This document shows, piece by piece, positions 1-64,000 of a stretch of 64,000 bases of DNA. The first letter of the stretch is position 1. Every line of letters begins with the position of its first letter. Where the stretch lies: NCBI RefSeq assembly GCF_900313025.1, contig NZ_OMPQ01000008.1, positions 394,482 through 458,481 of the forward strand. The letters run 5' to 3'. A program made the translations under genes and the position numbers. Below the pieces are notes generated by a model. That model ran no database searches. It was not told where the DNA came from and saw only the letters and a list, made by a program, of their open reading frames with translations. The stretch comes from Pseudophaeobacter sp. EL27. Lineage in GTDB: Bacteria > Pseudomonadota > Alphaproteobacteria > Rhodobacterales > Rhodobacteraceae.

Positions 1-44
1 CTAGCTGTGGCGCGCCCCTCACAACAGGACGAAGGATCGCAATC

Positions 45-1160
<1,116 letters not shown>

Positions 1161-1195
1161 GCCCTAACGCTCTCAACAGATCTAAAATTAGAAAA

Positions 1196-1228
1196 GGCGC
1201 GCCCCCTGATGGGGCCGCGCCTTTTTCA
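1196..1228. terminator. Rho-independent terminator (bidirectional) between frmA and the convergent peptidase gene
   Basis: GC stem ggcgcgcccc / ggggccgcgcc with loop ctgat. A-tract precedes it and a T-tract follows. Confidence 0.6.
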
Positions 1229-1249
1229 CTGCTCTATCCTGTTCAGCCC

Positions 1250-2347
1250 TTAGCCACCGACAATGGTCAGCTCTTTGGGGAACTGGGTCAGCACCTGACA
1301 GCCCTCTTCGGTGATCAGCACGTCATCTTCGATCCGGACGCCAAACTTGCCCGCCAGATAGAGCCCCGGTTCATTGGTGTAGACGGTGCCCGCAGGCAGC
1401 AGCTGATGATTGCCCCGCATGATATAGGGGGCCTCATGCACATCGCGGCCCAGACCATGTCCGGTCTTGGTCTCGATATGGGCGGCAAAGGGAGAGGCCT
1501 CCAGCACGCCGATCACCACATCATCAATCTGATGCGCGGTGACCCCGGCCCGCGTCGCCGCAAGCCCCACCATATTAGCGGCTAGAACGGTCTCGTAGAC
1601 TGCGCGCGCCTCATCGCTTACCCCGCCGACAAAAACCGTGCGGGTGATATCAGCGCAAAAGCCATCCTTGCGGGCACCAAAGTCAAACAGGAGCGCGTCA
1701 CCGGACTGGATTTTATAGTCTTCGCGGGCATGGCCATGCACCCGGGCCGAATTGTCACCTGCCACCACAATCGGTGTAAAGGCAAGATCATCAGCCCCCT
1801 CGGCAAAAAGCGCCTGAATGAGGCGGCTTTCGATCTCTTTCTCGGTCTGCCCCACCTCGACCTCAGCCAGCACGCTGTGCAGGGCGCGTTCAGACAGAGC
1901 AATGGCCTTTTGCAAGGCGGCGACATCGGTGTCGCTCTTGATCATCCGCAGACCCGAAATCTCTTTCTCTGCGTCGATGATCTCCAGCTCCGGGCTGGCC
2001 TGTTTCAGCGCATGATGCACAAAGACCCGCATCACCTGCCCCTCGACCGCCAGGCGCGCCATTTGCATATGGTCGGCCAGATCCGCAAAGGCTGCCTGGT
2101 AGCCATCCTGATCCCGCCAGTCAAAAACCGCCCCATCAAATGCGACCAGCTCCCAGGATCCCAGCTCCAGGTTTGGCACAATCGCTGCCGGTGCCCCTTC
2201 TGCCGGGATTACCAGGACAAAGGGACGCTCGTGGCTCATAAACCCCTGCCCCAGTGCCCGGGTGAAATTTGGCCCCGGCACCAAGGCCACTGCGTCCACC
2301 GATAGGGATCTGGCCAGTTGGCGATACTCTGCAAAAGAAGCGGTCAT
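1250..2347 (-). CDS. M24 family metallopeptidase (Xaa-Pro aminopeptidase/creatinase-like)
   Basis: C-terminal HGLGRDVHEAPY...NEPGLY...GVRIEDDVLITEEG matches the pita-bread fold metal ligands. Start refined to the internal ATG (MTASFAEYRQ) preceded by a GGAGA RBS. The tool ORF extends to 2401. Confidence 0.8.
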   Translation of the reverse strand: MTASFAEYRQLARSLSVDAVALVPGPNFTRALGQGFMSHERPFVLVIPAEGAPAAIVPNLELGSWELVAFDGAVFDWRDQDGYQAAFADLADHMQMARLAVEGQVMRVFVHHALKQASPELEIIDAEKEISGLRMIKSDTDVAALQKAIALSERALHSVLAEVEVGQTEKEIESRLIQALFAEGADDLAFTPIVVAGDNSARVHGHAREDYKIQSGDALLFDFGARKDGFCADITRTVFVGGVSDEARAVYETVLAANMVGLAATRAGVTAHQIDDVVIGVLEASPFAAHIETKTGHGLGRDVHEAPYIMRGNHQLLPAGTVYTNEPGLYLAGKFGVRIEDDVLITEEGCQVLTQFPKELTIVGG

Positions 2348-2540
2348 GTGATGTCTCCAAGGGATCAGATTGGGGGATCGAAGCCTGCCCCCCGATTTCA
2401 AAGCATGGTGTCGGCGCGAGGGCTCCGCGTAGCGAGTGAGAAGCGTCCTGTTTGGAATATTGTATCCAATTGAGAGGGGCGCTTGTCAATGACTTGCGGT
2501 GCCACCGCTCGGCAAGAGGCAAACAGTCTTGAAAACATCC

Positions 2541-2560
2541 TCCCCAGGGGGATATATGAA
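2541..2560 (+). promoter_or_regulatory. Candidate operator: C-tract/G-tract pseudo-palindrome (tcctCCCCaGGGGGatat) just upstream of the CsoR/RcnR-family gene
   Basis: Seen in sequence. Type-1 CsoR/RcnR operators are G/C-tract inverted repeats flanked by AT. Its position over the RBS region is consistent with autoregulation. Confidence 0.3.
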
Positions 2561-2563
2561 ACC

Positions 2564-2836
2564 ATGAAACAGCCACATACACATCTTTCCCACCCGCGCA
2601 TTGCCACCCGGCTAAAGCGTGCAAACGGCCACCTGAGCAGCGTCATCTCGATGATTGAAGACGGACGCCCCTGCGCAGACATCGCCCAGCAGCTGCAGGC
2701 CGTTGAAAAGGCCATTACCAATGCCAAGCGGGAATTGATCTTTGATCACATTGATCACTGTCTGGAAGATGCGCGCAATGAGACCCGCACCGAGGGGCAG
2801 AGCGAGATGTTCAAAGATATCGCGAGGTATCTGTGA
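2564..2836 (+). CDS. CsoR/RcnR/FrmR-family (DUF156) metal-sensing transcriptional repressor
   Basis: ~90 aa from MKQPHTHLSHP. Fingerprint Cys37...His62...(His65)Cys66 (C-H-C as in CsoR) plus an N-terminal His cluster (H5/H7/H10, RcnR/InrS-like). Helical small protein. Stop is 4 nt before the MFS start. Confidence 0.75.
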   Translation: MKQPHTHLSHPRIATRLKRANGHLSSVISMIEDGRPCADIAQQLQAVEKAITNAKRELIFDHIDHCLEDARNETRTEGQSEMFKDIARYL

Positions 2837-2839
2837 GCC

Positions 2840-4186
2840 ATGCTAGCCATCTTGAGAAATCGCACCTTTCGCCATCTGTTTGCGGCGCAGGTAATTGCCA
2901 TCCTCGGAACCGGTCTGGCAACCGTGGCACTGGGGCTGATTGCCTATGATCTGGCCGGGGCCGACGCCTCCATCGTGCTGGGTATCGCCCTCACCATCAA
3001 GATGGTCAGCTATGTGACCCTTGCCCCAATCGCCGCAGCGCTTGCCAGCCAGTACCCGCGCCGCAATTGGTTGGTGACGCTGGACATTCTGCGGGCCCTG
3101 GTGGCACTGGCGTTGCCCTTCGTCACTGAAATCTGGCAGATCTATGTACTGATCTTTGTGATGCAGGCCTCTTCTGCCGGGTTCACCCCCGCCTTTCAGG
3201 CCACAATTCCCGATGTCCTGCCAGATGAAGACGACTATACCAATGCCCTGTCTCTCTCGCGGCTGGCCTTTGATATCGAGAGCCTGCTGTCCCCAACAGT
3301 GGCTGCACTGCTGCTGACCCTGATGACTGCTAATTTTTTGTTCTTTGGCACCGCTATTGGCTTTGTTGCCTCGGCACTTTTGGTTGTCTCGGTCGCGCTC
3401 CCCTCGCCCAAGCCAAGTGTTGCCAAAGGGTTTTATGAGCGCACAACACTGGGCATCCGCATCTACCTGAAAACACCGCGCCTGCGGGGGTTGCTGGGGC
3501 TATCGGCGGTTGCCGCCTCTGTGAGCGCAATCGTGATCATCAATACCGTGGTCATTGTCCGGGCTGAGCTGGGTCTTGGAGAACATATGGTCGCCCTGAC
3601 GCTGGCGGCTTTTGGGGCCGGGTCCATGCTGGCAGCCTTTACCCTGCCAAAGCTGCTGATCCGCATTCAGGATCGCCCGGTCATGATAGGCGGCGCACTT
3701 ATTGCCATTCTGGCCCAGACAGGGCTGGCAACCTATACAGGTTTGGTCGAAGCAGAGTTGATCCCGGTGCTCGCCTGCTGGTTCCTATCCGGGTTTGGCT
3801 ATTCCACCATTCTCACCCCATCGGGGCGCCTGCTGAAGCGTTCTGCCCAGACTGAAGATCGCCCAGCGGTCTTTGCGGCGCAGTTCACCCTGTCCCATGG
3901 TTGCTGGCTGATCACCTATCCACTGGCGGGCTGGAGTATGAGCAGCCTTGGAATGGTGCCCTCGCTCTTGCTGCTAAATTCATTGGCCATTTTGGGGCTG
4001 CTTTATGCGCGGAGCCAATGGCCCGCAAAGGATCCAGAGAGCCTGCCCCATGACCACCCGGAGCTGGCAGCGGATCATCCGCATCTGAAAGGGACAACAG
4101 GCCAGGCTATGGGCGGTCCCAAACGGCATTCCCATCCCTATGTCATCGACGATCTGCACAAGAGTTACCCGCCAGACGACACCTGA
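2840..4186 (+). CDS. MFS transporter with His-rich C-terminal tail (putative metal efflux)
   Basis: 448 aa with multiple TM helices and an MFS-like N-terminus. The C-terminus PHDHPELAADHPHLKG...KRHSHPY is His-rich. It is directly downstream of the metal-sensor gene. Confidence 0.8.
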   Translation: MLAILRNRTFRHLFAAQVIAILGTGLATVALGLIAYDLAGADASIVLGIALTIKMVSYVTLAPIAAALASQYPRRNWLVTLDILRALVALALPFVTEIWQIYVLIFVMQASSAGFTPAFQATIPDVLPDEDDYTNALSLSRLAFDIESLLSPTVAALLLTLMTANFLFFGTAIGFVASALLVVSVALPSPKPSVAKGFYERTTLGIRIYLKTPRLRGLLGLSAVAASVSAIVIINTVVIVRAELGLGEHMVALTLAAFGAGSMLAAFTLPKLLIRIQDRPVMIGGALIAILAQTGLATYTGLVEAELIPVLACWFLSGFGYSTILTPSGRLLKRSAQTEDRPAVFAAQFTLSHGCWLITYPLAGWSMSSLGMVPSLLLLNSLAILGLLYARSQWPAKDPESLPHDHPELAADHPHLKGTTGQAMGGPKRHSHPYVIDDLHKSYPPDDT

Positions 4187-4231
4187 TGCCGGAGCAAGAA
4201 GGATCCAAGGCACGCTCATGGGCCTGCCTAC

Positions 4232-5746
4232 TCAGGTTTCGATCCGTGTCTCCACCGCATTCAGGCAAACCTCATACCCCCAGAGTGTGCCCAGATGCTT
4301 TAGCACTTCGCGCTTGTTGTCCTCTTCCAGGTGAATGCCATCGCGCACTGTATGGGAGAGGATCAGGCGCCTGTCGCCGCTCAGATCTGCATCGGTGACC
4401 TGAATGTCAGGCTCCAGATAGGCCAGATCATATTGCTGTGCCAAGGCCCGGCGGATCTCCTTATAGCCAGCCCGATTATGGATCTGGCTTACCACCATCT
4501 CCTTTTGATCCTCTTGATCCACCAAGGCAAAGAGTTTGAATTTACGCATCAGATGCGGTGACAGGAACTGCTGGATAAAGCTTTCATCCCGGTAATTGGC
4601 CCAGGCATTGCGCAGCACTGCACGCCAATCGCCCTGACCGGCGATATCCGGGAACCAATCCCGGTCCTCCTCCGTCGGCTCTTCGCAGATGCGCTTTATG
4701 TCCATCATCATAGCAAAGCCCAGCGCATAGGGGTTGATGCCGGAATATCGCGGATCGTTATACTCTGGCTGCAAAACCACATTGGTATGACTGTGCATCA
4801 TCTCCATGTAAGAGCCTTCGGTCAGACGCCCCTGGGTGAACAGCTCATTGATGATGTAATAATGCACAAAGGTGGCGCAGCCCTCGTTCATCACCTTGGT
4901 TTGTTTCTGCGGGTAGAAGTACTGCGCCAGCATCCGTACGATGCGCAGCAGCTCACGCTGCCAGGGCTTCAGGATCGGACTGTGTTTTTCCAGGAAGTAG
5001 AGAATATTCTCCTGCGGCAGGTTCAGGCTTTGCCGACGGGCCGAATAAGACTCATCATGAGGCACCCCATCCTTGGCTTTGCCCAGAGTGGCATCAGTCC
5101 AGATATCCAGTAGGCTGCGCGCGCTTTCATGGCCATCGCGCACTCGCTGCATTGCTTCCAGCTCCTGCGCGGTGGGTTTGGGCGGACGCCCATACCGAAA
5201 CACGCCTTGGGTTTGCAGGGCATGGGCCGCATCCAGAACCTCTTCGACCGCATCCAACCCATAGCGCTCCTCACAGGCGGTGATGTAGTTCTTGGCAAAG
5301 GCCAGATAGTCGTGAATGCCATCGGCATCGGTCCATTGCTGGAACAGGTAGTTGTTCTTGAAGAAATGATTATGACCAAAGGCCGCATGGGCCATCACCA
5401 ATGTCTGCATCGACATGGTGTTTTCTTCCATGTTGTAGCTGATGCAGGGGTTGGAGTTGATCACGATCTCATAGGCCAGCCCCTGCCGCCCGGTGCGATA
5501 CAGCGCCTCGTCGCGGGCAAAATGTTTACCAAAGGACCAGTGCTGATACATCAAGGGCAGCCCGGTGCAGGAATAGGCATCCAGCATCTGCTCCGCCGAA
5601 ATGATCTCGATCTGGTTCTGGTAGACATTCAGCCCCAGATCGTTCAGCGCGATATCCTCAATGGCATCGCGTGCCTTTTCCAGTAGCTCAAAACTCCACT
5701 CCGGCCCGTCAAACAGCAGGTTGGATCCTGGTTTTGCATCAAGCAT
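4232..5746 (-). CDS. SpoVR family protein (YcgB-like)
   Basis: 504 aa with a conserved SpoVR N-terminus. It overlaps the yeaH stop by 8 nt (operon). Confidence 0.85.
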   Translation of the reverse strand: MLDAKPGSNLLFDGPEWSFELLEKARDAIEDIALNDLGLNVYQNQIEIISAEQMLDAYSCTGLPLMYQHWSFGKHFARDEALYRTGRQGLAYEIVINSNPCISYNMEENTMSMQTLVMAHAAFGHNHFFKNNYLFQQWTDADGIHDYLAFAKNYITACEERYGLDAVEEVLDAAHALQTQGVFRYGRPPKPTAQELEAMQRVRDGHESARSLLDIWTDATLGKAKDGVPHDESYSARRQSLNLPQENILYFLEKHSPILKPWQRELLRIVRMLAQYFYPQKQTKVMNEGCATFVHYYIINELFTQGRLTEGSYMEMMHSHTNVVLQPEYNDPRYSGINPYALGFAMMMDIKRICEEPTEEDRDWFPDIAGQGDWRAVLRNAWANYRDESFIQQFLSPHLMRKFKLFALVDQEDQKEMVVSQIHNRAGYKEIRRALAQQYDLAYLEPDIQVTDADLSGDRRLILSHTVRDGIHLEEDNKREVLKHLGTLWGYEVCLNAVETRIET

Positions 5747-7067
5747 TTTGACCTCCCCTTATCCGTGGCAGAAAGAACTCTCTGAAGATCGGATAGATAT
5801 GGGCCGCATGCGCCACTCGCTGCATTTCAAAATGTGGGGCCTGCGCCTTGACCAGTCGGTAGTTCTGCCACAGGTCGTCGCCTGCCTCGGTGTCATTAAG
5901 AAGAGTCTCCGCGCTCTCTTCGACGATCTCCATATAGGCGTAGTACTGGCAGACCGGCAGCAGATCCTCGAGCAGCAGCTTTTTGCAGCGCGCCGAGTCA
6001 TTGCCAAAGTTCTCGCCGTCCGAAACCTGAGCCCCGTAGATGTTCCATTCCTCCGGCGGGAAACGCTCGGCAATCACCTCACGCATTTTGTCCAGCGCAG
6101 TAGAGACAATGGTACCGCCGGTTTCGCGGGCATAAAAGAAGGTCTCCTCATCCACTTCCTCTGCCAGATGGGTGTGGCGGATAAAGACCAGCTCTGTGTG
6201 CTCGTAACAGCGTGACAGGAACAGGTGCAGCAGTAAAAAGAACCGCTTGCCCAGATCCTTTTCACGTTCCTGCATCGAGCCAGAGACATCCATAAGGCAA
6301 AACACAACTGCGCGGGATTTGCGGATCTTTTCCGGCACATGGGTATCAAAGCGCAGATCAATCGGATCGATATAGCCCACCACCTTGCGCTTGCGTTGCA
6401 GCCCTTCCAGCCGCACCTGCAATTGCTCTAGCAGCTCGGCCTGGGCCGCTGTTCGACTGGGCAGCGCCTCAAGCATCTCGATTTGTGCCCGCAGATCCGC
6501 CTCTGCCTGGGCCGAGGGACGTCGCAGAGCAATGCGTCGCCCCAGAGAGTTCCGCATGGTGCGCACCAGATTGAGATTGTTGGGGGTGCCAGCCGTGGTC
6601 AGCCCAGCGCGGCGGGTGCCAATGGTTTCTGTCTCGACGGTGGGTTTCTCCACCAGATCCGGCAGCTCCAGCCCCTCAAACAGGATCTCCAGGTACTCAT
6701 CACGTGTCAGGGTAAAGGAGAAATCATCATCGCCTTCGCCACCCTCCGAGGCCTTGCGCCCGCCCTGCCCCGAACCACCATCCGGTTTGGGAATGGTATC
6801 GCCAACCACAAACTCCTTGTTACCCGGCAGGACATATTTGCGGTTGCCGCCGGGTCCATGAAAGAACCGCGGCTCCTGCAATCCCTTGGAAGGGATTGTC
6901 ACCTTTTCTCCCTCCGGTGCGACGCCATCCCCGTCCTGGATGGATTTGTCCCGCACCGAGCGGTCAACACGCTCTTTGATATTGTCCCGGGCGCGACGCA
7001 GGAACCGTTGCCGGTTGCCGTGGCTTTTGCCCTTGGGGTTGGCGCGTCTATCGATGAATTGATGCAT
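5739..7067 (-). CDS. YeaH/YhbH family protein (DUF444, vWA-like)
   Basis: 442 aa. Sequence MHQFIDRRANPKGKS...RFLRR is typical of UPF0229 YeaH. It is the middle gene of the prkA operon. Confidence 0.85.
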   Translation of the reverse strand: MHQFIDRRANPKGKSHGNRQRFLRRARDNIKERVDRSVRDKSIQDGDGVAPEGEKVTIPSKGLQEPRFFHGPGGNRKYVLPGNKEFVVGDTIPKPDGGSGQGGRKASEGGEGDDDFSFTLTRDEYLEILFEGLELPDLVEKPTVETETIGTRRAGLTTAGTPNNLNLVRTMRNSLGRRIALRRPSAQAEADLRAQIEMLEALPSRTAAQAELLEQLQVRLEGLQRKRKVVGYIDPIDLRFDTHVPEKIRKSRAVVFCLMDVSGSMQEREKDLGKRFFLLLHLFLSRCYEHTELVFIRHTHLAEEVDEETFFYARETGGTIVSTALDKMREVIAERFPPEEWNIYGAQVSDGENFGNDSARCKKLLLEDLLPVCQYYAYMEIVEESAETLLNDTEAGDDLWQNYRLVKAQAPHFEMQRVAHAAHIYPIFREFFLPRIRGGQNA

Positions 7068-7082
7068 CTTTCAGCGCCCCCG

Positions 7083-9017
7083 TTACCCGGCCTTGTTGAC
7101 CCGCATGTACCATTCCACCAGGCGCCGGACCTGACGGTCGGTATAGCCATGGCTGCGCATGCGTTCGACAAACTCCTGGTGCTTGCTCTCGGTCTTGCTG
7201 TCCTTCTTGCTGCCAAAACTGATCACCGGCAGCAGTTCTTCGACCTGTGAGAACATGTGTTTCTCAATCACGTCGCGGAGTTTCTCATAAGAGTTCCACG
7301 CTGGGTTTGATCCGGTATTGGCACGGTGGCGCAGCGCAAACTTGACCACCTCGTTGCGGAAGTCTTTGGGATTGGCGATGCCGACAGGCTTTTCAATCTT
7401 GCTCAGTTCACTGTCGAGGATCTCACGATCATAAAGCTGGCCTGTATCAGGATCTTTGTAGTCCTGCTCTTCGATCCAGGCATCCGCATAGGAGATGTAG
7501 CGATCAAAGACGTTCTGGCCATATTCGGTGTAACTCTCGAGATAGGCCTTCTGGATCTCGTTACCGATGAATTCCTCATAGCGCTGCGCCAGATCGGTTT
7601 TGATGAACTCGAGGTATTTGGCCTCGGTTTCGGCCGGGAACTGCTCGCGCTTGATCATCTGTTCCAGCACATACATCAGATGTACCGGATCGGCGGCGAT
7701 TTCATCGGTGTCGAAATTGAAGGTTGAGGAGAGCACTTTAAAGGCAAAACGGGTCGAGATGCCGTTCATACCCTCATCAACACCAGCTCGGTCCTGATAC
7801 TCCTGAACCGTCTTGGCCTTGGGGTCTGTGTCTTTCAGGCTCTCCCCATCATAGACACGCATCTTGGAATAGAGATTGGAGTTCTCATGTGGCTTCAGCC
7901 GGGTCAGAACCGAAAACCGGCTGAGGATCTTCAGGGTTTCCGGCGCGCAGGGCGCCTCGGCCAGCTCACTGTGCTGGATCAGCTTGTCATAGATCTGCGC
8001 CTCATCACTGACCCGCAGGCAATAGGGAACCTTGACGATCGAGACTCGGTCGATAAAGGCCTCATTGTTCTTGTTGTTCTTGAAGGCCTGCCACTCGCTC
8101 TCATTGGAATGCGCCAGCACCAGGCCGGTAAAGGGAATGGCCCCAAAGCTTTCGGTGCCCATATAGTTGCCTTCCTGGGTGGCGGTCAGCAGCGGGTGCA
8201 GCATCTTGATTGGCGCTTTGAACATCTCGACAAATTCCAGCACACCCTGATTGGCGCGGTTCAACCCGCCAGAGAAACTATAGGCATCCGGATTGTCCTG
8301 GCTGAAGTGTTCCAACTGACGAATGTCCACTTTGCCCACAAGGGTAGAGATATCCTGATTGTTCTCATCGCCCGGCTCGACTTTGGCGACCCCCATGCGC
8401 CGCAAACCCGACGGATAGATCCGCGCCACGGTGAACTTGCTGATGTCGCCACCATATTCGTCCAACCGCTGCACCGCCCAGGGCGACATCAGCCCCGGCA
8501 GGCGATGACGGGCAATGCCGTATTCCTCTTCGAGTACCTTGCCCATGCGTACCGGATCAAACAGGCCCAGTGGGCTCTCAAAGATCGGCGACAGCTGGTC
8601 CCCGGCTTTCAACACATAGATCGGCTGATCTTCGACCAGACATTTCAGTTGTTCCGCAAGCGAGGACTTACCGCCCCCTACTGGCCCCAGCAGATAAAGG
8701 ATTTGTTTGCGCTCTTCCAAGCCCTGGGCCGCATGGCGGAAATAGCCGACGATCCGCTCGATGGTGTCTTCCATCCCGTAGAAATCTTTGAAGGCACGAT
8801 ATTGCTTGATCGTTCGATTCTGAAAGATCGGCCCCAACCGGGCATCCTTTGAGGTATCAACCAGCTCCTCTTCCCCTATGGCTTTGAGCATCCGCTCAGC
8901 CACATTGGCATAGAGGCTCGGGTCATCGCGACAGGCATCGAGATAGTCATAGAGTGACATCTCCTGCTCACGCGTTTGGCCGTACTGCTCAACAAATATC
9001 TCGGCAATGTCTTTCAT
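7083..9017 (-). CDS. prkA: PrkA family serine protein kinase (YeaG-like)
   Basis: 644 aa. Walker A LLGPVGGGKSSL, PrkA AAA+ and C-terminal domains. AGGAGG RBS upstream. Confidence 0.9.
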   Translation of the reverse strand: MKDIAEIFVEQYGQTREQEMSLYDYLDACRDDPSLYANVAERMLKAIGEEELVDTSKDARLGPIFQNRTIKQYRAFKDFYGMEDTIERIVGYFRHAAQGLEERKQILYLLGPVGGGKSSLAEQLKCLVEDQPIYVLKAGDQLSPIFESPLGLFDPVRMGKVLEEEYGIARHRLPGLMSPWAVQRLDEYGGDISKFTVARIYPSGLRRMGVAKVEPGDENNQDISTLVGKVDIRQLEHFSQDNPDAYSFSGGLNRANQGVLEFVEMFKAPIKMLHPLLTATQEGNYMGTESFGAIPFTGLVLAHSNESEWQAFKNNKNNEAFIDRVSIVKVPYCLRVSDEAQIYDKLIQHSELAEAPCAPETLKILSRFSVLTRLKPHENSNLYSKMRVYDGESLKDTDPKAKTVQEYQDRAGVDEGMNGISTRFAFKVLSSTFNFDTDEIAADPVHLMYVLEQMIKREQFPAETEAKYLEFIKTDLAQRYEEFIGNEIQKAYLESYTEYGQNVFDRYISYADAWIEEQDYKDPDTGQLYDREILDSELSKIEKPVGIANPKDFRNEVVKFALRHRANTGSNPAWNSYEKLRDVIEKHMFSQVEELLPVISFGSKKDSKTESKHQEFVERMRSHGYTDRQVRRLVEWYMRVNKAG

Positions 9018-9540
9018 CGGGATCTAGCCTCCTGGGTTACGCTTCGCCCTTCCTCCTGGCGGTAGTGAAAACGCACAGACATAGAGACCCCAGCAACTGG
9101 GCCACGGATGCCCGCGGTCGATTTTGGTTTTGATTTCTGCTCTTGGTCGACGGCGTCGTAAGCACCGGATGCCCGCTCTGATCAGGGGGCTTGGTCCGGC
9201 AATCGAGGGTCTCAGACGCCGTTCAGTATTCCGCAAGGGTACACTATCTACGCGTTTCATACTATTAGGAACTGGTGTAATTTTAATTAATTGCCAGAAG
9301 ATTTTTGTCAAAGATCCTTCACATTTTCACCAGAACTTGTGATCTCACCCTGCATCCCTCCCAGTAAGCGGCCGTGTTTCGATGTCGAAGCCACCAATCG
9401 ACGTGATGCCTTTGGGACCCCATTTTGCCAAGGCAACAGCCAGGGCACCTGGTAAGGCTACGCCCTCCGCTCAGCCCTGTTTCTGCCCAATTTCCGCCCG
9501 AGTCTCATCCCGTGCCGCCATCCCGGAAGGCGGCGTTTCC

Positions 9541-9556
9541 ATTAACACTTTGTTAA
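9541..9556. promoter_or_regulatory. CtrA box (TTAA-N7-TTAAC, perfect consensus): ttaaCACTTTGttaac
   Basis: Seen in sequence, in the divergent prkA/adhesin intergenic region ~250 bp upstream of the adhesin start. Confidence 0.4.
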
Positions 9557-9801
9557 CAAATCACCCAAAAACAAGGGGACCAGCCCCCATGCCAAAGAAA
9601 ATCTGCGGCAAACAAGACACTATAGTGCGTAATTCATCCACAGTTTCTGCCAGCACCGACTAGACATTTGATATAAATTCGACGCAATATACCCACAATA
9701 TGGCCGCAAAGAACGGCCTTCGGCAGAAACATACAGGCACCGGATCCTCCGCGACCCCATGATTTAGGGCGTTGCGTGGTCCATAAGCGAGCGGCAAAAA
9801 A

Positions 9802-12351
9802 ATGAGCACTGTTGGATTTATCACCCGTGATCTTTCGGGGACCACACGTCAAAGCACTTTTTCCGAGGGGTCTCCCTCTCTTCTCAATGTCACGCACTCC
9901 AAGGACATTTCGCTGAACCTCAGCGCCTCGGACATTGACGCCTATGTAAGGCGGGGATCGGATCTCCACCTTGTATTGGCCGATGGCCAGATCCTTGTTT
10001 TGCAGAACTACTATACCAATGGTACTGCCGGCGGCAAAAACCTGTTCCTCAGCGAGGAAGGCAATTTTGTCGAGGTCGTGTTAGAGGACAAGGCCGAGGG
10101 CGCGCTGTTTGCAAGCTACGAGCCGCTGGATATTTCCGGCAAATGGTCTGCCTATGACGAGATGGTCTTCCTAGATGTTGACCGGATCGAGCCGGTCATT
10201 GCCCCACTGGCAGCCCCTCTCTTTGGCGGCCTGGGCGCAGCGGGCGCAGCAGCCGGTGTAGCCGGTGCCGCGGTCGTCGCTGGCGGTGGTGGTGGCGGCG
10301 GTGGTGGCGGAAATGCTATCATTCCTACCGTGGACAATCCCGATGCCAGCTACCCAATTGCAGGCGCAACCACGGATCCGGTTGTTATCACCGGCACCGG
10401 TACCCCCGGCGCTGTAGTCGAAGTCAACGTAGGTGGCGAAACACAGACAGGCACCGTCAAGGATGACGGCACCTGGGAAGTGACCTTCCCGGTGGTATCC
10501 CTGCCAGCAGATGGCAACTATGACACAACCGTCAAAGTTGTCGATCCCAACGGTACAACCCATGATCTGGATGGCCCAACAGTGGTTATCGACACCACGC
10601 CACCAGTCCTGAACGTCACCAGTGGCACCCAATCCACCGGCGATATTGTCAATGGCAGTGAACATTCCTCTGGCACCGTGATCACCGGCAGCGGCGAAGC
10701 TGGCGCCAGCGTCAGTGTTGTCATCAACGGCCACACTCAGACAACAACAGTTGCCCCCAATGGCAGCTGGTCGGTTACGTTTGACTCGACCCAGATCACC
10801 ACCGGCGAATACACCACCGGGGTTGCCATCACCACAACCGACGATTTTGGCAATAGCGCCAGCTATACCGAGACATTGGTGGTCGACACCGTCGCGCCCC
10901 CCATTGGCATCAACACCGTAGAGGGCGACAATATTGTCAGCTTCTCCGAAGCCTCCAATGGTGTCACCCTCTCTGGGACCGGCGAAGCAGGGGCCTCGAT
11001 CTCTGTTCTGTTCCAAGGCGTTACCCAGACCACAACCGTTGCAAACAATGGCACCTGGTCTGTTGATTACAGCAGCGCCCAGATCACTGGTGGCAATAAC
11101 TACGCCAGCACCGTCGAGGTCACCTCGAGCGATCTGGCAGGAAACAGCTCGACCAGCACGCATACGGTCCACATTGATACTCAAACCAGCGCGACCCTGA
11201 ACGGCGGTTTTGCAGGTCCGGATGATGTATTGTCCGGCGCAGAAGCCCAGGGCGGTGTTCAGCTGACCGGCACTGCCGAGCCAGGCTCCACAGTTCAAGT
11301 GTTCTTTGGCGCCTCCGGTGCCCAGAACGCCACGGTAGATGCTGCGGGCAACTGGACAGTGCTTATTCCGCAAAGCTCGATCCCAACCGGCACCACGAAT
11401 GTCGACATTGAAGTGCACGCCACGGATGCTGTAGGCAACACCGATGTGGTGACCCGTTCCCTTGCGATCGACACCGAAGTTGACCCCTTTACCGTCGAGG
11501 CCAATCAGACCGCCAATGACGTGATCAATCAGGATGAGTTGAACGCCGGCTTTGCCCTGCAGGGCACGGTCGAGCCGGGCTCTGAGGTGATCGTGACAAT
11601 CCGGGGCGTGGCAAAGACGGCCACCGTGGATGCTGCAGGTAACTGGAGCGCCGAGTTCTCGGGCGCAGACCTTCCCGCAGGTGAATACTCTACCTCTGCC
11701 ACAATCGTTGCAAAAGATCCTGCTGGCAACACCAGCACCCTGACTGAAAACTTCGAAATCGATACCGTCTTTGAAGCCCCTGTTCTGGACTCGGTCACCT
11801 ATGAGATCGGCAGCCAGGACGTCAGCGAAATCACCGTCGAAGGCATTGCCGGCGCAGGTGAATCCATTACCGTCAACACGCTCGAAGGCGATGGTTCCAC
11901 CTCCAATCCGGGTGCAGTTGTCACTCCTGGGCGCGGCGTTACCGAGTTCGACTTTACCAATGCGATCCCCGATGGCACCGATCTGGTGGTGACCAATGTT
12001 GATACGCTTGGCAATGGGTCCAGCACCCTGCTTGTTCTTGAAGACAATGCCACAACGGCCAGCACATTGAATCATGCCTCCCTTGGCCAGTTCAACATCG
12101 ATGAACTGGATCTTGGTGCGGCCAGCAATGTGTCTCTGGTTCTGACCGAAGCGGATATCAAGGCGCTCTCCGAAAACTCGGATACCCTGACCATCCACAG
12201 TGGTTCGACCCCGGGCGACGACACTGTCACCGTGGCAGGCGCGACCTTGTCAGGAACCCGCAGTGTCGGCGGTGAGAACTACAACGTCTACACCGTTGGT
12301 AACGACGGCACGACCCTGGTCATTGATCAAGACGTCACCGTCATCATCTGA
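9802..12351 (+). CDS. Type I secretion substrate: adhesin-like protein with an N-terminal retention/BapA-prefix-like domain, an Ala/Gly-rich linker with Gly10 and ~7 bacterial Ig-like repeats
   Basis: 849 aa. N-terminus DIDAYVRRGSDLHLVLADGQILVLQNYYT. Hydrophobic AG-rich segment then GGGGGGGGGG. Repeats of the form G(T/S)GEAGASVSV..TQTTTV..NG(T/S)WSV about 95 aa apart. The TolC/ABC/HlyD genes follow immediately. Confidence 0.7.
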   Translation: MSTVGFITRDLSGTTRQSTFSEGSPSLLNVTHSKDISLNLSASDIDAYVRRGSDLHLVLADGQILVLQNYYTNGTAGGKNLFLSEEGNFVEVVLEDKAEGALFASYEPLDISGKWSAYDEMVFLDVDRIEPVIAPLAAPLFGGLGAAGAAAGVAGAAVVAGGGGGGGGGGNAIIPTVDNPDASYPIAGATTDPVVITGTGTPGAVVEVNVGGETQTGTVKDDGTWEVTFPVVSLPADGNYDTTVKVVDPNGTTHDLDGPTVVIDTTPPVLNVTSGTQSTGDIVNGSEHSSGTVITGSGEAGASVSVVINGHTQTTTVAPNGSWSVTFDSTQITTGEYTTGVAITTTDDFGNSASYTETLVVDTVAPPIGINTVEGDNIVSFSEASNGVTLSGTGEAGASISVLFQGVTQTTTVANNGTWSVDYSSAQITGGNNYASTVEVTSSDLAGNSSTSTHTVHIDTQTSATLNGGFAGPDDVLSGAEAQGGVQLTGTAEPGSTVQVFFGASGAQNATVDAAGNWTVLIPQSSIPTGTTNVDIEVHATDAVGNTDVVTRSLAIDTEVDPFTVEANQTANDVINQDELNAGFALQGTVEPGSEVIVTIRGVAKTATVDAAGNWSAEFSGADLPAGEYSTSATIVAKDPAGNTSTLTENFEIDTVFEAPVLDSVTYEIGSQDVSEITVEGIAGAGESITVNTLEGDGSTSNPGAVVTPGRGVTEFDFTNAIPDGTDLVVTNVDTLGNGSSTLLVLEDNATTASTLNHASLGQFNIDELDLGAASNVSLVLTEADIKALSENSDTLTIHSGSTPGDDTVTVAGATLSGTRSVGGENYNVYTVGNDGTTLVIDQDVTVII

Positions 12352-12357
12352 TCAATT

Positions 12358-12389
12358 GGACCGGCACAGTCCCTGACCGCTGCCGGTCC
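12358..12389 (+). promoter_or_regulatory. Intercistronic hairpin (9-bp perfect inverted repeat ggaccggca...tgccggtcc) between substrate and tolC genes
   Basis: Seen in sequence. No T-tract follows. It may act as a partial attenuator or processing site that sets the substrate-to-transporter ratio. Confidence 0.3.
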
Positions 12390-12422
12390 CAACCAAAACC
12401 CTACAAAAGGGCGAGGGGCAGT

Positions 12423-13727
12423 ATGCAACTGGCACGACCCATTGGCGCATTGGCACTTATGTGCAGCCTCTCTGGCTGCGCCGATGGCGTGCCGTTTCTT
12501 ACAGGCAAAACCACGGACGAGACCGAAGTCTCCCGGCGCGGCGGCAACTTTGTGCAGCCCGAAGGCGAGGCCACTTCCGAGGTTATCTCAACCCTGCTCG
12601 CGCGCCGCTCGCTGCTGACCGAAGGCACCGTCTACAATGACGTCGCCGAGGCCGCCGTTGCTGCCTCTGCCCGCGCCTCCGAAGCGGAACTGATCAGCGC
12701 CAAACTGCGCGCCGAAGCCGAGTCGAAAAACTGGCTGCCCACAATCGGCCCCTCCGTCAGCCTGACGGATCTGGGGGATCTGGTGGCAGGGATGCTCATT
12801 CAGCAGGTGCTTTTTGACAATGGCCGCCGCAAAGCCGAACGCGCCTTTGCAGCCGCCGATGTCGAAGTCGCCGCTGTCAATCTCTCGGTTGATATGAATG
12901 AGCGAGTTGAAGATGCCGTAGGCCTCTATCTGGCCGGGCTGCGCGGCGAAGAGAAAGCCGCCTATAACAGCCGTGCCTTGAACCAGATGCAGGAATTCCG
13001 CCGCATCGTCTCGGGGCGGGTTGACGGTGGCTTGTCCGACCGTTCCGACCTGAATGTGGTCGACAGCAAGATCAATGGCATGCGCAATGCCCGCACCACC
13101 GCACAGGATGCCGCCACCACCGCCCGGGCTGAGCTCACGGCGATGACCGGTGAGAGCTTCCCCGAAAAACCCGGCAAGCTCGACCTCGGGACACCGCCCG
13201 AAACCGTGCAGTATCTCTCGGTGTTGAAATCCGAAGCCACCGCCAATCGTGGTGTGGCCCAAGCGGTGATTGGCCGGGCCGGTCTCCTGCCGCAGATTTC
13301 AGCGGCCGGCAACGTCACTTCTGACGGATCTGGTGCCGGGCTGACCCTGGATCTGGCCGAACCGCTGGGGCTCGGCACCGGGGCCGCGCTCAAAGCCATC
13401 GAAGTCTCCAAAGAAGCTGCCCGTCGCCAGATTGGTGAGGCCGAAGAAGACGCCCGGCGCAGCCACTCCCGTCAGGAACAACGTCTGGCCTCCTATCAGC
13501 GCCAAACTGTCGAGACCGCATCACTGGCACGGGCCAGCCGGGAAACCTACAGGCTGTTCAAATCCCAGTTCGAAGCGGGCCAGCGGCCAGTGATGGATGT
13601 TGTCTCCATCTACGAAGAGCTGGTCCAGCGCGAGCAGGACCATATCGAAGCAAAGTACGAAGTTGTGTTGATCCAGCTGATGCTGGCGCGTGACATGGGC
13701 CTTTTGGCGGATGGGGATAAGATTTGA
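12423..13727 (+). CDS. TolC-family outer membrane channel of the T1SS (lipoprotein-type signal)
   Basis: 434 aa with signal/lipobox ALALMCSLSGC. Coiled-coil-rich TolC/OMF-like repeats. It overlaps the ABC gene start (ATGA). Confidence 0.8.
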   Translation: MQLARPIGALALMCSLSGCADGVPFLTGKTTDETEVSRRGGNFVQPEGEATSEVISTLLARRSLLTEGTVYNDVAEAAVAASARASEAELISAKLRAEAESKNWLPTIGPSVSLTDLGDLVAGMLIQQVLFDNGRRKAERAFAAADVEVAAVNLSVDMNERVEDAVGLYLAGLRGEEKAAYNSRALNQMQEFRRIVSGRVDGGLSDRSDLNVVDSKINGMRNARTTAQDAATTARAELTAMTGESFPEKPGKLDLGTPPETVQYLSVLKSEATANRGVAQAVIGRAGLLPQISAAGNVTSDGSGAGLTLDLAEPLGLGTGAALKAIEVSKEAARRQIGEAEEDARRSHSRQEQRLASYQRQTVETASLARASRETYRLFKSQFEAGQRPVMDVVSIYEELVQREQDHIEAKYEVVLIQLMLARDMGLLADGDKI

Positions 13728-16141
13728 CCGATACAACTTTTCCACCCCGGCCTGGTTCCACCGCCAAAGCCAGTAAGCAGTCCCGCAAACCAGGAAGCCC
13801 CCTGTTGCGGGCAGTTCCCCCCAGCCCGGCGCCGCTCGCCGACCAGGACCAGGCTCCCGTTACTGGTCAGATCATCGATGGCACCGCTTCAAACACCACT
13901 GCCCGTAGGCGCACCACCGCCCCCTCCCCGCAGGTGGCAACCCAAGCAGCCAGTGCCCCAGCCCACAGCGGTGCAGGAGCCCAAACAGATGTTGCCGCCG
14001 CGGGAGGTCGCCGCGAAGTTGGCACCCTAATTGAGGGCGCCTCTGCCCGGATCCAGCACCGCGCCACGCTGATTGCCACGCTGGCCTCCCTGAAGGGCAC
14101 CGAAGCCCATGCAGGCGATATCGCCAGCTTTATGTGGAGCAATAACCCCGGTGATTCCACAGCCGAGAGCCTGGCACAGGCATTGGGGTCGACCGGACTG
14201 CAAGTGAAACTGCAACGTCGGCCGGAGCTGACCCCCAGCGACTGGCCTGCTCTGGCGATGATGAAGGGCGGCCAATGTGTCCTGGTTCTGGGTCAGGACC
14301 AGGGTCGGCTCAGCATTTTTGACACCACCTGCCCCGACAATCGCACCGAGGTCCCGCTGGGTGAGTTCACCCCGTTTTTCACCGGCACTCTGGTGGTGGC
14401 GCGTCCCTCGCTCAAACAAATGGCAGCCCGCCATACACCGCAGCTGGAGAGCGATCACTGGTTCTGGGGCGAATTCCCCAAATACCGCCGTCAGGTGGGT
14501 GAAATCATGTTGGGCTCCTTGGTGGCCAACATCTTGGCCGTCTCGGTCGCGCTGTTCTCCCTGCAGGTCTATGACCGGGTGGTGCCGCATCAGTCTCATG
14601 CCACGCTTTGGGTTTTGGCCATTGGCGCCTTCCTTGCGATCATGCTGGAAGCCCTGCTCAAGGTGGCCCGTGCCCGGCTGACGGATGCTGCCGGACGCCA
14701 GATCGAACTTTCGGTTCAGCACAATCTGATGCGTCGCCTGATTGGCATGCGCTCGGACAAAAAACCGCTGCCCCCCTCCGGGCTGTTTGCAGCGATGCGC
14801 GATTTTGGTGCCGTACGTGAGTTCTTTACCTCTTCGACGATCTCCACCCTCGCCGATATTCCCTTTATCGCCGTCTTCCTGCTGCTGGTGGCCTCGATCG
14901 CCGGGCCTGTTGTCTATGTGATCATGGTTGGCGGTGCATTGATGCTGCTGCCGGCCTATTTCATGCAGCGCAAGATGATCGCGCTGACCCGCCAGACCCA
15001 GGGCGCCAATGCCAAGGCTGGCCGCCTGCTGCACGAGGTGATCACCGAACTCGACACAGTAAAGACCCAGCGCGGCGAAGACCGCGTTATGCGCAACTGG
15101 GACGAGTTGAATGTACTGTCCTCGCATTCCTCAACCGAACAACGTCGCCTTGCCAGCGCCCTCACCTTCTGGTCGCAGGGCATCCAGCAGGCCACCTATA
15201 TCACCGCTGTGGTTCTGGGTACTTTGCTGGTCTTTGCAGGTGAGTTCACCGTCGGGACGATTATTGCCACCGGTATCCTCACCAGTCGCACCCTGGCGCC
15301 GCTCACCCAGTTTGCCGCGACCATGGCCCGTTGGAGTAACGTCAAGGGCGCTCTGGAGGGGCTGGAGGCCATCGCCAGCGCCCCGCAGGAAATGGATGCC
15401 GAACGCAGCTACCTGCGCCGTGAGCAGCTTGAGGGCCGCTTTGAGATGCGCGAAGTGGTGTTCCGCTACGATGAAGATGCCGCCCCTACCCTGGATGTCC
15501 CCGGTGTCGCCATTACCCCAGGCCAGCGCGTTGCGGTTCTGGGCGTCAATGGCTCGGGCAAATCCACGCTGATCAAACTGCTGTCGGGTCTCTACGCCCC
15601 CGATACAGGCCGGATCATGATTGATGGCACCGATATGGGCCAGATCGACCCACGCGATCTGCGCCGCAATATCGGCTACCTGAGCCAGGATGTACGGCTG
15701 TTTGCTGGCTCTCTGCGCGACAACCTCAACCTCAACCAGCTGGAGCGCGACGACACCCGCCTGATGGCTGCTTTGGACTTTTCTGGCCTGGGCGCCTATG
15801 TGCGCGGTCACCACAAGGGCCTGGACCTGGATATCGGTGATGGCGGCGGCGGCTTGTCGATTGGTCAGCGCCAGTCGATGGGCTGGGCGCGGCTTTGGTT
15901 GCAAAACCCAACAATCGTGCTGCTGGATGAACCCACAGCCGCTTTGGACCAAACCTTGGAACGCACTCTAGTCAGCCGGTTGGAAACCTGGCTGCAGGGC
16001 CGCACCGCCGTTATCGCCACCCACCGGATGCCCATCCTGTCGCTGACCAACCGCACCCTAATCCTGCAGGACGGGCGCATGGTGGTGGATGGTCCCCGTG
16101 ATAAGGTTCTGGCGCATCTCGCCGCAGGAGAGGGCAAATGA
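13724..16141 (+). CDS. Type I secretion ABC transporter (HlyB/LapB-like permease/ATPase with an N-terminal C39-like domain and a ~100-aa Pro/Ala-rich extension)
   Basis: 805 aa. Walker A GVNGSGKST, ABC signature LSIGQRQ, Walker B ILLDEPT. The TMD precedes the NBD and a C39-like region sits N-terminally. Confidence 0.85.
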   Translation: MTDTTFPPRPGSTAKASKQSRKPGSPLLRAVPPSPAPLADQDQAPVTGQIIDGTASNTTARRRTTAPSPQVATQAASAPAHSGAGAQTDVAAAGGRREVGTLIEGASARIQHRATLIATLASLKGTEAHAGDIASFMWSNNPGDSTAESLAQALGSTGLQVKLQRRPELTPSDWPALAMMKGGQCVLVLGQDQGRLSIFDTTCPDNRTEVPLGEFTPFFTGTLVVARPSLKQMAARHTPQLESDHWFWGEFPKYRRQVGEIMLGSLVANILAVSVALFSLQVYDRVVPHQSHATLWVLAIGAFLAIMLEALLKVARARLTDAAGRQIELSVQHNLMRRLIGMRSDKKPLPPSGLFAAMRDFGAVREFFTSSTISTLADIPFIAVFLLLVASIAGPVVYVIMVGGALMLLPAYFMQRKMIALTRQTQGANAKAGRLLHEVITELDTVKTQRGEDRVMRNWDELNVLSSHSSTEQRRLASALTFWSQGIQQATYITAVVLGTLLVFAGEFTVGTIIATGILTSRTLAPLTQFAATMARWSNVKGALEGLEAIASAPQEMDAERSYLRREQLEGRFEMREVVFRYDEDAAPTLDVPGVAITPGQRVAVLGVNGSGKSTLIKLLSGLYAPDTGRIMIDGTDMGQIDPRDLRRNIGYLSQDVRLFAGSLRDNLNLNQLERDDTRLMAALDFSGLGAYVRGHHKGLDLDIGDGGGGLSIGQRQSMGWARLWLQNPTIVLLDEPTAALDQTLERTLVSRLETWLQGRTAVIATHRMPILSLTNRTLILQDGRMVVDGPRDKVLAHLAAGEGK

Positions 16142-17310
16142 CCTCATCCGCGCATTATGATCTCGCCGAGAGCGCCCGGGGCGCCAGCCGCATTGTCTAT
16201 CTGGTTGGCGCAGCTCTGTTGCTGTTCATCGGCTGGGCAGCCTTTGCTTCGGTGGATGAGATCGTGCGCGGCGAAGGCGAAGTGGTCTCCTCCTCCAGGG
16301 CGCAGATCGTACAGAACCTTGAAGGCGGCATTCTGGCGGAACTGCATGTACGCCAAGGCGACGAAGTGCGCGCCGGACAGGTTCTGGCGAAGCTCCAGGA
16401 CACCAAATTCCGCACTATTGCCGATGAGTTGCAGGACCAAATCGACACACTAGAGATCAAGCAATTCCGGCTGGAAGCCGAAATGGACGGGGCCTATGAG
16501 TTCACTGTCCCCGTTGATCTGGCAGACCGCTCCGCCGAAATACTGGCGTCAGAGCGCGCCCTGCTGAATGCCAGACAGGGCGATTTTGACAGCCGCCGCA
16601 CCAGCGCGCGCAAGATCCTGGATCAGCTGAACGATGAGCTGGCCAATATGCAAAGCCTTTACGAGCAGAACATCGTCGCCCTGATCGAAGTGAACCGCTC
16701 GCAGAAAGCTGCCACCGATGCGCAGGCCAAGTTCAATGAGATCGGCACCCAGAATGAACTGAAACTGGCAGAAGAATATTCCGAAGCCCTGCGCGAGCTG
16801 GCCTCGCTGAGGCAGGATCAGCGGCTGGCACAGGACCAGTTGGATCGCACCGTTATCACTTCGCCAATGTCCGGCATCGTCAACAGCCTGGGCGTGACCA
16901 CCATTGGCGGCGTTGTGCGCCCCGGTGAAGAGATTTTTGAGATCATCCCCATGGGGGAAGAGCTGTTTGTCGAGGCCCGCGTCAATCCCAAGGATATTGC
17001 CAGTGTACAAACCGGCCAGACGGCGACCATCAAGCTCTCGGCCTATGATTACACCATCTATGGCGCCTTGAATGGCGAGGTTGATTTTGTTTCGGCGGAC
17101 ACCTTTGAAGATGAACGCAATCCCCGCGCCGAACCCTTTTACCGCGTTACGGTTCGGGTTGATCGTTCTGATCTAACGGAGCGTCAGAAAGGCATCGAAA
17201 TTCGCCCCGGCATGCGCGCCATTGCAGAGTTGCAGACAGGATCAAAAACCGTGCTGAACTACCTGTTGAAGCCTCTGTACAAATCACAAGAGGCCTTCCG
17301 TGAACCATAA
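16138..17310 (+). CDS. HlyD-family type I secretion periplasmic adaptor (membrane fusion protein)
   Basis: 390 aa. N-terminal TM, long coiled coil, C-terminal lipoyl/beta-barrel motifs (TVITSPMSGIV, IRPGMRA). Overlaps the ABC stop. Confidence 0.85.
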   Translation: MTSSAHYDLAESARGASRIVYLVGAALLLFIGWAAFASVDEIVRGEGEVVSSSRAQIVQNLEGGILAELHVRQGDEVRAGQVLAKLQDTKFRTIADELQDQIDTLEIKQFRLEAEMDGAYEFTVPVDLADRSAEILASERALLNARQGDFDSRRTSARKILDQLNDELANMQSLYEQNIVALIEVNRSQKAATDAQAKFNEIGTQNELKLAEEYSEALRELASLRQDQRLAQDQLDRTVITSPMSGIVNSLGVTTIGGVVRPGEEIFEIIPMGEELFVEARVNPKDIASVQTGQTATIKLSAYDYTIYGALNGEVDFVSADTFEDERNPRAEPFYRVTVRVDRSDLTERQKGIEIRPGMRAIAELQTGSKTVLNYLLKPLYKSQEAFREP

Positions 17311-17510
17311 ACCCACTCACACAGGACCAGATACCACAGGGGAAGCATCGGAATGCTCCGCGCTGTTCCCCGCTGTTTGCCCTCCTCTGCCCTCTTGTTC
17401 TGGGCAGCGCCCTATCGGGCCACGTCCTGTGCGTCTGGATTCCCGGTACCCCACTGCCATTCTAGCAGTAGGTTCCGTGGGAACGTCGCTAAGGAGGGAC
17501 GTATCTGTTG

Positions 17511-18224
17511 TTAGCCGGCCTGTTGCATCAAGCGCCACAGGGTTGAATCAAGCGCTGTCCCAATCGAAACCCGCCTGCTGCCCATCGCGGCCTTGGCAGA
17601 AATCACCGAGACCAGTCGGGGCAATCGGCCCGGTATCACCTGTAGAACTGGCGCACCTGAGGCCCCAAAATCCACAAGGCAGGACATCACCAATGTCGTG
17701 CGCTGTTTTGCAAGAACCTCGCAACTGCGTTCCAAACTGGGGCGCGTCGCATGGGTAAAGTTGTAAGACAGCACCCCAACGGAATCTCCGCGATCGGCAT
17801 CCAGGGACATTCTCAAGGGCTGGATCTCGTTCGAATTGATCGGTCGAGCCAAGCGCAACACCGCAATGTCACTTCCCATCAGAGAGCCACCTCGCTGACT
17901 ATGCCGATAGCCCGGATGCACCACCGCCTTCGCAATGTTGCGTGCAGCTTTGGCACGTCGCCCCATGAGGCCCGCTTCAAATTTGATCGTCGTCGGATCA
18001 ATTGCGCGCCCAGATGCCGGATCATACAGGCAATGGGCCGCAGTCAGTACCAAGTTTGGCGCTATCAAGGATCCGGTACACATATTGCGTCCCGAGATAT
18101 TCAGACGTCCGACCGCTTCCCACCCAGGCAACGATCGAGCTCCAAATTGCGGATCACCCGCCCTCGCGCCGCTGGGCATACTTGCAAACAAGTAAGCCGC
18201 AGCCACAGCGATTAGTCGTTTCAT
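17511..18224 (-). CDS. Secreted trypsin-like (S1 family) serine peptidase
   Basis: Signal peptide MKRLIAVAAAYLFASMPSGARA. His motif LTAAHC, Asp in DIAVLRL, Ser motif variant GASGAP. Convergent with hlyD. Start taken at the 5th codon (the tool ORF reaches 18236). Confidence 0.65.
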   Translation of the reverse strand: MKRLIAVAAAYLFASMPSGARAGDPQFGARSLPGWEAVGRLNISGRNMCTGSLIAPNLVLTAAHCLYDPASGRAIDPTTIKFEAGLMGRRAKAARNIAKAVVHPGYRHSQRGGSLMGSDIAVLRLARPINSNEIQPLRMSLDADRGDSVGVLSYNFTHATRPSLERSCEVLAKQRTTLVMSCLVDFGASGAPVLQVIPGRLPRLVSVISAKAAMGSRRVSIGTALDSTLWRLMQQAG

Positions 18225-18329
18225 TTTCCACTCCAAATTCCCACATCAACATGTTTGTTCAGTCGTGCGGCTGGAATGGGGCCCAATCTTGTGCTTGGTG
18301 GACGAAATAATGGACAGAATGTGGCAGTG

Positions 18330-18345
18330 TTAACAATTCTCTAAC
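18330..18345. promoter_or_regulatory. Near-consensus CtrA box (TTAA-N7-cTAAC) ~95 bp upstream of the protease gene
   Basis: Seen in sequence: ttaaCAATTCTctaac, an 8/9 match to TTAA-N7-TTAAC. Confidence 0.25.
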
Positions 18346-19105
18346 CCCCCGGTTATTGATGCCCCAGAATGACGTTAAAACGGGGTAAATAGCCACCCGG
18401 CGTTAAGACTCTCCCTAAGGTTTTAGGCAAATACCTGTAAAAACATGCATTTTTATGTCCTACAGGACCCACATTTTACCTCCCAAGGTGCAAGACTTCG
18501 GTAAGATTTGGATTTCTAGCCCCCTAAACGGAAGCAAATGCGGCGAGAATCAGTCGTGAGTCGCATCCAAGCAGCACCCAAATCTCTTTCCAAATCCATA
18601 ATCCCGCGCCCCGGCGTTAAGATGTTGTCCTAGGGGAAAGCGAGCCTCCGTCAGCATAGGTCAGCGGCATGTTCTGGGTGATTGGTGCCGAAGCGAGGCT
18701 TTGCGTGGCCCCCTCCTCACTTCAGAGCCTCACCCCAGGCAGAGCCCCAGGGAGGCTAAATAGTAAAACGGCTGCCCACTGCTTTACCTCTCCTAGGAAA
18801 CCCTTAACTCGGAAGGAGCAAGACCTGCCCGGTCAGGCAAGGCCAGTCTCACCCCAAAATAAGGTGGGTGTCGGTTGTGCAGGCTGTTCGCAGGTCATGC
18901 CCATGAGGACAGTGCTGTGGGCTCTTTTGCAGCCGCAGCACCCAGGTTTTACCCAGAATGCACAGCCACAAGCAAAAGCCTCCCTAGGATAACCTGCAGC
19001 TCGCGGGACAAAGGCAATCCCAGTCATGTAGAGACGAGAAGGTCCACACCATTGGTCGGCAAACCGGTGGGACAGGCCAAGCCCTGCCCCTGAGCCAAGG
19101 TGCAG

Positions 19106-19741
19106 TTAGTCCTGCGGCCCCATCGGGAACCGCGACCGACGCACTCGCGTTTTGAAATCCTTGCGCCCGTAGCGGGCGGTCATGTCGGCCTCATAGACCG
19201 CGATGAGCCGTCGGCCAACGGCACCACGGAAAGGCTCTTTGACAACCTGACGGTAGTTGGGTTTGCGCCCCATCCAGCGCAAAAGCTTTCGATTGCCGAT
19301 GGGATCGTGAATATGGTCATCAGCCGCGGTTGCGGGCCATTCATAGGGTACGGTCACGATGACCATATCGCTGATCTCAAGCAGCTTACGTGCAAAAGGC
19401 ACCACATCTGGAACATGTTCCAGCACCTGCAAGCAGGTGGCGACATCATATTTCTTGCCGCCAAAGTCATGCGTCAGGAAATCCCCTTGAATCCCCTCAA
19501 CCGTCGAGGAGCGATAAGGCTCTGCCATGTCAAAGGAGACACGTTCGGGGATCCAATCGAACCACTCAAGATAGGGGCAGCTCGCGGTTCCGATGTCGAT
19601 CATGGATTTGGCGTTCTTGCCCAGACTGCGCACGATATAGTCCAGGTAAGAGTAGTACATGAGATCCATGCGGTTTTGCCAATACTGCCCGGATTTGTAC
19701 CCAAGCAGGATATTTGGATCCACCTCATCAATACTCTTCAT
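19106..19741 (-). CDS. Class I SAM-dependent methyltransferase (Methyltransf_11/23-like)
   Basis: 211 aa. SAM motif I-like IDIGTASCPY and post-I acidic/LEHVPD motif. Codon usage is AT-richer than the neighbours. Confidence 0.55.
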   Translation of the reverse strand: MKSIDEVDPNILLGYKSGQYWQNRMDLMYYSYLDYIVRSLGKNAKSMIDIGTASCPYLEWFDWIPERVSFDMAEPYRSSTVEGIQGDFLTHDFGGKKYDVATCLQVLEHVPDVVPFARKLLEISDMVIVTVPYEWPATAADDHIHDPIGNRKLLRWMGRKPNYRQVVKEPFRGAVGRRLIAVYEADMTARYGRKDFKTRVRRSRFPMGPQD

Positions 19742-19909
19742 CCTAACAACACCCCTAACCTCAAAATCCTTATGGCCTAGACCTCCTCCTCACATGAAAC
19801 ATAGCGGGAAGTTTGGCTCAAATTTGTCCTGCTAAGAAGCCACAAAACGCCCCCGGGGTAAATCACCAAACAACCTTCTGGAGAGGTAAAATGAACGCCC
19901 GCGACGCGA

Positions 19910-20518
19910 TCAGACAGCCGATCTTAGCCGCCTGTGTTGCAGGTTGGAATTGACCCGATATAGCTCCAGGGCGATGAGCGGTACAAAATGCACTAAGGCC
20001 GGGCCTACCCCTCCCCAATTGTGAAGGGCTGCCCAGTGAACAAGGGTCAAGACAGCAGCGCCGTAGACACCGCGTTGCAACATCTTCCAATGCGGCCCAA
20101 GTTTGCGCAGCCAGCCATCCGTTGAGGTCACCGCAAGGGGCACAAAGATCAGCAAGGCCAGCCAGCCCGTCCAGATATAGAGTTTGGACAACTCATTGCC
20201 GGAATAGGCCACCACCCCTATGTCGATCAGATAGAGCACCGTATGCGCCGCTGCATAGCCAAAGGCTGCAACCCCCAGATACCGGCGCCGCTTCATCAGC
20301 CAACGTGGCCCCCGCCAGCCTCTGAAAAGCATCGTCAACGGGGTAATCATCATCGAAATGATCATGAAACGTGCTGCAAACTCACCTGTGGGGTGCAGCA
20401 GCATATGGATCGTTTTGGCATCTCCCGTGGCCAGCGCAGCTGTCATCGGGATTGCGGGCAGGCATAAGAGCGCCCAAAACGTATAAGGGTGATTTAGAAA
20501 GGATCGGACTGCGGACAT
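19910..20518 (-). CDS. Ferric reductase-like transmembrane domain protein (MsrQ/YedZ-like heme-binding membrane subunit)
   Basis: ~200 aa from the internal ATG (MSAVRSF) with a GGAGCC RBS. About 6 TM helices with conserved His in TM (AAAHTVLY, LVHWAALH). Confidence 0.5.
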   Translation of the reverse strand: MSAVRSFLNHPYTFWALLCLPAIPMTAALATGDAKTIHMLLHPTGEFAARFMIISMMITPLTMLFRGWRGPRWLMKRRRYLGVAAFGYAAAHTVLYLIDIGVVAYSGNELSKLYIWTGWLALLIFVPLAVTSTDGWLRKLGPHWKMLQRGVYGAAVLTLVHWAALHNWGGVGPALVHFVPLIALELYRVNSNLQHRRLRSAV

Positions 20519-20660
20519 ACTCAAGGCTCCAGAACTCGTGAAGCCTATACGGTTCAGCCCAACTTTTCCGTCGCTCTTTTCGATAGTAGTGGTGGAAAAC
20601 CCTGCCACCCCCGGTGTCGGCGCGCCAGTTGGTCAGCCCCGCCCTAGTTTGGCCAAGTCC

Positions 20661-21581
20661 TTAGGGCAAGAGTGCCAGGCGCTCCAAGAACAGCGTTTTC
20701 ACCGCTTTGGCATCCACCCCAAGGCACACCGAAGTATCCCCCCGGCTGCCCTTGTCCGCCACCAGTGTCTCCCCCGAGGTCTCGCCGGAACAGGACACGC
20801 GAATGGGCAGTTTCTTGACCTGGAACAGCTGCGGATGGCTACAGGCGATGACCGCTGCCGGGTCATGCAGGGAGCAGCCGTCAAACTTGCCCACGGTTTC
20901 ATAAAACCGCAGGTAGAACTCTGACATGGACTGCAACATCCCCCCCAATTCCGGCGACTGCGCCGCAATAGCGGTGAAATCCGCTTTGGTGCAGAGAATT
21001 TGGTGGGTCACATCCAAGCCAACCATTACCAGTTCGGCGCCCGATCCAAAAACCACATCCGCCGCATCGGGGTCGTGATAGATATTGGCCTCCGCATGCG
21101 GGGTGATATTGCCGCCTTCCTCCAACGAGCCGCCCATGATGACGATACGTTTGAGGTTTTTGACAAACTCAGGGTCGCGCTGAATGGCCAGCGCGATGTT
21201 GGTCAGCGGGCCAATAGGACAGAGTACCAACTCACCTTTATGTTCGCGCGCCATGCGGATCAGGAAATCGGCGGCCTCCTCGGCCAGAGGCGCGCCTTTG
21301 GGCTCTGCAGCTGGAATATCCCCAAACCCTTGCGCACCGTGAACCTGGGCTGAGGGCTTAAAAGGCGGCAAAGACAGGGGCACGCGCGCACCCTCGGCAA
21401 CTGGCACCTGCAGATCCGCTGCTTCGAGCAGGCGCAGGGCGTTTCGGGTCGCAATCTCAGTGGTGACATTGCCAAAAATCGTGGTGAGCCCCAACAGCGA
21501 AATCTCTGGTGCCGCCGCCGCATAGAAGATCGCCATGGCGTCGTCGATGCCAGGATCCGTGTCGATAATCAGTTTCATCAT
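20661..21581 (-). CDS. Nucleoside hydrolase (IU-NH family, RihA/RihB-like)
   Basis: N-terminal DTDPGIDDA motif. Start taken at the internal MMKLII with a GGAGACAGC RBS. Confidence 0.8.
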   Translation of the reverse strand: MMKLIIDTDPGIDDAMAIFYAAAAPEISLLGLTTIFGNVTTEIATRNALRLLEAADLQVPVAEGARVPLSLPPFKPSAQVHGAQGFGDIPAAEPKGAPLAEEAADFLIRMAREHKGELVLCPIGPLTNIALAIQRDPEFVKNLKRIVIMGGSLEEGGNITPHAEANIYHDPDAADVVFGSGAELVMVGLDVTHQILCTKADFTAIAAQSPELGGMLQSMSEFYLRFYETVGKFDGCSLHDPAAVIACSHPQLFQVKKLPIRVSCSGETSGETLVADKGSRGDTSVCLGVDAKAVKTLFLERLALLP

Positions 21582-21759
21582 AGCTGTCTCCGCCTCACTC
21601 ACCCCGCCGGCCTAACATTTCCCCCAGTGCCCCGGCAAGCCGTCCACTGGCTGACCGCAACGATGCCACATAAGCAAAACGCCCATGCAGTCTCTGCGCG
21701 GGCGCTTGCGAATACCTCTGATGACCGCCCCACCAAACCGGGGCAATCCAAAGGCAGGA

Positions 21760-22857
21760 TCAGGTATTGAACAGGAAGTGCATCACATCGCCGTCTTTGA
21801 CGATGTAGGATTTACCCTCGGCCCGCATCTTGCCAGCCTCTTTGGCACCCTGCTCCCCATTGCAGGCGATAAAATCGTCATAGGCAATGGTTTCGGCGCG
21901 GATGAAGCCCTTTTCAAAGTCACCGTGGATAACCCCAGCCGCCTGTGGCCCGGAAGTGCCCTCACGGATCGTCCAGGCGCGGGCCTCTTTGGGGCCAACG
22001 GTGAAATAGGTCTCCAGATGCAACAGCTCATAGCCCGCTCGGATTAGCCGGTCGAGACCGGCCTCTTCGAGGCCCATTTCCTCGAGGAACATTTGTGCTT
22101 CCTCGGCTTCGAGCTGGCTGATCTCTTCTTCGATCTGCGCCGAGATAACCACATGGGAATTGCCCTGAGCTGCCGCCATCTCAGCGACTTTGGCAGAATG
22201 CGCGTTGCCTTCAGCTGATTCCGACTCACCCACATTGCAGACATAGAGCACCGGCTTGGTGCTCAGCAGCTGCAGCATCTTCCAGGCTTTGGCGTCTTCG
22301 TCGTCGACTTCGACCAGGCGCGCGGGCTTGCCCTCTTCCAACATCGCCTGGGCTTCGGCCAGCAAACGCTCTTGCTGCTGGGCCTCTTTGTCGTTGCCTT
22401 TCAGCTTGCGAACCAGATTAGCGCGACGTTTCTCGATGCTCTCTAGATCCGCCAGCATCAGCTCGGTCTCGATGGTTTCGGCATCTGCAACCGGGTCAAC
22501 GCGACCGTCGACATGGGTCACGTCACCGTCCTCAAAGCAGCGCAAAACATGAGCAATTGCATCGGTTTCGCGGATATTGGCCAGGAACTGATTGCCCAGT
22601 CCCTCGCCCTTGGAGGCGCCTTTGACCAGTCCGGCAATATCCACAAAGGTCATCCGTGTTGGGATGATCTGCTTGGAACCGGCAATCGCTGCCAGCTTAT
22701 CCAGACGGCTGTCCGGCACGCCGACTTCACCGACATTGGGTTCGATGGTACAGAACGGAAAATTCGCCGCCTGCGCCGATGCGGTTTTGGTCAATGCGTT
22801 GAACAAGGTCGACTTGCCGACGTTCGGCAGGCCCACAATTCCCATTTTAAAGCCCAT
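21760..22857 (-). CDS. ychF: Redox-regulated ribosome-binding ATPase YchF
   Basis: [19 protein letters not shown]-loop and C-terminal TGS domain. 366 aa from the internal ATG with an AGGAGG RBS; the tool ORF is over-extended. Confidence 0.9.
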
Positions 22858-23083
22858 CTCAGCCTCCTGATGCCATTTGGGAAAGGCTTCTAGGCAGCAT
22901 TGCCTCTCGGCGCAAGGCAGCATTGCCCCTCGCTCGCGACTCGAGCTATCTCTTGACCCCCTATATGACTCTGTGAAATGTAAAAAAGCCTTCACACATT
23001 TTCTCGTAAACGTGTAGGGAGGTTTAAAAACGATATGTGCTATCTTAACTCCTCCCAAGTTCCACGATGTTATGGGGAAAGAA

Positions 23084-23578
23084 ATGAAAAACAACATTCT
23101 GCTATCAACAGTTTTGGCCGTTGGCTTTGCAAGCTCTGCCCTTGGTCAGGAAATCGTTCTTGGTGCAGGCTATTCTGACTATTCTCTGCAGGGGTCAGAG
23201 GACGGCGTAACTTTGTCAATGGAGTACATTCACCGTCCCTTTTATGAAGGGCGTGTTTTTTCCGCCCGCCTGGCAGGCGCACTTGAAGTCGTCGAAACCG
23301 GCGATGCCTTTGTTGGTGGCGGTGTGAGTGGCAAATGGGATCTACAACAGGACTGGTTTATCTCGGCCAGTGTCTTACCAGGAGCCTATGTCGAAGGGAC
23401 CTCCTTGAATGATCTTGGTTCCACCTTTGAGATCCGCAGCCAGCTGGCCGTCGGCAAACGGTTCAAAAGCGGCAAGGCGCTGTCATTGGCGCTGAGCCAC
23501 AAGTCCAATGCCTCGACAGCCTCGATCAATCCCGGTGTGAACACCCTGTCTCTGCGCTGGCATATTCCGCTGAACTAG
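23084..23578 (+). CDS. Lipid A 3-O-deacylase (PagL)-like outer membrane beta-barrel / acyloxyacyl hydrolase family
   Basis: Signal peptide, alternating beta-strand pattern and LSHKSNASTASINPG near the C-terminus. Weak family call. Confidence 0.5.
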   Translation: MKNNILLSTVLAVGFASSALGQEIVLGAGYSDYSLQGSEDGVTLSMEYIHRPFYEGRVFSARLAGALEVVETGDAFVGGGVSGKWDLQQDWFISASVLPGAYVEGTSLNDLGSTFEIRSQLAVGKRFKSGKALSLALSHKSNASTASINPGVNTLSLRWHIPLN

Positions 23579-23669
23579 TGGCAGCAAAACACAAATGGGG
23601 CCTGGCTCGGGATTGATTTCCCCGGCAACTTTCGGCACACCGGAGCGGTAAGTTGCAAGAGGCCCCATC

Positions 23670-24461
23670 ATGACCCGTATTGACGCAAAATTCGCCGAAC
23701 TCAAAGCCGCCGGCAAAAAGGCCTTTGTGTCCTATGTCATGGCCGGTGATCCTGACTATGATCTCTCGCTCGAGCTGGTAAAAGGGCTGCCCGCAGCTGG
23801 CGTCGATATCATCGAGCTTGGTCTTCCTTTCACTGATCCAATGGCCGATGGCCCCACCATTCAGTTGGCAGGTCAGCGGGCGCTTGATGTCGGCATGACC
23901 CTGGAAAAGACCCTGCAACTGGCTGCGGAGTTCCGCAAGGAAGACGACACCACCCCGATTGTTTTGATGGGCTATTACAACCCGATCTACAATCGCGGCG
24001 TTGAGACCTTCCTCACGGATGCCAAGGCCGCCGGTATTGATGGGTTGATCGTGGTCGACCTGCCGCCGGAAGAAGACGAAGAGCTCTGCATTCCGGCGCA
24101 ACAGGCAGGGCTGAATTTCATCCGTCTAGCGACCCCCACCACGGATGACAAACGCCTGCCCACCGTGCTGCAAAATACCTCTGGCTTTGTCTACTACGTC
24201 TCCGTCACCGGCATCACCGGCGCCGCCGAGGCCCAGGCTGGGGATGTTGGCCCCGAAGTGGCCCGGATCAAATCCGCCACTGACCTCCCCGTCATCGTTG
24301 GCTTTGGTATCAACACACCGGAAAAGGCACAGAACATCGCTTCGATCTCGGATGGCGCCGTCGTCGGCAGCGCCATCGTCAGCAAGATGGCCGAGAGCCA
24401 ATCCGTATCTGACACTTTGGCCTTTGTAAAATCGCTCGCAGATGGCGCCCATAAAGGCTAA
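23670..24461 (+). CDS. trpA: Tryptophan synthase alpha subunit
   Basis: 263 aa. [13 protein letters not shown]...[18 protein letters not shown] is canonical TrpA. Confidence 0.9.
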
Positions 24462-24601
24462 CCAGACTTCACGATTTTCGTCCTGTTATGGCCGCGCCTC
24501 TGGGTGCGGCCATTTGCGTTTTAGGAATATCGCACTGAGTATTGCAGCGAGAGGTAAAAATTGGTAAGGAAACTTTACCACATCAGAGCGAGGGTTCATC
24601 C

Positions 24602-25768
24602 GTGCCGGTCATTACCAATATTCAGGATCTGAAACGCATCTACGAGCGGCGGGTGCCGCGGATGTTTTTTGACTACGCAGAGAGCGGCAGCTGGACCGAA
24701 CAGACCTTTCGTGAAAACACCTCTGATTTTGAACAGATCCGCCTGCGCCAGCGCGTCGCCGTGGATATGTCGGGACGCAGCACAGCAGCGCAGATGATCG
24801 GCGAAGATGTCTCCATGCCTGTCTCTCTGGCGCCGGTTGGTCTCACTGGCATGCAACATGCCGATGGCGAGATCAAAGCAGCCAAAGCAGCCGAAGAGTT
24901 TGGCGTGCCCTTTACACTCTCGACCATGTCGATCAACTCGATAGAGGATGTCGCTGAGGCCACGACCAAGCCCTTTTGGTTCCAGCTTTATACCATGAAC
25001 GACGAAGACTATGTGCGCCGCCTGATCCAACGCGCCAAAGACGCCAAATGCTCAGCCCTGGTGATCACCCTGGATCTGCAGATCCTCGGTCAGCGCCACA
25101 AGGATCTGAAAAACGGCCTCTCCGCCCCGCCAAAACTGACGCCAAAAACCATTGCCAACCTGATGACCAAATGGGCCTGGGGCATCGAGATGCTCGGCGC
25201 CAAACGGCGCGAGTTTGGCAATATTGTCGGCCATGTCGAAGGCATCTCCGATGCCTCCTCATTGGGGGCCTGGACCGCAGAGCAATTCGATCTCTCGCTG
25301 GACTGGGGCAAAATTGCCAAGCTCAAAGAGATGTGGGGCGGCAAGGTGATCCTCAAAGGCATCCTGGACGCCGAAGACGCCAGGATGGCCGTCAAAGTGG
25401 GGGCCGATGCCATTGTTGTTTCCAACCACGGCGGGCGTCAGCTGGACGGCGCGCTCAGCTCGATCCGCATGCTGCCACAGATCCTGGATGCGGTTGGTGG
25501 CGAGGTCGAAGTGATCCTGGACAGCGGTATTCGATCTGGCCAGGACGTCCTGAAATCGCTCGCGATGGGCGCCAATGGCACCATGATCGGCCGCGCCTTT
25601 GTCTACGGGCTGGGGGCTATGGGGCAAAAGGGTGTCACCAAGGCACTGGAGGTGATCCACAAGGAGCTAGACACCACCATGGCGCTTTGTGGTGAGCGCG
25701 ATATTGCCAATCTTGGTCGGCACAACCTGCTGATCCCAAAGAACTTTGAAGGCGACTGGCAGGGTTGA
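24602..25768 (+). CDS. FMN-dependent alpha-hydroxy acid dehydrogenase (L-lactate dehydrogenase LldD-like)
   Basis: TIM-barrel FMN motifs (SNHGGRQLDG, DSGIRSG). Probable GTG start with a GAGGG RBS; the tool ORF begins at an upstream TTG. Confidence 0.8.
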   Translation: MPVITNIQDLKRIYERRVPRMFFDYAESGSWTEQTFRENTSDFEQIRLRQRVAVDMSGRSTAAQMIGEDVSMPVSLAPVGLTGMQHADGEIKAAKAAEEFGVPFTLSTMSINSIEDVAEATTKPFWFQLYTMNDEDYVRRLIQRAKDAKCSALVITLDLQILGQRHKDLKNGLSAPPKLTPKTIANLMTKWAWGIEMLGAKRREFGNIVGHVEGISDASSLGAWTAEQFDLSLDWGKIAKLKEMWGGKVILKGILDAEDARMAVKVGADAIVVSNHGGRQLDGALSSIRMLPQILDAVGGEVEVILDSGIRSGQDVLKSLAMGANGTMIGRAFVYGLGAMGQKGVTKALEVIHKELDTTMALCGERDIANLGRHNLLIPKNFEGDWQG

Positions 25769-25784
25769 TCCTGGCGGTATGCGA

Positions 25785-26489
25785 TCAAAAAATCCGGTCC
25801 TGAAACCAGATCAGGGCCGGATAGGCGCAAAGCCAAATCCAGAAAAACCGGTTCAGACCAAAGAAACAGGCATTGGAAAAGTGAAACCCGGCAGCGCAGA
25901 GCAGTGCCAGCTTCAGTGCCACAGGATCCAGCAGAGCCAGCGGAAAGACCAGCTCAAACAGGATCACCGCCCAGCCCATAACAAACAGAAAACGCGGGCG
26001 CTCTGCCAGGGAGCGCAGCGCCTCGCTCACGGGATAGGCAGAAAAGCGAAACACGTCACAGAGCGCCTCACCGCAGCGCCATTCTGGGTTCACCACCTTG
26101 ACCCAGCCGGAAACAAAATAGGACAGCACCAGCTGCACCGCCAGATAAGACAGCGCCATTTCCTGCCAAAACGGCGTTGGCGCCAGATGAGCGAGGCTGA
26201 GACAGCTGAGGATCAGCATGGTCATCTTGTCGCTGCCGCCATTATAGGGCCCCTGATACCGCCTGAGCATCGCCAGGCTAATCACCCAGAGCCCCCAGAC
26301 CGGCCAGGCACCGCCGATTCCCAGCCCCATGGCACCACAGAGCATGAGGCGCGGTACAAAGATCATCCGATCCCCCCGCACCAGATGCTCCAGGCTTTGC
26401 TGACCAATGGCAAAGGAAAGCAATAGCTGCATCCAGCCCATCGCCTCCCCAGCAGTGAGGCTCGACTGCAAAAATACCAGCGCACTCAT
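25785..26489 (-). CDS. Polytopic integral membrane protein (possible HTTM/SdpB-like), conserved hypothetical
   Basis: 234 aa with ~6 TM segments. 4-nt overlap with the upstream small gene. Confidence 0.4.
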   Translation of the reverse strand: MSALVFLQSSLTAGEAMGWMQLLLSFAIGQQSLEHLVRGDRMIFVPRLMLCGAMGLGIGGAWPVWGLWVISLAMLRRYQGPYNGGSDKMTMLILSCLSLAHLAPTPFWQEMALSYLAVQLVLSYFVSGWVKVVNPEWRCGEALCDVFRFSAYPVSEALRSLAERPRFLFVMGWAVILFELVFPLALLDPVALKLALLCAAGFHFSNACFFGLNRFFWIWLCAYPALIWFQDRIF

Positions 26490-26929
26490 GCCGCCACCGC
26501 CTGCAAACTGGCCAAGGCCACCTGGGTGCTTTCATACTCCACCAGCTTGACCAGCCGAGCCCCCTCACGTGACAAAAACACCAGACGAAACTGCAACATC
26601 TGCGCCCCCTCAGGCAGAGTCCGGGCAACCCTCAGATTGATCTCATCCACACTATGCTGGCTTGGCGCTTCGATCAGCCTCTCAGAACAGCTGACAAGAT
26701 AAAGCTGCTCGTTCCAGTCCGGGTTCCACAGCATGCGGCGCAAGACCTGACCCAGCCCCAGATGGGTCGGTCGCGGGCGGTCCTCTTGCCAGTCCCCAAT
26801 GCTCTCCCCCTCAATAAGGCGGTATTCAATCCGCGGCGAGGGGGCCACGGTCTTGAAGAATCGCCAAGAGGGAATCACCGTCGGCAAAAAGAGTGAAAGT
26901 AGACGCAGCACCGCAGCAGGCTCCAGCAA
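26486..26929 (-). CDS. Conserved hypothetical protein (possible SdpA-like partner of the downstream membrane protein)
   Basis: 147 aa. Translationally coupled to the 25785..26489 gene. Confidence 0.4.
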   Translation of the reverse strand: MLEPAAVLRLLSLFLPTVIPSWRFFKTVAPSPRIEYRLIEGESIGDWQEDRPRPTHLGLGQVLRRMLWNPDWNEQLYLVSCSERLIEAPSQHSVDEINLRVARTLPEGAQMLQFRLVFLSREGARLVKLVEYESTQVALASLQAVAA

Positions 26930-27003
26930 ATGAATATTGCTCTCCAGATTAGTCGGCGGCCTTTAACACTTCCTTTTGCCCACCCTGTTTCTTTCGGCGC
27001 ATC

Positions 27004-27075
27004 ACTCCCCTTTGCCATTTCATTTGGCCATAAATATCCCGGGGGGAGGCCACAGGCCGGGGGGCAGCGCCCCCA
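27004..27075. repeat. Intergenic GC-hairpin repeat element, copy A (…tttcatttggccataaatatcccggggg…gggggcagcgccccc)
   Basis: Shares two blocks, catttggccNNaaatatcccggggg and gggggcagcgccccc, with the second copy at 54048..54135. Contains palindromes cccggg and gggggc-agc-gccccc. Confidence 0.45.
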
Positions 27076-27192
27076 ATCGCCCGCTTCAACCAAAGACCCC
27101 CTTGCGAGAACCCTAAATCCCCTGTAAGGGCAGGCCTTCACGTGGGGTGACAGCCTTGGAGGCACCCTGCATAGATATATTGGAGAATTAAG

Positions 27193-27819
27193 ATGGCAAA
27201 AGAGATTCCTGATCTCGTCGCCGAGGAACGTGCGGGGACGGGCAAGGGCGCCGCTCGCGCAGCACGTCGTGCTGGCATGGTTCCTGGTGTTGTTTACGGT
27301 GGTGACGCGGATCCTCTGTCGATCCAGATCCCTTTCAACGTTCTGTTGAAAAAGCTGAAAGCCGGCAAATTCAAGTCCACCCTGTGGAACCTGAAAGTTG
27401 AAGGCCAGGAAGACGTGCGCGTGATCTGCCGCGACGTTCAGCGTGATGTTGTCAAAGACCTGCCAACCCACCTCGACCTGATGCGCCTGCGCCGGACTTC
27501 GGAAATCAACCTGTTCATCCCGGTTGAATTCATCAACGAAGACACCTGCCCCGGCGTCAAAAAAGGCGGCATGCTCGCAGTTGTTCGTCCTGAGGTCGAG
27601 CTGGTTGTGACCGCTGGTGATATTCCTGAGAAGCTCACCGTTGATCTGGCGAACAGCCAAATTGGCGATGTGATCACCATCTCGTCGATCGAGCTGCCCA
27701 AAGGTGCACGCCCAACAATCGACCGTGACTTCGTTGTTGCAAACATCGCAGCACCCGGCGGCATCTCTGCCTCCGACGAAGACGAAGAAGGCGGCGAAGA
27801 GGCTGCTGCCGAAGAATAA
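27193..27819 (+). CDS. rplY: 50S ribosomal protein L25 / general stress protein Ctc
   Basis: 208 aa. L25/Ctc N-domain and C-terminal acidic tail ([14 protein letters not shown]). Confidence 0.9.
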
Positions 27820-27847
27820 GATCACCGCCCCAATGGGGATGTGATGA

Positions 27848-27877
27848 AACGGGGTCCTTCGGGGCCCCGTTTTTTTC
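27848..27877 (+). terminator. Rho-independent terminator after rplY
   Basis: aaacGGGGtCCttcgGGggCCCCgttttttt. Confidence 0.6.
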
Positions 27878-28486
27878 CGGCGATAGCCTGCCTCTAGCTC
27901 CTGCCCCTGCAGATTTGGTATCTACCCAGCCCAACAGAATCGGCGCAGCCCAAAAAAGTAAAACAACCCATAAATCCGCAAAAACTGTTCAAAAAAAGGG
28001 ACAAGCTCTAAACAGAATCCTTGTCCTTACAAACCTCTCGTTTGCCTTTTCCCATCAGGCTCCCATTTATCATTAGTAAGGGGTGATGTGAGATGATGGA
28101 TAGATTGGAGCAAGAAGAAGCCAAGCTGCGCAGAAGGCTGTTGTTCAGAATTTTGCGAGGGTTCAATTTTGACTCCCCCAGATTTGGCGGTGAGACCATA
28201 TCGGATCCAATTCCGCGCCATTTGCTGGGCAAGGAAGCAGAGTATCTCCTACCGCAAAGAGGCGTGCAAAGAATTTGATGCTCTAATTGCCCCCTAAGGG
28301 CGCCAGAGCCGATCTTTGCAGGAGTGCCTCTCCTGCGAGATTTCTCCGCCCTGCAGATGGCTGCTCTGGAGTTTTGCCAAAAACCTCTTCATATAGCGTC
28401 AAAGACTGGGACTTGGCTGCCTGCCCCGGATGGAATTGCAGACAGTCAAGGACAGGCAGCGCCCTACACTTAGGATGAGACAGGCC

Positions 28487-29236
28487 ATGAAACTCTTTGT
28501 TGGGCTCGGGAACCCCGGTGCCAAATATGCCCGTAACCGGCATAATATCGGCTTTATGGCGCTGGACGAAATTGCCACTGACCATGGGTTTTCACCCTGG
28601 AAATCCAAGTTCCAGGCCCAGCTCTGCGAGGGAAACCTGGGCGGCATCAAAGTCATTTTACTCAAACCACAGACCTTCATGAACCTCTCTGGCCAGGCGG
28701 TTGGCGAGGCGATGCGCTTTTACAAACTGACCAGCGAAGATGTCACCGTGTTGCACGACGAGCTGGATCTGGCGCCGGGAAAATGCCGGGTCAAACAGGG
28801 CGGCGGCCATGCCGGCCATAACGGGCTGCGCTCATTGCAATCCCATATCGGGGCCGATTATGGCCGGGTGCGACTGGGGGTTGGACACCCCGGCCATAAG
28901 GATGCCGTTGCGGGCTATGTGCTGCGCGATTTCCCCAAGGCCGATGAGGCCTGGCTGGATGATCTTCTGCGTGGCATCTCAGATGGCGCCGCAGCGCTGG
29001 CCGCAGGGGATGGCGGCAAATTCATGAATGCCGTGTCCCTGCGTGTGGCCCCCCCGCGCAGCTCGACCGGATCAAAACCTACCGGATCAAATTCCTCCAA
29101 GGCCAAGCAATCCACCAATCAGCAGCCGTCACAAGAGCCTGTGACCCAGCAAGTAAAGCCACAGGGGAAACCTGCCGCGGTTCAAGAACCTGACTCCCGC
29201 TCGGCGTTGGAAAAACTGGTCGATAAGTTCAAATAG
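28487..29236 (+). CDS. pth: Peptidyl-tRNA hydrolase with ~60-aa low-complexity C-terminal extension
   Basis: MKLFVGLGNPG...RHNIGF...HNGLRS Pth core, then a Ser/Thr/Gln/Pro-rich tail. Internal ATG start with an AGGA RBS. Confidence 0.85.
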   Translation: MKLFVGLGNPGAKYARNRHNIGFMALDEIATDHGFSPWKSKFQAQLCEGNLGGIKVILLKPQTFMNLSGQAVGEAMRFYKLTSEDVTVLHDELDLAPGKCRVKQGGGHAGHNGLRSLQSHIGADYGRVRLGVGHPGHKDAVAGYVLRDFPKADEAWLDDLLRGISDGAAALAAGDGGKFMNAVSLRVAPPRSSTGSKPTGSNSSKAKQSTNQQPSQEPVTQQVKPQGKPAAVQEPDSRSALEKLVDKFK

Positions 29237-29313
29237 CGGCGGTTTCCGCGGCGTCCTTCTTTGTACCCTGCCCCTCCCGGTTTAGACCTAGAGAAACGAG
29301 GGAGGCACTGGAC

Positions 29314-30477
29314 ATGAAGAAACATCTCAAACGATTGCTACGGGCACTGGTGGTCTTTGCCATCATTCTGGCGGGCTTCGGGATTTGGAAGCGCGAGCAA
29401 ATCCAACGGCTCTGGGCCGTGAACTCGCTGTTTTCTGCGGAAAAGATCGTCAGCAATTTCTCCCACATGGATAAGGCCTTCCTGACCACCCCTGTAATGC
29501 GGGGCAGCGGGCCGGTCAGCCACCTTCCGACGGGCAGTACAATGACGCTGCCAGCTGAAACCGATGCCTGGATCAAAGACCGCTCGGTGACCTCCCTCTT
29601 GCTGATGAAGGCCGGGGAAATCCGTCATGAAAGCTATCATTTGGATACCCGTGCCGAAGATCGCCGCATCTCATGGTCAGTGGCCAAAAGTTACCTGTCG
29701 GCCCTCTTTGGGGTGCTGCTCGACGAGGGGGCTATTGCCTCCATTGATGATCCGGTGACCAAATATGCGCCGCTGCTGAAAGGAAGCGCCTATGATGGCG
29801 CCTCTATCCGCAACGTGTTGAACATGGCCAGTGGCGTCACCTTTGACGAAGACTATCTGGACTATGACTCCGACATCAACCGCATGGGCCGCGAGGTCGC
29901 ACTCGGCGGCACGCTGGATCAGTTCACCGCCGATCTGAGCGAGACCTTCGCCAGCCCCGGCGAGCGCTGGCAATATGTCTCAATCGACACCCATGTCATC
30001 GGCATGGTCATCCGTGGGGCCACTGGCAAAAGCATCGCCAGCCTGTTGCAGGACCGGATCATTGCACCACTGGGGCTGGAGCAGGATATCTACTATGTCA
30101 CCGACGGTGAGGGCGTTGCCTTTGTGCTGGGGGGCTTGAACATCACCACCCGCGACTATGCCCGCTTTGGCCTGATGATCGAACAGGATGGGCAATACGA
30201 TGGTCAGCAGGTGATACCCGCGGACTGGATTGCGGCCTCCACCGCGCCCTCAGCCCCAACCAAGTCCGACAAAATTGGCTATGGTTACCAGTGGTGGATC
30301 CCGGTTGGTGCCGAAGCAGGTGAATTCATGGCGCGCGGTGTCTATGGGCAATACATCTATATCGATCAGGCGCGTGACGTTGTCATCGTCAGTACCGCTG
30401 CAGACCGTAAGTTCCGCGAAAAGGGCGTCAACGAGATCAACATCGAAATGTTCCGAAAGCTGGCCCGAATCCTGTAG
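29314..30477 (+). CDS. Beta-lactamase-fold serine hydrolase (PBP/esterase family), membrane-anchored
   Basis: N-terminal TM, S-x-x-K motif (WSVAKSY) and a YxN-like motif further on. Confidence 0.7.
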   Translation: MKKHLKRLLRALVVFAIILAGFGIWKREQIQRLWAVNSLFSAEKIVSNFSHMDKAFLTTPVMRGSGPVSHLPTGSTMTLPAETDAWIKDRSVTSLLLMKAGEIRHESYHLDTRAEDRRISWSVAKSYLSALFGVLLDEGAIASIDDPVTKYAPLLKGSAYDGASIRNVLNMASGVTFDEDYLDYDSDINRMGREVALGGTLDQFTADLSETFASPGERWQYVSIDTHVIGMVIRGATGKSIASLLQDRIIAPLGLEQDIYYVTDGEGVAFVLGGLNITTRDYARFGLMIEQDGQYDGQQVIPADWIAASTAPSAPTKSDKIGYGYQWWIPVGAEAGEFMARGVYGQYIYIDQARDVVIVSTAADRKFREKGVNEINIEMFRKLARIL

Positions 30478-30487
30478 GCTGCCTGTT

Positions 30488-30877
30488 ATGAAACAGGATC
30501 AAAGCATAAATGTACTGGGCGGGGCTCTTGAGCCCTGCTCGCTCACCCCTCTCACTGGCTTCTTTCGCGATGGCCACTGCAACACCTGCGCCGAGGATCA
30601 GGGCAGCCACACTGTTTGCGCCGTCATGACGGCTGAGTTTCTTGCTTATTCCAAATATGTCGGCAATGACCTGTCCACACCGCGCCCCGAATATGGCTTT
30701 GCCGGCCTGACCCCTGGGGACCGTTGGTGTCTTTGTGCAGGTCGGTTCTTGCAGGCCGCGGATGAGGGCTGCGCGCCGCTTGTTCGTCTTGAAGCGACCC
30801 ATGCACGGGCCTTGGACGTAGTCCCCCTGCCACTGTTGCAACACCACAATGTCAGCACCTCTGGAACAGGCAGCTAA
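30488..30877 (+). CDS. DUF2237 family protein
   Basis: ~130 aa. NVLGG.LEPCS..PLTGFFRDGHC.TC..D.GSHTVCAVMT.EFL.YSK..GNDLSTP is characteristic of DUF2237. The tool ORF is over-extended upstream into the previous gene. Confidence 0.6.
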   Translation: MKQDQSINVLGGALEPCSLTPLTGFFRDGHCNTCAEDQGSHTVCAVMTAEFLAYSKYVGNDLSTPRPEYGFAGLTPGDRWCLCAGRFLQAADEGCAPLVRLEATHARALDVVPLPLLQHHNVSTSGTGS

Positions 30878-31031
30878 AGGCCCCGTCCGGGCCAACTGTT
30901 GGTACTCCTGCAGTTCTATACGATTGACCCGCTCTCGGTTTTGCAGCTATGGCAGGGCCGTAGCCAGCAATCACCGTCCCCTCGGGCGACCGACGCCAGC
31001 CTCTTTTCAATAATCAAACGAGGAGACCGGC

Positions 31032-31355
31032 ATGAGCTATATCGCCATGAACCGTTTTAAAATTCGCCCCGGCCGCGAAGCAGATTTTGAACAGATCTGG
31101 AAATCGCGCGAATCGCATCTAAATGAGCTGAACGGTTTTCGTGAGTTCCGCCTGCTCAAAGGCCCCCAGAGCGCAGAATTCAGCCTCTATTCCAGCCATG
31201 TTGTCTGGGACAGCCAGGAAGACTTTGACGCCTGGACCAAATCCGAACAGTTCCGCGCCTCGCACCGCAATGCGGGTAAGCGCGAGGGCGAAAGCCCGAT
31301 CCTGGGTCACCCCGAGTTTGAGGGGTTCGATACCGTTCTCCTAGAATCCGCTTGA
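31032..31355 (+). CDS. Antibiotic biosynthesis monooxygenase (ABM/Dabb) domain protein
   Basis: 107 aa, ferredoxin-like ABM pattern. Confidence 0.5.
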   Translation: MSYIAMNRFKIRPGREADFEQIWKSRESHLNELNGFREFRLLKGPQSAEFSLYSSHVVWDSQEDFDAWTKSEQFRASHRNAGKREGESPILGHPEFEGFDTVLLESA

Positions 31356-31427
31356 GAGATAAGAAACCTCTCTAAGCAAACTGCAGTGGCCGACCCGGTT
31401 ACCCGGATCGGCCATGGTGTTCAACGC

Positions 31428-32573
31428 TCAATCCCGCAGGCGCACAAGGTCGCTCATCAGGCCTTCAGTGCCATTGTGCACGGTCAGACAATCAACCTTG
31501 CTGGCGATGCTTTCCAGCGCCTCCAGCTCCTTCAACCGTAGCATGACCGGGTTGTCGGCCATGACCTTGGCTGTATTGAGCAGCGCGCGCGTCGCGTTAG
31601 TCTCTTCGCGGCGCCGGATCACATTGGCCTCAGCCTGTTTTTCCGCCGCCACCACCGAGGTGAGAATTTCGCGCATCTCGCCGGGCAGGATCACGTCTTT
31701 CAGCGCGATCTCCCCAACCTTGATGCCGATCTCTGCCATCTCGGTGCGAACCTTGTCGGCCGCAACTGCATCGACATTGACCTTTTCGGCCAGCAGCCGG
31801 TCCAGGGTCAGCGCCCCAAGGGTACGGCGAAAGGCCAGTTGCAGCGCCCGGTGCAGGGCCGCTTCAAAGTCCTTGACCGCGCCAACCGCCTTTACCGGGT
31901 CAACAACCTGGTAATCCGCCGAGAGGTTTACCCGGATGGTCACCCGGTCCTTCGTCAGGATCTCTTGTCCGGTCACCTCATGGCTGCGCAGACGCAGATC
32001 CACCTGTTTCACCGCCACATGACGGCCCAACCGCCAAAAGGCATGGGTGCCAGGGGGCAGTTGCTCCAAGAAGTTCCCGTCCACTGTCAGCAGCCCTGTA
32101 TGACCCTCGGCAACCTCAACCGTGCTAAAGCGCGTGGCCAGCCCCAGCCGCACCAGACGTTTGGCCAGCGCAAGCGGCAATTGCAGGGTCTCGCCCAGCA
32201 CATGGCGCTCCACCTCCCAGGGACCGGCGTCTTTCCAAAAGACCGCCCGCTCTTCGGGCAGGAGAACCTCATGCGGTGTCCCGTCGCGCAGAACAACCAG
32301 CACCTCGCCTTCAGCGGCGCGGAACTCCTGCAGATGCGCCTCTGCCAGATCAGGGCTGGCCTTTAGCAAGGCCTCCGCATAGCGCGACTTGAAACGGGGG
32401 TGGTCCATGGCATGCATCTCAACTGCGCAGTTTTTGTGTGGGATCCGGTTTTCACCAGCCCCCAGAATGGCGTGGAACCGCCCCTTGTGGAGCACCAGCA
32501 TCCGCTGGCCTTCGCTCAAGGTAACCCGGGTATGGCCGGTCACAAGGTCAGCAAGTGTTTGCACGATTGTCAT
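31428..32573 (-). CDS. SPFH/band-7 (stomatin/slipin-like) domain protein with N-terminal extra domain
   Basis: Band-7 core followed by a coiled-coil/Ala-rich tail. Start placed at the internal ATG after an AGGAGA RBS, approximately. Confidence 0.65.
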   Translation of the reverse strand: MTIVQTLADLVTGHTRVTLSEGQRMLVLHKGRFHAILGAGENRIPHKNCAVEMHAMDHPRFKSRYAEALLKASPDLAEAHLQEFRAAEGEVLVVLRDGTPHEVLLPEERAVFWKDAGPWEVERHVLGETLQLPLALAKRLVRLGLATRFSTVEVAEGHTGLLTVDGNFLEQLPPGTHAFWRLGRHVAVKQVDLRLRSHEVTGQEILTKDRVTIRVNLSADYQVVDPVKAVGAVKDFEAALHRALQLAFRRTLGALTLDRLLAEKVNVDAVAADKVRTEMAEIGIKVGEIALKDVILPGEMREILTSVVAAEKQAEANVIRRREETNATRALLNTAKVMADNPVMLRLKELEALESIASKVDCLTVHNGTEGLMSDLVRLRD

Positions 32574-32953
32574 TTTTCTTCTCCTGTTCAAATCGCCTAT
32601 CGTCGTCGCAAAATGCGAACTCCTTTTTGTTGTCAGGGGGTTGCAGCCCGATTGGCTGTCAGGTGTGGGCCCCAAAATCTGGGGCGAAAAGATCCGGAAA
32701 TCCGCCGCGCCATGGAGCCTTGCGAAAGTTCTGCGAGAGGGCCATTGGATTGCAAGCGCGCCTTTGGGAGCCTTCCCCAGGGCGGACCTGCAACCGGCAG
32801 AACCGTCATCAGCGCTTCGGCAGGGAGTCAGAGCAGCAGGACCAAAACCCAGTCAGACCGGAGTCTGATTGGCAGGGCCCTCCTGCTGGAAGATCCCCGG
32901 ATCCGATAGTTGAGGACCGCTTACGCGGCCGGCGTTGAAGGCCGGTGCTGATT

Positions 32954-33026
32954 GAACGGCTTTTTCAAATGACGGGAGTCGAACCCGCTCCATTTCGATT
33001 AACAGTCGAATGCTCTTCCAGATGAG
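32954..33026 (-). tRNA. tRNA-Asn(GUU)-like gene (canonical D, anticodon and T arms; C1·A72 mismatch by manual fold; no encoded CCA)
   Basis: Minus-strand read: CCAAATG-TA-GCTC-ATCTGGAA-GAGC-A-TTCGA-CTGTTAA-TCGAA-ATGGA-GCGGG-TTCGACT-CCCGT-CATTTGA-A. Confidence 0.5.
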
Positions 33027-33096
33027 CTACATTTGGTGCTTAGGGAGGGATCGAACCTCCGCCTACAGAACCTGAATCTGTCGCTCTCCCACTGAG
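33024..33096 (-). tRNA. tRNA-like gene with class-I cloverleaf and anticodon CAG; the 3' acceptor strand does not pair with the 5' strand, so possibly a pseudogene or disrupted
   Basis: GCTGAAG-TA-GCTC-AGTGGGA-GAGC-G-ACAGA-TTCAGGT-TCTGT-AGGC-GGAGG-TTCGATC-CCTCC-CTAAGCA-CCA. The D, anticodon and T arms are canonical. Its CCA end abuts the 5' end of the Asn tRNA. Confidence 0.35.
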
Positions 33097-33425
33097 CTAC
33101 TTCAGCCAACCAATCCGGAATTCCGCGGCCCTGGCATACGGGATCGGCAGCGCCGTCCGCACCGGGAGAGTGATCACCTCTGCCCGCTAGGGTCCGGTTC
33201 AACCTGACCGGTGAAGCGCTGTTTAGGCGGGAAGCATGATTTCACTCAATAAGTTATTTTGGCACCCAGCACACCCTTGGCGTGTGCGCAGCAAAATTAC
33301 CCAGTCACGCAATATCTGCAAACATCCCGCGACAATAGCAAAACGGCGCCCCTGATTTGGGACGCCGTGTTTTGCAGATGTTTCAAAAACCGACTGGCCG
33401 GTTTGGCCTGTTCAGCACCAAGGGC

Positions 33426-34685
33426 TTACTCCTCGAAGGAGCGCCCCTCTTCGGTGTCGGACATGTCAAAGCCCAGGTGTTTGGCCACGGTGAAGACATC
33501 CTTGTCGCCGCGTCCGCACATGTTCATCACGATGATGTGGTCTTTTGGCAGATCTGGCGCGATCTTGATCACATGAGCCAGCGCATGACTGGGCTCCAGC
33601 GCTGGGATGATGCCTTCCATCGCACAGGACAGCTGGAAAGCCTCCAGGGCCTCCTTGTCGGTGATAGAGACATATTCGGCGCGGCCAGTGTCATGCAGCC
33701 AGGAGTGCTCCGGGCCGATGCCTGGATAGTCCAGCCCGGCAGAGATCGAGAAACCTTCCTGGATCTGGCCATCCTCATCCTGCAGCAGATAGGTGCGGTT
33801 GCCGTGCAAGACGCCGGGGCGTCCACCGGTGAGCGAAGCACAGTGCTGCATCCGGTCATCCACGCCCTTACCGCCGGCCTCAACGCCGATGATATTGACG
33901 GATTTATCATCCAGGAAAGGGTGGAACAGGCCAATGGCGTTAGAGCCGCCACCGATGGCCGCGATCAGCGTATCCGGCAGGCGGCCTTCTCCCTCCTGCT
34001 CGGCCAGTTGCCAGCGGACTTCCTTGCCGATGATCGACTGGAAATCCCGGACCAAGGCCGGATAGGGATGTGGGCCAGCTGCCGTACCGATGCAGTAGAA
34101 TGTATCCTTGACGTTGGTCACCCAGTCCCGCAGCGCATCGTTCATCGCGTCCTTCAGGGTACCACGACCCGAGGTTACGGGGATGACTTCGGCGCCCAGC
34201 AGGCGCATGCGGAACACGTTTGGTGCCTGACGTTTCACGTCATGTGCACCCATATAAACCACACATTTCAGGCCAAACTTGGCACAGACAGTTGCGGTTG
34301 CAACCCCGTGCTGGCCCGCGCCGGTTTCGGCAATGATGCGGCTTTTGCCCATGCGGCGCGCCAGCAGGATCTGGCCCAGCACATTGTTGACTTTATGGGC
34401 GCCAGTGTGGTTCAGCTCGTCGCGTTTCATGTAGATCTTGGCACCACCCAGATGGGTGCTCAGACGTTCCGCATGATAGAGTGGGCTGGGACGACCTACA
34501 TAGTGCTTCCACAGGTCATCCATCTCTGCCCAGAAGCTGGGATCATCCTTGGCGCGATCATATTCCTCTTCCAGGCTGAGGATCAGCGGCATCAGGGTTT
34601 CCGAAACAAACCTCCCGCCAAAGATACCAAAACGACCCTTTTCGTCAGGTCCGTTCATAAAGCTGTTGAAGAGATCGTTTGCCAT
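33426..34685 (-). CDS. trpB: Tryptophan synthase beta subunit
   Basis: PLP enzyme motifs HTGAHKVNN and GGGSNA. Internal ATG start (MANDLFNSF) with RBS. Confidence 0.9.
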
Positions 34686-34827
34686 GGTTCTTCCCCTTGT
34701 CGCAGCACTGATCGCAGCGCCCGACATGACTAGCGCGCAGGCGGCGGCGGGTAAAGAGAGGCCGGGCAGGATTCTGGTCTCCTAACCACAGTTTCACCTA
34801 TGGATGCGCCCCTTGCCCTGTCGGCAG

Positions 34828-35481
34828 TCAGCCCGCAGCAGACAGGGCCGCGGAGGTAAAGCGACCGATCAGATCAGCATCCTTTTGCCCCGGTGCGGTC
34901 TCGACTCCGGAAGAGACATCGACCTGACGCGCGCCAGTCAAGCGCACCGCCTCAGCCACATTGTCAGGGGTAAGACCACCCGCCAGCATCCAGGGGCGTT
35001 GCCAGTATTTGCGCCCGGCCAGCAGACGCCAGTCAAAGGCCAGCCCATTGCCACCCGGCAGATCAGCATCCTTGGGGGGCTTGGCATCGATCAGCAACTG
35101 ATCGGCAATCTGTGAATAGAGGTCAATCTTTGCCAGATCTTCGGCCCCGGCAATCCCAATTGCCTTCATAACCGACAAACCATAGCGCGCCTTGACCTGC
35201 GCCACCCGCTCCGGGCTCTCGCCGCCGTGCAGCTGTAGCATGTCCAGCGGCACCGCCTCGGTCAGCGCGTCCAACATGGCGTCATCAGCATTGACGGTCA
35301 GCGCCACTTTGCACAGCCCAACGGGGGCTTCCAGCGCCAGGCTGGCGGCCTGTTCAAAGGAGACGTTACGTGGGGATTTGGGGAAGAAAACAAATCCTAC
35401 ATAGCCAGCGCCCGCAGAGGCAGCCGCAGCCACATCCTGCGGGGTTTTAAGCCCGCAGATCTTAACCCGAATAGCACTCAT
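34828..35481 (-). CDS. trpF: Phosphoribosylanthranilate isomerase
   Basis: 217 aa. IRVKICG...GYVGFVF...LHGGE is typical of TrpF. Confidence 0.85.
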
Positions 35482-35490
35482 CCGCCTTAC

Positions 35491-35841
35491 TCAGCCAGCT
35501 TCTTCCAGAAGGGCCAGAACCTCGTCCTTGCCCTCGTGTTTTTGCTGCTTCAGCTTCTTCACCTCGCGTGAGAGCTTTTTCACTTCGCGATTCTGAGTGC
35601 TGACAGCGCGGCGGTGCTTATGCTCGCGGAGCCACTCCCAGGTAAAGCCAATCGCCAGACCAACACCCAGACCGCCCAGAACCACCACAAAAAGCGGCAA
35701 AGAGATCGAGGGGTTCATCCCGGCAAATTCCGAAACTGCATCCGGCAGCAATTTCAGCGCAACAACAGAGCGGTTTGCGATACAAACCGACACCAACAAG
35801 AGCCCCAGAGTTCCCAGGACAGCGTAGCGAATATAACGCAT
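35491..35841 (-). CDS. DUF1049 / LPS-assembly LapA-domain inner membrane protein (unrelated to the adhesin LapA)
   Basis: 116 aa, two TM helices and a Lys-rich coiled tail. It holds the conserved position between ihfB and trpF. Confidence 0.5.
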   Translation of the reverse strand: MRYIRYAVLGTLGLLLVSVCIANRSVVALKLLPDAVSEFAGMNPSISLPLFVVVLGGLGVGLAIGFTWEWLREHKHRRAVSTQNREVKKLSREVKKLKQQKHEGKDEVLALLEEAG

Positions 35842-36126
35842 TTAGGCCTTTCCGTTCAGGCGGTCCCTCAAGAGCTTACCGGTCTTGAAGAACGGAACAT
35901 GTTTTTCTTCAACTTGGACAGTTTCCCCGGTGCGTGGGTTGCGGCCAACCCGCGAATCTCTTTGTTTGACCGAGAAAGCGCCAAAGCCACGCAATTCGAC
36001 CCGGTCACCCCGGGACATCGCGTCAGTCACTTCCTCAAACACCGTGTTCACGATCCTTTCGACATCCCGCTGATACAGGTGCGGGTTTTCGTCTGCAATC
36101 TTCTGAATCAATTCAGAACGGATCAT
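35842..36126 (-). CDS. ihfB: Integration host factor beta subunit
   Basis: 94 aa from the internal ATG ([11 protein letters not shown]) with a GGGAGGG RBS. HU/IHF fold motifs GFGAF and RNPRTGE. Confidence 0.85.
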
Positions 36127-36469
36127 ACTTACTGCCCTCCCAGATGTACGCAAGCCTTTGTCGGCTAACGACAACTATAGGTACAAAAGCCCCGTCTAGG
36201 AACCAAAACAGAGGACACATGGCCGATATTTGCCCTGCAAAATTCGTCAAACGACCACAAAATCTCGATTTTGCCTCCGGTTAACAGCAAAGTTGACGCA
36301 GCGAAGGCCTCAGCCGACGTCACAAGGCCCCAGGAGAAGTGATTGATTCGCAATCGGTTACCAGCGATGCCATGAGCACCTGTTCGGCGGATCCTCAGGA
36401 CCTGGACAAGGCACGAACCCAGGGCAGGCCCCCACTTCCACCTCTAACCAGATTGGTGGAAATCCGCCC

Positions 36470-36502
36470 AAAAAGAAACGGCCCCGCCAAAAGGCAGGGC
36501 CG
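36470..36502 (-). terminator. Probable rho-independent terminator downstream of rpsA
   Basis: Imperfect GC stem cggccccgcc/ggcagggccg with a T-run on the minus strand. Confidence 0.4.
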
Positions 36503-36537
36503 CTCGAATGGTTTAAAACCTAAAGTGCAGGTCGAAA

Positions 36538-38214
36538 TTAGTCGTTGTTCAGAGCTGCGCCCAGGATGTCGCCCAAGCTTGCGCCGGAATCCGAGGAACC
36601 ATACTGCTCAACAGCTTCTTTTTCTTCTGCGATCTCGCGGGCTTTGATCGACAGACCCAGACGACGGGTCTTGCTGTCGACATTGGTGACGCGAACGTCG
36701 ACCTTGTCGCCAACATTGAAGCGCTCGGGGCGCTGCTCAGCACGATCACGCGACAGGTCGGAACGACGGATGAAGCTCTTCATGCCTTCGTATTCGACTT
36801 CAATGCCGCCTTCTTCGATGGCAGTGACGTTCACGGTGACAATGGAGCCACGCTTCACGCCGCCAACGGCTTCAGCGAACTTGTCGCCGCCCAGGGCTTT
36901 GATCGACAGGGAGATACGCTCTTTTTCAACGTCTACTTCGGAGACAACGGCCGAAACCATGTCGCCTTTGCGGTAGTTCTGGATCGCATCTTCGCCGCGC
37001 TCGTCCCAGGACAGGTCGGACAGGTGAACCATGCCGTCGATGTCGCCTTCGAGGCCGATGAACAGACCGAATTCGGTGATGTTCTTGACTTCGCCTTCGA
37101 CTTCGGTGCCCTCGGGGTTGCTCTCGGAGAACACTTCCCATGGGTTACGCTGTGTCTGCTTGAGACCCAGGGAAACGCGACGCTTGGAACCGTCGATTTC
37201 CAGAACCATGACGTCGACTTCCTGCGAAGTGGAGACGATCTTGCCGGGGTGTACGTTCTTCTTGGTCCAGGACATCTCGGAGACGTGGACCAGACCTTCA
37301 ACACCGGGCTCCAGCTCAACAAATGCACCGTAATCGGTGATGTTGGTAACACGGCCTTTGTGGACCGAGGAGAGCGGATACTTGGCGCCAACCAGATCCC
37401 ATGGATCTTCCTGCAGCTGTTTCATGCCGAGGGAGATACGGTGGGTCTCTTTGTTGATCTTGATGACCTGAACCTTGACGGTTTCGCCGATCGCCAGGAT
37501 CTCGGAGGGGTGGTTCACACGACGCCATGCCATGTCGGTGACGTGCAGCAGGCCGTCTACGCCGCCGAGGTCAACAAAGGCACCGTATTCGGTGATGTTC
37601 TTGACCACACCGTCAACAGAATCGCCTTCGGAGAGTTTGCCGATAACTTCGGCGCGCTGTTCGGCGCGGGACTCTTCGAGGATCGCACGACGCGATACAA
37701 CGATATTGCCACGACGACGGTCCATTTTCAGGATCTGGAAGGGCTGCTTCAGACCCATCAGAGGGCCAGCGTCGCGCACGGGGCGGACGTCAACTTGCGA
37801 ACCTGGTAGGAAGGCAACTGCGCCACCCAGATCGACTGTGAAGCCACCTTTGACACGACCAAAGATCGCGCCTTCGACGCGCTCGTCGTCGGCATAGGCT
37901 TTTTCCAGACGGTCCCAAGCTTCTTCGCGGCGTGCCATCTCGCGGGAGATAACGGCTTCGCCACGGGCATTCTCAGCGGAACGCAGGTAGACTTCTACCT
38001 CGTCACCGACTGCGATTTCAGGAGCTTCGCCAGGGTTTGCGAATTCTTTAAGGTCGACGCGGCCTTCCATCTTGTAGCCTACGTCGATCAGGGCCTGGCC
38101 CGCTTCGATCGCGATAACCTTGCCTTTAACAACGGAACCCTCATTTGGGGTGTCCATTTCGAAGCTTTCATTCAGAAGGGCTTCGAAGTCCTCCATAGAT
38201 ACGTTTTGAGCCAT
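36538..38214 (-). CDS. rpsA: 30S ribosomal protein S1
   Basis: 558 aa with six S1 domains. Confidence 0.95.
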   Translation of the reverse strand: MAQNVSMEDFEALLNESFEMDTPNEGSVVKGKVIAIEAGQALIDVGYKMEGRVDLKEFANPGEAPEIAVGDEVEVYLRSAENARGEAVISREMARREEAWDRLEKAYADDERVEGAIFGRVKGGFTVDLGGAVAFLPGSQVDVRPVRDAGPLMGLKQPFQILKMDRRRGNIVVSRRAILEESRAEQRAEVIGKLSEGDSVDGVVKNITEYGAFVDLGGVDGLLHVTDMAWRRVNHPSEILAIGETVKVQVIKINKETHRISLGMKQLQEDPWDLVGAKYPLSSVHKGRVTNITDYGAFVELEPGVEGLVHVSEMSWTKKNVHPGKIVSTSQEVDVMVLEIDGSKRRVSLGLKQTQRNPWEVFSESNPEGTEVEGEVKNITEFGLFIGLEGDIDGMVHLSDLSWDERGEDAIQNYRKGDMVSAVVSEVDVEKERISLSIKALGGDKFAEAVGGVKRGSIVTVNVTAIEEGGIEVEYEGMKSFIRRSDLSRDRAEQRPERFNVGDKVDVRVTNVDSKTRRLGLSIKAREIAEEKEAVEQYGSSDSGASLGDILGAALNND

Positions 38215-38557
38215 GAGGTCTCAGGTTTCCTTTACAAAGTTTTCTGGCCGTGCGGTTGTCTCCGCCGGTCTTGGGGTTTGGTCGCATGGAACGTGGCACG
38301 AAGACATCTGAAGCAAACAAACACAAAGGGCCGGAACTTACCCCGACCCTGCTCAGATTGTCATTCGAGCGTTAGCCGCCCCTATACTGACAGCGCGCTT
38401 ATTAAGCGGATTCCCTGCCCCGCGCAAGAGAAACCCGCGCAGGGTGCAAGAATAGGCCTTGTTTATCAGGAGCGATGGTAGAAAAAACCGCACAATCGGC
38501 CCGTCCCTTTAGGACCTGAATGGGGCGGCTCTGGGTAAGCTGCACCATCCTGTCTGA

Positions 38558-39217
38558 TCAATCCATATTGGTGACAAATGTACTCAGCGGTTTGCGTACC
38601 TTCTTGAGGTTCAACAGCCAATCGCCGCTCTCATCGCGGGTGCCCAACGGCAGCAACAGGACCGAACGCAAGCCTTTTTCCTTCAGGCCCAGGATCTCGT
38701 CCACTTGCGCCGGATCAAACCCTTCCATCGGGGTGCTGTCCACGCCCAGCTCTGCCGCGGCCGCCAGAGCAAAGCCCAGACCAATATAGGCCTGACGAGC
38801 TGCATGGGCGTAGTTTTCCTCTTCGGAGCGGGGCAGGTACATCGCCTTGAGGCGATCATAATAGCCCTGCAACAGGTCATTCATGCCGCCGCGCTCGGCT
38901 GCCATCTGGTCGACCACCGCGTCGATGCGCTCTTCGCTGTAGTTATCCCAGGCGGCAAAGACCAGCAGATGCGAGCCATCGGTAATCTGCGCCTGATCCC
39001 AGGCAACAGGGCGAATAGTCGCCCGCAGGTCTTTGTTGCGCACAACCAGCAATTCATAAGGCTGCAAGCCGCTGGAGGTTGGTGCCATTTGTACAGCCTC
39101 GACGATCTTCGCCACGGCTTCTTCCGCCACTGGCTTGGAAGGGTCCATCTTTTTGGTGGCATAGCGCCAGTTCAGCTTTTCTAGAAACATCGTCTTTCCC
39201 GTCATTGGAAGGTTCAC
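38558..39217 (-). CDS. Nitroreductase family NAD(P)H-dependent oxidoreductase
   Basis: Nitroreductase fold motifs. The exact start is uncertain (M1, M5 or M10). Confidence 0.7.
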   Translation of the reverse strand: MNLPMTGKTMFLEKLNWRYATKKMDPSKPVAEEAVAKIVEAVQMAPTSSGLQPYELLVVRNKDLRATIRPVAWDQAQITDGSHLLVFAAWDNYSEERIDAVVDQMAAERGGMNDLLQGYYDRLKAMYLPRSEEENYAHAARQAYIGLGFALAAAAELGVDSTPMEGFDPAQVDEILGLKEKGLRSVLLLPLGTRDESGDWLLNLKKVRKPLSTFVTNMD

Positions 39218-39377
39218 CTCCCCATATCGGAACTAAACAGTTCAGTTCAATATCTGACGAAAAATTTCTTCCGACGAGACCTAACGGAAGCTTTGAGCCC
39301 AAACCTACCTCTAAGAATCCAGCTCTGTTCAATTATTGTGAGAGGCAAGCTATGCCACTAGTGTCTCATCAAATTGC

Positions 39378-39962
39378 TTGGGGGAATGGCGTTTGGGTTT
39401 TCGGATTTGTTACCTTGCCAGCAAGGCATCACCAGAAAAACTAGCAGAGGCTTTGAATTTGACTCTTGGTGACCGGCAAACTGAAATGCCGGACGGCCAA
39501 TGGTGGATCGCTAAGCTCATAGAAAGTGGTTGGACAATACTTTGGTCGGAAAGCGAAGGTTTTGGCCAAAACACTTTAGCACAAGTGTCTGAGCTTTCGA
39601 GGCAGTATGAAACCTATATTTGTGAAGTAAATGAAACGGTTATGTGGAGTTCGGCTGAATTCTGGAAAGGTGGGCAGCAAATTTGGAAGATAACACACGC
39701 TGGTGATGGCGACGATTTATTCGATTTGTCAGAATCTGGCGTACTTCCTGAAGGCTTTTCGGAACTGAAACAAATGCACAACTCAGCCCAACAGAATGAT
39801 GGTGAAGGAGACGATCATATTTTTGAGATCCCGCTCGATCTAGCTGCATTGGATTTCGGATTCAGGCACGAGAATTACTTGAAACACAGTGATGTCGAGT
39901 CCTTTTTCACCATCTTTGTTCCTAAGAAAAAGAGCCTCTTTTCGCGTATCTTTGGACGTTAG
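39378..39962 (+). CDS. Hypothetical acidic protein encoded by an AT-rich (~45% GC) orphan gene
   Basis: 194 aa. Codon usage is strongly atypical for this genome. It sits between the nitroreductase and cmk genes. Confidence 0.4.
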   Translation: MGEWRLGFRICYLASKASPEKLAEALNLTLGDRQTEMPDGQWWIAKLIESGWTILWSESEGFGQNTLAQVSELSRQYETYICEVNETVMWSSAEFWKGGQQIWKITHAGDGDDLFDLSESGVLPEGFSELKQMHNSAQQNDGEGDDHIFEIPLDLAALDFGFRHENYLKHSDVESFFTIFVPKKKSLFSRIFGR

Positions 39963-40049
39963 TTCGAACGTCGCTTTGTCCGCATAGCCGCTGTTGGTGA
40001 GCTCCAGCTGAAGCACGTTTGTTGTCGTTTCACTGAATCTTGGAAACCT

Positions 40050-40661
40050 TCAACGACGGGTGGCAACCTCTTGCAGAGCCCGAGCCACCGCCTCTTCAAT
40101 GGCCAAATCACTGGTATCAATCACCACGGCGTCTTCAGCCGGTTTCAATGGTGCCTCAGACCGGTTCATATCACGCTCATCGCGGGCTTTCACATCTGCC
40201 AGGACTTCTTCAAGCGTCTCAGCTTCCCCTTTGGCGGAGAGTTCCAGAAACCGCCGCTGCGCCCGCACTTCGGCACTAGCAGTGACAAAGAGCTTCACCT
40301 CAGCATAGGGGCAGATCACCGTGCCGATGTCGCGCCCGTCCAGAACCGCCCCGCCCGCGCGCCGGGCAAAGGCGCGCTGGAAATCGACCAGCGCCGCGCG
40401 CACCTCGGCAATGACCGCAACTTTGGAGGCCGCCTGTGCCGCCTCGGGGCCGCGCAGATCACCGCGTTGCAGATCTTCGGGCGTCAGGCTCTGTGCTGCG
40501 GCGATGGCTGGCATGCCCTCCAGCACTTTCACCCCAACCGCACGGTAGAGCAGCCCGGTGTCCAGATGTGCGAGGTCCAGCGCAGCGGCGACAGCCTTGG
40601 AAATGGTGCCCTTACCCGCAGCGGCGGGTCCATCAATGGCAATGGTAAAACTTGCGGTCAT
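40050..40661 (-). CDS. cmk: Cytidylate kinase
   Basis: [14 protein letters not shown]-loop and CMP-kinase fold. Confidence 0.9.
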
Positions 40662-40682
40662 CTGCCCTGCCCTCCTGGCCTG

Positions 40683-42029
40683 TCAGCCCTTGCTCAGCTT
40701 GGCGCCAAGGCCGGTCATCAGCGGCTCAAAAATCGGAAAAGAGGTAGTGATCGGGTTGCCGTCATCAACAGTCACCGAGTTTTGCGCGCCCATGCCCATC
40801 ACCATGAAAGACATGGCGATACGGTGATCCAGGAAGCTCTCGCAGGTGCCGCCGCCTAGAACCCCGTCTGGGCCGAGGCCCTCAACGGACCACCAATCCT
40901 CGCCCTCATCCACGGTGACGCCATTGGCCCGCAGCCCCCGCGCCATCGCGTCGATGCGGTCGCTTTCCTTCACGCGCAGCTCTTTAACGCCAGCCATCAT
41001 TGTTTTGCCAGTGGCAAAGGAGGCAACAACCGACAAGACGGGGTACTCATCGATCATCGAGGCCGCGCGCTCGGGCGGCACCTCGATCCCCTGCATATTG
41101 GGGGAGAATTTCGCCCGCAGATCCGCAACCGGCTCACCGCCCTCTTCGCGCGGGTTTTCAAAGGTCAGATCAGCACCCATGTCCTGCAGGGTGTAGAACA
41201 ACCCGGCGCGAGTGGGGTTGAGGCCAATGCCCGGCACCAAGACATCCGACCCCGGCGTGACCAGGGCCGCACAGACCGGGAAGGCCGCCGAGGAAGGGTC
41301 ACGCGGCACTGCAATCACCTGCGGCTTCAGCTCTGGCTGCCCCGTCAGGGTAATCACCCGGCCTTCATCCGTGTCTTCAACTGTGATTTCCGCGCCAAAG
41401 CCCGCCAGCATCCGCTCAGAGTGATCGCGGGTGGCTTCTTTCTCAATCACCACGGTTTTGCCCGGCGCATTCAGCCCCGCCAGCAGCACCGCGGATTTCA
41501 CCTGCGCCGAGGGCACCGGAACCACATAGCGCACAGGCGTTGGTTCTGCCGCCCCCACGATGGTCATCGGCAAACGCCCGCCCTTGCGACCAACCGCTTT
41601 GGTTCCAAACAGTGCCAGCGGATCAGTGACCCGCGCCATGGGGCGGCCGTTGAGGCTGGCATCGCCGGTAAAGGTCACCGATATAGGCGAGGTCGCCATG
41701 CAGCCCATGATCAGCCGCACGCCAGTGCCGGAGTTACCACAATCAATGACCTGATCCGGCTCGGCAAAACCGCCAACTCCAACCCCGTGTACGGACCAAT
41801 TACCGCCACCGTGGTTGGTCACTTCGGCGCCAAAAGCCTGCATGGCCTTGGCGGTGTCCAATACATCATCGCCTTCCAGCAACCCCGAGATCTTGGTCTC
41901 ACCAATGGCCATGGCCCCCAGGATCAAGGAGCGATGCGAGATCGACTTGTCGCCAGGCACCTCGGCGGTGCCTTTCAGGGGCTCGGCACAGTGAGAGGTC
42001 ATCGGGGTGGGGGTACCGTGTCCGGACAT
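40683..42029 (-). CDS. aroA: 3-phosphoshikimate 1-carboxyvinyltransferase (EPSP synthase)
   Basis: 448 aa. [10 protein letters not shown] and other conserved EPSP motifs. Confidence 0.9.
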
Positions 42030-42148
42030 GGCGCTTCCTTTGTCTTTGTCGTGTCTGCTGGCATCCTGTCTGCCTGCATATGTTTCCGCTATCGGTAACG
42101 AATTGCGCCCCCAGCGTCCAGCACCGATCCTTCTCGGGCAGTCTCAGT

Positions 42149-42925
42149 CTATCCGAGGCGGCGGAACGTCAGATAGGTCGGGGTGCGGCCTTCGCGCAGG
42201 GCCTTTTGCTCATAGCGGGTGGAGATCCAATCTCCCCAGGGCTCACGCCAATCAGCCGCCTCAGAGGCGAGCCATTCAAAACCGGCTTTTGGCACCTCTT
42301 CCAGGGTCTGGCGCACATAGTCGGGAATATCCGTGGCCACCCGAAAGATCGCACCGGGTTTGAGACAGCGCGCCAGCGGTTCCAGATGTTCCTGGGTCAC
42401 AAAGCGACGACGATGATGGCGGTTTTTTGGCCAGGGATCAGGATAGAGCAGAAAGGCCTTGGCAATGGATTGCGGCGGGATCACATCCATCAGATCACGC
42501 GCATCGCCAGGATGCACCGCGATATTTTCACAGCCTGCCTTGCGGATTTTGCCAAGCAGCATGGCAACCCCATTGATAAAGGGCTCGGCCCCGATGATGC
42601 CCACATCCGGGTTATTGCTGGCCTGATGCACCAGATGCTCGCCACCGCCAAAACCCACCTCAAGCCAGGTGTCGCGACCGCCAAACAAGGCGTCGAGATC
42701 CAGCGGCGTGCGATCCGGGTTTTCCTCCCAGCCGACAGCGCCGGGGCTTAGTGCTTCGAGATCTTCTGCCAGATAACGTCGCTGACTGTCCTTGAGGGTT
42801 TTACCGCTGAACCGGCCATAAAAGTTGCGCCAGGGCGCGCCACTCACATGGGCGCCGTTTTCCGGGGCACCGCTTTCTGGGCCAGTGTCTTTACCAGCCT
42901 CAAGGGGCGTCTTCTTCTCGGCCAT
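42149..42925 (-). CDS. trmB: tRNA (guanine46-N7)-methyltransferase
   Basis: EVGFGGGEHL SAM motif and TrmB fold. Carries an N-terminal extension. Confidence 0.85.
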   Translation of the reverse strand: MAEKKTPLEAGKDTGPESGAPENGAHVSGAPWRNFYGRFSGKTLKDSQRRYLAEDLEALSPGAVGWEENPDRTPLDLDALFGGRDTWLEVGFGGGEHLVHQASNNPDVGIIGAEPFINGVAMLLGKIRKAGCENIAVHPGDARDLMDVIPPQSIAKAFLLYPDPWPKNRHHRRRFVTQEHLEPLARCLKPGAIFRVATDIPDYVRQTLEEVPKAGFEWLASEAADWREPWGDWISTRYEQKALREGRTPTYLTFRRLG

Positions 42926-43072
42926 GGCAGGGCACTTCCTTTGTTCAGGCGCCGACTTTGGTCAGAAGTGATCAAAGCGACCTTTACAGACAAGGCCCGT
43001 GCGCAGTTGGCCGCTCATCTGCCGCAAGCAGCGCCGCAGGTCAAGAGAGCCACCAGTTTAAGAATGCCTGCG

Positions 43073-43795
43073 CTACTTCTTCTTCTCCAGCTCCACCAGT
43101 GGTGCCTGCTGAGGATTCACCAAGGGCTGGCGCGGCCGCGCAACAACCCCAGGCACTGCCTCGCGCAGCACCCCAGCAGCCTGTAGCTCTTCGTGAGTGG
43201 GATACCAGACTTCGCTAGCTTCGGCCTTCAGTGTTTCGACAACAAAACCGGGATCCACCCCGCGCGAAATCATATAGAGCTGATGGGCATGGATTTCTGA
43301 CTGGGTGTCGGCATAGATCCAAGACCCAAATTCAAAGGGTGTATCCCATCGATTGTGACTTCGGTTACTTCGGTAAAATCGCTGCACCGCTTCGGCTGCC
43401 CAGCTGCGCTGATGAAAGCCAATTTTGGCCCCCCGGGCCATATGCCGCCGATTGCCAGCCAGAAAGACATCCACACAGGCACTGGTGCATTCGCCCTCTA
43501 CATAGGTGTCAAGACTGTATTTTATCACCAGCTCCGCCATCTCGGTCCCGGCATGGACGCTGCCGCCGCTGCTGTTGAGGTGCAATTCCTTGACCTCAAC
43601 GTGCTTTCGCAAGGACCTGTTCAGCGCCCGAATATCTTCATCCGCGATCTCGCCGTTGTTTTTTTCGGTATCATAAATCAACACAGAGCCCTGGACTTCG
43701 AATTTCTCCGACAGCGGCTCCTTTGCCAGAAGCGGCAGGGGCGCGAACGCCAGCGAGGCAGTGGCAAGGAATCGGATCGTCGAAGGGATCATCAT
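43073..43795 (-). CDS. Secreted hypothetical protein with ClpP/crotonase-like fold signature (COG3904-like periplasmic protein)
   Basis: Signal peptide and SGGSVHAG...ECTSACV motifs. Confidence 0.4.
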   Translation of the reverse strand: MMIPSTIRFLATASLAFAPLPLLAKEPLSEKFEVQGSVLIYDTEKNNGEIADEDIRALNRSLRKHVEVKELHLNSSGGSVHAGTEMAELVIKYSLDTYVEGECTSACVDVFLAGNRRHMARGAKIGFHQRSWAAEAVQRFYRSNRSHNRWDTPFEFGSWIYADTQSEIHAHQLYMISRGVDPGFVVETLKAEASEVWYPTHEELQAAGVLREAVPGVVARPRQPLVNPQQAPLVELEKKK

Positions 43796-43915
43796 GTCCT
43801 ACCCAAGTCAGTTACAGGTCCAGCCCCCAGCATGACTCGTGCAGGGGCTGTTGGCAAAGTACAAATTGATGCCACCATGGCCCAGCATTGGCGGCCCGGG
43901 CCCTGAAGACCCAAA

Positions 43916-44776
43916 TCAGCTCTTGGAAAAAATTGCCCGCAGTACAAACATCCCCGGGATGGTCACGATATACATGGTGATCCCATAAACCGCAGCTGGG
44001 ATAGCATAGTCGGGAATGCCCCCCACCTGTGCCACAAGACCGGCAACCGCAATTCCAAGGGCCGCGTTTTGCACCCCCATCTCGATCGAGATGCATAGCC
44101 CGTCACTGCCGGTTAGCCCCAGAGCTGAGGCACTGATCCTTCCCAGCAGCAGGAGGGCCACATTCAAACCGATCAGGATCGGACCCAGCTGGCCGATGCT
44201 ATCGACAAACAGCTGCCAATTGCTGGTCAGCGCCACCCCCACGATGACGACAAACAACACAGTTGCAATCAGCGAGACTGTCTTTTCGGTGCGGATTGCA
44301 AACTCTGCCTTCAGATTACGGACCAGCAGGCCAATCCCCACCGGTACAGCTGTAATTGCAAACATCGAAACCGCAATACTGGTCACATCGATCTGCGGCG
44401 CAGTATTCCCCAGAAACCGCGTGGCGGCCCAGAGGATCAGCACCGGCACCGTGAGCACAGAGAGCAGGCTGACAATCGCCGTCAGGGTAATCGATAGCGC
44501 AACGGTCCCGCCTGCAAGTTTTGTCAGGATATTGGAGGTCACCCCGCCAGGGCAAAAGGACAGCAGCATGACGCCAAAAGCCAATGCGGGCGGCAATTCA
44601 ACCAGCATAAGCGCCAGAAACGCCACAGCAGGAACCGCGACGACCTGCAAAAAAACGCCGGCCAGTACGGCCTTTGGCATGGCAAATACCCGGCCAAAAT
44701 CAGCCAGAGTCAACCCATAGCCCAATGAAAACATGATAAAGGCCAGCGACAACGGCAGCGCCACATCGATCAGCAT
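43916..44776 (-). CDS. Bile acid:sodium symporter (BASS) family transporter
   Basis: 286 aa with ~9 TM helices and typical BASS pattern. Confidence 0.7.
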   Translation of the reverse strand: MLIDVALPLSLAFIMFSLGYGLTLADFGRVFAMPKAVLAGVFLQVVAVPAVAFLALMLVELPPALAFGVMLLSFCPGGVTSNILTKLAGGTVALSITLTAIVSLLSVLTVPVLILWAATRFLGNTAPQIDVTSIAVSMFAITAVPVGIGLLVRNLKAEFAIRTEKTVSLIATVLFVVIVGVALTSNWQLFVDSIGQLGPILIGLNVALLLLGRISASALGLTGSDGLCISIEMGVQNAALGIAVAGLVAQVGGIPDYAIPAAVYGITMYIVTIPGMFVLRAIFSKS

Positions 44777-44883
44777 CCGGCAATTCCTCCCTCATTCAGG
44801 ACAAACCGTGACACAAAACGGCAAAAGGGCCAAAGCTTCCCTGACGGAAGGCTTTGACCCCTGCGTTTAAGCTATGGACTGGC

Positions 44884-46065
44884 TTAGACCGCTTTTTTCA
44901 GCGCTTCGACCAGATCGGTGCGCTCCCAGCTGAAACCGCCATCGGCATCGGGCTCACGGCCAAAATGGCCATAGGCTGCGGTGCGCTGATAGATCGGTTT
45001 GTTCAGGCCCAGGTGCTGACGAATGCCGCGCGGGGTCAGATCCATTGTCTGATCAATTGCCTTTTCAATGGCTGCCGGAGCAACTTCACCGGTACCGTGG
45101 GTATCGGCGTAGATCGACAGCGGCTTGGAAACGCCAATCGCATAGGACAGCTGGATGGTGCATTTTTCAGCCATGCCCGCAGCGACAACGTTTTTCGCCA
45201 GATAGCGCGCTGCATAGGCCGCCGAGCGGTCAACCTTGGTTGGGTCTTTGCCAGAGAAGGCTCCGCCGCCATGTGGCGCCGCGCCACCATAGGTGTCGAC
45301 GATAATTTTGCGGCCCGTCAGGCCCGCATCCCCATCAGGACCACCGATGACAAATTTGCCAGTCGGGTTTACGTGCCAAGTGGTTTCATCCGTCAACCAG
45401 CCCTCGGGCAGGACTTCATGGAAATAGGGGGCAACAATGGCGCGGATATCGGCGGAACTCAGGCTTGCATCCAGATGCTGGGTCGACAGCACCAGCGAGC
45501 TCACACGTACGGGTTTGCCATTTTCATAGACCACCGACAGCTGCGACTTGGCATCAGGACCCAGGGCAGGCTCAGTACCATTCTTGCGCACCTCGGCAAG
45601 GCGGCGCAGAACTGCGTGGCTGTATTGAATAGGGGCAGGCATCAGCTGTGGGGTTTCAGTGGTGGCATAGCCAAACATGATACCCTGATCGCCTGCGCCT
45701 TCGTCTTTGTCAGCCGAGGCATCAACACCCTGGGCAATATGGGCGGACTGCTCGTGCAGCAGGTTGGTGACTTCCACGGTCTCGTGGTGGAATTTGTCCT
45801 GTTCATAGCCGATATCTTTAATACAGGCGCGGGTGATCGCGTCGATCCGCCCCATGTAGTCGTGCAGCTTATCCTGATCGGAAAGGCCCACCTCGCCGCC
45901 AATTACGACGCGATTGGTGGTTGCAAAGGTTTCGGCTGCAACGCGGGCTTCTGGTTCTTCGGCCAGAAATGCGTCCAGAACAGCATCCGAGATCCGGTCA
46001 CAAACCTTATCCGGGTGGCCCTCGGAAACGGATTCCGAAGTGAAAGTAAAATTCTTACGAGACAT
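44884..46065 (-). CDS. metK: S-adenosylmethionine synthase
   Basis: [19 protein letters not shown] and other MetK motifs. Confidence 0.95.
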
Positions 46066-46181
46066 GAAAAATGCTCCATTGGGTTAACCTCGTCACGTCA
46101 GGAAGCCGTTGTGAGAGGAGATAGTACCAAGTACGCGGGGTTGATCGAGAGGTCAAACACTAATCGGCAAACGTTAATTCG

Positions 46182-47777
46182 CTATGAGCCTTTGGCATTT
46201 TTTCGCCGCTTATTGACCGCCCCCAAAACCACTAGGATACAGAGCAAAAACACCGGCCAATCTCCGGTGCGGCTGTAGAGAGTTGCCGCCAGTGGTTTGG
46301 GTACAAAGGCATCAATCGCCCCTGCCTCACCCAGTGCAATTTTTTCCCGCAGCCGCCCAAAAGGATCGATCATCGCGGTGATCCCGGTATTGGCCGCACG
46401 TAACATCGGCAGCCCCTGCTCAGCTGCACGCATGCGGGCCTGTACCAGGTGCTGATACGGACCGGAACGGGTGCCAAACCAGGCATCATTGGTAATCTGG
46501 ATCAGCATATCGGGACGCGACGGAGCGGCAAGTACATCCCTGGCAAACACCGCCTCATAGCAAATCAATGGCAGAGCCTGGCCAATTCCCAAATCCATCA
46601 GAACTGCACCCGGGCCAGCGGAATAGCCCGCGCCACTTTGTGCTGCAAAACCATAGATCCCAAACCGAGCCATCAGATCACCAAAGGGCACATATTCCCC
46701 AAAGGGCACCAGATGAGCCTTGTCGTAGATCTGATCCACACGCCCTCCTGCATCCACCAAAACAGCTGAGTTGTAATACCGCCCCTCTTCGCGACGCTGG
46801 ATCCCCAACAGGACCGGCGTTCCTGCAACCCGTTCAGATATGGCAGAAAGCGTATCGCTGGCGTTGTGCAACAGCTGCGGCACCGAGGTTTCTGGCCAGA
46901 TGATCAGATCTGGCACGAATTTTGCGGCAAGAGCAGATAGCTCTGCGTTCTGAGCAACCGGGTATCCACCTGTCTCGCTCAGCTCAATCGCACGGCGGAC
47001 AAAATCCCAGCGCCGCTCCGGCAGCCATTTTTCCGCCTGTGGCGCGTTGGGCTGAACCAGTCGCACCAGATGGGAGGTCATTTCCGGCGCCGCGGTTCGT
47101 GGCAAGGCATAGCCCGCCAAGGTGGTCAGCAGTAACGGAGAGACCGCCAGCAGGGGCCGCCTGCGCACAAGCGCAAGTGGCAGTGTTGCCGCGAGGGTCA
47201 GCAGGGCCAACCCCTGCTCGCCGATCCAGGGCAGCAACTGTGCCGCTGGCGTATTGATCCAGAACTGTCCAAACCCTGCCCAGGGAAACCCGGTAAAGAG
47301 ATAGGCCCGGGCAAACTCCGCCAAAGACCAAAGCCCCAGCAAAAGCACCAGACGCCTGCCATCCTGTTTGCGGCCCAGCTCCGTGCCTGTGCTCCAGCGT
47401 GCAGCCAGTCCAAAACTCAGGGCCCAAAAAAGTGCCAATCCAGCCGCCAGAAACACCAGCGCAAACGGTGCCATCCAGGCATAGCGCGCAGCATCAACTT
47501 GAAAGGGTTCAACAATCCAGGACAGCCCAAAACTGAAATACCCCAGCCCTGCGAGCCATCCAATTACCGAGGCCTGCAGCGGAGATCGCGCCCAAAGCGC
47601 CAGCACTCCCAAGCCGCCAAGCGCCAGCGGTAGACTCAACAGGAAATGCAGCGGGGCCAGTGAAACTGACAGCAGCGCCCCCAGACCAAAGGCCGAAAAC
47701 GCTGCAACCCAGCTTGACCTCTGCCCTGCTGCCCGCAGGCACCTAGCCCACAGGCCACTCCTCAGGCCGCTCCTCAC
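46182..47777 (-). CDS. lnt: Apolipoprotein N-acyltransferase
   Basis: N-terminal TM bundle plus a C-terminal nitrilase-like CN-hydrolase domain. Overlaps the corC stop. Confidence 0.85.
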   Translation of the reverse strand: MRSGLRSGLWARCLRAAGQRSSWVAAFSAFGLGALLSVSLAPLHFLLSLPLALGGLGVLALWARSPLQASVIGWLAGLGYFSFGLSWIVEPFQVDAARYAWMAPFALVFLAAGLALFWALSFGLAARWSTGTELGRKQDGRRLVLLLGLWSLAEFARAYLFTGFPWAGFGQFWINTPAAQLLPWIGEQGLALLTLAATLPLALVRRRPLLAVSPLLLTTLAGYALPRTAAPEMTSHLVRLVQPNAPQAEKWLPERRWDFVRRAIELSETGGYPVAQNAELSALAAKFVPDLIIWPETSVPQLLHNASDTLSAISERVAGTPVLLGIQRREEGRYYNSAVLVDAGGRVDQIYDKAHLVPFGEYVPFGDLMARFGIYGFAAQSGAGYSAGPGAVLMDLGIGQALPLICYEAVFARDVLAAPSRPDMLIQITNDAWFGTRSGPYQHLVQARMRAAEQGLPMLRAANTGITAMIDPFGRLREKIALGEAGAIDAFVPKPLAATLYSRTGDWPVFLLCILVVLGAVNKRRKNAKGS

Positions 47778-48676
47778 GCGGCGGGGTCCGGCATCATCAC
47801 CCGCAATCGCTTGATGCGGCGTGGGTCGGCGTCCATGACTTCGAATTCCGGCCCATCGGGGTGCACAATGACCTCTCCGCGTGCGGGCACCCGGCCAGAC
47901 AGCATAAAGACCAGACCGCCAAGCGTCTCGATCTCTTCACCGTCAACATCTTCGTGCCGGGTCAGCGACTGGCCAACCTCGGTCTCAAACTCAGCCAGGG
48001 GCGTACGGGCCAGAGCGATATAGCAGCCGGCTTTTTCCTGATACCAGGTCTGATCTTCGCCGGGGTCGTGTTCGTCTTCGATCTCACCGATGACCTGCTC
48101 GATCAGGTCTTCAATCGTCACCAAGCCGTCGACGCCGCCATATTCGTCGATCACCAAGGCCATATGGCGACGTTCTGCCTGCATCTTGGCCAACAACACC
48201 CCAATTGGCATCGAGGGGGGGACAAAGAGCAAGGGACGCAGCATCTGGGACAGCTCAAACGGCTTGCTGCCGCCATTGAACCCATGTGTCAGGGCAAAAT
48301 CCTTGAGATGGGCAAAGCCCAAAGGCGTATCCAGGGTGCCCTCATAAACAGGGATCCGGGTATAACCGCTATCGCGGAAAACCTGCACCAGATCATCGCG
48401 ATCAATGGAAACCGAAACCGAGAGAATTTCAGCCGAGGGAATGGCCACATCCTCCACCCGCATACGGCGCAGATTCATCATCCCATGTGACTGCGGCTCA
48501 AGGTTTGGCCCCTCCGGCTCCACCTGAGGCTGCTGCATGGGTGCATCCGGCGCCAGGGAGCCAAAAATGCGCTCCCAGAAACCTGGTCGTTGAGCAGTGC
48601 CGGCTTCTGCCGCAGTGCTGCTAATGTTCTGCAGCGCGCCATGCGCCGCGTTAGAACTGCCTTCTATATCGCCCAT
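47774..48676 (-). CDS. corC: CBS-domain hemolysin/CorC family (Mg/Co efflux-associated) protein
   Basis: Two CBS domains and a CorC_HlyC C-terminal domain. Start uncertain (the tool ORF extends to 48748). Confidence 0.75.
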   Translation of the reverse strand: MGDIEGSSNAAHGALQNISSTAAEAGTAQRPGFWERIFGSLAPDAPMQQPQVEPEGPNLEPQSHGMMNLRRMRVEDVAIPSAEILSVSVSIDRDDLVQVFRDSGYTRIPVYEGTLDTPLGFAHLKDFALTHGFNGGSKPFELSQMLRPLLFVPPSMPIGVLLAKMQAERRHMALVIDEYGGVDGLVTIEDLIEQVIGEIEDEHDPGEDQTWYQEKAGCYIALARTPLAEFETEVGQSLTRHEDVDGEEIETLGGLVFMLSGRVPARGEVIVHPDGPEFEVMDADPRRIKRLRVMMPDPAA

Positions 48677-48698
48677 CTGTCCTATCCAAAATGCCCCG

Positions 48699-49211
48699 CT
48701 AGAGGCTGTCATCCACTGTATATGGGTCATCCAGACCCATATTGCCAAGTATCTCGACTTCCAAGCCCTCCATCACTGTGGCGTCAAGGTCGCTAATGTG
48801 ATCATAGCCCAAAAGATGCAACACTCCGTGAACGATCAAATGGCGCAAATGATCAGCTAAGGGCATTTTTGCGGCAAGAGCTTCGCGTTTACAGGTATCG
48901 TAGGCAATGGCGATATCGCCCAGCGGGATCTCGCCGGTGAAATCCGCCTGCGGTGCGACGGGTTTTCCGCCCGGCTCAGATGCGGCCAGATCCCCTGCGG
49001 GCCAGCTCAGCACATTGGTCGCGACTGGTTTTTCACGGAATTCTGCGTTCAGTTCCGCGATCTGATCATCATCGCAGGCCAGCAGAGCTATTTCACATTC
49101 ATCAGGATCAAGATCAAAATGCCCAAGCGTTGCGATAACCGCCTGATGTGCCAATTCTTCCAGCCCAGCCTGTTGCCAGCGACTGTCCTCGATTGTGATC
49201 TCCAAAGCCAT
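48699..49211 (-). CDS. ybeY: rRNA maturation endoribonuclease YbeY
   Basis: HGVLHLLGYDH zinc motif. Confidence 0.9.
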   Translation of the reverse strand: MALEITIEDSRWQQAGLEELAHQAVIATLGHFDLDPDECEIALLACDDDQIAELNAEFREKPVATNVLSWPAGDLAASEPGGKPVAPQADFTGEIPLGDIAIAYDTCKREALAAKMPLADHLRHLIVHGVLHLLGYDHISDLDATVMEGLEVEILGNMGLDDPYTVDDSL

Positions 49212-49280
49212 TTCGCCGTCACCCTCACATCACAGCACTACTGCGCCGCCTACCAAAACCTCGCCGCCTCTCGCCTTTGT

Positions 49281-50288
49281 TCAGGCTGGGGGTGTCTCGG
49301 CGTCATAGGCCTCGATGATGGCGGCGACAAGCGGATGTCGCACAACGTCACGCGCGGTGAAGTAATTAAAGCTGATCTTGGAGATCGGCGCCAACAGCCG
49401 TTCCGCATCCGCCAGTCCAGAGGTGACCCCACGCGGCAGATCCACCTGGGTCCGGTCGCCGGTCACCACCATGCGTGAGCCTTCGCCCAGACGGGTCAGG
49501 AACATCTTCATCTGCATCGAGGTGGCATTCTGCGCCTCATCCAGAACCACAAAGGCATTGGAGAGTGTCCGCCCCCGCATAAAGGCCAGAGGCGCGATCT
49601 CGATCTGCTTTTCCTCCAGCAGTTTTGCCAATTGCTTGCCCGGAAGGAAATCATTCAGCGCGTCATAGAGCGGCTGCATATAGGGATCGACCTTGTCTTT
49701 CATGTCGCCCGGCAGATAGCCAAGTTTCTCTCCGGCCTCGACGGCAGGGCGCGACAGAATGATCTTATCAACCTGGCCGGTGATAAACAGGTTCACCCCG
49801 ACAGCTACCGCCAGATAAGTCTTACCCGTGCCTGCAGGACCAATGCCAAAGGCCAGCTCATGCTCAAACAAAGAGCGCACATAGGCCTTTTGCGCGTCAG
49901 TGCGTGGCTCTACCAGCTTTTTGCGGGTCTTGATCTCGACAGGGCCACCCTTGAACATCTCCAGCTGATCGTCAGCATCCCCATCCTCGGAATGGCCCAT
50001 GCGCAGCTCGCGATCAACGTCGCCATGTTCAACACTGCGCCCCGTCTCCAAGCGGTCATAGAGCGCAATCAGCACTTCAGCAGCCTGATCACGCAGCGCC
50101 CCCTCCCCCAGAACCGAAAGCTGGTTGCCCCGGCGGACAATCTGTACTCCGATCTTCTGCTCGATCTCAGTCAGGTTGCGATCATATTCACCGCAAAGAT
50201 CAATCAGCAGGCGGTTGTCAGGAAATTCAAGCAGCACCTCATGCGTACTGCTGGTGGTCGGTGGCTGGATCCGGGCGCTTGTGGCCAA
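49281..50288 (-). CDS. phoH: PhoH family ATPase
   Basis: N-terminal KH-like domain plus PhoH P-loop GPAGTGKT. Confidence 0.9.
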   Translation of the reverse strand: MATSARIQPPTTSSTHEVLLEFPDNRLLIDLCGEYDRNLTEIEQKIGVQIVRRGNQLSVLGEGALRDQAAEVLIALYDRLETGRSVEHGDVDRELRMGHSEDGDADDQLEMFKGGPVEIKTRKKLVEPRTDAQKAYVRSLFEHELAFGIGPAGTGKTYLAVAVGVNLFITGQVDKIILSRPAVEAGEKLGYLPGDMKDKVDPYMQPLYDALNDFLPGKQLAKLLEEKQIEIAPLAFMRGRTLSNAFVVLDEAQNATSMQMKMFLTRLGEGSRMVVTGDRTQVDLPRGVTSGLADAERLLAPISKISFNYFTARDVVRHPLVAAIIEAYDAETPPA

Positions 50289-50451
50289 TGGGGGGGGCTC
50301 CTGTGTTTGGTGTTTCTCCCCTCAGTCTGCATCTGCCATCCGGCAGGCGCAAGCAGGCGGCCCGTAAATTCACGCAAATGAGACAAAAAAGGCCGCCCCA
50401 ATCGGAGCGACCATATCATAATCCCATAAGATTTCAAAAGGCACTAGAGCC

Positions 50452-50757
50452 TTAGAGAGAATCCGGGAGGCTCGAGCCATCCTTGAACGGGCCAGTTGCA
50501 ACATTGCGCGGCAGCGGACTGTTGCAGACGGGCTTGCCATCGGGGGTGCGCCGCAGGTCAGCATAGCCTTCGAGGCCATCATCAATGATCCAGTGCTCAC
50601 AGCCCTGCGGATCAACCCAGATTCCCGCAGTCATATTCGACAGATGGCTGTTTGACCCGTCCCCCGCGTGTTGATCACGGGTTTTGTCATGAGTGACTTC
50701 ACAGGCTGCCACAGCGGTCAGTGCAAGGGACAGCACGGTTGCTTTGATTAGGTGCAT
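50452..50757 (-). CDS. Lipoprotein with a 'WVDPxGCEHW…PDGKPVC' domain (paralog of the N-domain of the adjacent OmpA-family protein)
   Basis: Signal/lipobox LTAVAAC. It shares a ~45-aa Cys-containing motif with the 50772..51341 product. Confidence 0.4.
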   Translation of the reverse strand: MHLIKATVLSLALTAVAACEVTHDKTRDQHAGDGSNSHLSNMTAGIWVDPQGCEHWIIDDGLEGYADLRRTPDGKPVCNSPLPRNVATGPFKDGSSLPDSL

Positions 50758-50771
50758 CTTGATGTCCTTCT

Positions 50772-51341
50772 TTAGCGCAAGCAATAGATTTCGACGCGAC
50801 GGTTCTTCGCCATGTTAGCAGCACTGGTATTGGGAACTCGAGGATCACGTTCACCATAAGCGCGAATATCAGCGATCCGCGCGCCTACCGATCTGGCAAC
50901 ACCCGCAACCGCATTGGCACGACGCTGCGACAAGCGGATATTATACTCGTCCGAAGCACGGCTGTCGGTATGACCGGCGATCACAAAATGGCGCACGTTG
51001 CCCTTATTCGAGTTGAAGAACTCTTTCAAACGCGTCTTACCTGCAGCGTTGATGTAATGCTTGTCAGTCGCAAAGAACTGATCCGTCTCCATCACACCAC
51101 AGAGATTGCCACGACGGCAAACAGGTTTGCCATCTGGCATCACATGCGGCGTCATAAAACCTTCGGCGCCGTCATCCATGACCCAGTGCTCGCAACCGTC
51201 AGGGTCAACCCAGATGGTCGGAACATAGCGCTCGCCAACAACTGTGCGCTGCTGCGCCTGAACCGAACCCGTCGACAGGCTCACCGCGGCCACGGCAGCG
51301 ACCACCAGTGCGAACATGTTTTTTGCATTAGATGTCATCAC
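50772..51341 (-). CDS. OmpA-family peptidoglycan-binding protein with N-terminal 'CEHW' domain
   Basis: Signal peptide. N-domain WVDPDGCEHWVMDDGAEGF...PDGKPVC. C-terminal OmpA_C motifs (NIRLSQRRANAV, NRRVEI). Confidence 0.6.
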   Translation of the reverse strand: MMTSNAKNMFALVVAAVAAVSLSTGSVQAQQRTVVGERYVPTIWVDPDGCEHWVMDDGAEGFMTPHVMPDGKPVCRRGNLCGVMETDQFFATDKHYINAAGKTRLKEFFNSNKGNVRHFVIAGHTDSRASDEYNIRLSQRRANAVAGVARSVGARIADIRAYGERDPRVPNTSAANMAKNRRVEIYCLR

Positions 51342-51699
51342 AACCAGATTTCCTTCACCAAAGCCCCCCCAGGGATGCCGTCCGGGGAAGCTTGCGTCTA
51401 AATTCTTAACACTCAGGTTATCAGCAGCAATTCAAACGGATTTTTCGCAAAAACAGCCCCTGCCCTTGCAGGCTTTTCGCAAGATTATGCGCTTTCAGGC
51501 AACACTCATACTGTTTTGTTAAAATTGTCGCCAAGAGCGCTGCAATTATGACTCACTCTGCAAAAACAGCCGATGGGAAAATTGGTTTTCCCAGTGAAAT
51601 CAAACCACAGCCGGCGGCAAAAAGAATCGCCTCTGGCCCAGACGTTTATCCAATCAGAACGGATCCGACGCCCAAATGCCCCAACAAACCTGCGTCTCG

Positions 51700-53022
51700 C
51701 TAGTCGATCAACTCCCCCGCCAGCGAATTTGTACGCGAAGAAACGATACGCACCCGCGCCAGATCACCGGCCTGACGATCACAATTCGCGACGTGAACCG
51801 CATGCAGATAGTCTGATTTCCCCAGCATCTGACCCGCTTGACGACCAGGTTTTTCAAACAGAACGCCAACCTCGCGCCCCACCATACTGTCCTGAATTTC
51901 CCGCTGCTGGCGTGTCAACAGAGCCTGCAAACGCTGCAATCTATCGTCGGCCTCAGCGGGGTCCACCTGCGGACGCTCTGCGGCAGGGGTGCCGGGGCGG
52001 GTCGAGTATTTGAAGGAATAGGCGGTACCATATTTCACTTCTTCCACCAGATCCAACGTCGCCTGGAAGTCCTCTTCCGTCTCCTCAGGGAAGCCTACGA
52101 TAAAGTCGCCGGAGATCAGAATATCCGGCCGCGCCGCACGGATCCGCTCCAGCAAGCGCAGATAGCTCTCTGCGGTATGGCTGCGGTTCATCCGCTTCAG
52201 GATCTTATCCGAGCCCGCCTGCACCGGCAGATGCAGATAGGGCATCAGCTTCTTGCAGGTGCCATGTGCCTCGATCAGGTCATCCATCATGTCGTTGGGG
52301 TGGCTGGTGGTAAAGCGGATACGCTCCAATCCATCGACCTTATCCAGCTCCCAGATCAGCTGTGCCAGGGTCAGATCGCCATTGGCACCCGCGCCGTGAT
52401 AGGCATTCACATTCTGCCCCAACAGGGTGATTTCCCGCACACCGCGCTCCACCAGATCGCGCGCCTCGGTCAGGATGCGATCCGCCGGGCGCGAAACTTC
52501 GGCCCCGCGCGTATAGGGCACCACACAAAAGGCACAGAACTTGTCGCAGCCTTCCTGTACGGTCAAAAACGCCGTCGGGCCGCGCTTTGCTTTGGGGCGG
52601 CGCTTGAGCTGCTCAAACTTGTCCTCTTCGGGAAAATCGGTGTCCAGCACCTTCTCCCCGGTCTGCGCCTTTTCTTCCATCTCTGGCAGGCGGTGATAGC
52701 TCTGCGGGCCAACCACCAGATCCACCAAAGGCTGGCGACGCATGATTTCCTGCCCCTCGGCCTGGGCTACACAGCCCGCTACGCCGATCTTCAGATCCGG
52801 TTTTGCTGCTTTCAGCTTTTTGAACCGGCCAAGCTCGGAATAGACCTTTTCGGCAGCTTTTTCGCGAATATGGCAGGTGTTGAGCAGGATCATATCTGCC
52901 TCATCTGCCGATTTGGCTTCTGTATAGCCCTGCCCGCCCAGCGCTTCGGCCATGCGTTCACTGTCATAGACATTCATCTGACAGCCATAGGTCTTGATAA
53001 ACAGCTTCTTGGGCGCAGTCAT
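51700..53022 (-). CDS. miaB: tRNA-i6A37 methylthiotransferase
   Basis: Radical-SAM CxxxCxxC, N-terminal MTTase and TRAM domains. Start at the internal ATG ([17 protein letters not shown]). Confidence 0.9.
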
Positions 53023-53160
53023 ATCTGTAATGCCTTCCAGCAGGGATCGGGAACAACGGCCTGCCATAACGGCAAATCTCGCAGCTTGCAATGCAGGCGG
53101 GATTAACCGATTTTAGAGGCAAATGCCAGAACGGCAACACTAGGTCAGAGACACAAGAAC

Positions 53161-54030
53161 ATGATGTATTCTTCGCTGGAAGATTTTCTCAAACAACAAA
53201 GGGCCCTACTGGTGAAAGGCCCGGTGGCGCTGATCTTTGTCGAAGACGATGTCGAAGTGGCCACAACCCTGCGACATCATCTGCAATCGGGCTTTAAAGC
53301 GGTTGTTGCGCTGATGCCGGATGCCTTTGATTTGCCGCGCGACATCAAATCCAGAATCCACCGTGTCCCTTTTGACTGCAGCGCCCCCGAAAATGTCTTC
53401 AAAGCCGTCAATCAGATCATAACAGCCGCGCAGCCGGGCTGCTGGCTCTATTACTGCTACAATGCCGAATTTCTGTTTTTCCCTTTCTGTGAAACCCGGA
53501 CAGTGGCAGAGATGCTCACCTTCCACACCGAAGAGCGGCGCTCGGCGATGCTGACCTATGTGATCGACCTCTATGCAGGTGACCTGCAACAACACCCCAG
53601 TGCGGTCTCACTGGAAAGCGCCTTTCTCGACAAATCGGGCTACTACGCCCAGGCCCGCTGGGACGAGACCACCAAAGGACCGCGTGAAAGACAATTGGAT
53701 TTCTTTGGCGGCGTCCGCTGGCGCCATGAGGAACATATCCCCTGGGCCAGCCGTAAGATCGACAGAATTTCCCTTTTCCAGGTCCAGGAGGGCCTGGAAC
53801 TGCAACAAGATCACACCTTCAACGATCAAGAATACAATACCTACGCCTGCCCCTGGCATCACAACCTGACGGCCGCAATCTGTTCCTTCCGCACCGCCAA
53901 GGCGCTCAAACGCAATCCAGGATCTGACTTCGCCATCGACAGTTTTCGCTGGCACAACTCAACCCCCTTTGACTGGCACTCCCGGCAATTGCTGGACCTT
54001 GGCCTGATGGAACCTGGACAATGGTTCTAA
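53161..54030 (+). CDS. Conserved hypothetical protein (Trp/Cys-rich, unknown function)
   Basis: 289 aa with no recognisable motif by eye. Confidence 0.4.
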   Translation: MMYSSLEDFLKQQRALLVKGPVALIFVEDDVEVATTLRHHLQSGFKAVVALMPDAFDLPRDIKSRIHRVPFDCSAPENVFKAVNQIITAAQPGCWLYYCYNAEFLFFPFCETRTVAEMLTFHTEERRSAMLTYVIDLYAGDLQQHPSAVSLESAFLDKSGYYAQARWDETTKGPRERQLDFFGGVRWRHEEHIPWASRKIDRISLFQVQEGLELQQDHTFNDQEYNTYACPWHHNLTAAICSFRTAKALKRNPGSDFAIDSFRWHNSTPFDWHSRQLLDLGLMEPGQWF

Positions 54031-54047
54031 AACACCCAGAACCCTGG

Positions 54048-54135
54048 CTCCCCCCTTGCTTTCATTTGGCCCCAAATATCCCGGGGGTGAATTGCGCCCC
54101 TCAGGCGCAAGAGGGGGCAGCGCCCCCTCCCCTTT
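54048..54135. repeat. Intergenic GC-hairpin repeat element, copy B
   Basis: …tttcatttggccccaaatatcccggggg…gcgcccctcaggcgc…gggggcagcgccccc. Related to copy A at 27004..27075. Confidence 0.45.
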
Positions 54136-54153
54136 GATCTCTTCCGATGCAGG

Positions 54154-54951
54154 TTACCGCTGCAACAGCACCGGGAACCAGTCCTCCCGCAAGCGCTGCC
54201 CCGGCTGCATCTCATGCCCAGGATAGGGCGGCGAAGTTGGGCCAGGCCGCTCCACATAGCGCGCATCATCGCCTACCAGCCGCAAGGAAAACGCCCGACG
54301 ACGGGTTTCGCTGGTATTGGCACGGGCGCCGTGCAGGGTTTTATAGTTGAAAGCAACCGCATCCCCCGGCGCCATTTCCCACTCAAGAATGGTCATGCCT
54401 TCGGCTTCGGGATCAGGCACCGCCATATACTGCCCCTCATCGGCAAAGAAATCTTCCTCCGAAACCCAGCGCGTCGGCAGGACTTCCTTTTCCCATTTAT
54501 GCGATCCAGCTACACAGCGCAGGGCGGCATTTTTCACCGGATCCAAGGGCGACCAAAAACTTACTGTCTGATCCCCTTCGACAAAATAATAGGGCCCGTC
54601 CTGATGCCAAGGTGTTGCCATTGAAGTCCCGGGCTCCTTCACCAGAACATGGTCGTGGAACATCTGCACGCGGTCTGATTGCATCAGGTCAGCAGCGACC
54701 TCTGCCACCGGCGAGGTCTTGATCGCCGCCTCAAAATCAGCAATGCGCGGCCAGTTGCAATAATCGTCAAAAAACCGCCCGGTCTGGCCCGCCTTTTCAT
54801 TGTTTGACGCATAGGGGCCGGGTTCCGCCATGTTCTGCTCCACGCCACGGCGCAGCTGATCGACCTGATCTTTGAACAGCCCCTTGATCAAAACAACGCC
54901 ATCGCGCTGGAACTCGTCAATATGGTCTTGAGTGATGAGAGGGTGCACCAT
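54154..54951 (-). CDS. Phytanoyl-CoA dioxygenase (PhyH) family Fe(II)/2-oxoglutarate oxygenase
   Basis: HQDGPYY (HxD) motif and distal His. Divergent from the LysR gene. Confidence 0.75.
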   Translation of the reverse strand: MVHPLITQDHIDEFQRDGVVLIKGLFKDQVDQLRRGVEQNMAEPGPYASNNEKAGQTGRFFDDYCNWPRIADFEAAIKTSPVAEVAADLMQSDRVQMFHDHVLVKEPGTSMATPWHQDGPYYFVEGDQTVSFWSPLDPVKNAALRCVAGSHKWEKEVLPTRWVSEEDFFADEGQYMAVPDPEAEGMTILEWEMAPGDAVAFNYKTLHGARANTSETRRRAFSLRLVGDDARYVERPGPTSPPYPGHEMQPGQRLREDWFPVLLQR

Positions 54952-55115
54952 GCGGATCTCCGTCTAAGTTAAAGCAACCAGCCAGCTCGTCGGACCCTTG
55001 AAGGCCTGACATTGCGAAATCTAGCTACAGTCAAAAGATGTATTTTTGCTGCGCCGACCCTGCCGTTCCTGAATGTTAGTTTCAAATAATATATTTCTAA
55101 TATAGCCATAATCTC

Positions 55116-56015
55116 ATGCTATATCTAACCCTGCGCCACTACGAATATACCTGTGCCGTTGCCCAGCACGGCAGCCTCTCTGCAGCCGCAGAGGCCCTGC
55201 ATGTCAGCCAACCCGCGCTCTCCACCGCACTGGCACGGATCGAGGATCACCTGGGGCAAGCGCTGTTTGTGCGCCGCCGGGGGGCCCCGCTCACGCTCAC
55301 CCCACAGGGGCGCGACTTTGCCAAGGCCGCGCAAAATCTGGTGGATCAGGCCGCTCAGCTGGAGGCCCCCAATGGCGCTAGTCCGGTTCTGCAAAATCTG
55401 GTCATTGGCTGCTTTTCCGATCTGGCACCCTTTGTTCTGGCCCCAGCCCTGAGCTGCCTGCGCCAGGCCTTTCCTGACCTGACTGTGAACCCGCGAATGC
55501 TCGGGTTTTCCCAGCTCACAGAGGGGTTGCTACAGGGAGAGATCGATCTCGCGGTCACCTATGATCTGGGGCTGGATGCCGGATTTGACCGGCGGGTGAT
55601 CGACAGGCGCGCGCCGCAAGCCCTGATGCCGCCAGACCATGCCCTGGCACAGTACCGCAGCCTGTCGCTGGCTCAACTGGCCGACGTGCCGCTGGTGCTG
55701 TCGCAGGAGGGGCTATCGGTGCAACATATGCTGGGGCTGTTCAAAACCATCGATCTGACACCCCGCATTGCCCATCGCGCGGCCTCACTAGAGGTTCTGC
55801 GCAGTCTCGCCGCCAATGGCGAGGGGATTGGCATCAGCTATAGCGCCCCGCCTATCAACCAAAGCTACGATGGCAAAGCACTAGTGAGTATCCCAATCAG
55901 CGATTCTTTTGCACTAGAGCCGGTGATTGTCGCCAGCCACGGCACCCCAAAGACCGATTCGCCCCTGGCCCGCGCCATAGACCTGCTCTCAAAAGCACTG
56001 GGGCAGAACGGCTAA
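55116..56015 (+). CDS. LysR family transcriptional regulator
   Basis: N-terminal wHTH (AAEALHVSQPALSTALARIEDHLG) plus a substrate-binding domain. Confidence 0.8.
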   Translation: MLYLTLRHYEYTCAVAQHGSLSAAAEALHVSQPALSTALARIEDHLGQALFVRRRGAPLTLTPQGRDFAKAAQNLVDQAAQLEAPNGASPVLQNLVIGCFSDLAPFVLAPALSCLRQAFPDLTVNPRMLGFSQLTEGLLQGEIDLAVTYDLGLDAGFDRRVIDRRAPQALMPPDHALAQYRSLSLAQLADVPLVLSQEGLSVQHMLGLFKTIDLTPRIAHRAASLEVLRSLAANGEGIGISYSAPPINQSYDGKALVSIPISDSFALEPVIVASHGTPKTDSPLARAIDLLSKALGQNG

Positions 56016-56025
56016 GGACTTAGTA

Positions 56026-56496
56026 TCAGACTTTGCGCAGACGTATGACCACATCCACCGAGGCAATCTCCATGCCCTCTGGGGCCTCTGGCAGGCTCTT
56101 GATTACCAATTGATCAGAAGGCGCATCGGTCACCCGGTTGCCGTCCTCCCAATAAAAATGCGGGTGATCATGGGTATTGGTGTCAAAGTAGCTTTTTGAC
56201 CCATCCACAGTGATTTCCTGCAACACCCCGGCCTCACAAAAGGCCCGCAGCGTGTTGTAGACAGTGGCCAGAGAAACGGCTGTTCCCTTGGTTTTTGCCG
56301 CGCCAAACAGGCTTTCAGCGGTGACATGACGATGGTTGCCATCGCCCACCAAAAGCTCCGCCAGGGCCAGCCGTTGACGGGTTGGGCGCAGGCCGGCATT
56401 CACCAACCAATTTGTTGCCAGGTCTTCGCTGTTTGGCGTCATGTGCGGATCCTGCATCGCGTTGCTATTGGTGTTTATACTGCGAATGAATTGCAT
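56026..56496 (-). CDS. irr: Fur-family iron response regulator Irr
   Basis: Fur fold with HDHPHFYWED. Sits next to fabA as is typical in alphaproteobacteria. Start uncertain. Confidence 0.75.
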   Translation of the reverse strand: MQFIRSINTNSNAMQDPHMTPNSEDLATNWLVNAGLRPTRQRLALAELLVGDGNHRHVTAESLFGAAKTKGTAVSLATVYNTLRAFCEAGVLQEITVDGSKSYFDTNTHDHPHFYWEDGNRVTDAPSDQLVIKSLPEAPEGMEIASVDVVIRLRKV

Positions 56497-56653
56497 TTTT
56501 CAAACAGAATTCCCATTTCCTGTGAAGCTCAGCGGCGCGCGCCTGTGACACCATCACCCTGCGCCGCATGGCTCACTGCTCTTGCAGGACCTGTAAGCCG
56601 GGTGCTACAGGAGGAAAAAGACATGAAACACCTCAGGCAGGAGACGTGCCAGC

Positions 56654-57163
56654 ATGGCCGATTACCCCAGCAGCTTTGACAAAGACGATCTGTTGAAATG
56701 TGCCCGCGGAGAGCTGTTTGGCCCCGGCAATGCCCAGCTCCCAGCGCCGCCAATGTTGATGATGGACCGCATCACCGAGGTCAGCGCCGATGGTGGTGCC
56801 CACGGCAAGGGTCACATCCTGGCCGAATTCGATATCACGCCTGAGCTGTGGTTCTTTGACTGCCACTTCCCCGGCAACCCCATCATGCCAGGCTGCCTGG
56901 GCCTGGATGGATTGTGGCAGCTCACCGGCTTCAACCTCGGCTGGCGCGGCTGGAAGGGCCGCGGCATGGCCGTGGGCGTGGGCGAAGTAAAGCTCACCGG
57001 CATGGTCCGCCCCGAGCGCAAGATGCTGACCTATAAGATCGACTTCAAAAAGGCGATCCAGACCCGCCGCCTGACCATGGGCGTTGCGGATGGTATCGTC
57101 GAAGCCGATGGCGAGATGATCTATGACGTCAAGGACATGAAGGTCGTTCTGTCCGAGGCCTAA
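56654..57163 (+). CDS. fabA: 3-hydroxydecanoyl-ACP dehydratase/isomerase
   Basis: FabA active-site region [19 protein letters not shown]. Confidence 0.9.
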
Positions 57164-57188
57164 TTTGCTCGGAGAGCTTGAGACTGAA

Positions 57189-57216
57189 GAAGAGGCCTCT
57201 GGGCCTCTTTTTTGTT
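57189..57216 (+). terminator. Rho-independent terminator after fabA
   Basis: agaggcc-tct-ggcctct followed by tttttgtt. Confidence 0.55.
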
Positions 57217-57321
57217 GAGGTATGTCCGCTTCGAGCCCAAACCGACTACACGGCATCCATCAGGAGACGCCGAATTTTGTCAGTTAGATTAGCTATCGGA
57301 TTGTTTTGTGGAGAACTGACT

Positions 57322-57828
57322 TTGAAGAAATGGCTTTTCGCTCTTTGTATTGGTTCAGTTGGCATTTTTCTTTTCTGGCCTCGATCGTATCATGCAAAAG
57401 CGACGTTAGGTTCTGGGCCAGAAATTACTATGTCGATCTCTCCTATGTTTGGATTGCATAGCGATTGGACGCGACAAGTGTCCGTTGAATATAACGGGGA
57501 GCGGATATCCAAGGAGTTGATGTCGGATACTGGATGGTGGCGTGGATCTAATTTATATCGCCACACTTCAGGGGCTTATGTCATACATGAAGGTCAAGGG
57601 TGGTGCTTTAGCTTTACACTCGAACCTTTGGAGTTCGACACCACACCTAAAGTTTCCTGCCTCAAGAATACTATTGTTCATGAGTCTCTCGGCAAAATGT
57701 CCCCGTATTATCAAGATATGAGCTACCTAGGTCGTTTCATTGAAAACTCGCACCTTAGTGGCGGGCAGAAAATTAGCTTTACTTTAGCGGACCAAGCACC
57801 CGAACTTGAACTTCCTGACGGGCCATAG
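57322..57828 (+). CDS. Hypothetical membrane-anchored protein from an AT-rich (~45% GC) orphan gene inserted between fabA and fabB
   Basis: ~169 aa from a TTG start after the fabA terminator, with an N-terminal TM helix. The tool ORF from 57178 reads through the terminator and is over-extended. Confidence 0.4.
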   Translation: MKKWLFALCIGSVGIFLFWPRSYHAKATLGSGPEITMSISPMFGLHSDWTRQVSVEYNGERISKELMSDTGWWRGSNLYRHTSGAYVIHEGQGWCFSFTLEPLEFDTTPKVSCLKNTIVHESLGKMSPYYQDMSYLGRFIENSHLSGGQKISFTLADQAPELELPDGP

Positions 57829-57970
57829 GTGTTTTGTGAATCCCCCCTAATTTTCCTGCTATGCTAAATGTCCGCAATGCCAGCTCTCGACCTGCACCAC
57901 ACCGCCATGCCATCTTGCACCTCTGCTTCGCAATGCATACTAAGACATAAGCAAACAAGGGAGTGCACGT

Positions 57971-59200
57971 ATGCGTCGTGTCGTCGTCACCGGTCTGGGG
58001 ATCGTCTCCTCCATCGGAAACAACACCGAAGAAGTCATCGCCGCGTTGAAAGCGGGGAAATCCGGCATCGTTGCCAGCCCGGAAATGACCGAGCACGGCT
58101 TTCGCAGCCAGGTCGCCGGCACGCTGAAGATCGACATCAAGGAACATGTCGACAAACGCGCGCTGCGCTTCATGGGGCCAGGTGCCGCCTATGCCCATAT
58201 CGCCATGAGCCAGGCCATTGCCGATGCGGGCCTCTCTGACGATCAGGTCGTCAATGAGCGCACCGGTCTGGTGGCGGGCTCTGGTGGTCCGTCGACCTCT
58301 GCCATGTTGACGGCGCATCAGGTGGTGGAAAAAACCGGCGCGACCAAGCGTATCGGGCCTTTTGCGGTGCCAAAATGCATGTCCTCGACCATTTCGGCCA
58401 ACCTGGCGACGGCCTTCAAGATCAAGGGCATCAACTATTCCATCACCTCGGCCTGTTCCACCTCGCTGCACTGCATCGGCAATGCTGCAGAGCAGATCAT
58501 GATGGGCAAGCAAGACGTGATGTTTGCCGGCGGCGGCGAAGAGCTGGACTGGACCCTGTCCTGCCTGTTTGACGCCATGGGTGCGATGTCTTCCAAGAAA
58601 AACGACGACCCAGCGGCGGCCAGCCGTGCCTTTGATCAGGACCGCGACGGTTTTGTCATCTCCGGCGGTGGCGGCATCGTGGTGCTGGAAGATCTCGATC
58701 ATGCGCTGGCGCGCGGTGCCAAGATCTATGCCGAAGTGGTCGGCTATGCCGCCACCTCCGATGGCCACGATATGGTTGCCCCATCCGGCGAAGGTGGTGA
58801 GCGGGCCATGCGTCTGGCGCTGTCCACCCTGCCCGAAGGGCGCAAGGTCAGCTATATCAACGCCCACGGCACCTCGACCCCCGTTGGCGATGTTGGTGAA
58901 GTGGAGGCCGTGCGCCGCGTCTTTGGCGAAGGCCAGACCCCGCCGGTATCTTCAACCAAATCCATGACCGGTCACGCCCAGGGCGCTGCCGGCGCATTGG
59001 AGGCAATTTTTTGCCTGTTGATGCTGGACAATGATTTCATCACCCCTTCGATCAATGTGGACACCCTGGCCGAGGGCATCCTGCCCGGCGAGATTGCCAC
59101 CGAGCTCGTAGAAAACGCAGGCCTCGATTGTGTCATGACCAACAGCTTTGGCTTTGGCGGCACCAATGGATCGATGGTTTTGAGCAAATACAAAGGATAA
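57971..59200 (+). CDS. fabB: Beta-ketoacyl-ACP synthase I
   Basis: 409 aa. KAS Cys active site (ACSTSLHCIG) and His/His motifs. Confidence 0.9.
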   Translation: MRRVVVTGLGIVSSIGNNTEEVIAALKAGKSGIVASPEMTEHGFRSQVAGTLKIDIKEHVDKRALRFMGPGAAYAHIAMSQAIADAGLSDDQVVNERTGLVAGSGGPSTSAMLTAHQVVEKTGATKRIGPFAVPKCMSSTISANLATAFKIKGINYSITSACSTSLHCIGNAAEQIMMGKQDVMFAGGGEELDWTLSCLFDAMGAMSSKKNDDPAAASRAFDQDRDGFVISGGGGIVVLEDLDHALARGAKIYAEVVGYAATSDGHDMVAPSGEGGERAMRLALSTLPEGRKVSYINAHGTSTPVGDVGEVEAVRRVFGEGQTPPVSSTKSMTGHAQGAAGALEAIFCLLMLDNDFITPSINVDTLAEGILPGEIATELVENAGLDCVMTNSFGFGGTNGSMVLSKYKG

Positions 59201-59207
59201 CCCAACA

Positions 59208-59999
59208 ATGTCTGGAATTTTGACGGGCAAACGCGGCTTGATCATGGGCGTTGCCAATGATCGCTCTATCGCCTGGGGCATTGCCAAGGCCATGGCAGAG
59301 GCCGGTGCCGAACTGGCCTTCACCTATCAGGGTGAAGCCTTTGGCAAACGCCTGGAGCCACTGGCACAAAGCGTTGGCAGCGATTTTATGGTCGATGTGG
59401 ACGTCACCGATGATGCCTCGCTGGATGCCGCATTCGCGCAGCTGGGCGAGCGTTGGCCGACGATTGACTTTGTTGTCCATGCCATCGCCTATTCGGACAA
59501 ATCCGAGCTGACGGGGCGCTTCCTGGATACCAGCCGCGCCAACTTCAAGAACTCGATGGATATCTCGGCCTATTCCTTTATCGAGGTGGCGCGTCGGGCC
59601 TATCCTTTGATGAAGGACAAGGGCGGCACCCTGCTGACCCTGACCTATCAGGGCTCCAACCGAGTGGTGCCCAACTATAACGTCATGGGCGTGGCCAAGG
59701 CCGCATTGGAAAGCGCAACCCGCTATCTGGCCAATGACCTCGGCCCCGAAGGGATCCGCGTCAATGCGATCTCCCCCGGCCCGATGAAGACTCTGGCGGG
59801 TGCCGCCATTGGCGGTGCACGCAAGACATTCAAGCACACGGCACAAAACGCGCCAATGCGTGACAATGCAACGCTTGAGGCCGTTGGCGGCACCGCTGTC
59901 TATCTGGCCTCAGATGCAGGGGCCTGCACCAGTGGCGAGATCATCCGCGTCGATGGCGGTTTTCATGTGCTGGGCATGCCCCAGCCGGATCACCTGTAA
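59208..59999 (+). CDS. fabI: Enoyl-ACP reductase (NADH)
   Basis: GVANDRSIAWGIAK Rossmann motif and the Y/K catalytic pair. Confidence 0.9.
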   Translation: MSGILTGKRGLIMGVANDRSIAWGIAKAMAEAGAELAFTYQGEAFGKRLEPLAQSVGSDFMVDVDVTDDASLDAAFAQLGERWPTIDFVVHAIAYSDKSELTGRFLDTSRANFKNSMDISAYSFIEVARRAYPLMKDKGGTLLTLTYQGSNRVVPNYNVMGVAKAALESATRYLANDLGPEGIRVNAISPGPMKTLAGAAIGGARKTFKHTAQNAPMRDNATLEAVGGTAVYLASDAGACTSGEIIRVDGGFHVLGMPQPDHL

Positions 60000-60021
60000 A
60001 ACGGGTCGGCAAGACAGATTA

Positions 60022-60052
60022 AAAAGGCGCTCCTTTTGGGGCGCCTTTTGCT
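60022..60052. terminator. Bidirectional rho-independent terminator between fabI and the convergent NMO gene
   Basis: aaaaaGGCGCtccttttggGGCGCCttttg. Confidence 0.5.
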
Positions 60053-60060
60053 TTGGCAGG

Positions 60061-61134
60061 TTAGCGCTGCCCCTGCGCCGCCTGCATTTCCTGCACTAAA
60101 AGCCGCAGCATTTCACCGCTTGCCATCGGACGTGAGCCTGCTGCCCCCTTGCCTGCCCATTGCGCTCCAAAGCCTGTATCGCCTGCCGATTTGGCCGCCG
60201 CATTCAGGGCTTTGCCTGCATCATAGGCAATGGGGTAGTCCGGGATCTGCGCTCCCCCCTGTGCCTCGGCCCAAGAGGTAAAACCATTGACCAGACAGCG
60301 GGCCGATCGACCAGAGATCGCAGCTGTCATACGCGTTCCCGCTTCAGCTGCAGCAGCCAGAGCATCACGATACCCCTGATCCGCCTGGCTTTCGTCACTG
60401 CCCACAAAGGCGGTTCCCAACTGCGCTGCACTTGCACCCAGTTGCAGGGCATGGGCGATATCACCGCCCGTCATCAAACCACCGGCAGCAATCACCGGGA
60501 TGTCCAGCCCAGCGACCAGCGCAACCGTCAGATCCCATGTGCTTTGCTGCGGATCCTCAGCCTCCGGGTCAAAGATGCCACGATGCCCCCCGGCCTCCCA
60601 GCCCTGCGCCACAACCGCATCAATACCTGCCGCCTGAATGGCCCGCCCTTCGTCCGGCGAGGTGGCTGTGGCCATAAGCAAGATCCCCTTGGCTTTCAGC
60701 GCCTTGATGAGCGCTTTATCTGGCAGGCCAAAATGAAAACTCACCACAGGCGGGGCTTCGTCCAACAGCATCTGCTGGGCGGCAGAATCCACACAGAAGC
60801 TGGTATAGATTTCAGAAAGCCTTTGAGGTGGGGCAGCGCCAAAGCGCGCAAACAAAGGCGCAAGCCGGTCAAGCCAGGACGCCTCGATCGCTGCATCCGC
60901 CTGCGCGGGCCTGTGGCAAAACACATTTATGTTGAAGGGCTTATCGGTCAGTGCACGGGTGGCGCGGATCATCTTGCGGGCCTGTTCGGGCGTGGCGGCC
61001 CCAATGCCCAACGCGCCCAGCCCCCCAGCCTCGCTCACGGCGGCAGCCATCGCAGGGGTACTGACCCCCGCCATTGGCGCCTGAAAGATCGGCCAGTCAA
61101 TCCCGATCCGCGCTGTGATACTCTGCCCCTGCAT
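60061..61134 (-). CDS. Nitronate monooxygenase (NMO / 2-nitropropane dioxygenase family, FMN TIM barrel)
   Basis: N-terminal IFQAPMAGVST and GGLGALG motifs. Confidence 0.8.
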   Translation of the reverse strand: MQGQSITARIGIDWPIFQAPMAGVSTPAMAAAVSEAGGLGALGIGAATPEQARKMIRATRALTDKPFNINVFCHRPAQADAAIEASWLDRLAPLFARFGAAPPQRLSEIYTSFCVDSAAQQMLLDEAPPVVSFHFGLPDKALIKALKAKGILLMATATSPDEGRAIQAAGIDAVVAQGWEAGGHRGIFDPEAEDPQQSTWDLTVALVAGLDIPVIAAGGLMTGGDIAHALQLGASAAQLGTAFVGSDESQADQGYRDALAAAAEAGTRMTAAISGRSARCLVNGFTSWAEAQGGAQIPDYPIAYDAGKALNAAAKSAGDTGFGAQWAGKGAAGSRPMASGEMLRLLVQEMQAAQGQR

Positions 61135-61250
61135 GACCTATACTCCTGCCCCGTTCCAAGCACAGAAAACCAGATCAGCAGCCGAAGGCAAGACAAAGAG
61201 AAGGGGCCAGTGTTTCTACTGGCCCCTGCAAAATACGATCAATCGCGGGA

Positions 61251-61679
61251 TTACCCGATCGAGACCAGCTCGATGTCAAAGTTCAGGTCCTTACCCGCCA
61301 GCTGGTGGTTGGCATCCAGGGTCACGGTGGAGTCAGTGACTTCAACAACAGTTACCGGCAGCACATGGCCTTCGGGGCTTTGCATCTGCAACTGAGTGCC
61401 CAGCTCCAGCGGGATATCATCAGGAATGCCTTCGCGCGGGATCGCTTGACGGGCCTCGGGGTTCAGCGGGCCATAGGCATCCGCTGCTGGAATTTCGAGG
61501 CGCTTTTTATCGCCAACAACCATGCCCGGCAGCCCGGCATCCATGCCTGCAATCACCTGACCAGAGCCCACAGTGAACTCCAGCGGATCCCGTCCTTCGG
61601 AGCTGTCAAAGACAGAGCCATCTGTTAGGGTGCCCGTATAGTGAATGCGGACGGTATCGCCGTTCTTTACCTCGGTCAT
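61251..61679 (-). CDS. FKBP-type peptidyl-prolyl cis-trans isomerase (SlyD/FkpB-like)
   Basis: 142 aa. GDTVRIHYTGTL.DGSVFDSS...FTVGSGQVI..MD core. Confidence 0.85.
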   Translation of the reverse strand: MTEVKNGDTVRIHYTGTLTDGSVFDSSEGRDPLEFTVGSGQVIAGMDAGLPGMVVGDKKRLEIPAADAYGPLNPEARQAIPREGIPDDIPLELGTQLQMQSPEGHVLPVTVVEVTDSTVTLDANHQLAGKDLNFDIELVSIG

Positions 61680-61893
61680 GTGACCTCCAGTCTATGTACA
61701 AGTTACAGTGGCCGGCACCCTACAGTTAACGGTGGCGAAGTAAAGGCGCAGGCGCCTTTTGGCCTGCCTTGTCTGGGAAATAGGGACCCCTCCCTGCGGA
61801 CCTCTGAGATCCGAGTGAGAATTGTATCCATCACAAGTTCGCGCTTTGCGCCCCGCCCAAGCCCGTGACAGGATGCCACAAAGGGAGAATGCA

Positions 61894-62580
61894 ATGCCGA
61901 TCACCACCTGTGTTTTTGACGCCTATGGCACGCTGTTTGATGTCGCCGCCGCAGCCCGCCAGGCTGCCTCCGAGCCCGCGTTTCCACATCTGCAGGACAA
62001 TTGGGCTGCCCTAGCCAACCATTGGCGGTTGAAACAGCTGCAATATACCTGGCTGCGCGCCATCACGGATGCCCATTGCGGCTTTTGGCAGGTCACGCAG
62101 GATGGGCTCGACTGGGCGCTGGAAGCCACCGGGCTGGCCGGAGATCCAAAACTGCGCCAACGGCTGCTGGATCTGTATTGGGAACTTCAGGCCTATCCGG
62201 AAGTCCCCGCCATGCTGCAGGCACTGAAAGACGCCGGGATGAACACGGCGATCCTGTCCAACGGCTCCCCCGACATGCTGGACGGAGCGGTGCAATCGGC
62301 GGGTATCGGAGCTGTGTTGGATGATGTGCTCTCAGTCGAAAGCGTCGGCATCTTCAAACCGGACTCGCGGGTCTATGACCTGGTAGGACAGCGCTTTGGC
62401 TGTGCCAAGGACGAGGTACTCTTTGTCTCCTCCAATGGCTGGGACGCCGCCGGTGCCGCAGGCTACGGGTTCACCACCGCCTGGGTCAATCGCGCGGCAG
62501 AGCCAATGGACCGGCTGCCCTGGACCCCACAACATGTGCTGAGCGATCTGACCTCTATCCCTGATTTAGCTGCCAAATAA
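61894..62580 (+). CDS. Haloacid dehalogenase type II (HAD superfamily)
   Basis: Motif I VFDAYGTLFDV. Internal ATG start with a GGGAGAA RBS. Confidence 0.8.
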   Translation: MPITTCVFDAYGTLFDVAAAARQAASEPAFPHLQDNWAALANHWRLKQLQYTWLRAITDAHCGFWQVTQDGLDWALEATGLAGDPKLRQRLLDLYWELQAYPEVPAMLQALKDAGMNTAILSNGSPDMLDGAVQSAGIGAVLDDVLSVESVGIFKPDSRVYDLVGQRFGCAKDEVLFVSSNGWDAAGAAGYGFTTAWVNRAAEPMDRLPWTPQHVLSDLTSIPDLAAK

Positions 62581-62595
62581 CCGAGGTTTTCCAGC

Positions 62596-63429
62596 ATGAG
62601 CTTTTTCACCACCTCGGATGGGTTGTCGTTGTTTTACGAGGAAAGCGGCACGCCGACAGGCACGCCGCTGATCTGCCTCGCAGGCCTCACACGGGATAGC
62701 CGGGATTTTCGCTACTTCACCCCCCATGCCCAGCACTATCGCCTGATTACGCTGGATGCGCGCGGGCGCGGTCAGTCAGAGCATGACACTGACTTCAGCA
62801 CCTACAATGTCCCGCGCGAGGCCCAGGACGTGTTGGAACTGATGGATCATCTTTCCCTTCCCAAGGCCGCGATCCTTGGCACCTCACGTGGCGGCATGGT
62901 GGCCATGATGCTGGCGGCTACGGCCAAGGAGCGGCTCACGGCGGTGATCCTCAACGATGTCGGCCCAGTCATTCCAGCCGATGGCATCGACCGCATTATG
63001 CAATATGTCGGCCGCCGCCCCGCCGCCAAAACCTATGCACAGGCTGCCGATACCCTGGCCGCCCTGATGGCGCCGGCCTTTGGCGATGTCCCCGCCCAGC
63101 GCTGGCGCGAAGAGGTAGAGTCCTTCTACGATGCCAGTGATGACGGCCTGCAGCTGCGTTATGATCCGCGCATCCGCGATGCGCTGCTGGCCCAGGCCGA
63201 GACAGGCCCGGTGCCGGATCTCTGGCCACTGTTCATGACGCTCGAAGACCTCCCCTGCGGCGTCATCCGCGGCGCCAATTCTGATGTGCTGAGCCATGAA
63301 ACCTATCAGGAGATGCAAGAACGCCTGCCGAAGATGCAGGCCGTGGAGCTTGCCAATCGCGGCCATGTCCCCTTCCTTGATGAACCCCAATCCCTTTCTC
63401 TTATTCATTCCGTTCTGGAGAACATCTGA
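62596..63429 (+). CDS. Alpha/beta hydrolase fold protein
   Basis: GTSRGG nucleophile elbow (G-x-S-x-G) and an HG oxyanion region. Confidence 0.75.
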   Translation: MSFFTTSDGLSLFYEESGTPTGTPLICLAGLTRDSRDFRYFTPHAQHYRLITLDARGRGQSEHDTDFSTYNVPREAQDVLELMDHLSLPKAAILGTSRGGMVAMMLAATAKERLTAVILNDVGPVIPADGIDRIMQYVGRRPAAKTYAQAADTLAALMAPAFGDVPAQRWREEVESFYDASDDGLQLRYDPRIRDALLAQAETGPVPDLWPLFMTLEDLPCGVIRGANSDVLSHETYQEMQERLPKMQAVELANRGHVPFLDEPQSLSLIHSVLENI

Positions 63430-64000
63430 TGTCATCCTTTGAAATGATCCAGGCCGCAGCTCAGCGGCTGCAGGGCCACGCCCGTGTCACGCCGATGCTA
63501 ACCTCTCCCTTTCTCGATGAAATCGCCGGGCGTCGTGTTTTGGTCAAGGCCGAGTGCCTGCAACACACCGGATCCTTTAAGTTTCGCGGCGGTTGGGCTG
63601 CGGTCTCTGCCCTCTCAGAAGCGGAAAAAGCGCGCGGTGTTTTGGCCTTTTCCAGCGGCAATCATGCCCAGGGCGTCGCCGCCGCCGCCAAGGCTCACGG
63701 CGTCACGGCTGTCATCCTGATGCCCAATGATGCGCCGAGCCTCAAGATCGAAAACACCCGCGCCCTGGGGGCCGAAGTGGTGCTCTATGATCGCGCCGGC
63801 GGAGAAGACCGCGACGCCATCGGCCACTCCCTGGCAAAGGAGCGCGGCCTCACCCTGATCAAACCCTATGACGAGCCGCAGGTGATCGCCGGTCAGGGCA
63901 GTGTTGGCCTGGAAATCGCAGAACAGGCCGCCCAGGAGGGCGTCAGCAAAGCCGACCTTCTGGTTTGTTGCGGCGGCGGGGGCTTGACCAGCGGCATCGC
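63428..64000 (+). CDS. PLP-dependent threonine/serine dehydratase family (fold-type II; 3-hydroxyaspartate ammonia-lyase-like), 5' part only
   Basis: PLP lysine motif SFKFRG and Gly-rich GGGGL loop. Continues past the window end. Confidence 0.7.

Follow-up and report, generated by a model that had tools for sequence, protein, structure and literature searches.

The window, a 64 kb stretch of DNA, very probably carries a chromosomal cassette for a BapA-type adhesin, belonging to the Roseobacteraceae group Phaeobacter/Pseudophaeobacter-Leisingera-Tritonibacter-Shimia, in which an adhesin devoid of a Sec signal is translocated, C-terminus leading, by a type I secretion system (T1SS) of its own. 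We lean towards the view that a plug at the N-terminus retains the adhesin at the cell surface, and we tentatively propose, from sequence comparisons, that the S1 serine protease encoded next to the T1SS processes or releases it. If true, such adhesins may be set free here by a novel route.

The adhesin and its T1SS are encoded at positions 9802-17310 of the window, and all five open reading frames reported by the first-pass annotation were confirmed at their coordinates. The adhesin gene (9802-12351, plus strand) encodes the T1SS substrate, of 849 aa, and is followed on the same strand by the genes for a TolC-like outer-membrane factor (OEP; 12423-13727), an analogue of LapE/BapD, for an LssB/LapB-type T1SS ABC transporter (13724-16141) and for a HlyD-family T1SS membrane-fusion protein (16138-17310). 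The four genes had been described as overlapping: this is the case for TolC/ABC and ABC/HlyD (4 nt each), while adhesin and TolC are spaced by 71 nt. The protease gene (17511-18224, minus strand) is convergent with the HlyD gene, with a gap of 200 nt. On the other side, prkA (7083-9017, minus strand; Pfam AAA_PrkA/PrkA) opens a prkA-yeaH(DUF444)-spoVR operon; the DUF444 and SpoVR genes are located upstream. The prkA gene is divergent from the adhesin gene and adjoins it in most ortholog loci; as a conserved divergent neighbour, it represents context and not necessarily a component of the system. The source of the cassette is a marine roseobacter.

Profile matches verified the TolC-like, LssB-type ABC and HlyD genes of what had been proposed as a complete T1SS. 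The TolC-like protein, whose N-terminus is lipoprotein-like, matched Pfam OEP at 79 bits and TIGR01844 partially, and HlyD matched TIGR01843 at 334 bits and also Pfam HlyD_3. The ABC transporter scored 681.7 bits against TIGR03375 (LssB; cut-off 693) over residues 116-801, and carries a Pro/Ala/Ser-rich N-terminal extension of ~115 aa. Its N-terminal domain occupies the position of the C39-like domain that the first reading had named. Pfam C39 gave no match in this protein even at E ≤ 10, and what points to such a domain is the full-length LssB model, together with a partial alignment of HlyB (7sgr) that starts from 7sgr residue 66.

The adhesin has the LapA/BapA-like architecture that had been suggested for it: a BapA_N prefix, then a hydrophobic Ala/Gly segment that is conserved and runs into poly-Gly, Ig-like repeats, and a dedicated LssB-type T1SS. 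It has neither an N-terminal Sec signal nor Cys residues, and across its 849 aa we found no RTX nonapeptides or GGxGxD repeats and no match to the TIGR03661 profile (T1SS C-terminal signal). Profile searches resolved the Ig-like region into five Ca-stabilised tandem repeats (NF033510 Ca_tandemer, 235 bits, five repeats; Big_6, 104 bits; Big_13, 101 bits), followed by an acidic/hydrophobic C-terminus. The N-terminal module (residues 1-127; 9802-10182, plus strand), which may act as a plug in the periplasm or as a retention domain, is matched by Pfam BapA_N (PF22783) over residues 28-96 at 30.9 bits (cut-off 27) and by NCBIfam NF033677 at 35.2 bits (cut-off 35). The similarity to BapA retention modules, on which the initial interpretation depended, is thus present at curated thresholds. 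The module is strongly conserved among the adhesin orthologs, and its AF2 model is all-beta, with a pLDDT of ~80 over residues 1-88. Against a retention role, it had no PDB match by fold or sequence, solved retention modules included.

The linker that follows (residues 128-170; 10183-10311, plus strand), with sequence RIEPVIAPLAAPLFGGLGAAGAAAGVAGAAVVA and then G10, may both span the channel and contain the cleavage region. Its three elements are the R-[IV]-E-P-V-x-A-P-L motif, which is invariant, a hydrophobic stretch of Ala and Gly with the AAAG, and the poly-Gly run. The linker is disordered in the AF2 model, has a Kyte-Doolittle maximum of 1.64 and, we infer, is long enough to span the TolC channel. 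That seven residues (R, E, P, V, A, P, L) are invariant among the orthologs where the plug meets the linker argues for a plug-linker role. The AAAG corresponds to the LapG-like motif already pointed out in the Ala/Gly linker, and was found in 10 of the 12 orthologs, 21-24 residues after RIEPV (it is missing in L008 and L018). In the mechanism that we favour, the BapA_N beta-sandwich (~127 residues) would fold ahead of channel entry and form a periplasmic plug, the RIEPVxAPL motif and a 43-75-residue Ala/Gly/poly-Gly linker would thread the outer-membrane channel, and the Ca-stabilised Ig repeats would thereby be exposed on the cell surface.

In published culture supernatants of P. inhibens, the adhesin ortholog PGA1_c02460 is dominant (30/30 samples, Mascot 170-890), and the detection of the TolC-like ortholog PGA1_c02450 is sporadic. 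The presence of PGA1_c02460 in all 30 exoproteome samples indicates that the adhesin is really released. Its abundance in supernatants of exponential cultures, in all strains tested, also fits plain secretion. Indeed, the cassette could be an ordinary BapA-type T1SS whose product just passes into the medium or matrix, or comes off the cell without any dedicated machinery, the protease being one of several general periplasmic paralogs that landed by hlyD once and was kept by descent. We give this bystander explanation only slightly less weight than release by the protease; against it, a strongly conserved plug-plus-linker N-terminus is hard to square with a freely secreted protein.

The protease was originally listed as an open reading frame at 17511-18236 (minus strand), but translation in fact begins at the ATG at 18224, giving a protein of 237 aa, the only version recorded for the source genome. 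The adjacent, convergent S1 protease with signal peptide, H/D/S triad and GASGAP is otherwise as first described. It matches Pfam Trypsin at 55 bits, its AF2 model has a chymotrypsin fold, and 16 homologs all keep H64, D119, S189 (GASGAP) and four Cys. The Sec signal, the invariant triad and the two conserved disulfide pairs fit the oxidising periplasm as the site of the protease. Coherently, the P. inhibens ortholog (PGA1_c02420) was not detected in the published exoproteomes, which makes a periplasmic location more likely; of the earlier description of the enzyme as secreted, the Sec-dependent export stands. From there, the protease would cleave after the plug and before the channel-spanning segment, or process the N-terminal region in some other way; cleavage would free the adhesin into the medium, making the enzyme the functional counterpart of LapG, a cysteine protease. 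Its fold neighbours include exfoliative toxins and glutamyl endopeptidases. These enzymes favour acidic P1 residues, a preference that, if shared, may count against cleavage of an Ala/Gly-rich linker.

In the LapG and DvhG paradigms, adhesins are released by periplasmic proteolysis of the retention module, and the LapG-type cleavage motif is [T/A/P]AAG (PMC13090378). The AAAG of the linker fits this motif, and it could be that a LapG-type BTLCP cysteine protease and a LapD/DvhD-like c-di-GMP receptor encoded elsewhere in the genome act on it, the S1 protease being irrelevant or auxiliary. Second adhesins of Lap systems are often encoded apart from lapGD, and the three dual GGDEF-EAL proteins of P. 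inhibens could include a LapD-like receptor. Nevertheless, we regard this explanation as unlikely. No LapG (BTLCP), LapD (LapD_MoxY_N), GGDEF or EAL gene was found in the 64 kb window, as had been stated for LapG and LapD, nor in the Pfam-annotated ±10 kb neighbourhoods of seven relatives, the absence referring to these regions and not to the genome. Furthermore, neither the LapG-substrate 'DP' motif nor the predicted targeting helix was found in the adhesin (sequence and AF2 model), and chance alone would be expected to yield an AAAG where Ala and Gly abound, besides its being missing in two orthologs. We found no literature link of LapG/LapD to roseobacters, and the papers on P. denitrificans BapA do not mention them.

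The linkage between protease and T1SS was evaluated over every assessable locus (contig permitting judgement) with a HlyD at least 68% identical, and was kept in all of them, in line with the initial interpretation. The block PrkA / adhesin-OMP-ABC-HlyD / protease, with a gap of at most 250 bp, is present in 31 listed loci from at least 10 genera, among them Phaeobacter, Pseudophaeobacter, Leisingera, Cribrihabitans, Epibacterium-like MAGs, Tritonibacter, Parasedimentitalea, NS-SX3 and Shimia; in three further Shimia-type loci, a 2-4 kb insertion leaves the protease still within 2-4 kb. Conversely, the outer flank of the protease changes in nearly every genus (MFS/MerR, hybrid histidine kinase, cyclase-TPR protein, sugar ABC transporter, IUNH/methyltransferase pair), which supports a functional link. 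The persistence of the short gap despite at least nine outer-flank rearrangements, and the behaviour of the Shimia loci, count against a bystander protease.

Other observations favour the bystander. The T1SS-linked proteases form a single monophyletic clade, derived from a widespread family of glcF-linked periplasmic paralogs, and the synteny traces to one duplication and relocation event followed by vertical inheritance. Three to four inner-junction events (the Shimia insertions, L110 and L013), against at least nine in the longer outer intergenic region, are about the neutral expectation for a small intergenic target. On the side of a link, by contrast, L013, the sole in-clade protease without a T1SS, has IS630-like ORFs at the junction. 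The PrkA side is equally conserved and yet has no obvious functional tie, and protease and HlyD genes, being convergent, are not co-transcribed. Each genome has 2-5 paralogs of the family, and the contexts of these are unrelated (glcDEF-hsp20, RND/SHMT); the more distant lineage of L109, L112 and L114 shares plug, linker and T1SS but has no adjacent protease. The proposal of a serine protease replacing LapG is favoured by the conserved synteny and the shared clade, and weakened by the single origin, the paralogs elsewhere, the protease-free distant lineage and the AAAG.

Both genes are preceded by CtrA-type boxes (consensus from PMC3692519 and PMC4046655), which have a background density of 0.07 per kb (0.007 for full boxes); such rare boxes at both genes also speak against the bystander. 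The site upstream of the adhesin, TTAACACTTTGTTAAC (9542-9557, no strand assigned), is a perfect TTAA-N7-TTAAC, 260 nt upstream of the start codon, and the sole full TTAA-N7-TTAA box within the window. Among the orthologs, the box lies at -248 to -283 in 12 listed loci (~10 distinct lineages) and at -367 in L006. The protease box, GTTAGAGAATTGTTAA (18330-18345, minus strand), is at -120 in the window, at -120 ± 2 in 18 listed loci, and in 12/16 clade members vs 6/83 paralogs. It belongs to a conserved protease 5' region (18225-18345, minus strand), in which the block CATTCCAGCC is able to pair with the RBS TGGAGTGG; this hairpin showed no covariation and had a z of -0.4.

Control of adhesin and protease by CtrA, as predicted from these boxes, is nevertheless doubtful, since the boxes are absent in the Shimia-type loci and the adhesin is still in the exoproteome of a P. 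inhibens ctrA mutant in published data. Moreover, a subclade out of the T1SS-linked lineage, which in P. inhibens has an RND pump on one side and SHMT on the other, keeps a perfect box, which is hence not T1SS-specific. In the release model, with no linked LapD-like c-di-GMP receptor, control would be transcriptional or translational instead, and boxes at both genes in many lineages could tie release to the motile phase of the 'swim-or-stick' switch. The same synteny and boxes could also reflect a linked protease that is not a release switch, serving T1SS quality control by removing stalled or misfolded adhesin N-termini from the channel, or the maturation of another CtrA-phase envelope substrate. 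That the locus has no linked receptor, nor a regulator of the protease's activity, agrees with this, and the relocated paralog with the same promoter suggests a wider envelope role of the lineage; the weaknesses of the synteny argument apply equally here, and we judge it improbable.

The cassette follows the giant-adhesin logic, with an LssB/LapB-type T1SS, of LapA/LapBCE/LapG/LapD (P. fluorescens), FrhA/CraA (Vibrio cholerae), BrtA (Bordetella) and RtxA (Legionella). Like LapA, the adhesin has a folded N-terminal module before an unstructured Gly/Ala-rich channel-spanning segment, and the Lap system also has an Ala-rich candidate site (here AAAG), a periplasmic protease gene nearby and adhesin in supernatants. 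Unlike LapA, it is small (849 aa) and without RTX nonapeptides, 'DP' motif and targeting helix; the protease is of the S1 serine type, whereas LapG is a Ca-dependent BTLCP cysteine protease, and, unlike the lapGD pair, its gene is convergent with the T1SS genes, with no LapD/c-di-GMP gene within 64 kb. In Desulfovibrio vulgaris, DvhA/DvhG/DvhD rebuild the Lap logic from divergent parts outside Gammaproteobacteria, with regulators beside the T1SS, but DvhG is a BTLCP cutting [T/A/P]AAG and DvhD an HD-GYP c-di-GMP receptor, neither type being present here (PMC13090378). Paracoccus denitrificans BapA/BapBCD (PMC5588039) and the BapA protein from Salmonella enterica share with our cassette the BapA-prefix T1SS adhesin, the Ig-like repeats and the three-gene T1SS. 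The P. denitrificans protein, also from Rhodobacterales, mediates a Ca-dependent biofilm with no LapG/LapD described; unlike ours, it is described as an RTX-family agglutinin and with no protease partner (PMC5588039).

As described for membrane-anchoring region I of MpIBP (Marinomonas primoryensis), an N-terminal beta-rich plug with a linker in the outer-membrane channel is the same concept, although MpIBP is a 1.5 MDa protein with no detectable sequence or structure similarity to our adhesin. Its background includes LapG/LapD. In Bordetella FhaB/SphB1, as in our model, a dedicated serine protease matures or releases a large secreted adhesin, but secretion is of the type Vb two-partner kind and SphB1 is a subtilisin-type surface autotransporter, unlike the periplasmic S1 enzyme proposed here.

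The first-pass annotation had described a LapA/BapA-type adhesin secreted by a type I secretion system (T1SS), and all five of its open reading frames are present in the window. The adhesin (9802-12351, forward strand; 849 aa) passed the cut-offs of two BapA prefix profiles, PF22783 (30.9 bits, cut-off 27) and NF033677 (35.2 bits, cut-off 35), and carries five Ca-stabilised tandem Ig repeats (NF033510, 235 bits; Big_6, 104 bits; Big_13, 101 bits), so the class assignment was confirmed. Strong Pfam matches to the BapA prefix domain were also found in the adhesin orthologs of three other loci (L089, L117 and L118). The protein shows no hydrophobic or Sec signal at its N-terminus and no cysteine among its 849 residues, over which the GGxGxD nonapeptides typical of RTX proteins are likewise missing (0 matches to GG.G.D). 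Using the adhesin N-terminus as query, an index of 5.8 billion proteins returned just 10 short or frameshifted fragments, of no use for gene context. Plasmids and chromids were searched with the locus DNA, with the protease and with the N-terminal module, and no relevant match came up; the cassette module is thus chromosomal.

Downstream of the adhesin, the TolC-like gene (12423-13727, forward) matched the Pfam OEP family and the HlyD adaptor (16138-17310, forward) matched TIGR01843 with 334 bits. The ABC transporter (13724-16141, forward) scored 681.7 bits against TIGR03375 (LssB/LapB type; cut-off 693.1) over residues 116-801, starting from model position 6. The C39-like domain proposed for this transporter is weakly indicated by that score near the cut-off and by a partial HlyB alignment to the N-terminal region, which starts at HlyB residue 66, but Pfam C39 gave no match there even at E ≤ 10. 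The genes had been called overlapping, which is true of TolC/ABC and ABC/HlyD (4 nt each) but not of the adhesin and TolC-like genes, which are 71 nt apart. The first part of the ABC gene (13724-14068, forward; putative TTG start) is predicted to encode an extension of ~115 residues, rich in Pro, Ala, Ser and Thr, that precedes the LssB-homologous part; orthologs measure 744-949 aa in total and the length of this extension varies among them.

There is no doubt that the cassette encodes a T1SS adhesin system of the BapA type, kept as a five-gene block with a lineage-specific S1 protease that is predicted to be periplasmic. Its membership is with the BapA-type T1SS adhesins, and BapA/BapBCD of P. 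denitrificans, for which neither a protease nor LapGD is reported, is the nearest studied case in Rhodobacterales. These adhesins are widespread, e.g. in Salmonella and Paracoccus, and, unlike LapA-type adhesins, to our knowledge they have no known release mechanism.

The best-conserved part of the adhesin is the N-terminal module (residues 1-127) together with the segment that follows it. Across nine diverse sequences, seven positions never vary (R128, E130, P131, V132, A134, P135 and L136), and along the linker (residues 128-170 here; 43-75 residues in length) the motif R[IV]EPVxAPL is followed by a hydrophobic Ala/Gly stretch (Kyte-Doolittle maximum 1.64) and then by poly-Gly or Gly/Asp. 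In the AF2 model, residues 1-88 form a beta-sandwich (pLDDT about 80) and the remainder is disordered, including the linker. Sequence and fold searches of the PDB with the N-terminal module, of which residues 1-88 alone were modelled with confidence, gave no significant match to any solved structure. When extended, the linker would reach at least ~140 Å, a length that would suffice for spanning a TolC-type channel.

The linker had also been credited with a LapG-like alanine cleavage site. LapG-family substrates require a targeting helix, a DP motif and [T/A/P]AAG (PMC13090378). Of these elements, AAAG occurs in 10 of 12 adhesin orthologs, 21-24 residues past RIEPV, but the DP motif and a predicted helix are missing from the N-terminal region, which places it outside the definition of a LapG site; the fixed motif R[IV]EPVxAPL stands in place of that layout. 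In a composition this rich in Ala and Gly, AAAG is expected by chance. The poly-Gly run (10282-10311, forward) is encoded by a simple G-rich repeat, and several database orthologs (P0122, P0125 and P0127) end shortly after it with Arg/Trp-rich, frameshifted tails, which points to errors of assembly or gene calling, or perhaps to real slippage.

The absence of LapG and LapD reported by the first-pass annotation holds throughout the 64 kb window: no LapG (BTLCP, PF06035) and no gene with LapD_MoxY_N, GGDEF, EAL or HD-GYP was found there, and the remaining window genes are housekeeping. No LapG is annotated within 10 kb on either side in seven relatives. In function the Lap system comes closest, along with Dvh, its variant in Desulfovibrio; each relies on a BTLCP cysteine protease together with a c-di-GMP receptor. 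The cassette differs from the Lap system in that the defining LapG and LapD are absent from the window. A LapG/LapD pair encoded elsewhere might still serve this adhesin; the searches bearing on such a pair covered the window and the flanks in relatives, and the literature yielded no LapG/LapD in roseobacters. We rate this reading as improbable. In Shimia sp. MIT1388, a CBS-domain diguanylate cyclase (GGEEF; L016:12062-13072, reverse) lies between the protease and the T1SS, in an insertion that also includes a LysE-family protein and a small lipoprotein. It is the only c-di-GMP gene near any cassette examined.

The protease gene (17511-18224, reverse; ATG at 18224) is convergent with HlyD and encodes 237 aa. 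Its identification as an S1 serine protease was borne out by the PF00089 match (55 bits), by the catalytic triad H64/D119/S189, invariant in the homolog alignment together with four cysteines, and by an AF2 model (pLDDT 79) with the two-beta-barrel chymotrypsin fold. A signal peptide is predicted from a hydrophobic N-terminus ending ARA|G. The folds nearest to the model are exfoliative toxin A, the Umb1 protease and a glutamyl endopeptidase (E about 1e-11), and the top sequence match is 7uxg, an uncharacterised entry labelled 'Serine protease' and without a paper. Reading substrate specificity from these neighbours gave only the generic chymotrypsin fold, with the exfoliative-toxin/Glu-endopeptidase branch nearest. 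Identity is 97% to the protein of the closest named relative, Phaeobacter sp. 11ANDIMAR09, and 88% to those of Pseudophaeobacter spp. We found no report in the literature of an S1 protease partnering a T1SS adhesin.

We surveyed 80 loci around protease homologs, with one genome per species, and added 26 metagenomic loci retrieved via the adhesin N-terminus and seven Pfam-annotated contexts. The adjacency seen in the window was recovered: of the 40 loci whose T1SS is orthologous, 31 carry the protease in convergent orientation to hlyD, at most 250 bp away. In three loci of Shimia type, inserts of 2-4 kb separate protease and T1SS; some of these encode an MFS transporter, and another encodes a set of lipoprotein, LysE and CBS-GGDEF genes. 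Two T1SS loci are truncated, and four lack a protease within about 2 kb (L110, of Shimia type, and L109, L112 and L114). Where HlyD is at least 68% identical, the protease is present at every assessable locus; where it is 62-63% identical, the protease is absent at all three. The outer flank of the protease differs in almost every genus, and PrkA on the adhesin side is usually kept.

In the neighbour-joining tree, the T1SS-linked proteases form one clade nested in a larger Rhodobacteraceae family, and their association with the T1SS goes back to one duplication and relocation. The other paralogs (L019-L081, e.g. L020:5753-11286) occur singly, in tandem pairs or in triples within a glcD-glcE-glcF-protease(s)-hsp20 string, which is found in most Rhodobacteraceae and often continues into genes for a vWA protein and an ECF sigma factor. 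P. inhibens and its relatives also have a secondary subclade of paralogs that arose from the T1SS-linked lineage, with an RND pump on one side and SHMT on the other. Only one in-clade protease, that of L013, is without a T1SS. Frameshift-split IS630-like transposase ORFs occupy exactly the expected T1SS position at that junction (L013:11119-12115).

The single clade and the adjacency in 31 loci have to be weighed against the reading of the protease as a bystander paralog. We counted 3-4 breakpoint events at the inner junction (20-250 bp) versus at least nine in the outer intergenic region (300-900 bp), close to the random-breakpoint expectation, and the PrkA adjacency is as conserved as that of the protease. 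Moreover, the L109/L112/L114 lineage has the same N-terminal module, T1SS and linker (...LERIEPVVAPLAFAGLGLGGAGAAAAAAAGV...GGNGGG) in a cassette that lacks a protease and has a Cu-ATPase on one side and a Nudix-like gene on the other; the adhesin architecture thus does not require an adjacent protease. We consider the bystander reading possible, if somewhat doubtful; if it is true, the finding shrinks to one more, well-annotated BapA-family adhesin. The block boundary also carries a strain-specific indel relative to the 11ANDIMAR09 locus (18225-20608 versus L002), where an IU_nuc_hydro gene follows almost directly after the protease. An 880-bp gene-free stretch, a methyltransferase-like ORF of 211 aa (19106-19741, reverse) and a Ferric_reduct gene (19910-20518, reverse) have no counterpart there.

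Both ends of the block carry CtrA-type boxes. The sole perfect TTAA-N7-TTAA box in the 64 kb window, TTAACACTTTGTTAAC, is at 9542, 260 nt upstream of the adhesin, and the protease has a one-mismatch box, GTTAGAGAATTGTTAA (coding strand; 18330-18345), at -120 from its ATG. The background is 0.007 perfect boxes and 0.07 boxes with ≤1 mismatch per kb (1.6 Mb). On the protease side, 18 listed loci have a box with ≤1 mismatch at -120 ± 2, in many cases accompanied by another at -193 to -220; on the adhesin side, a box lies at -248 to -283 in 12 listed loci, which represent some 10 distinct lineages, while the box of L006 is a full one at -367. Upstream boxes were found in 12 of 16 clade proteases versus 6 of 83 glc-linked paralogs, and Shimia-type loci are without them. 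In roseobacters the CtrA site is TTAA-N7-TTAAC and CtrA governs motility and c-di-GMP turnover (PMC3692519, PMC4046655, PMC12363192), although the presence of a site is no proof of regulation (PMC3692519). The exoproteome of a ctrA mutant of P. inhibens still contains the adhesin ortholog.

The relocated P. inhibens paralog next to the RND pump and SHMT genes has a perfect box, TTAACTGATTGTTAA, at -122 (L085/L086:9879-9893). This duplicate apparently moved along with its promoter, and since it keeps the box, the box belongs to the protease lineage and not to the junction. A prkA-yeaH(DUF444)-spoVR operon (4232-9017, reverse) is transcribed away from the adhesin gene, with 784 bp of intergenic DNA between them; as the prkA/adhesin adjacency is kept in most genera, the box at 9542 might in principle belong to one gene or the other.

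Just upstream of the protease ATG, a stretch of ~130 nt (18225-18345, reverse) is unusually conserved across genera, beyond a plain promoter, in an alignment of the protease upstream regions of L001-L014 and L083. Within this leader, CATTCCAGCC can pair with the ribosome-binding site (RBS) TGGAGTGG, and judging from the sequence the leader is a possible translational control element. An RBS-sequestering hairpin is predicted there, but its pairs are all invariant, with no covariation, and its MFE is no lower than that of shuffled sequences (z = -0.4), so it stands as a side observation. An apparent repeat (CCGGCGTTAAGA...) in 18225-19105 was not confirmed by a repeat search. Among the 8-10-mers common to both upstream regions nothing was significant beyond the CtrA-type box, and a scan for sigma-70 promoters and terminators gave nothing informative.

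An identical block is present in P. inhibens (L090, CP031948.1). There the BapA_N adhesin has 1225 aa and its coordinates equal PGA1_c02460 of DSM 17395, so by position the protease is PGA1_c02420. The 123-kDa 'hypothetical protein' PGA1_c02460 was detected in 30 of 30 exoproteome samples, a set that took in a ctrA transposon mutant, with Mascot scores of 170-890, and the outer membrane protein PGA1_c02450 is sporadic in the same table (PMC12363192). The table has no row for c02420-c02440, and the protease is thus undetected in it (PMC12363192). Therefore, the adhesin ortholog is exported and abundant in the medium, and the protease is not. Adhesin in the supernatant is compatible with release after retention or with plain secretion. 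A role of the protease that is linked to the T1SS but is not that of a switch is, in our view, unlikely. None of the PGA1_c02420-c02460 tags is mentioned in the main texts of the papers, and P. inhibens transposon mutants exist for c02440, c02460 and c02470, so that the adhesin and ABC genes are covered. In published data the adhesin ranks among the most abundant exoproteins. With this identical cassette (PGA1_c02420-c02460) in the model strain DSM 17395, the hypothesis is directly testable.

The interpretation first proposed is supported in part, in the BapA-type cassette and its conserved block with the protease; action of the protease on the adhesin is a putative step. The single mechanism that attracts most has the adhesin processed or released by the protease, which in our judgement is quite possible. 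More specifically, and at a level we would call rather unlikely, this marine roseobacter clade may have replaced LapG/LapD with an S1 protease that cuts the plug (residues 1-127)/linker junction, with CtrA-timed production as the control point. In such a mechanism, the periplasmic protease would cut the conserved junction of the BapA-type adhesin, and control would lie in protease production and not in c-di-GMP-dependent sequestration. Production would be timed by the CtrA phosphorelay, possibly also by an RBS-sequestering leader, and cells would shed the adhesin on entering the motile phase.

With a conserved serine-protease partner, BapA-type adhesins would gain a release mechanism, and periplasmic proteolytic release would have evolved more than once, with unrelated enzymes. 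If the full mechanism is true, the release of T1SS adhesins by periplasmic proteolysis would have been invented a second time, in a mechanistically independent way. Among surface colonisers and algal symbionts roseobacters are dominant, and their 'swim-or-stick' switch matters ecologically; CtrA-timed adhesin release would tie a known motility regulator to detachment.

Elsewhere in the window, two directly adjoining tandem tRNA genes (32964-33106, reverse) matched the Rfam tRNA family with 62 and 53 bits. A SAM/SAH riboswitch aptamer (RF01727, 53.7 bits; 46072-46120, reverse) lies directly upstream of the S-adenosylmethionine synthetase gene (44884-46065, reverse).
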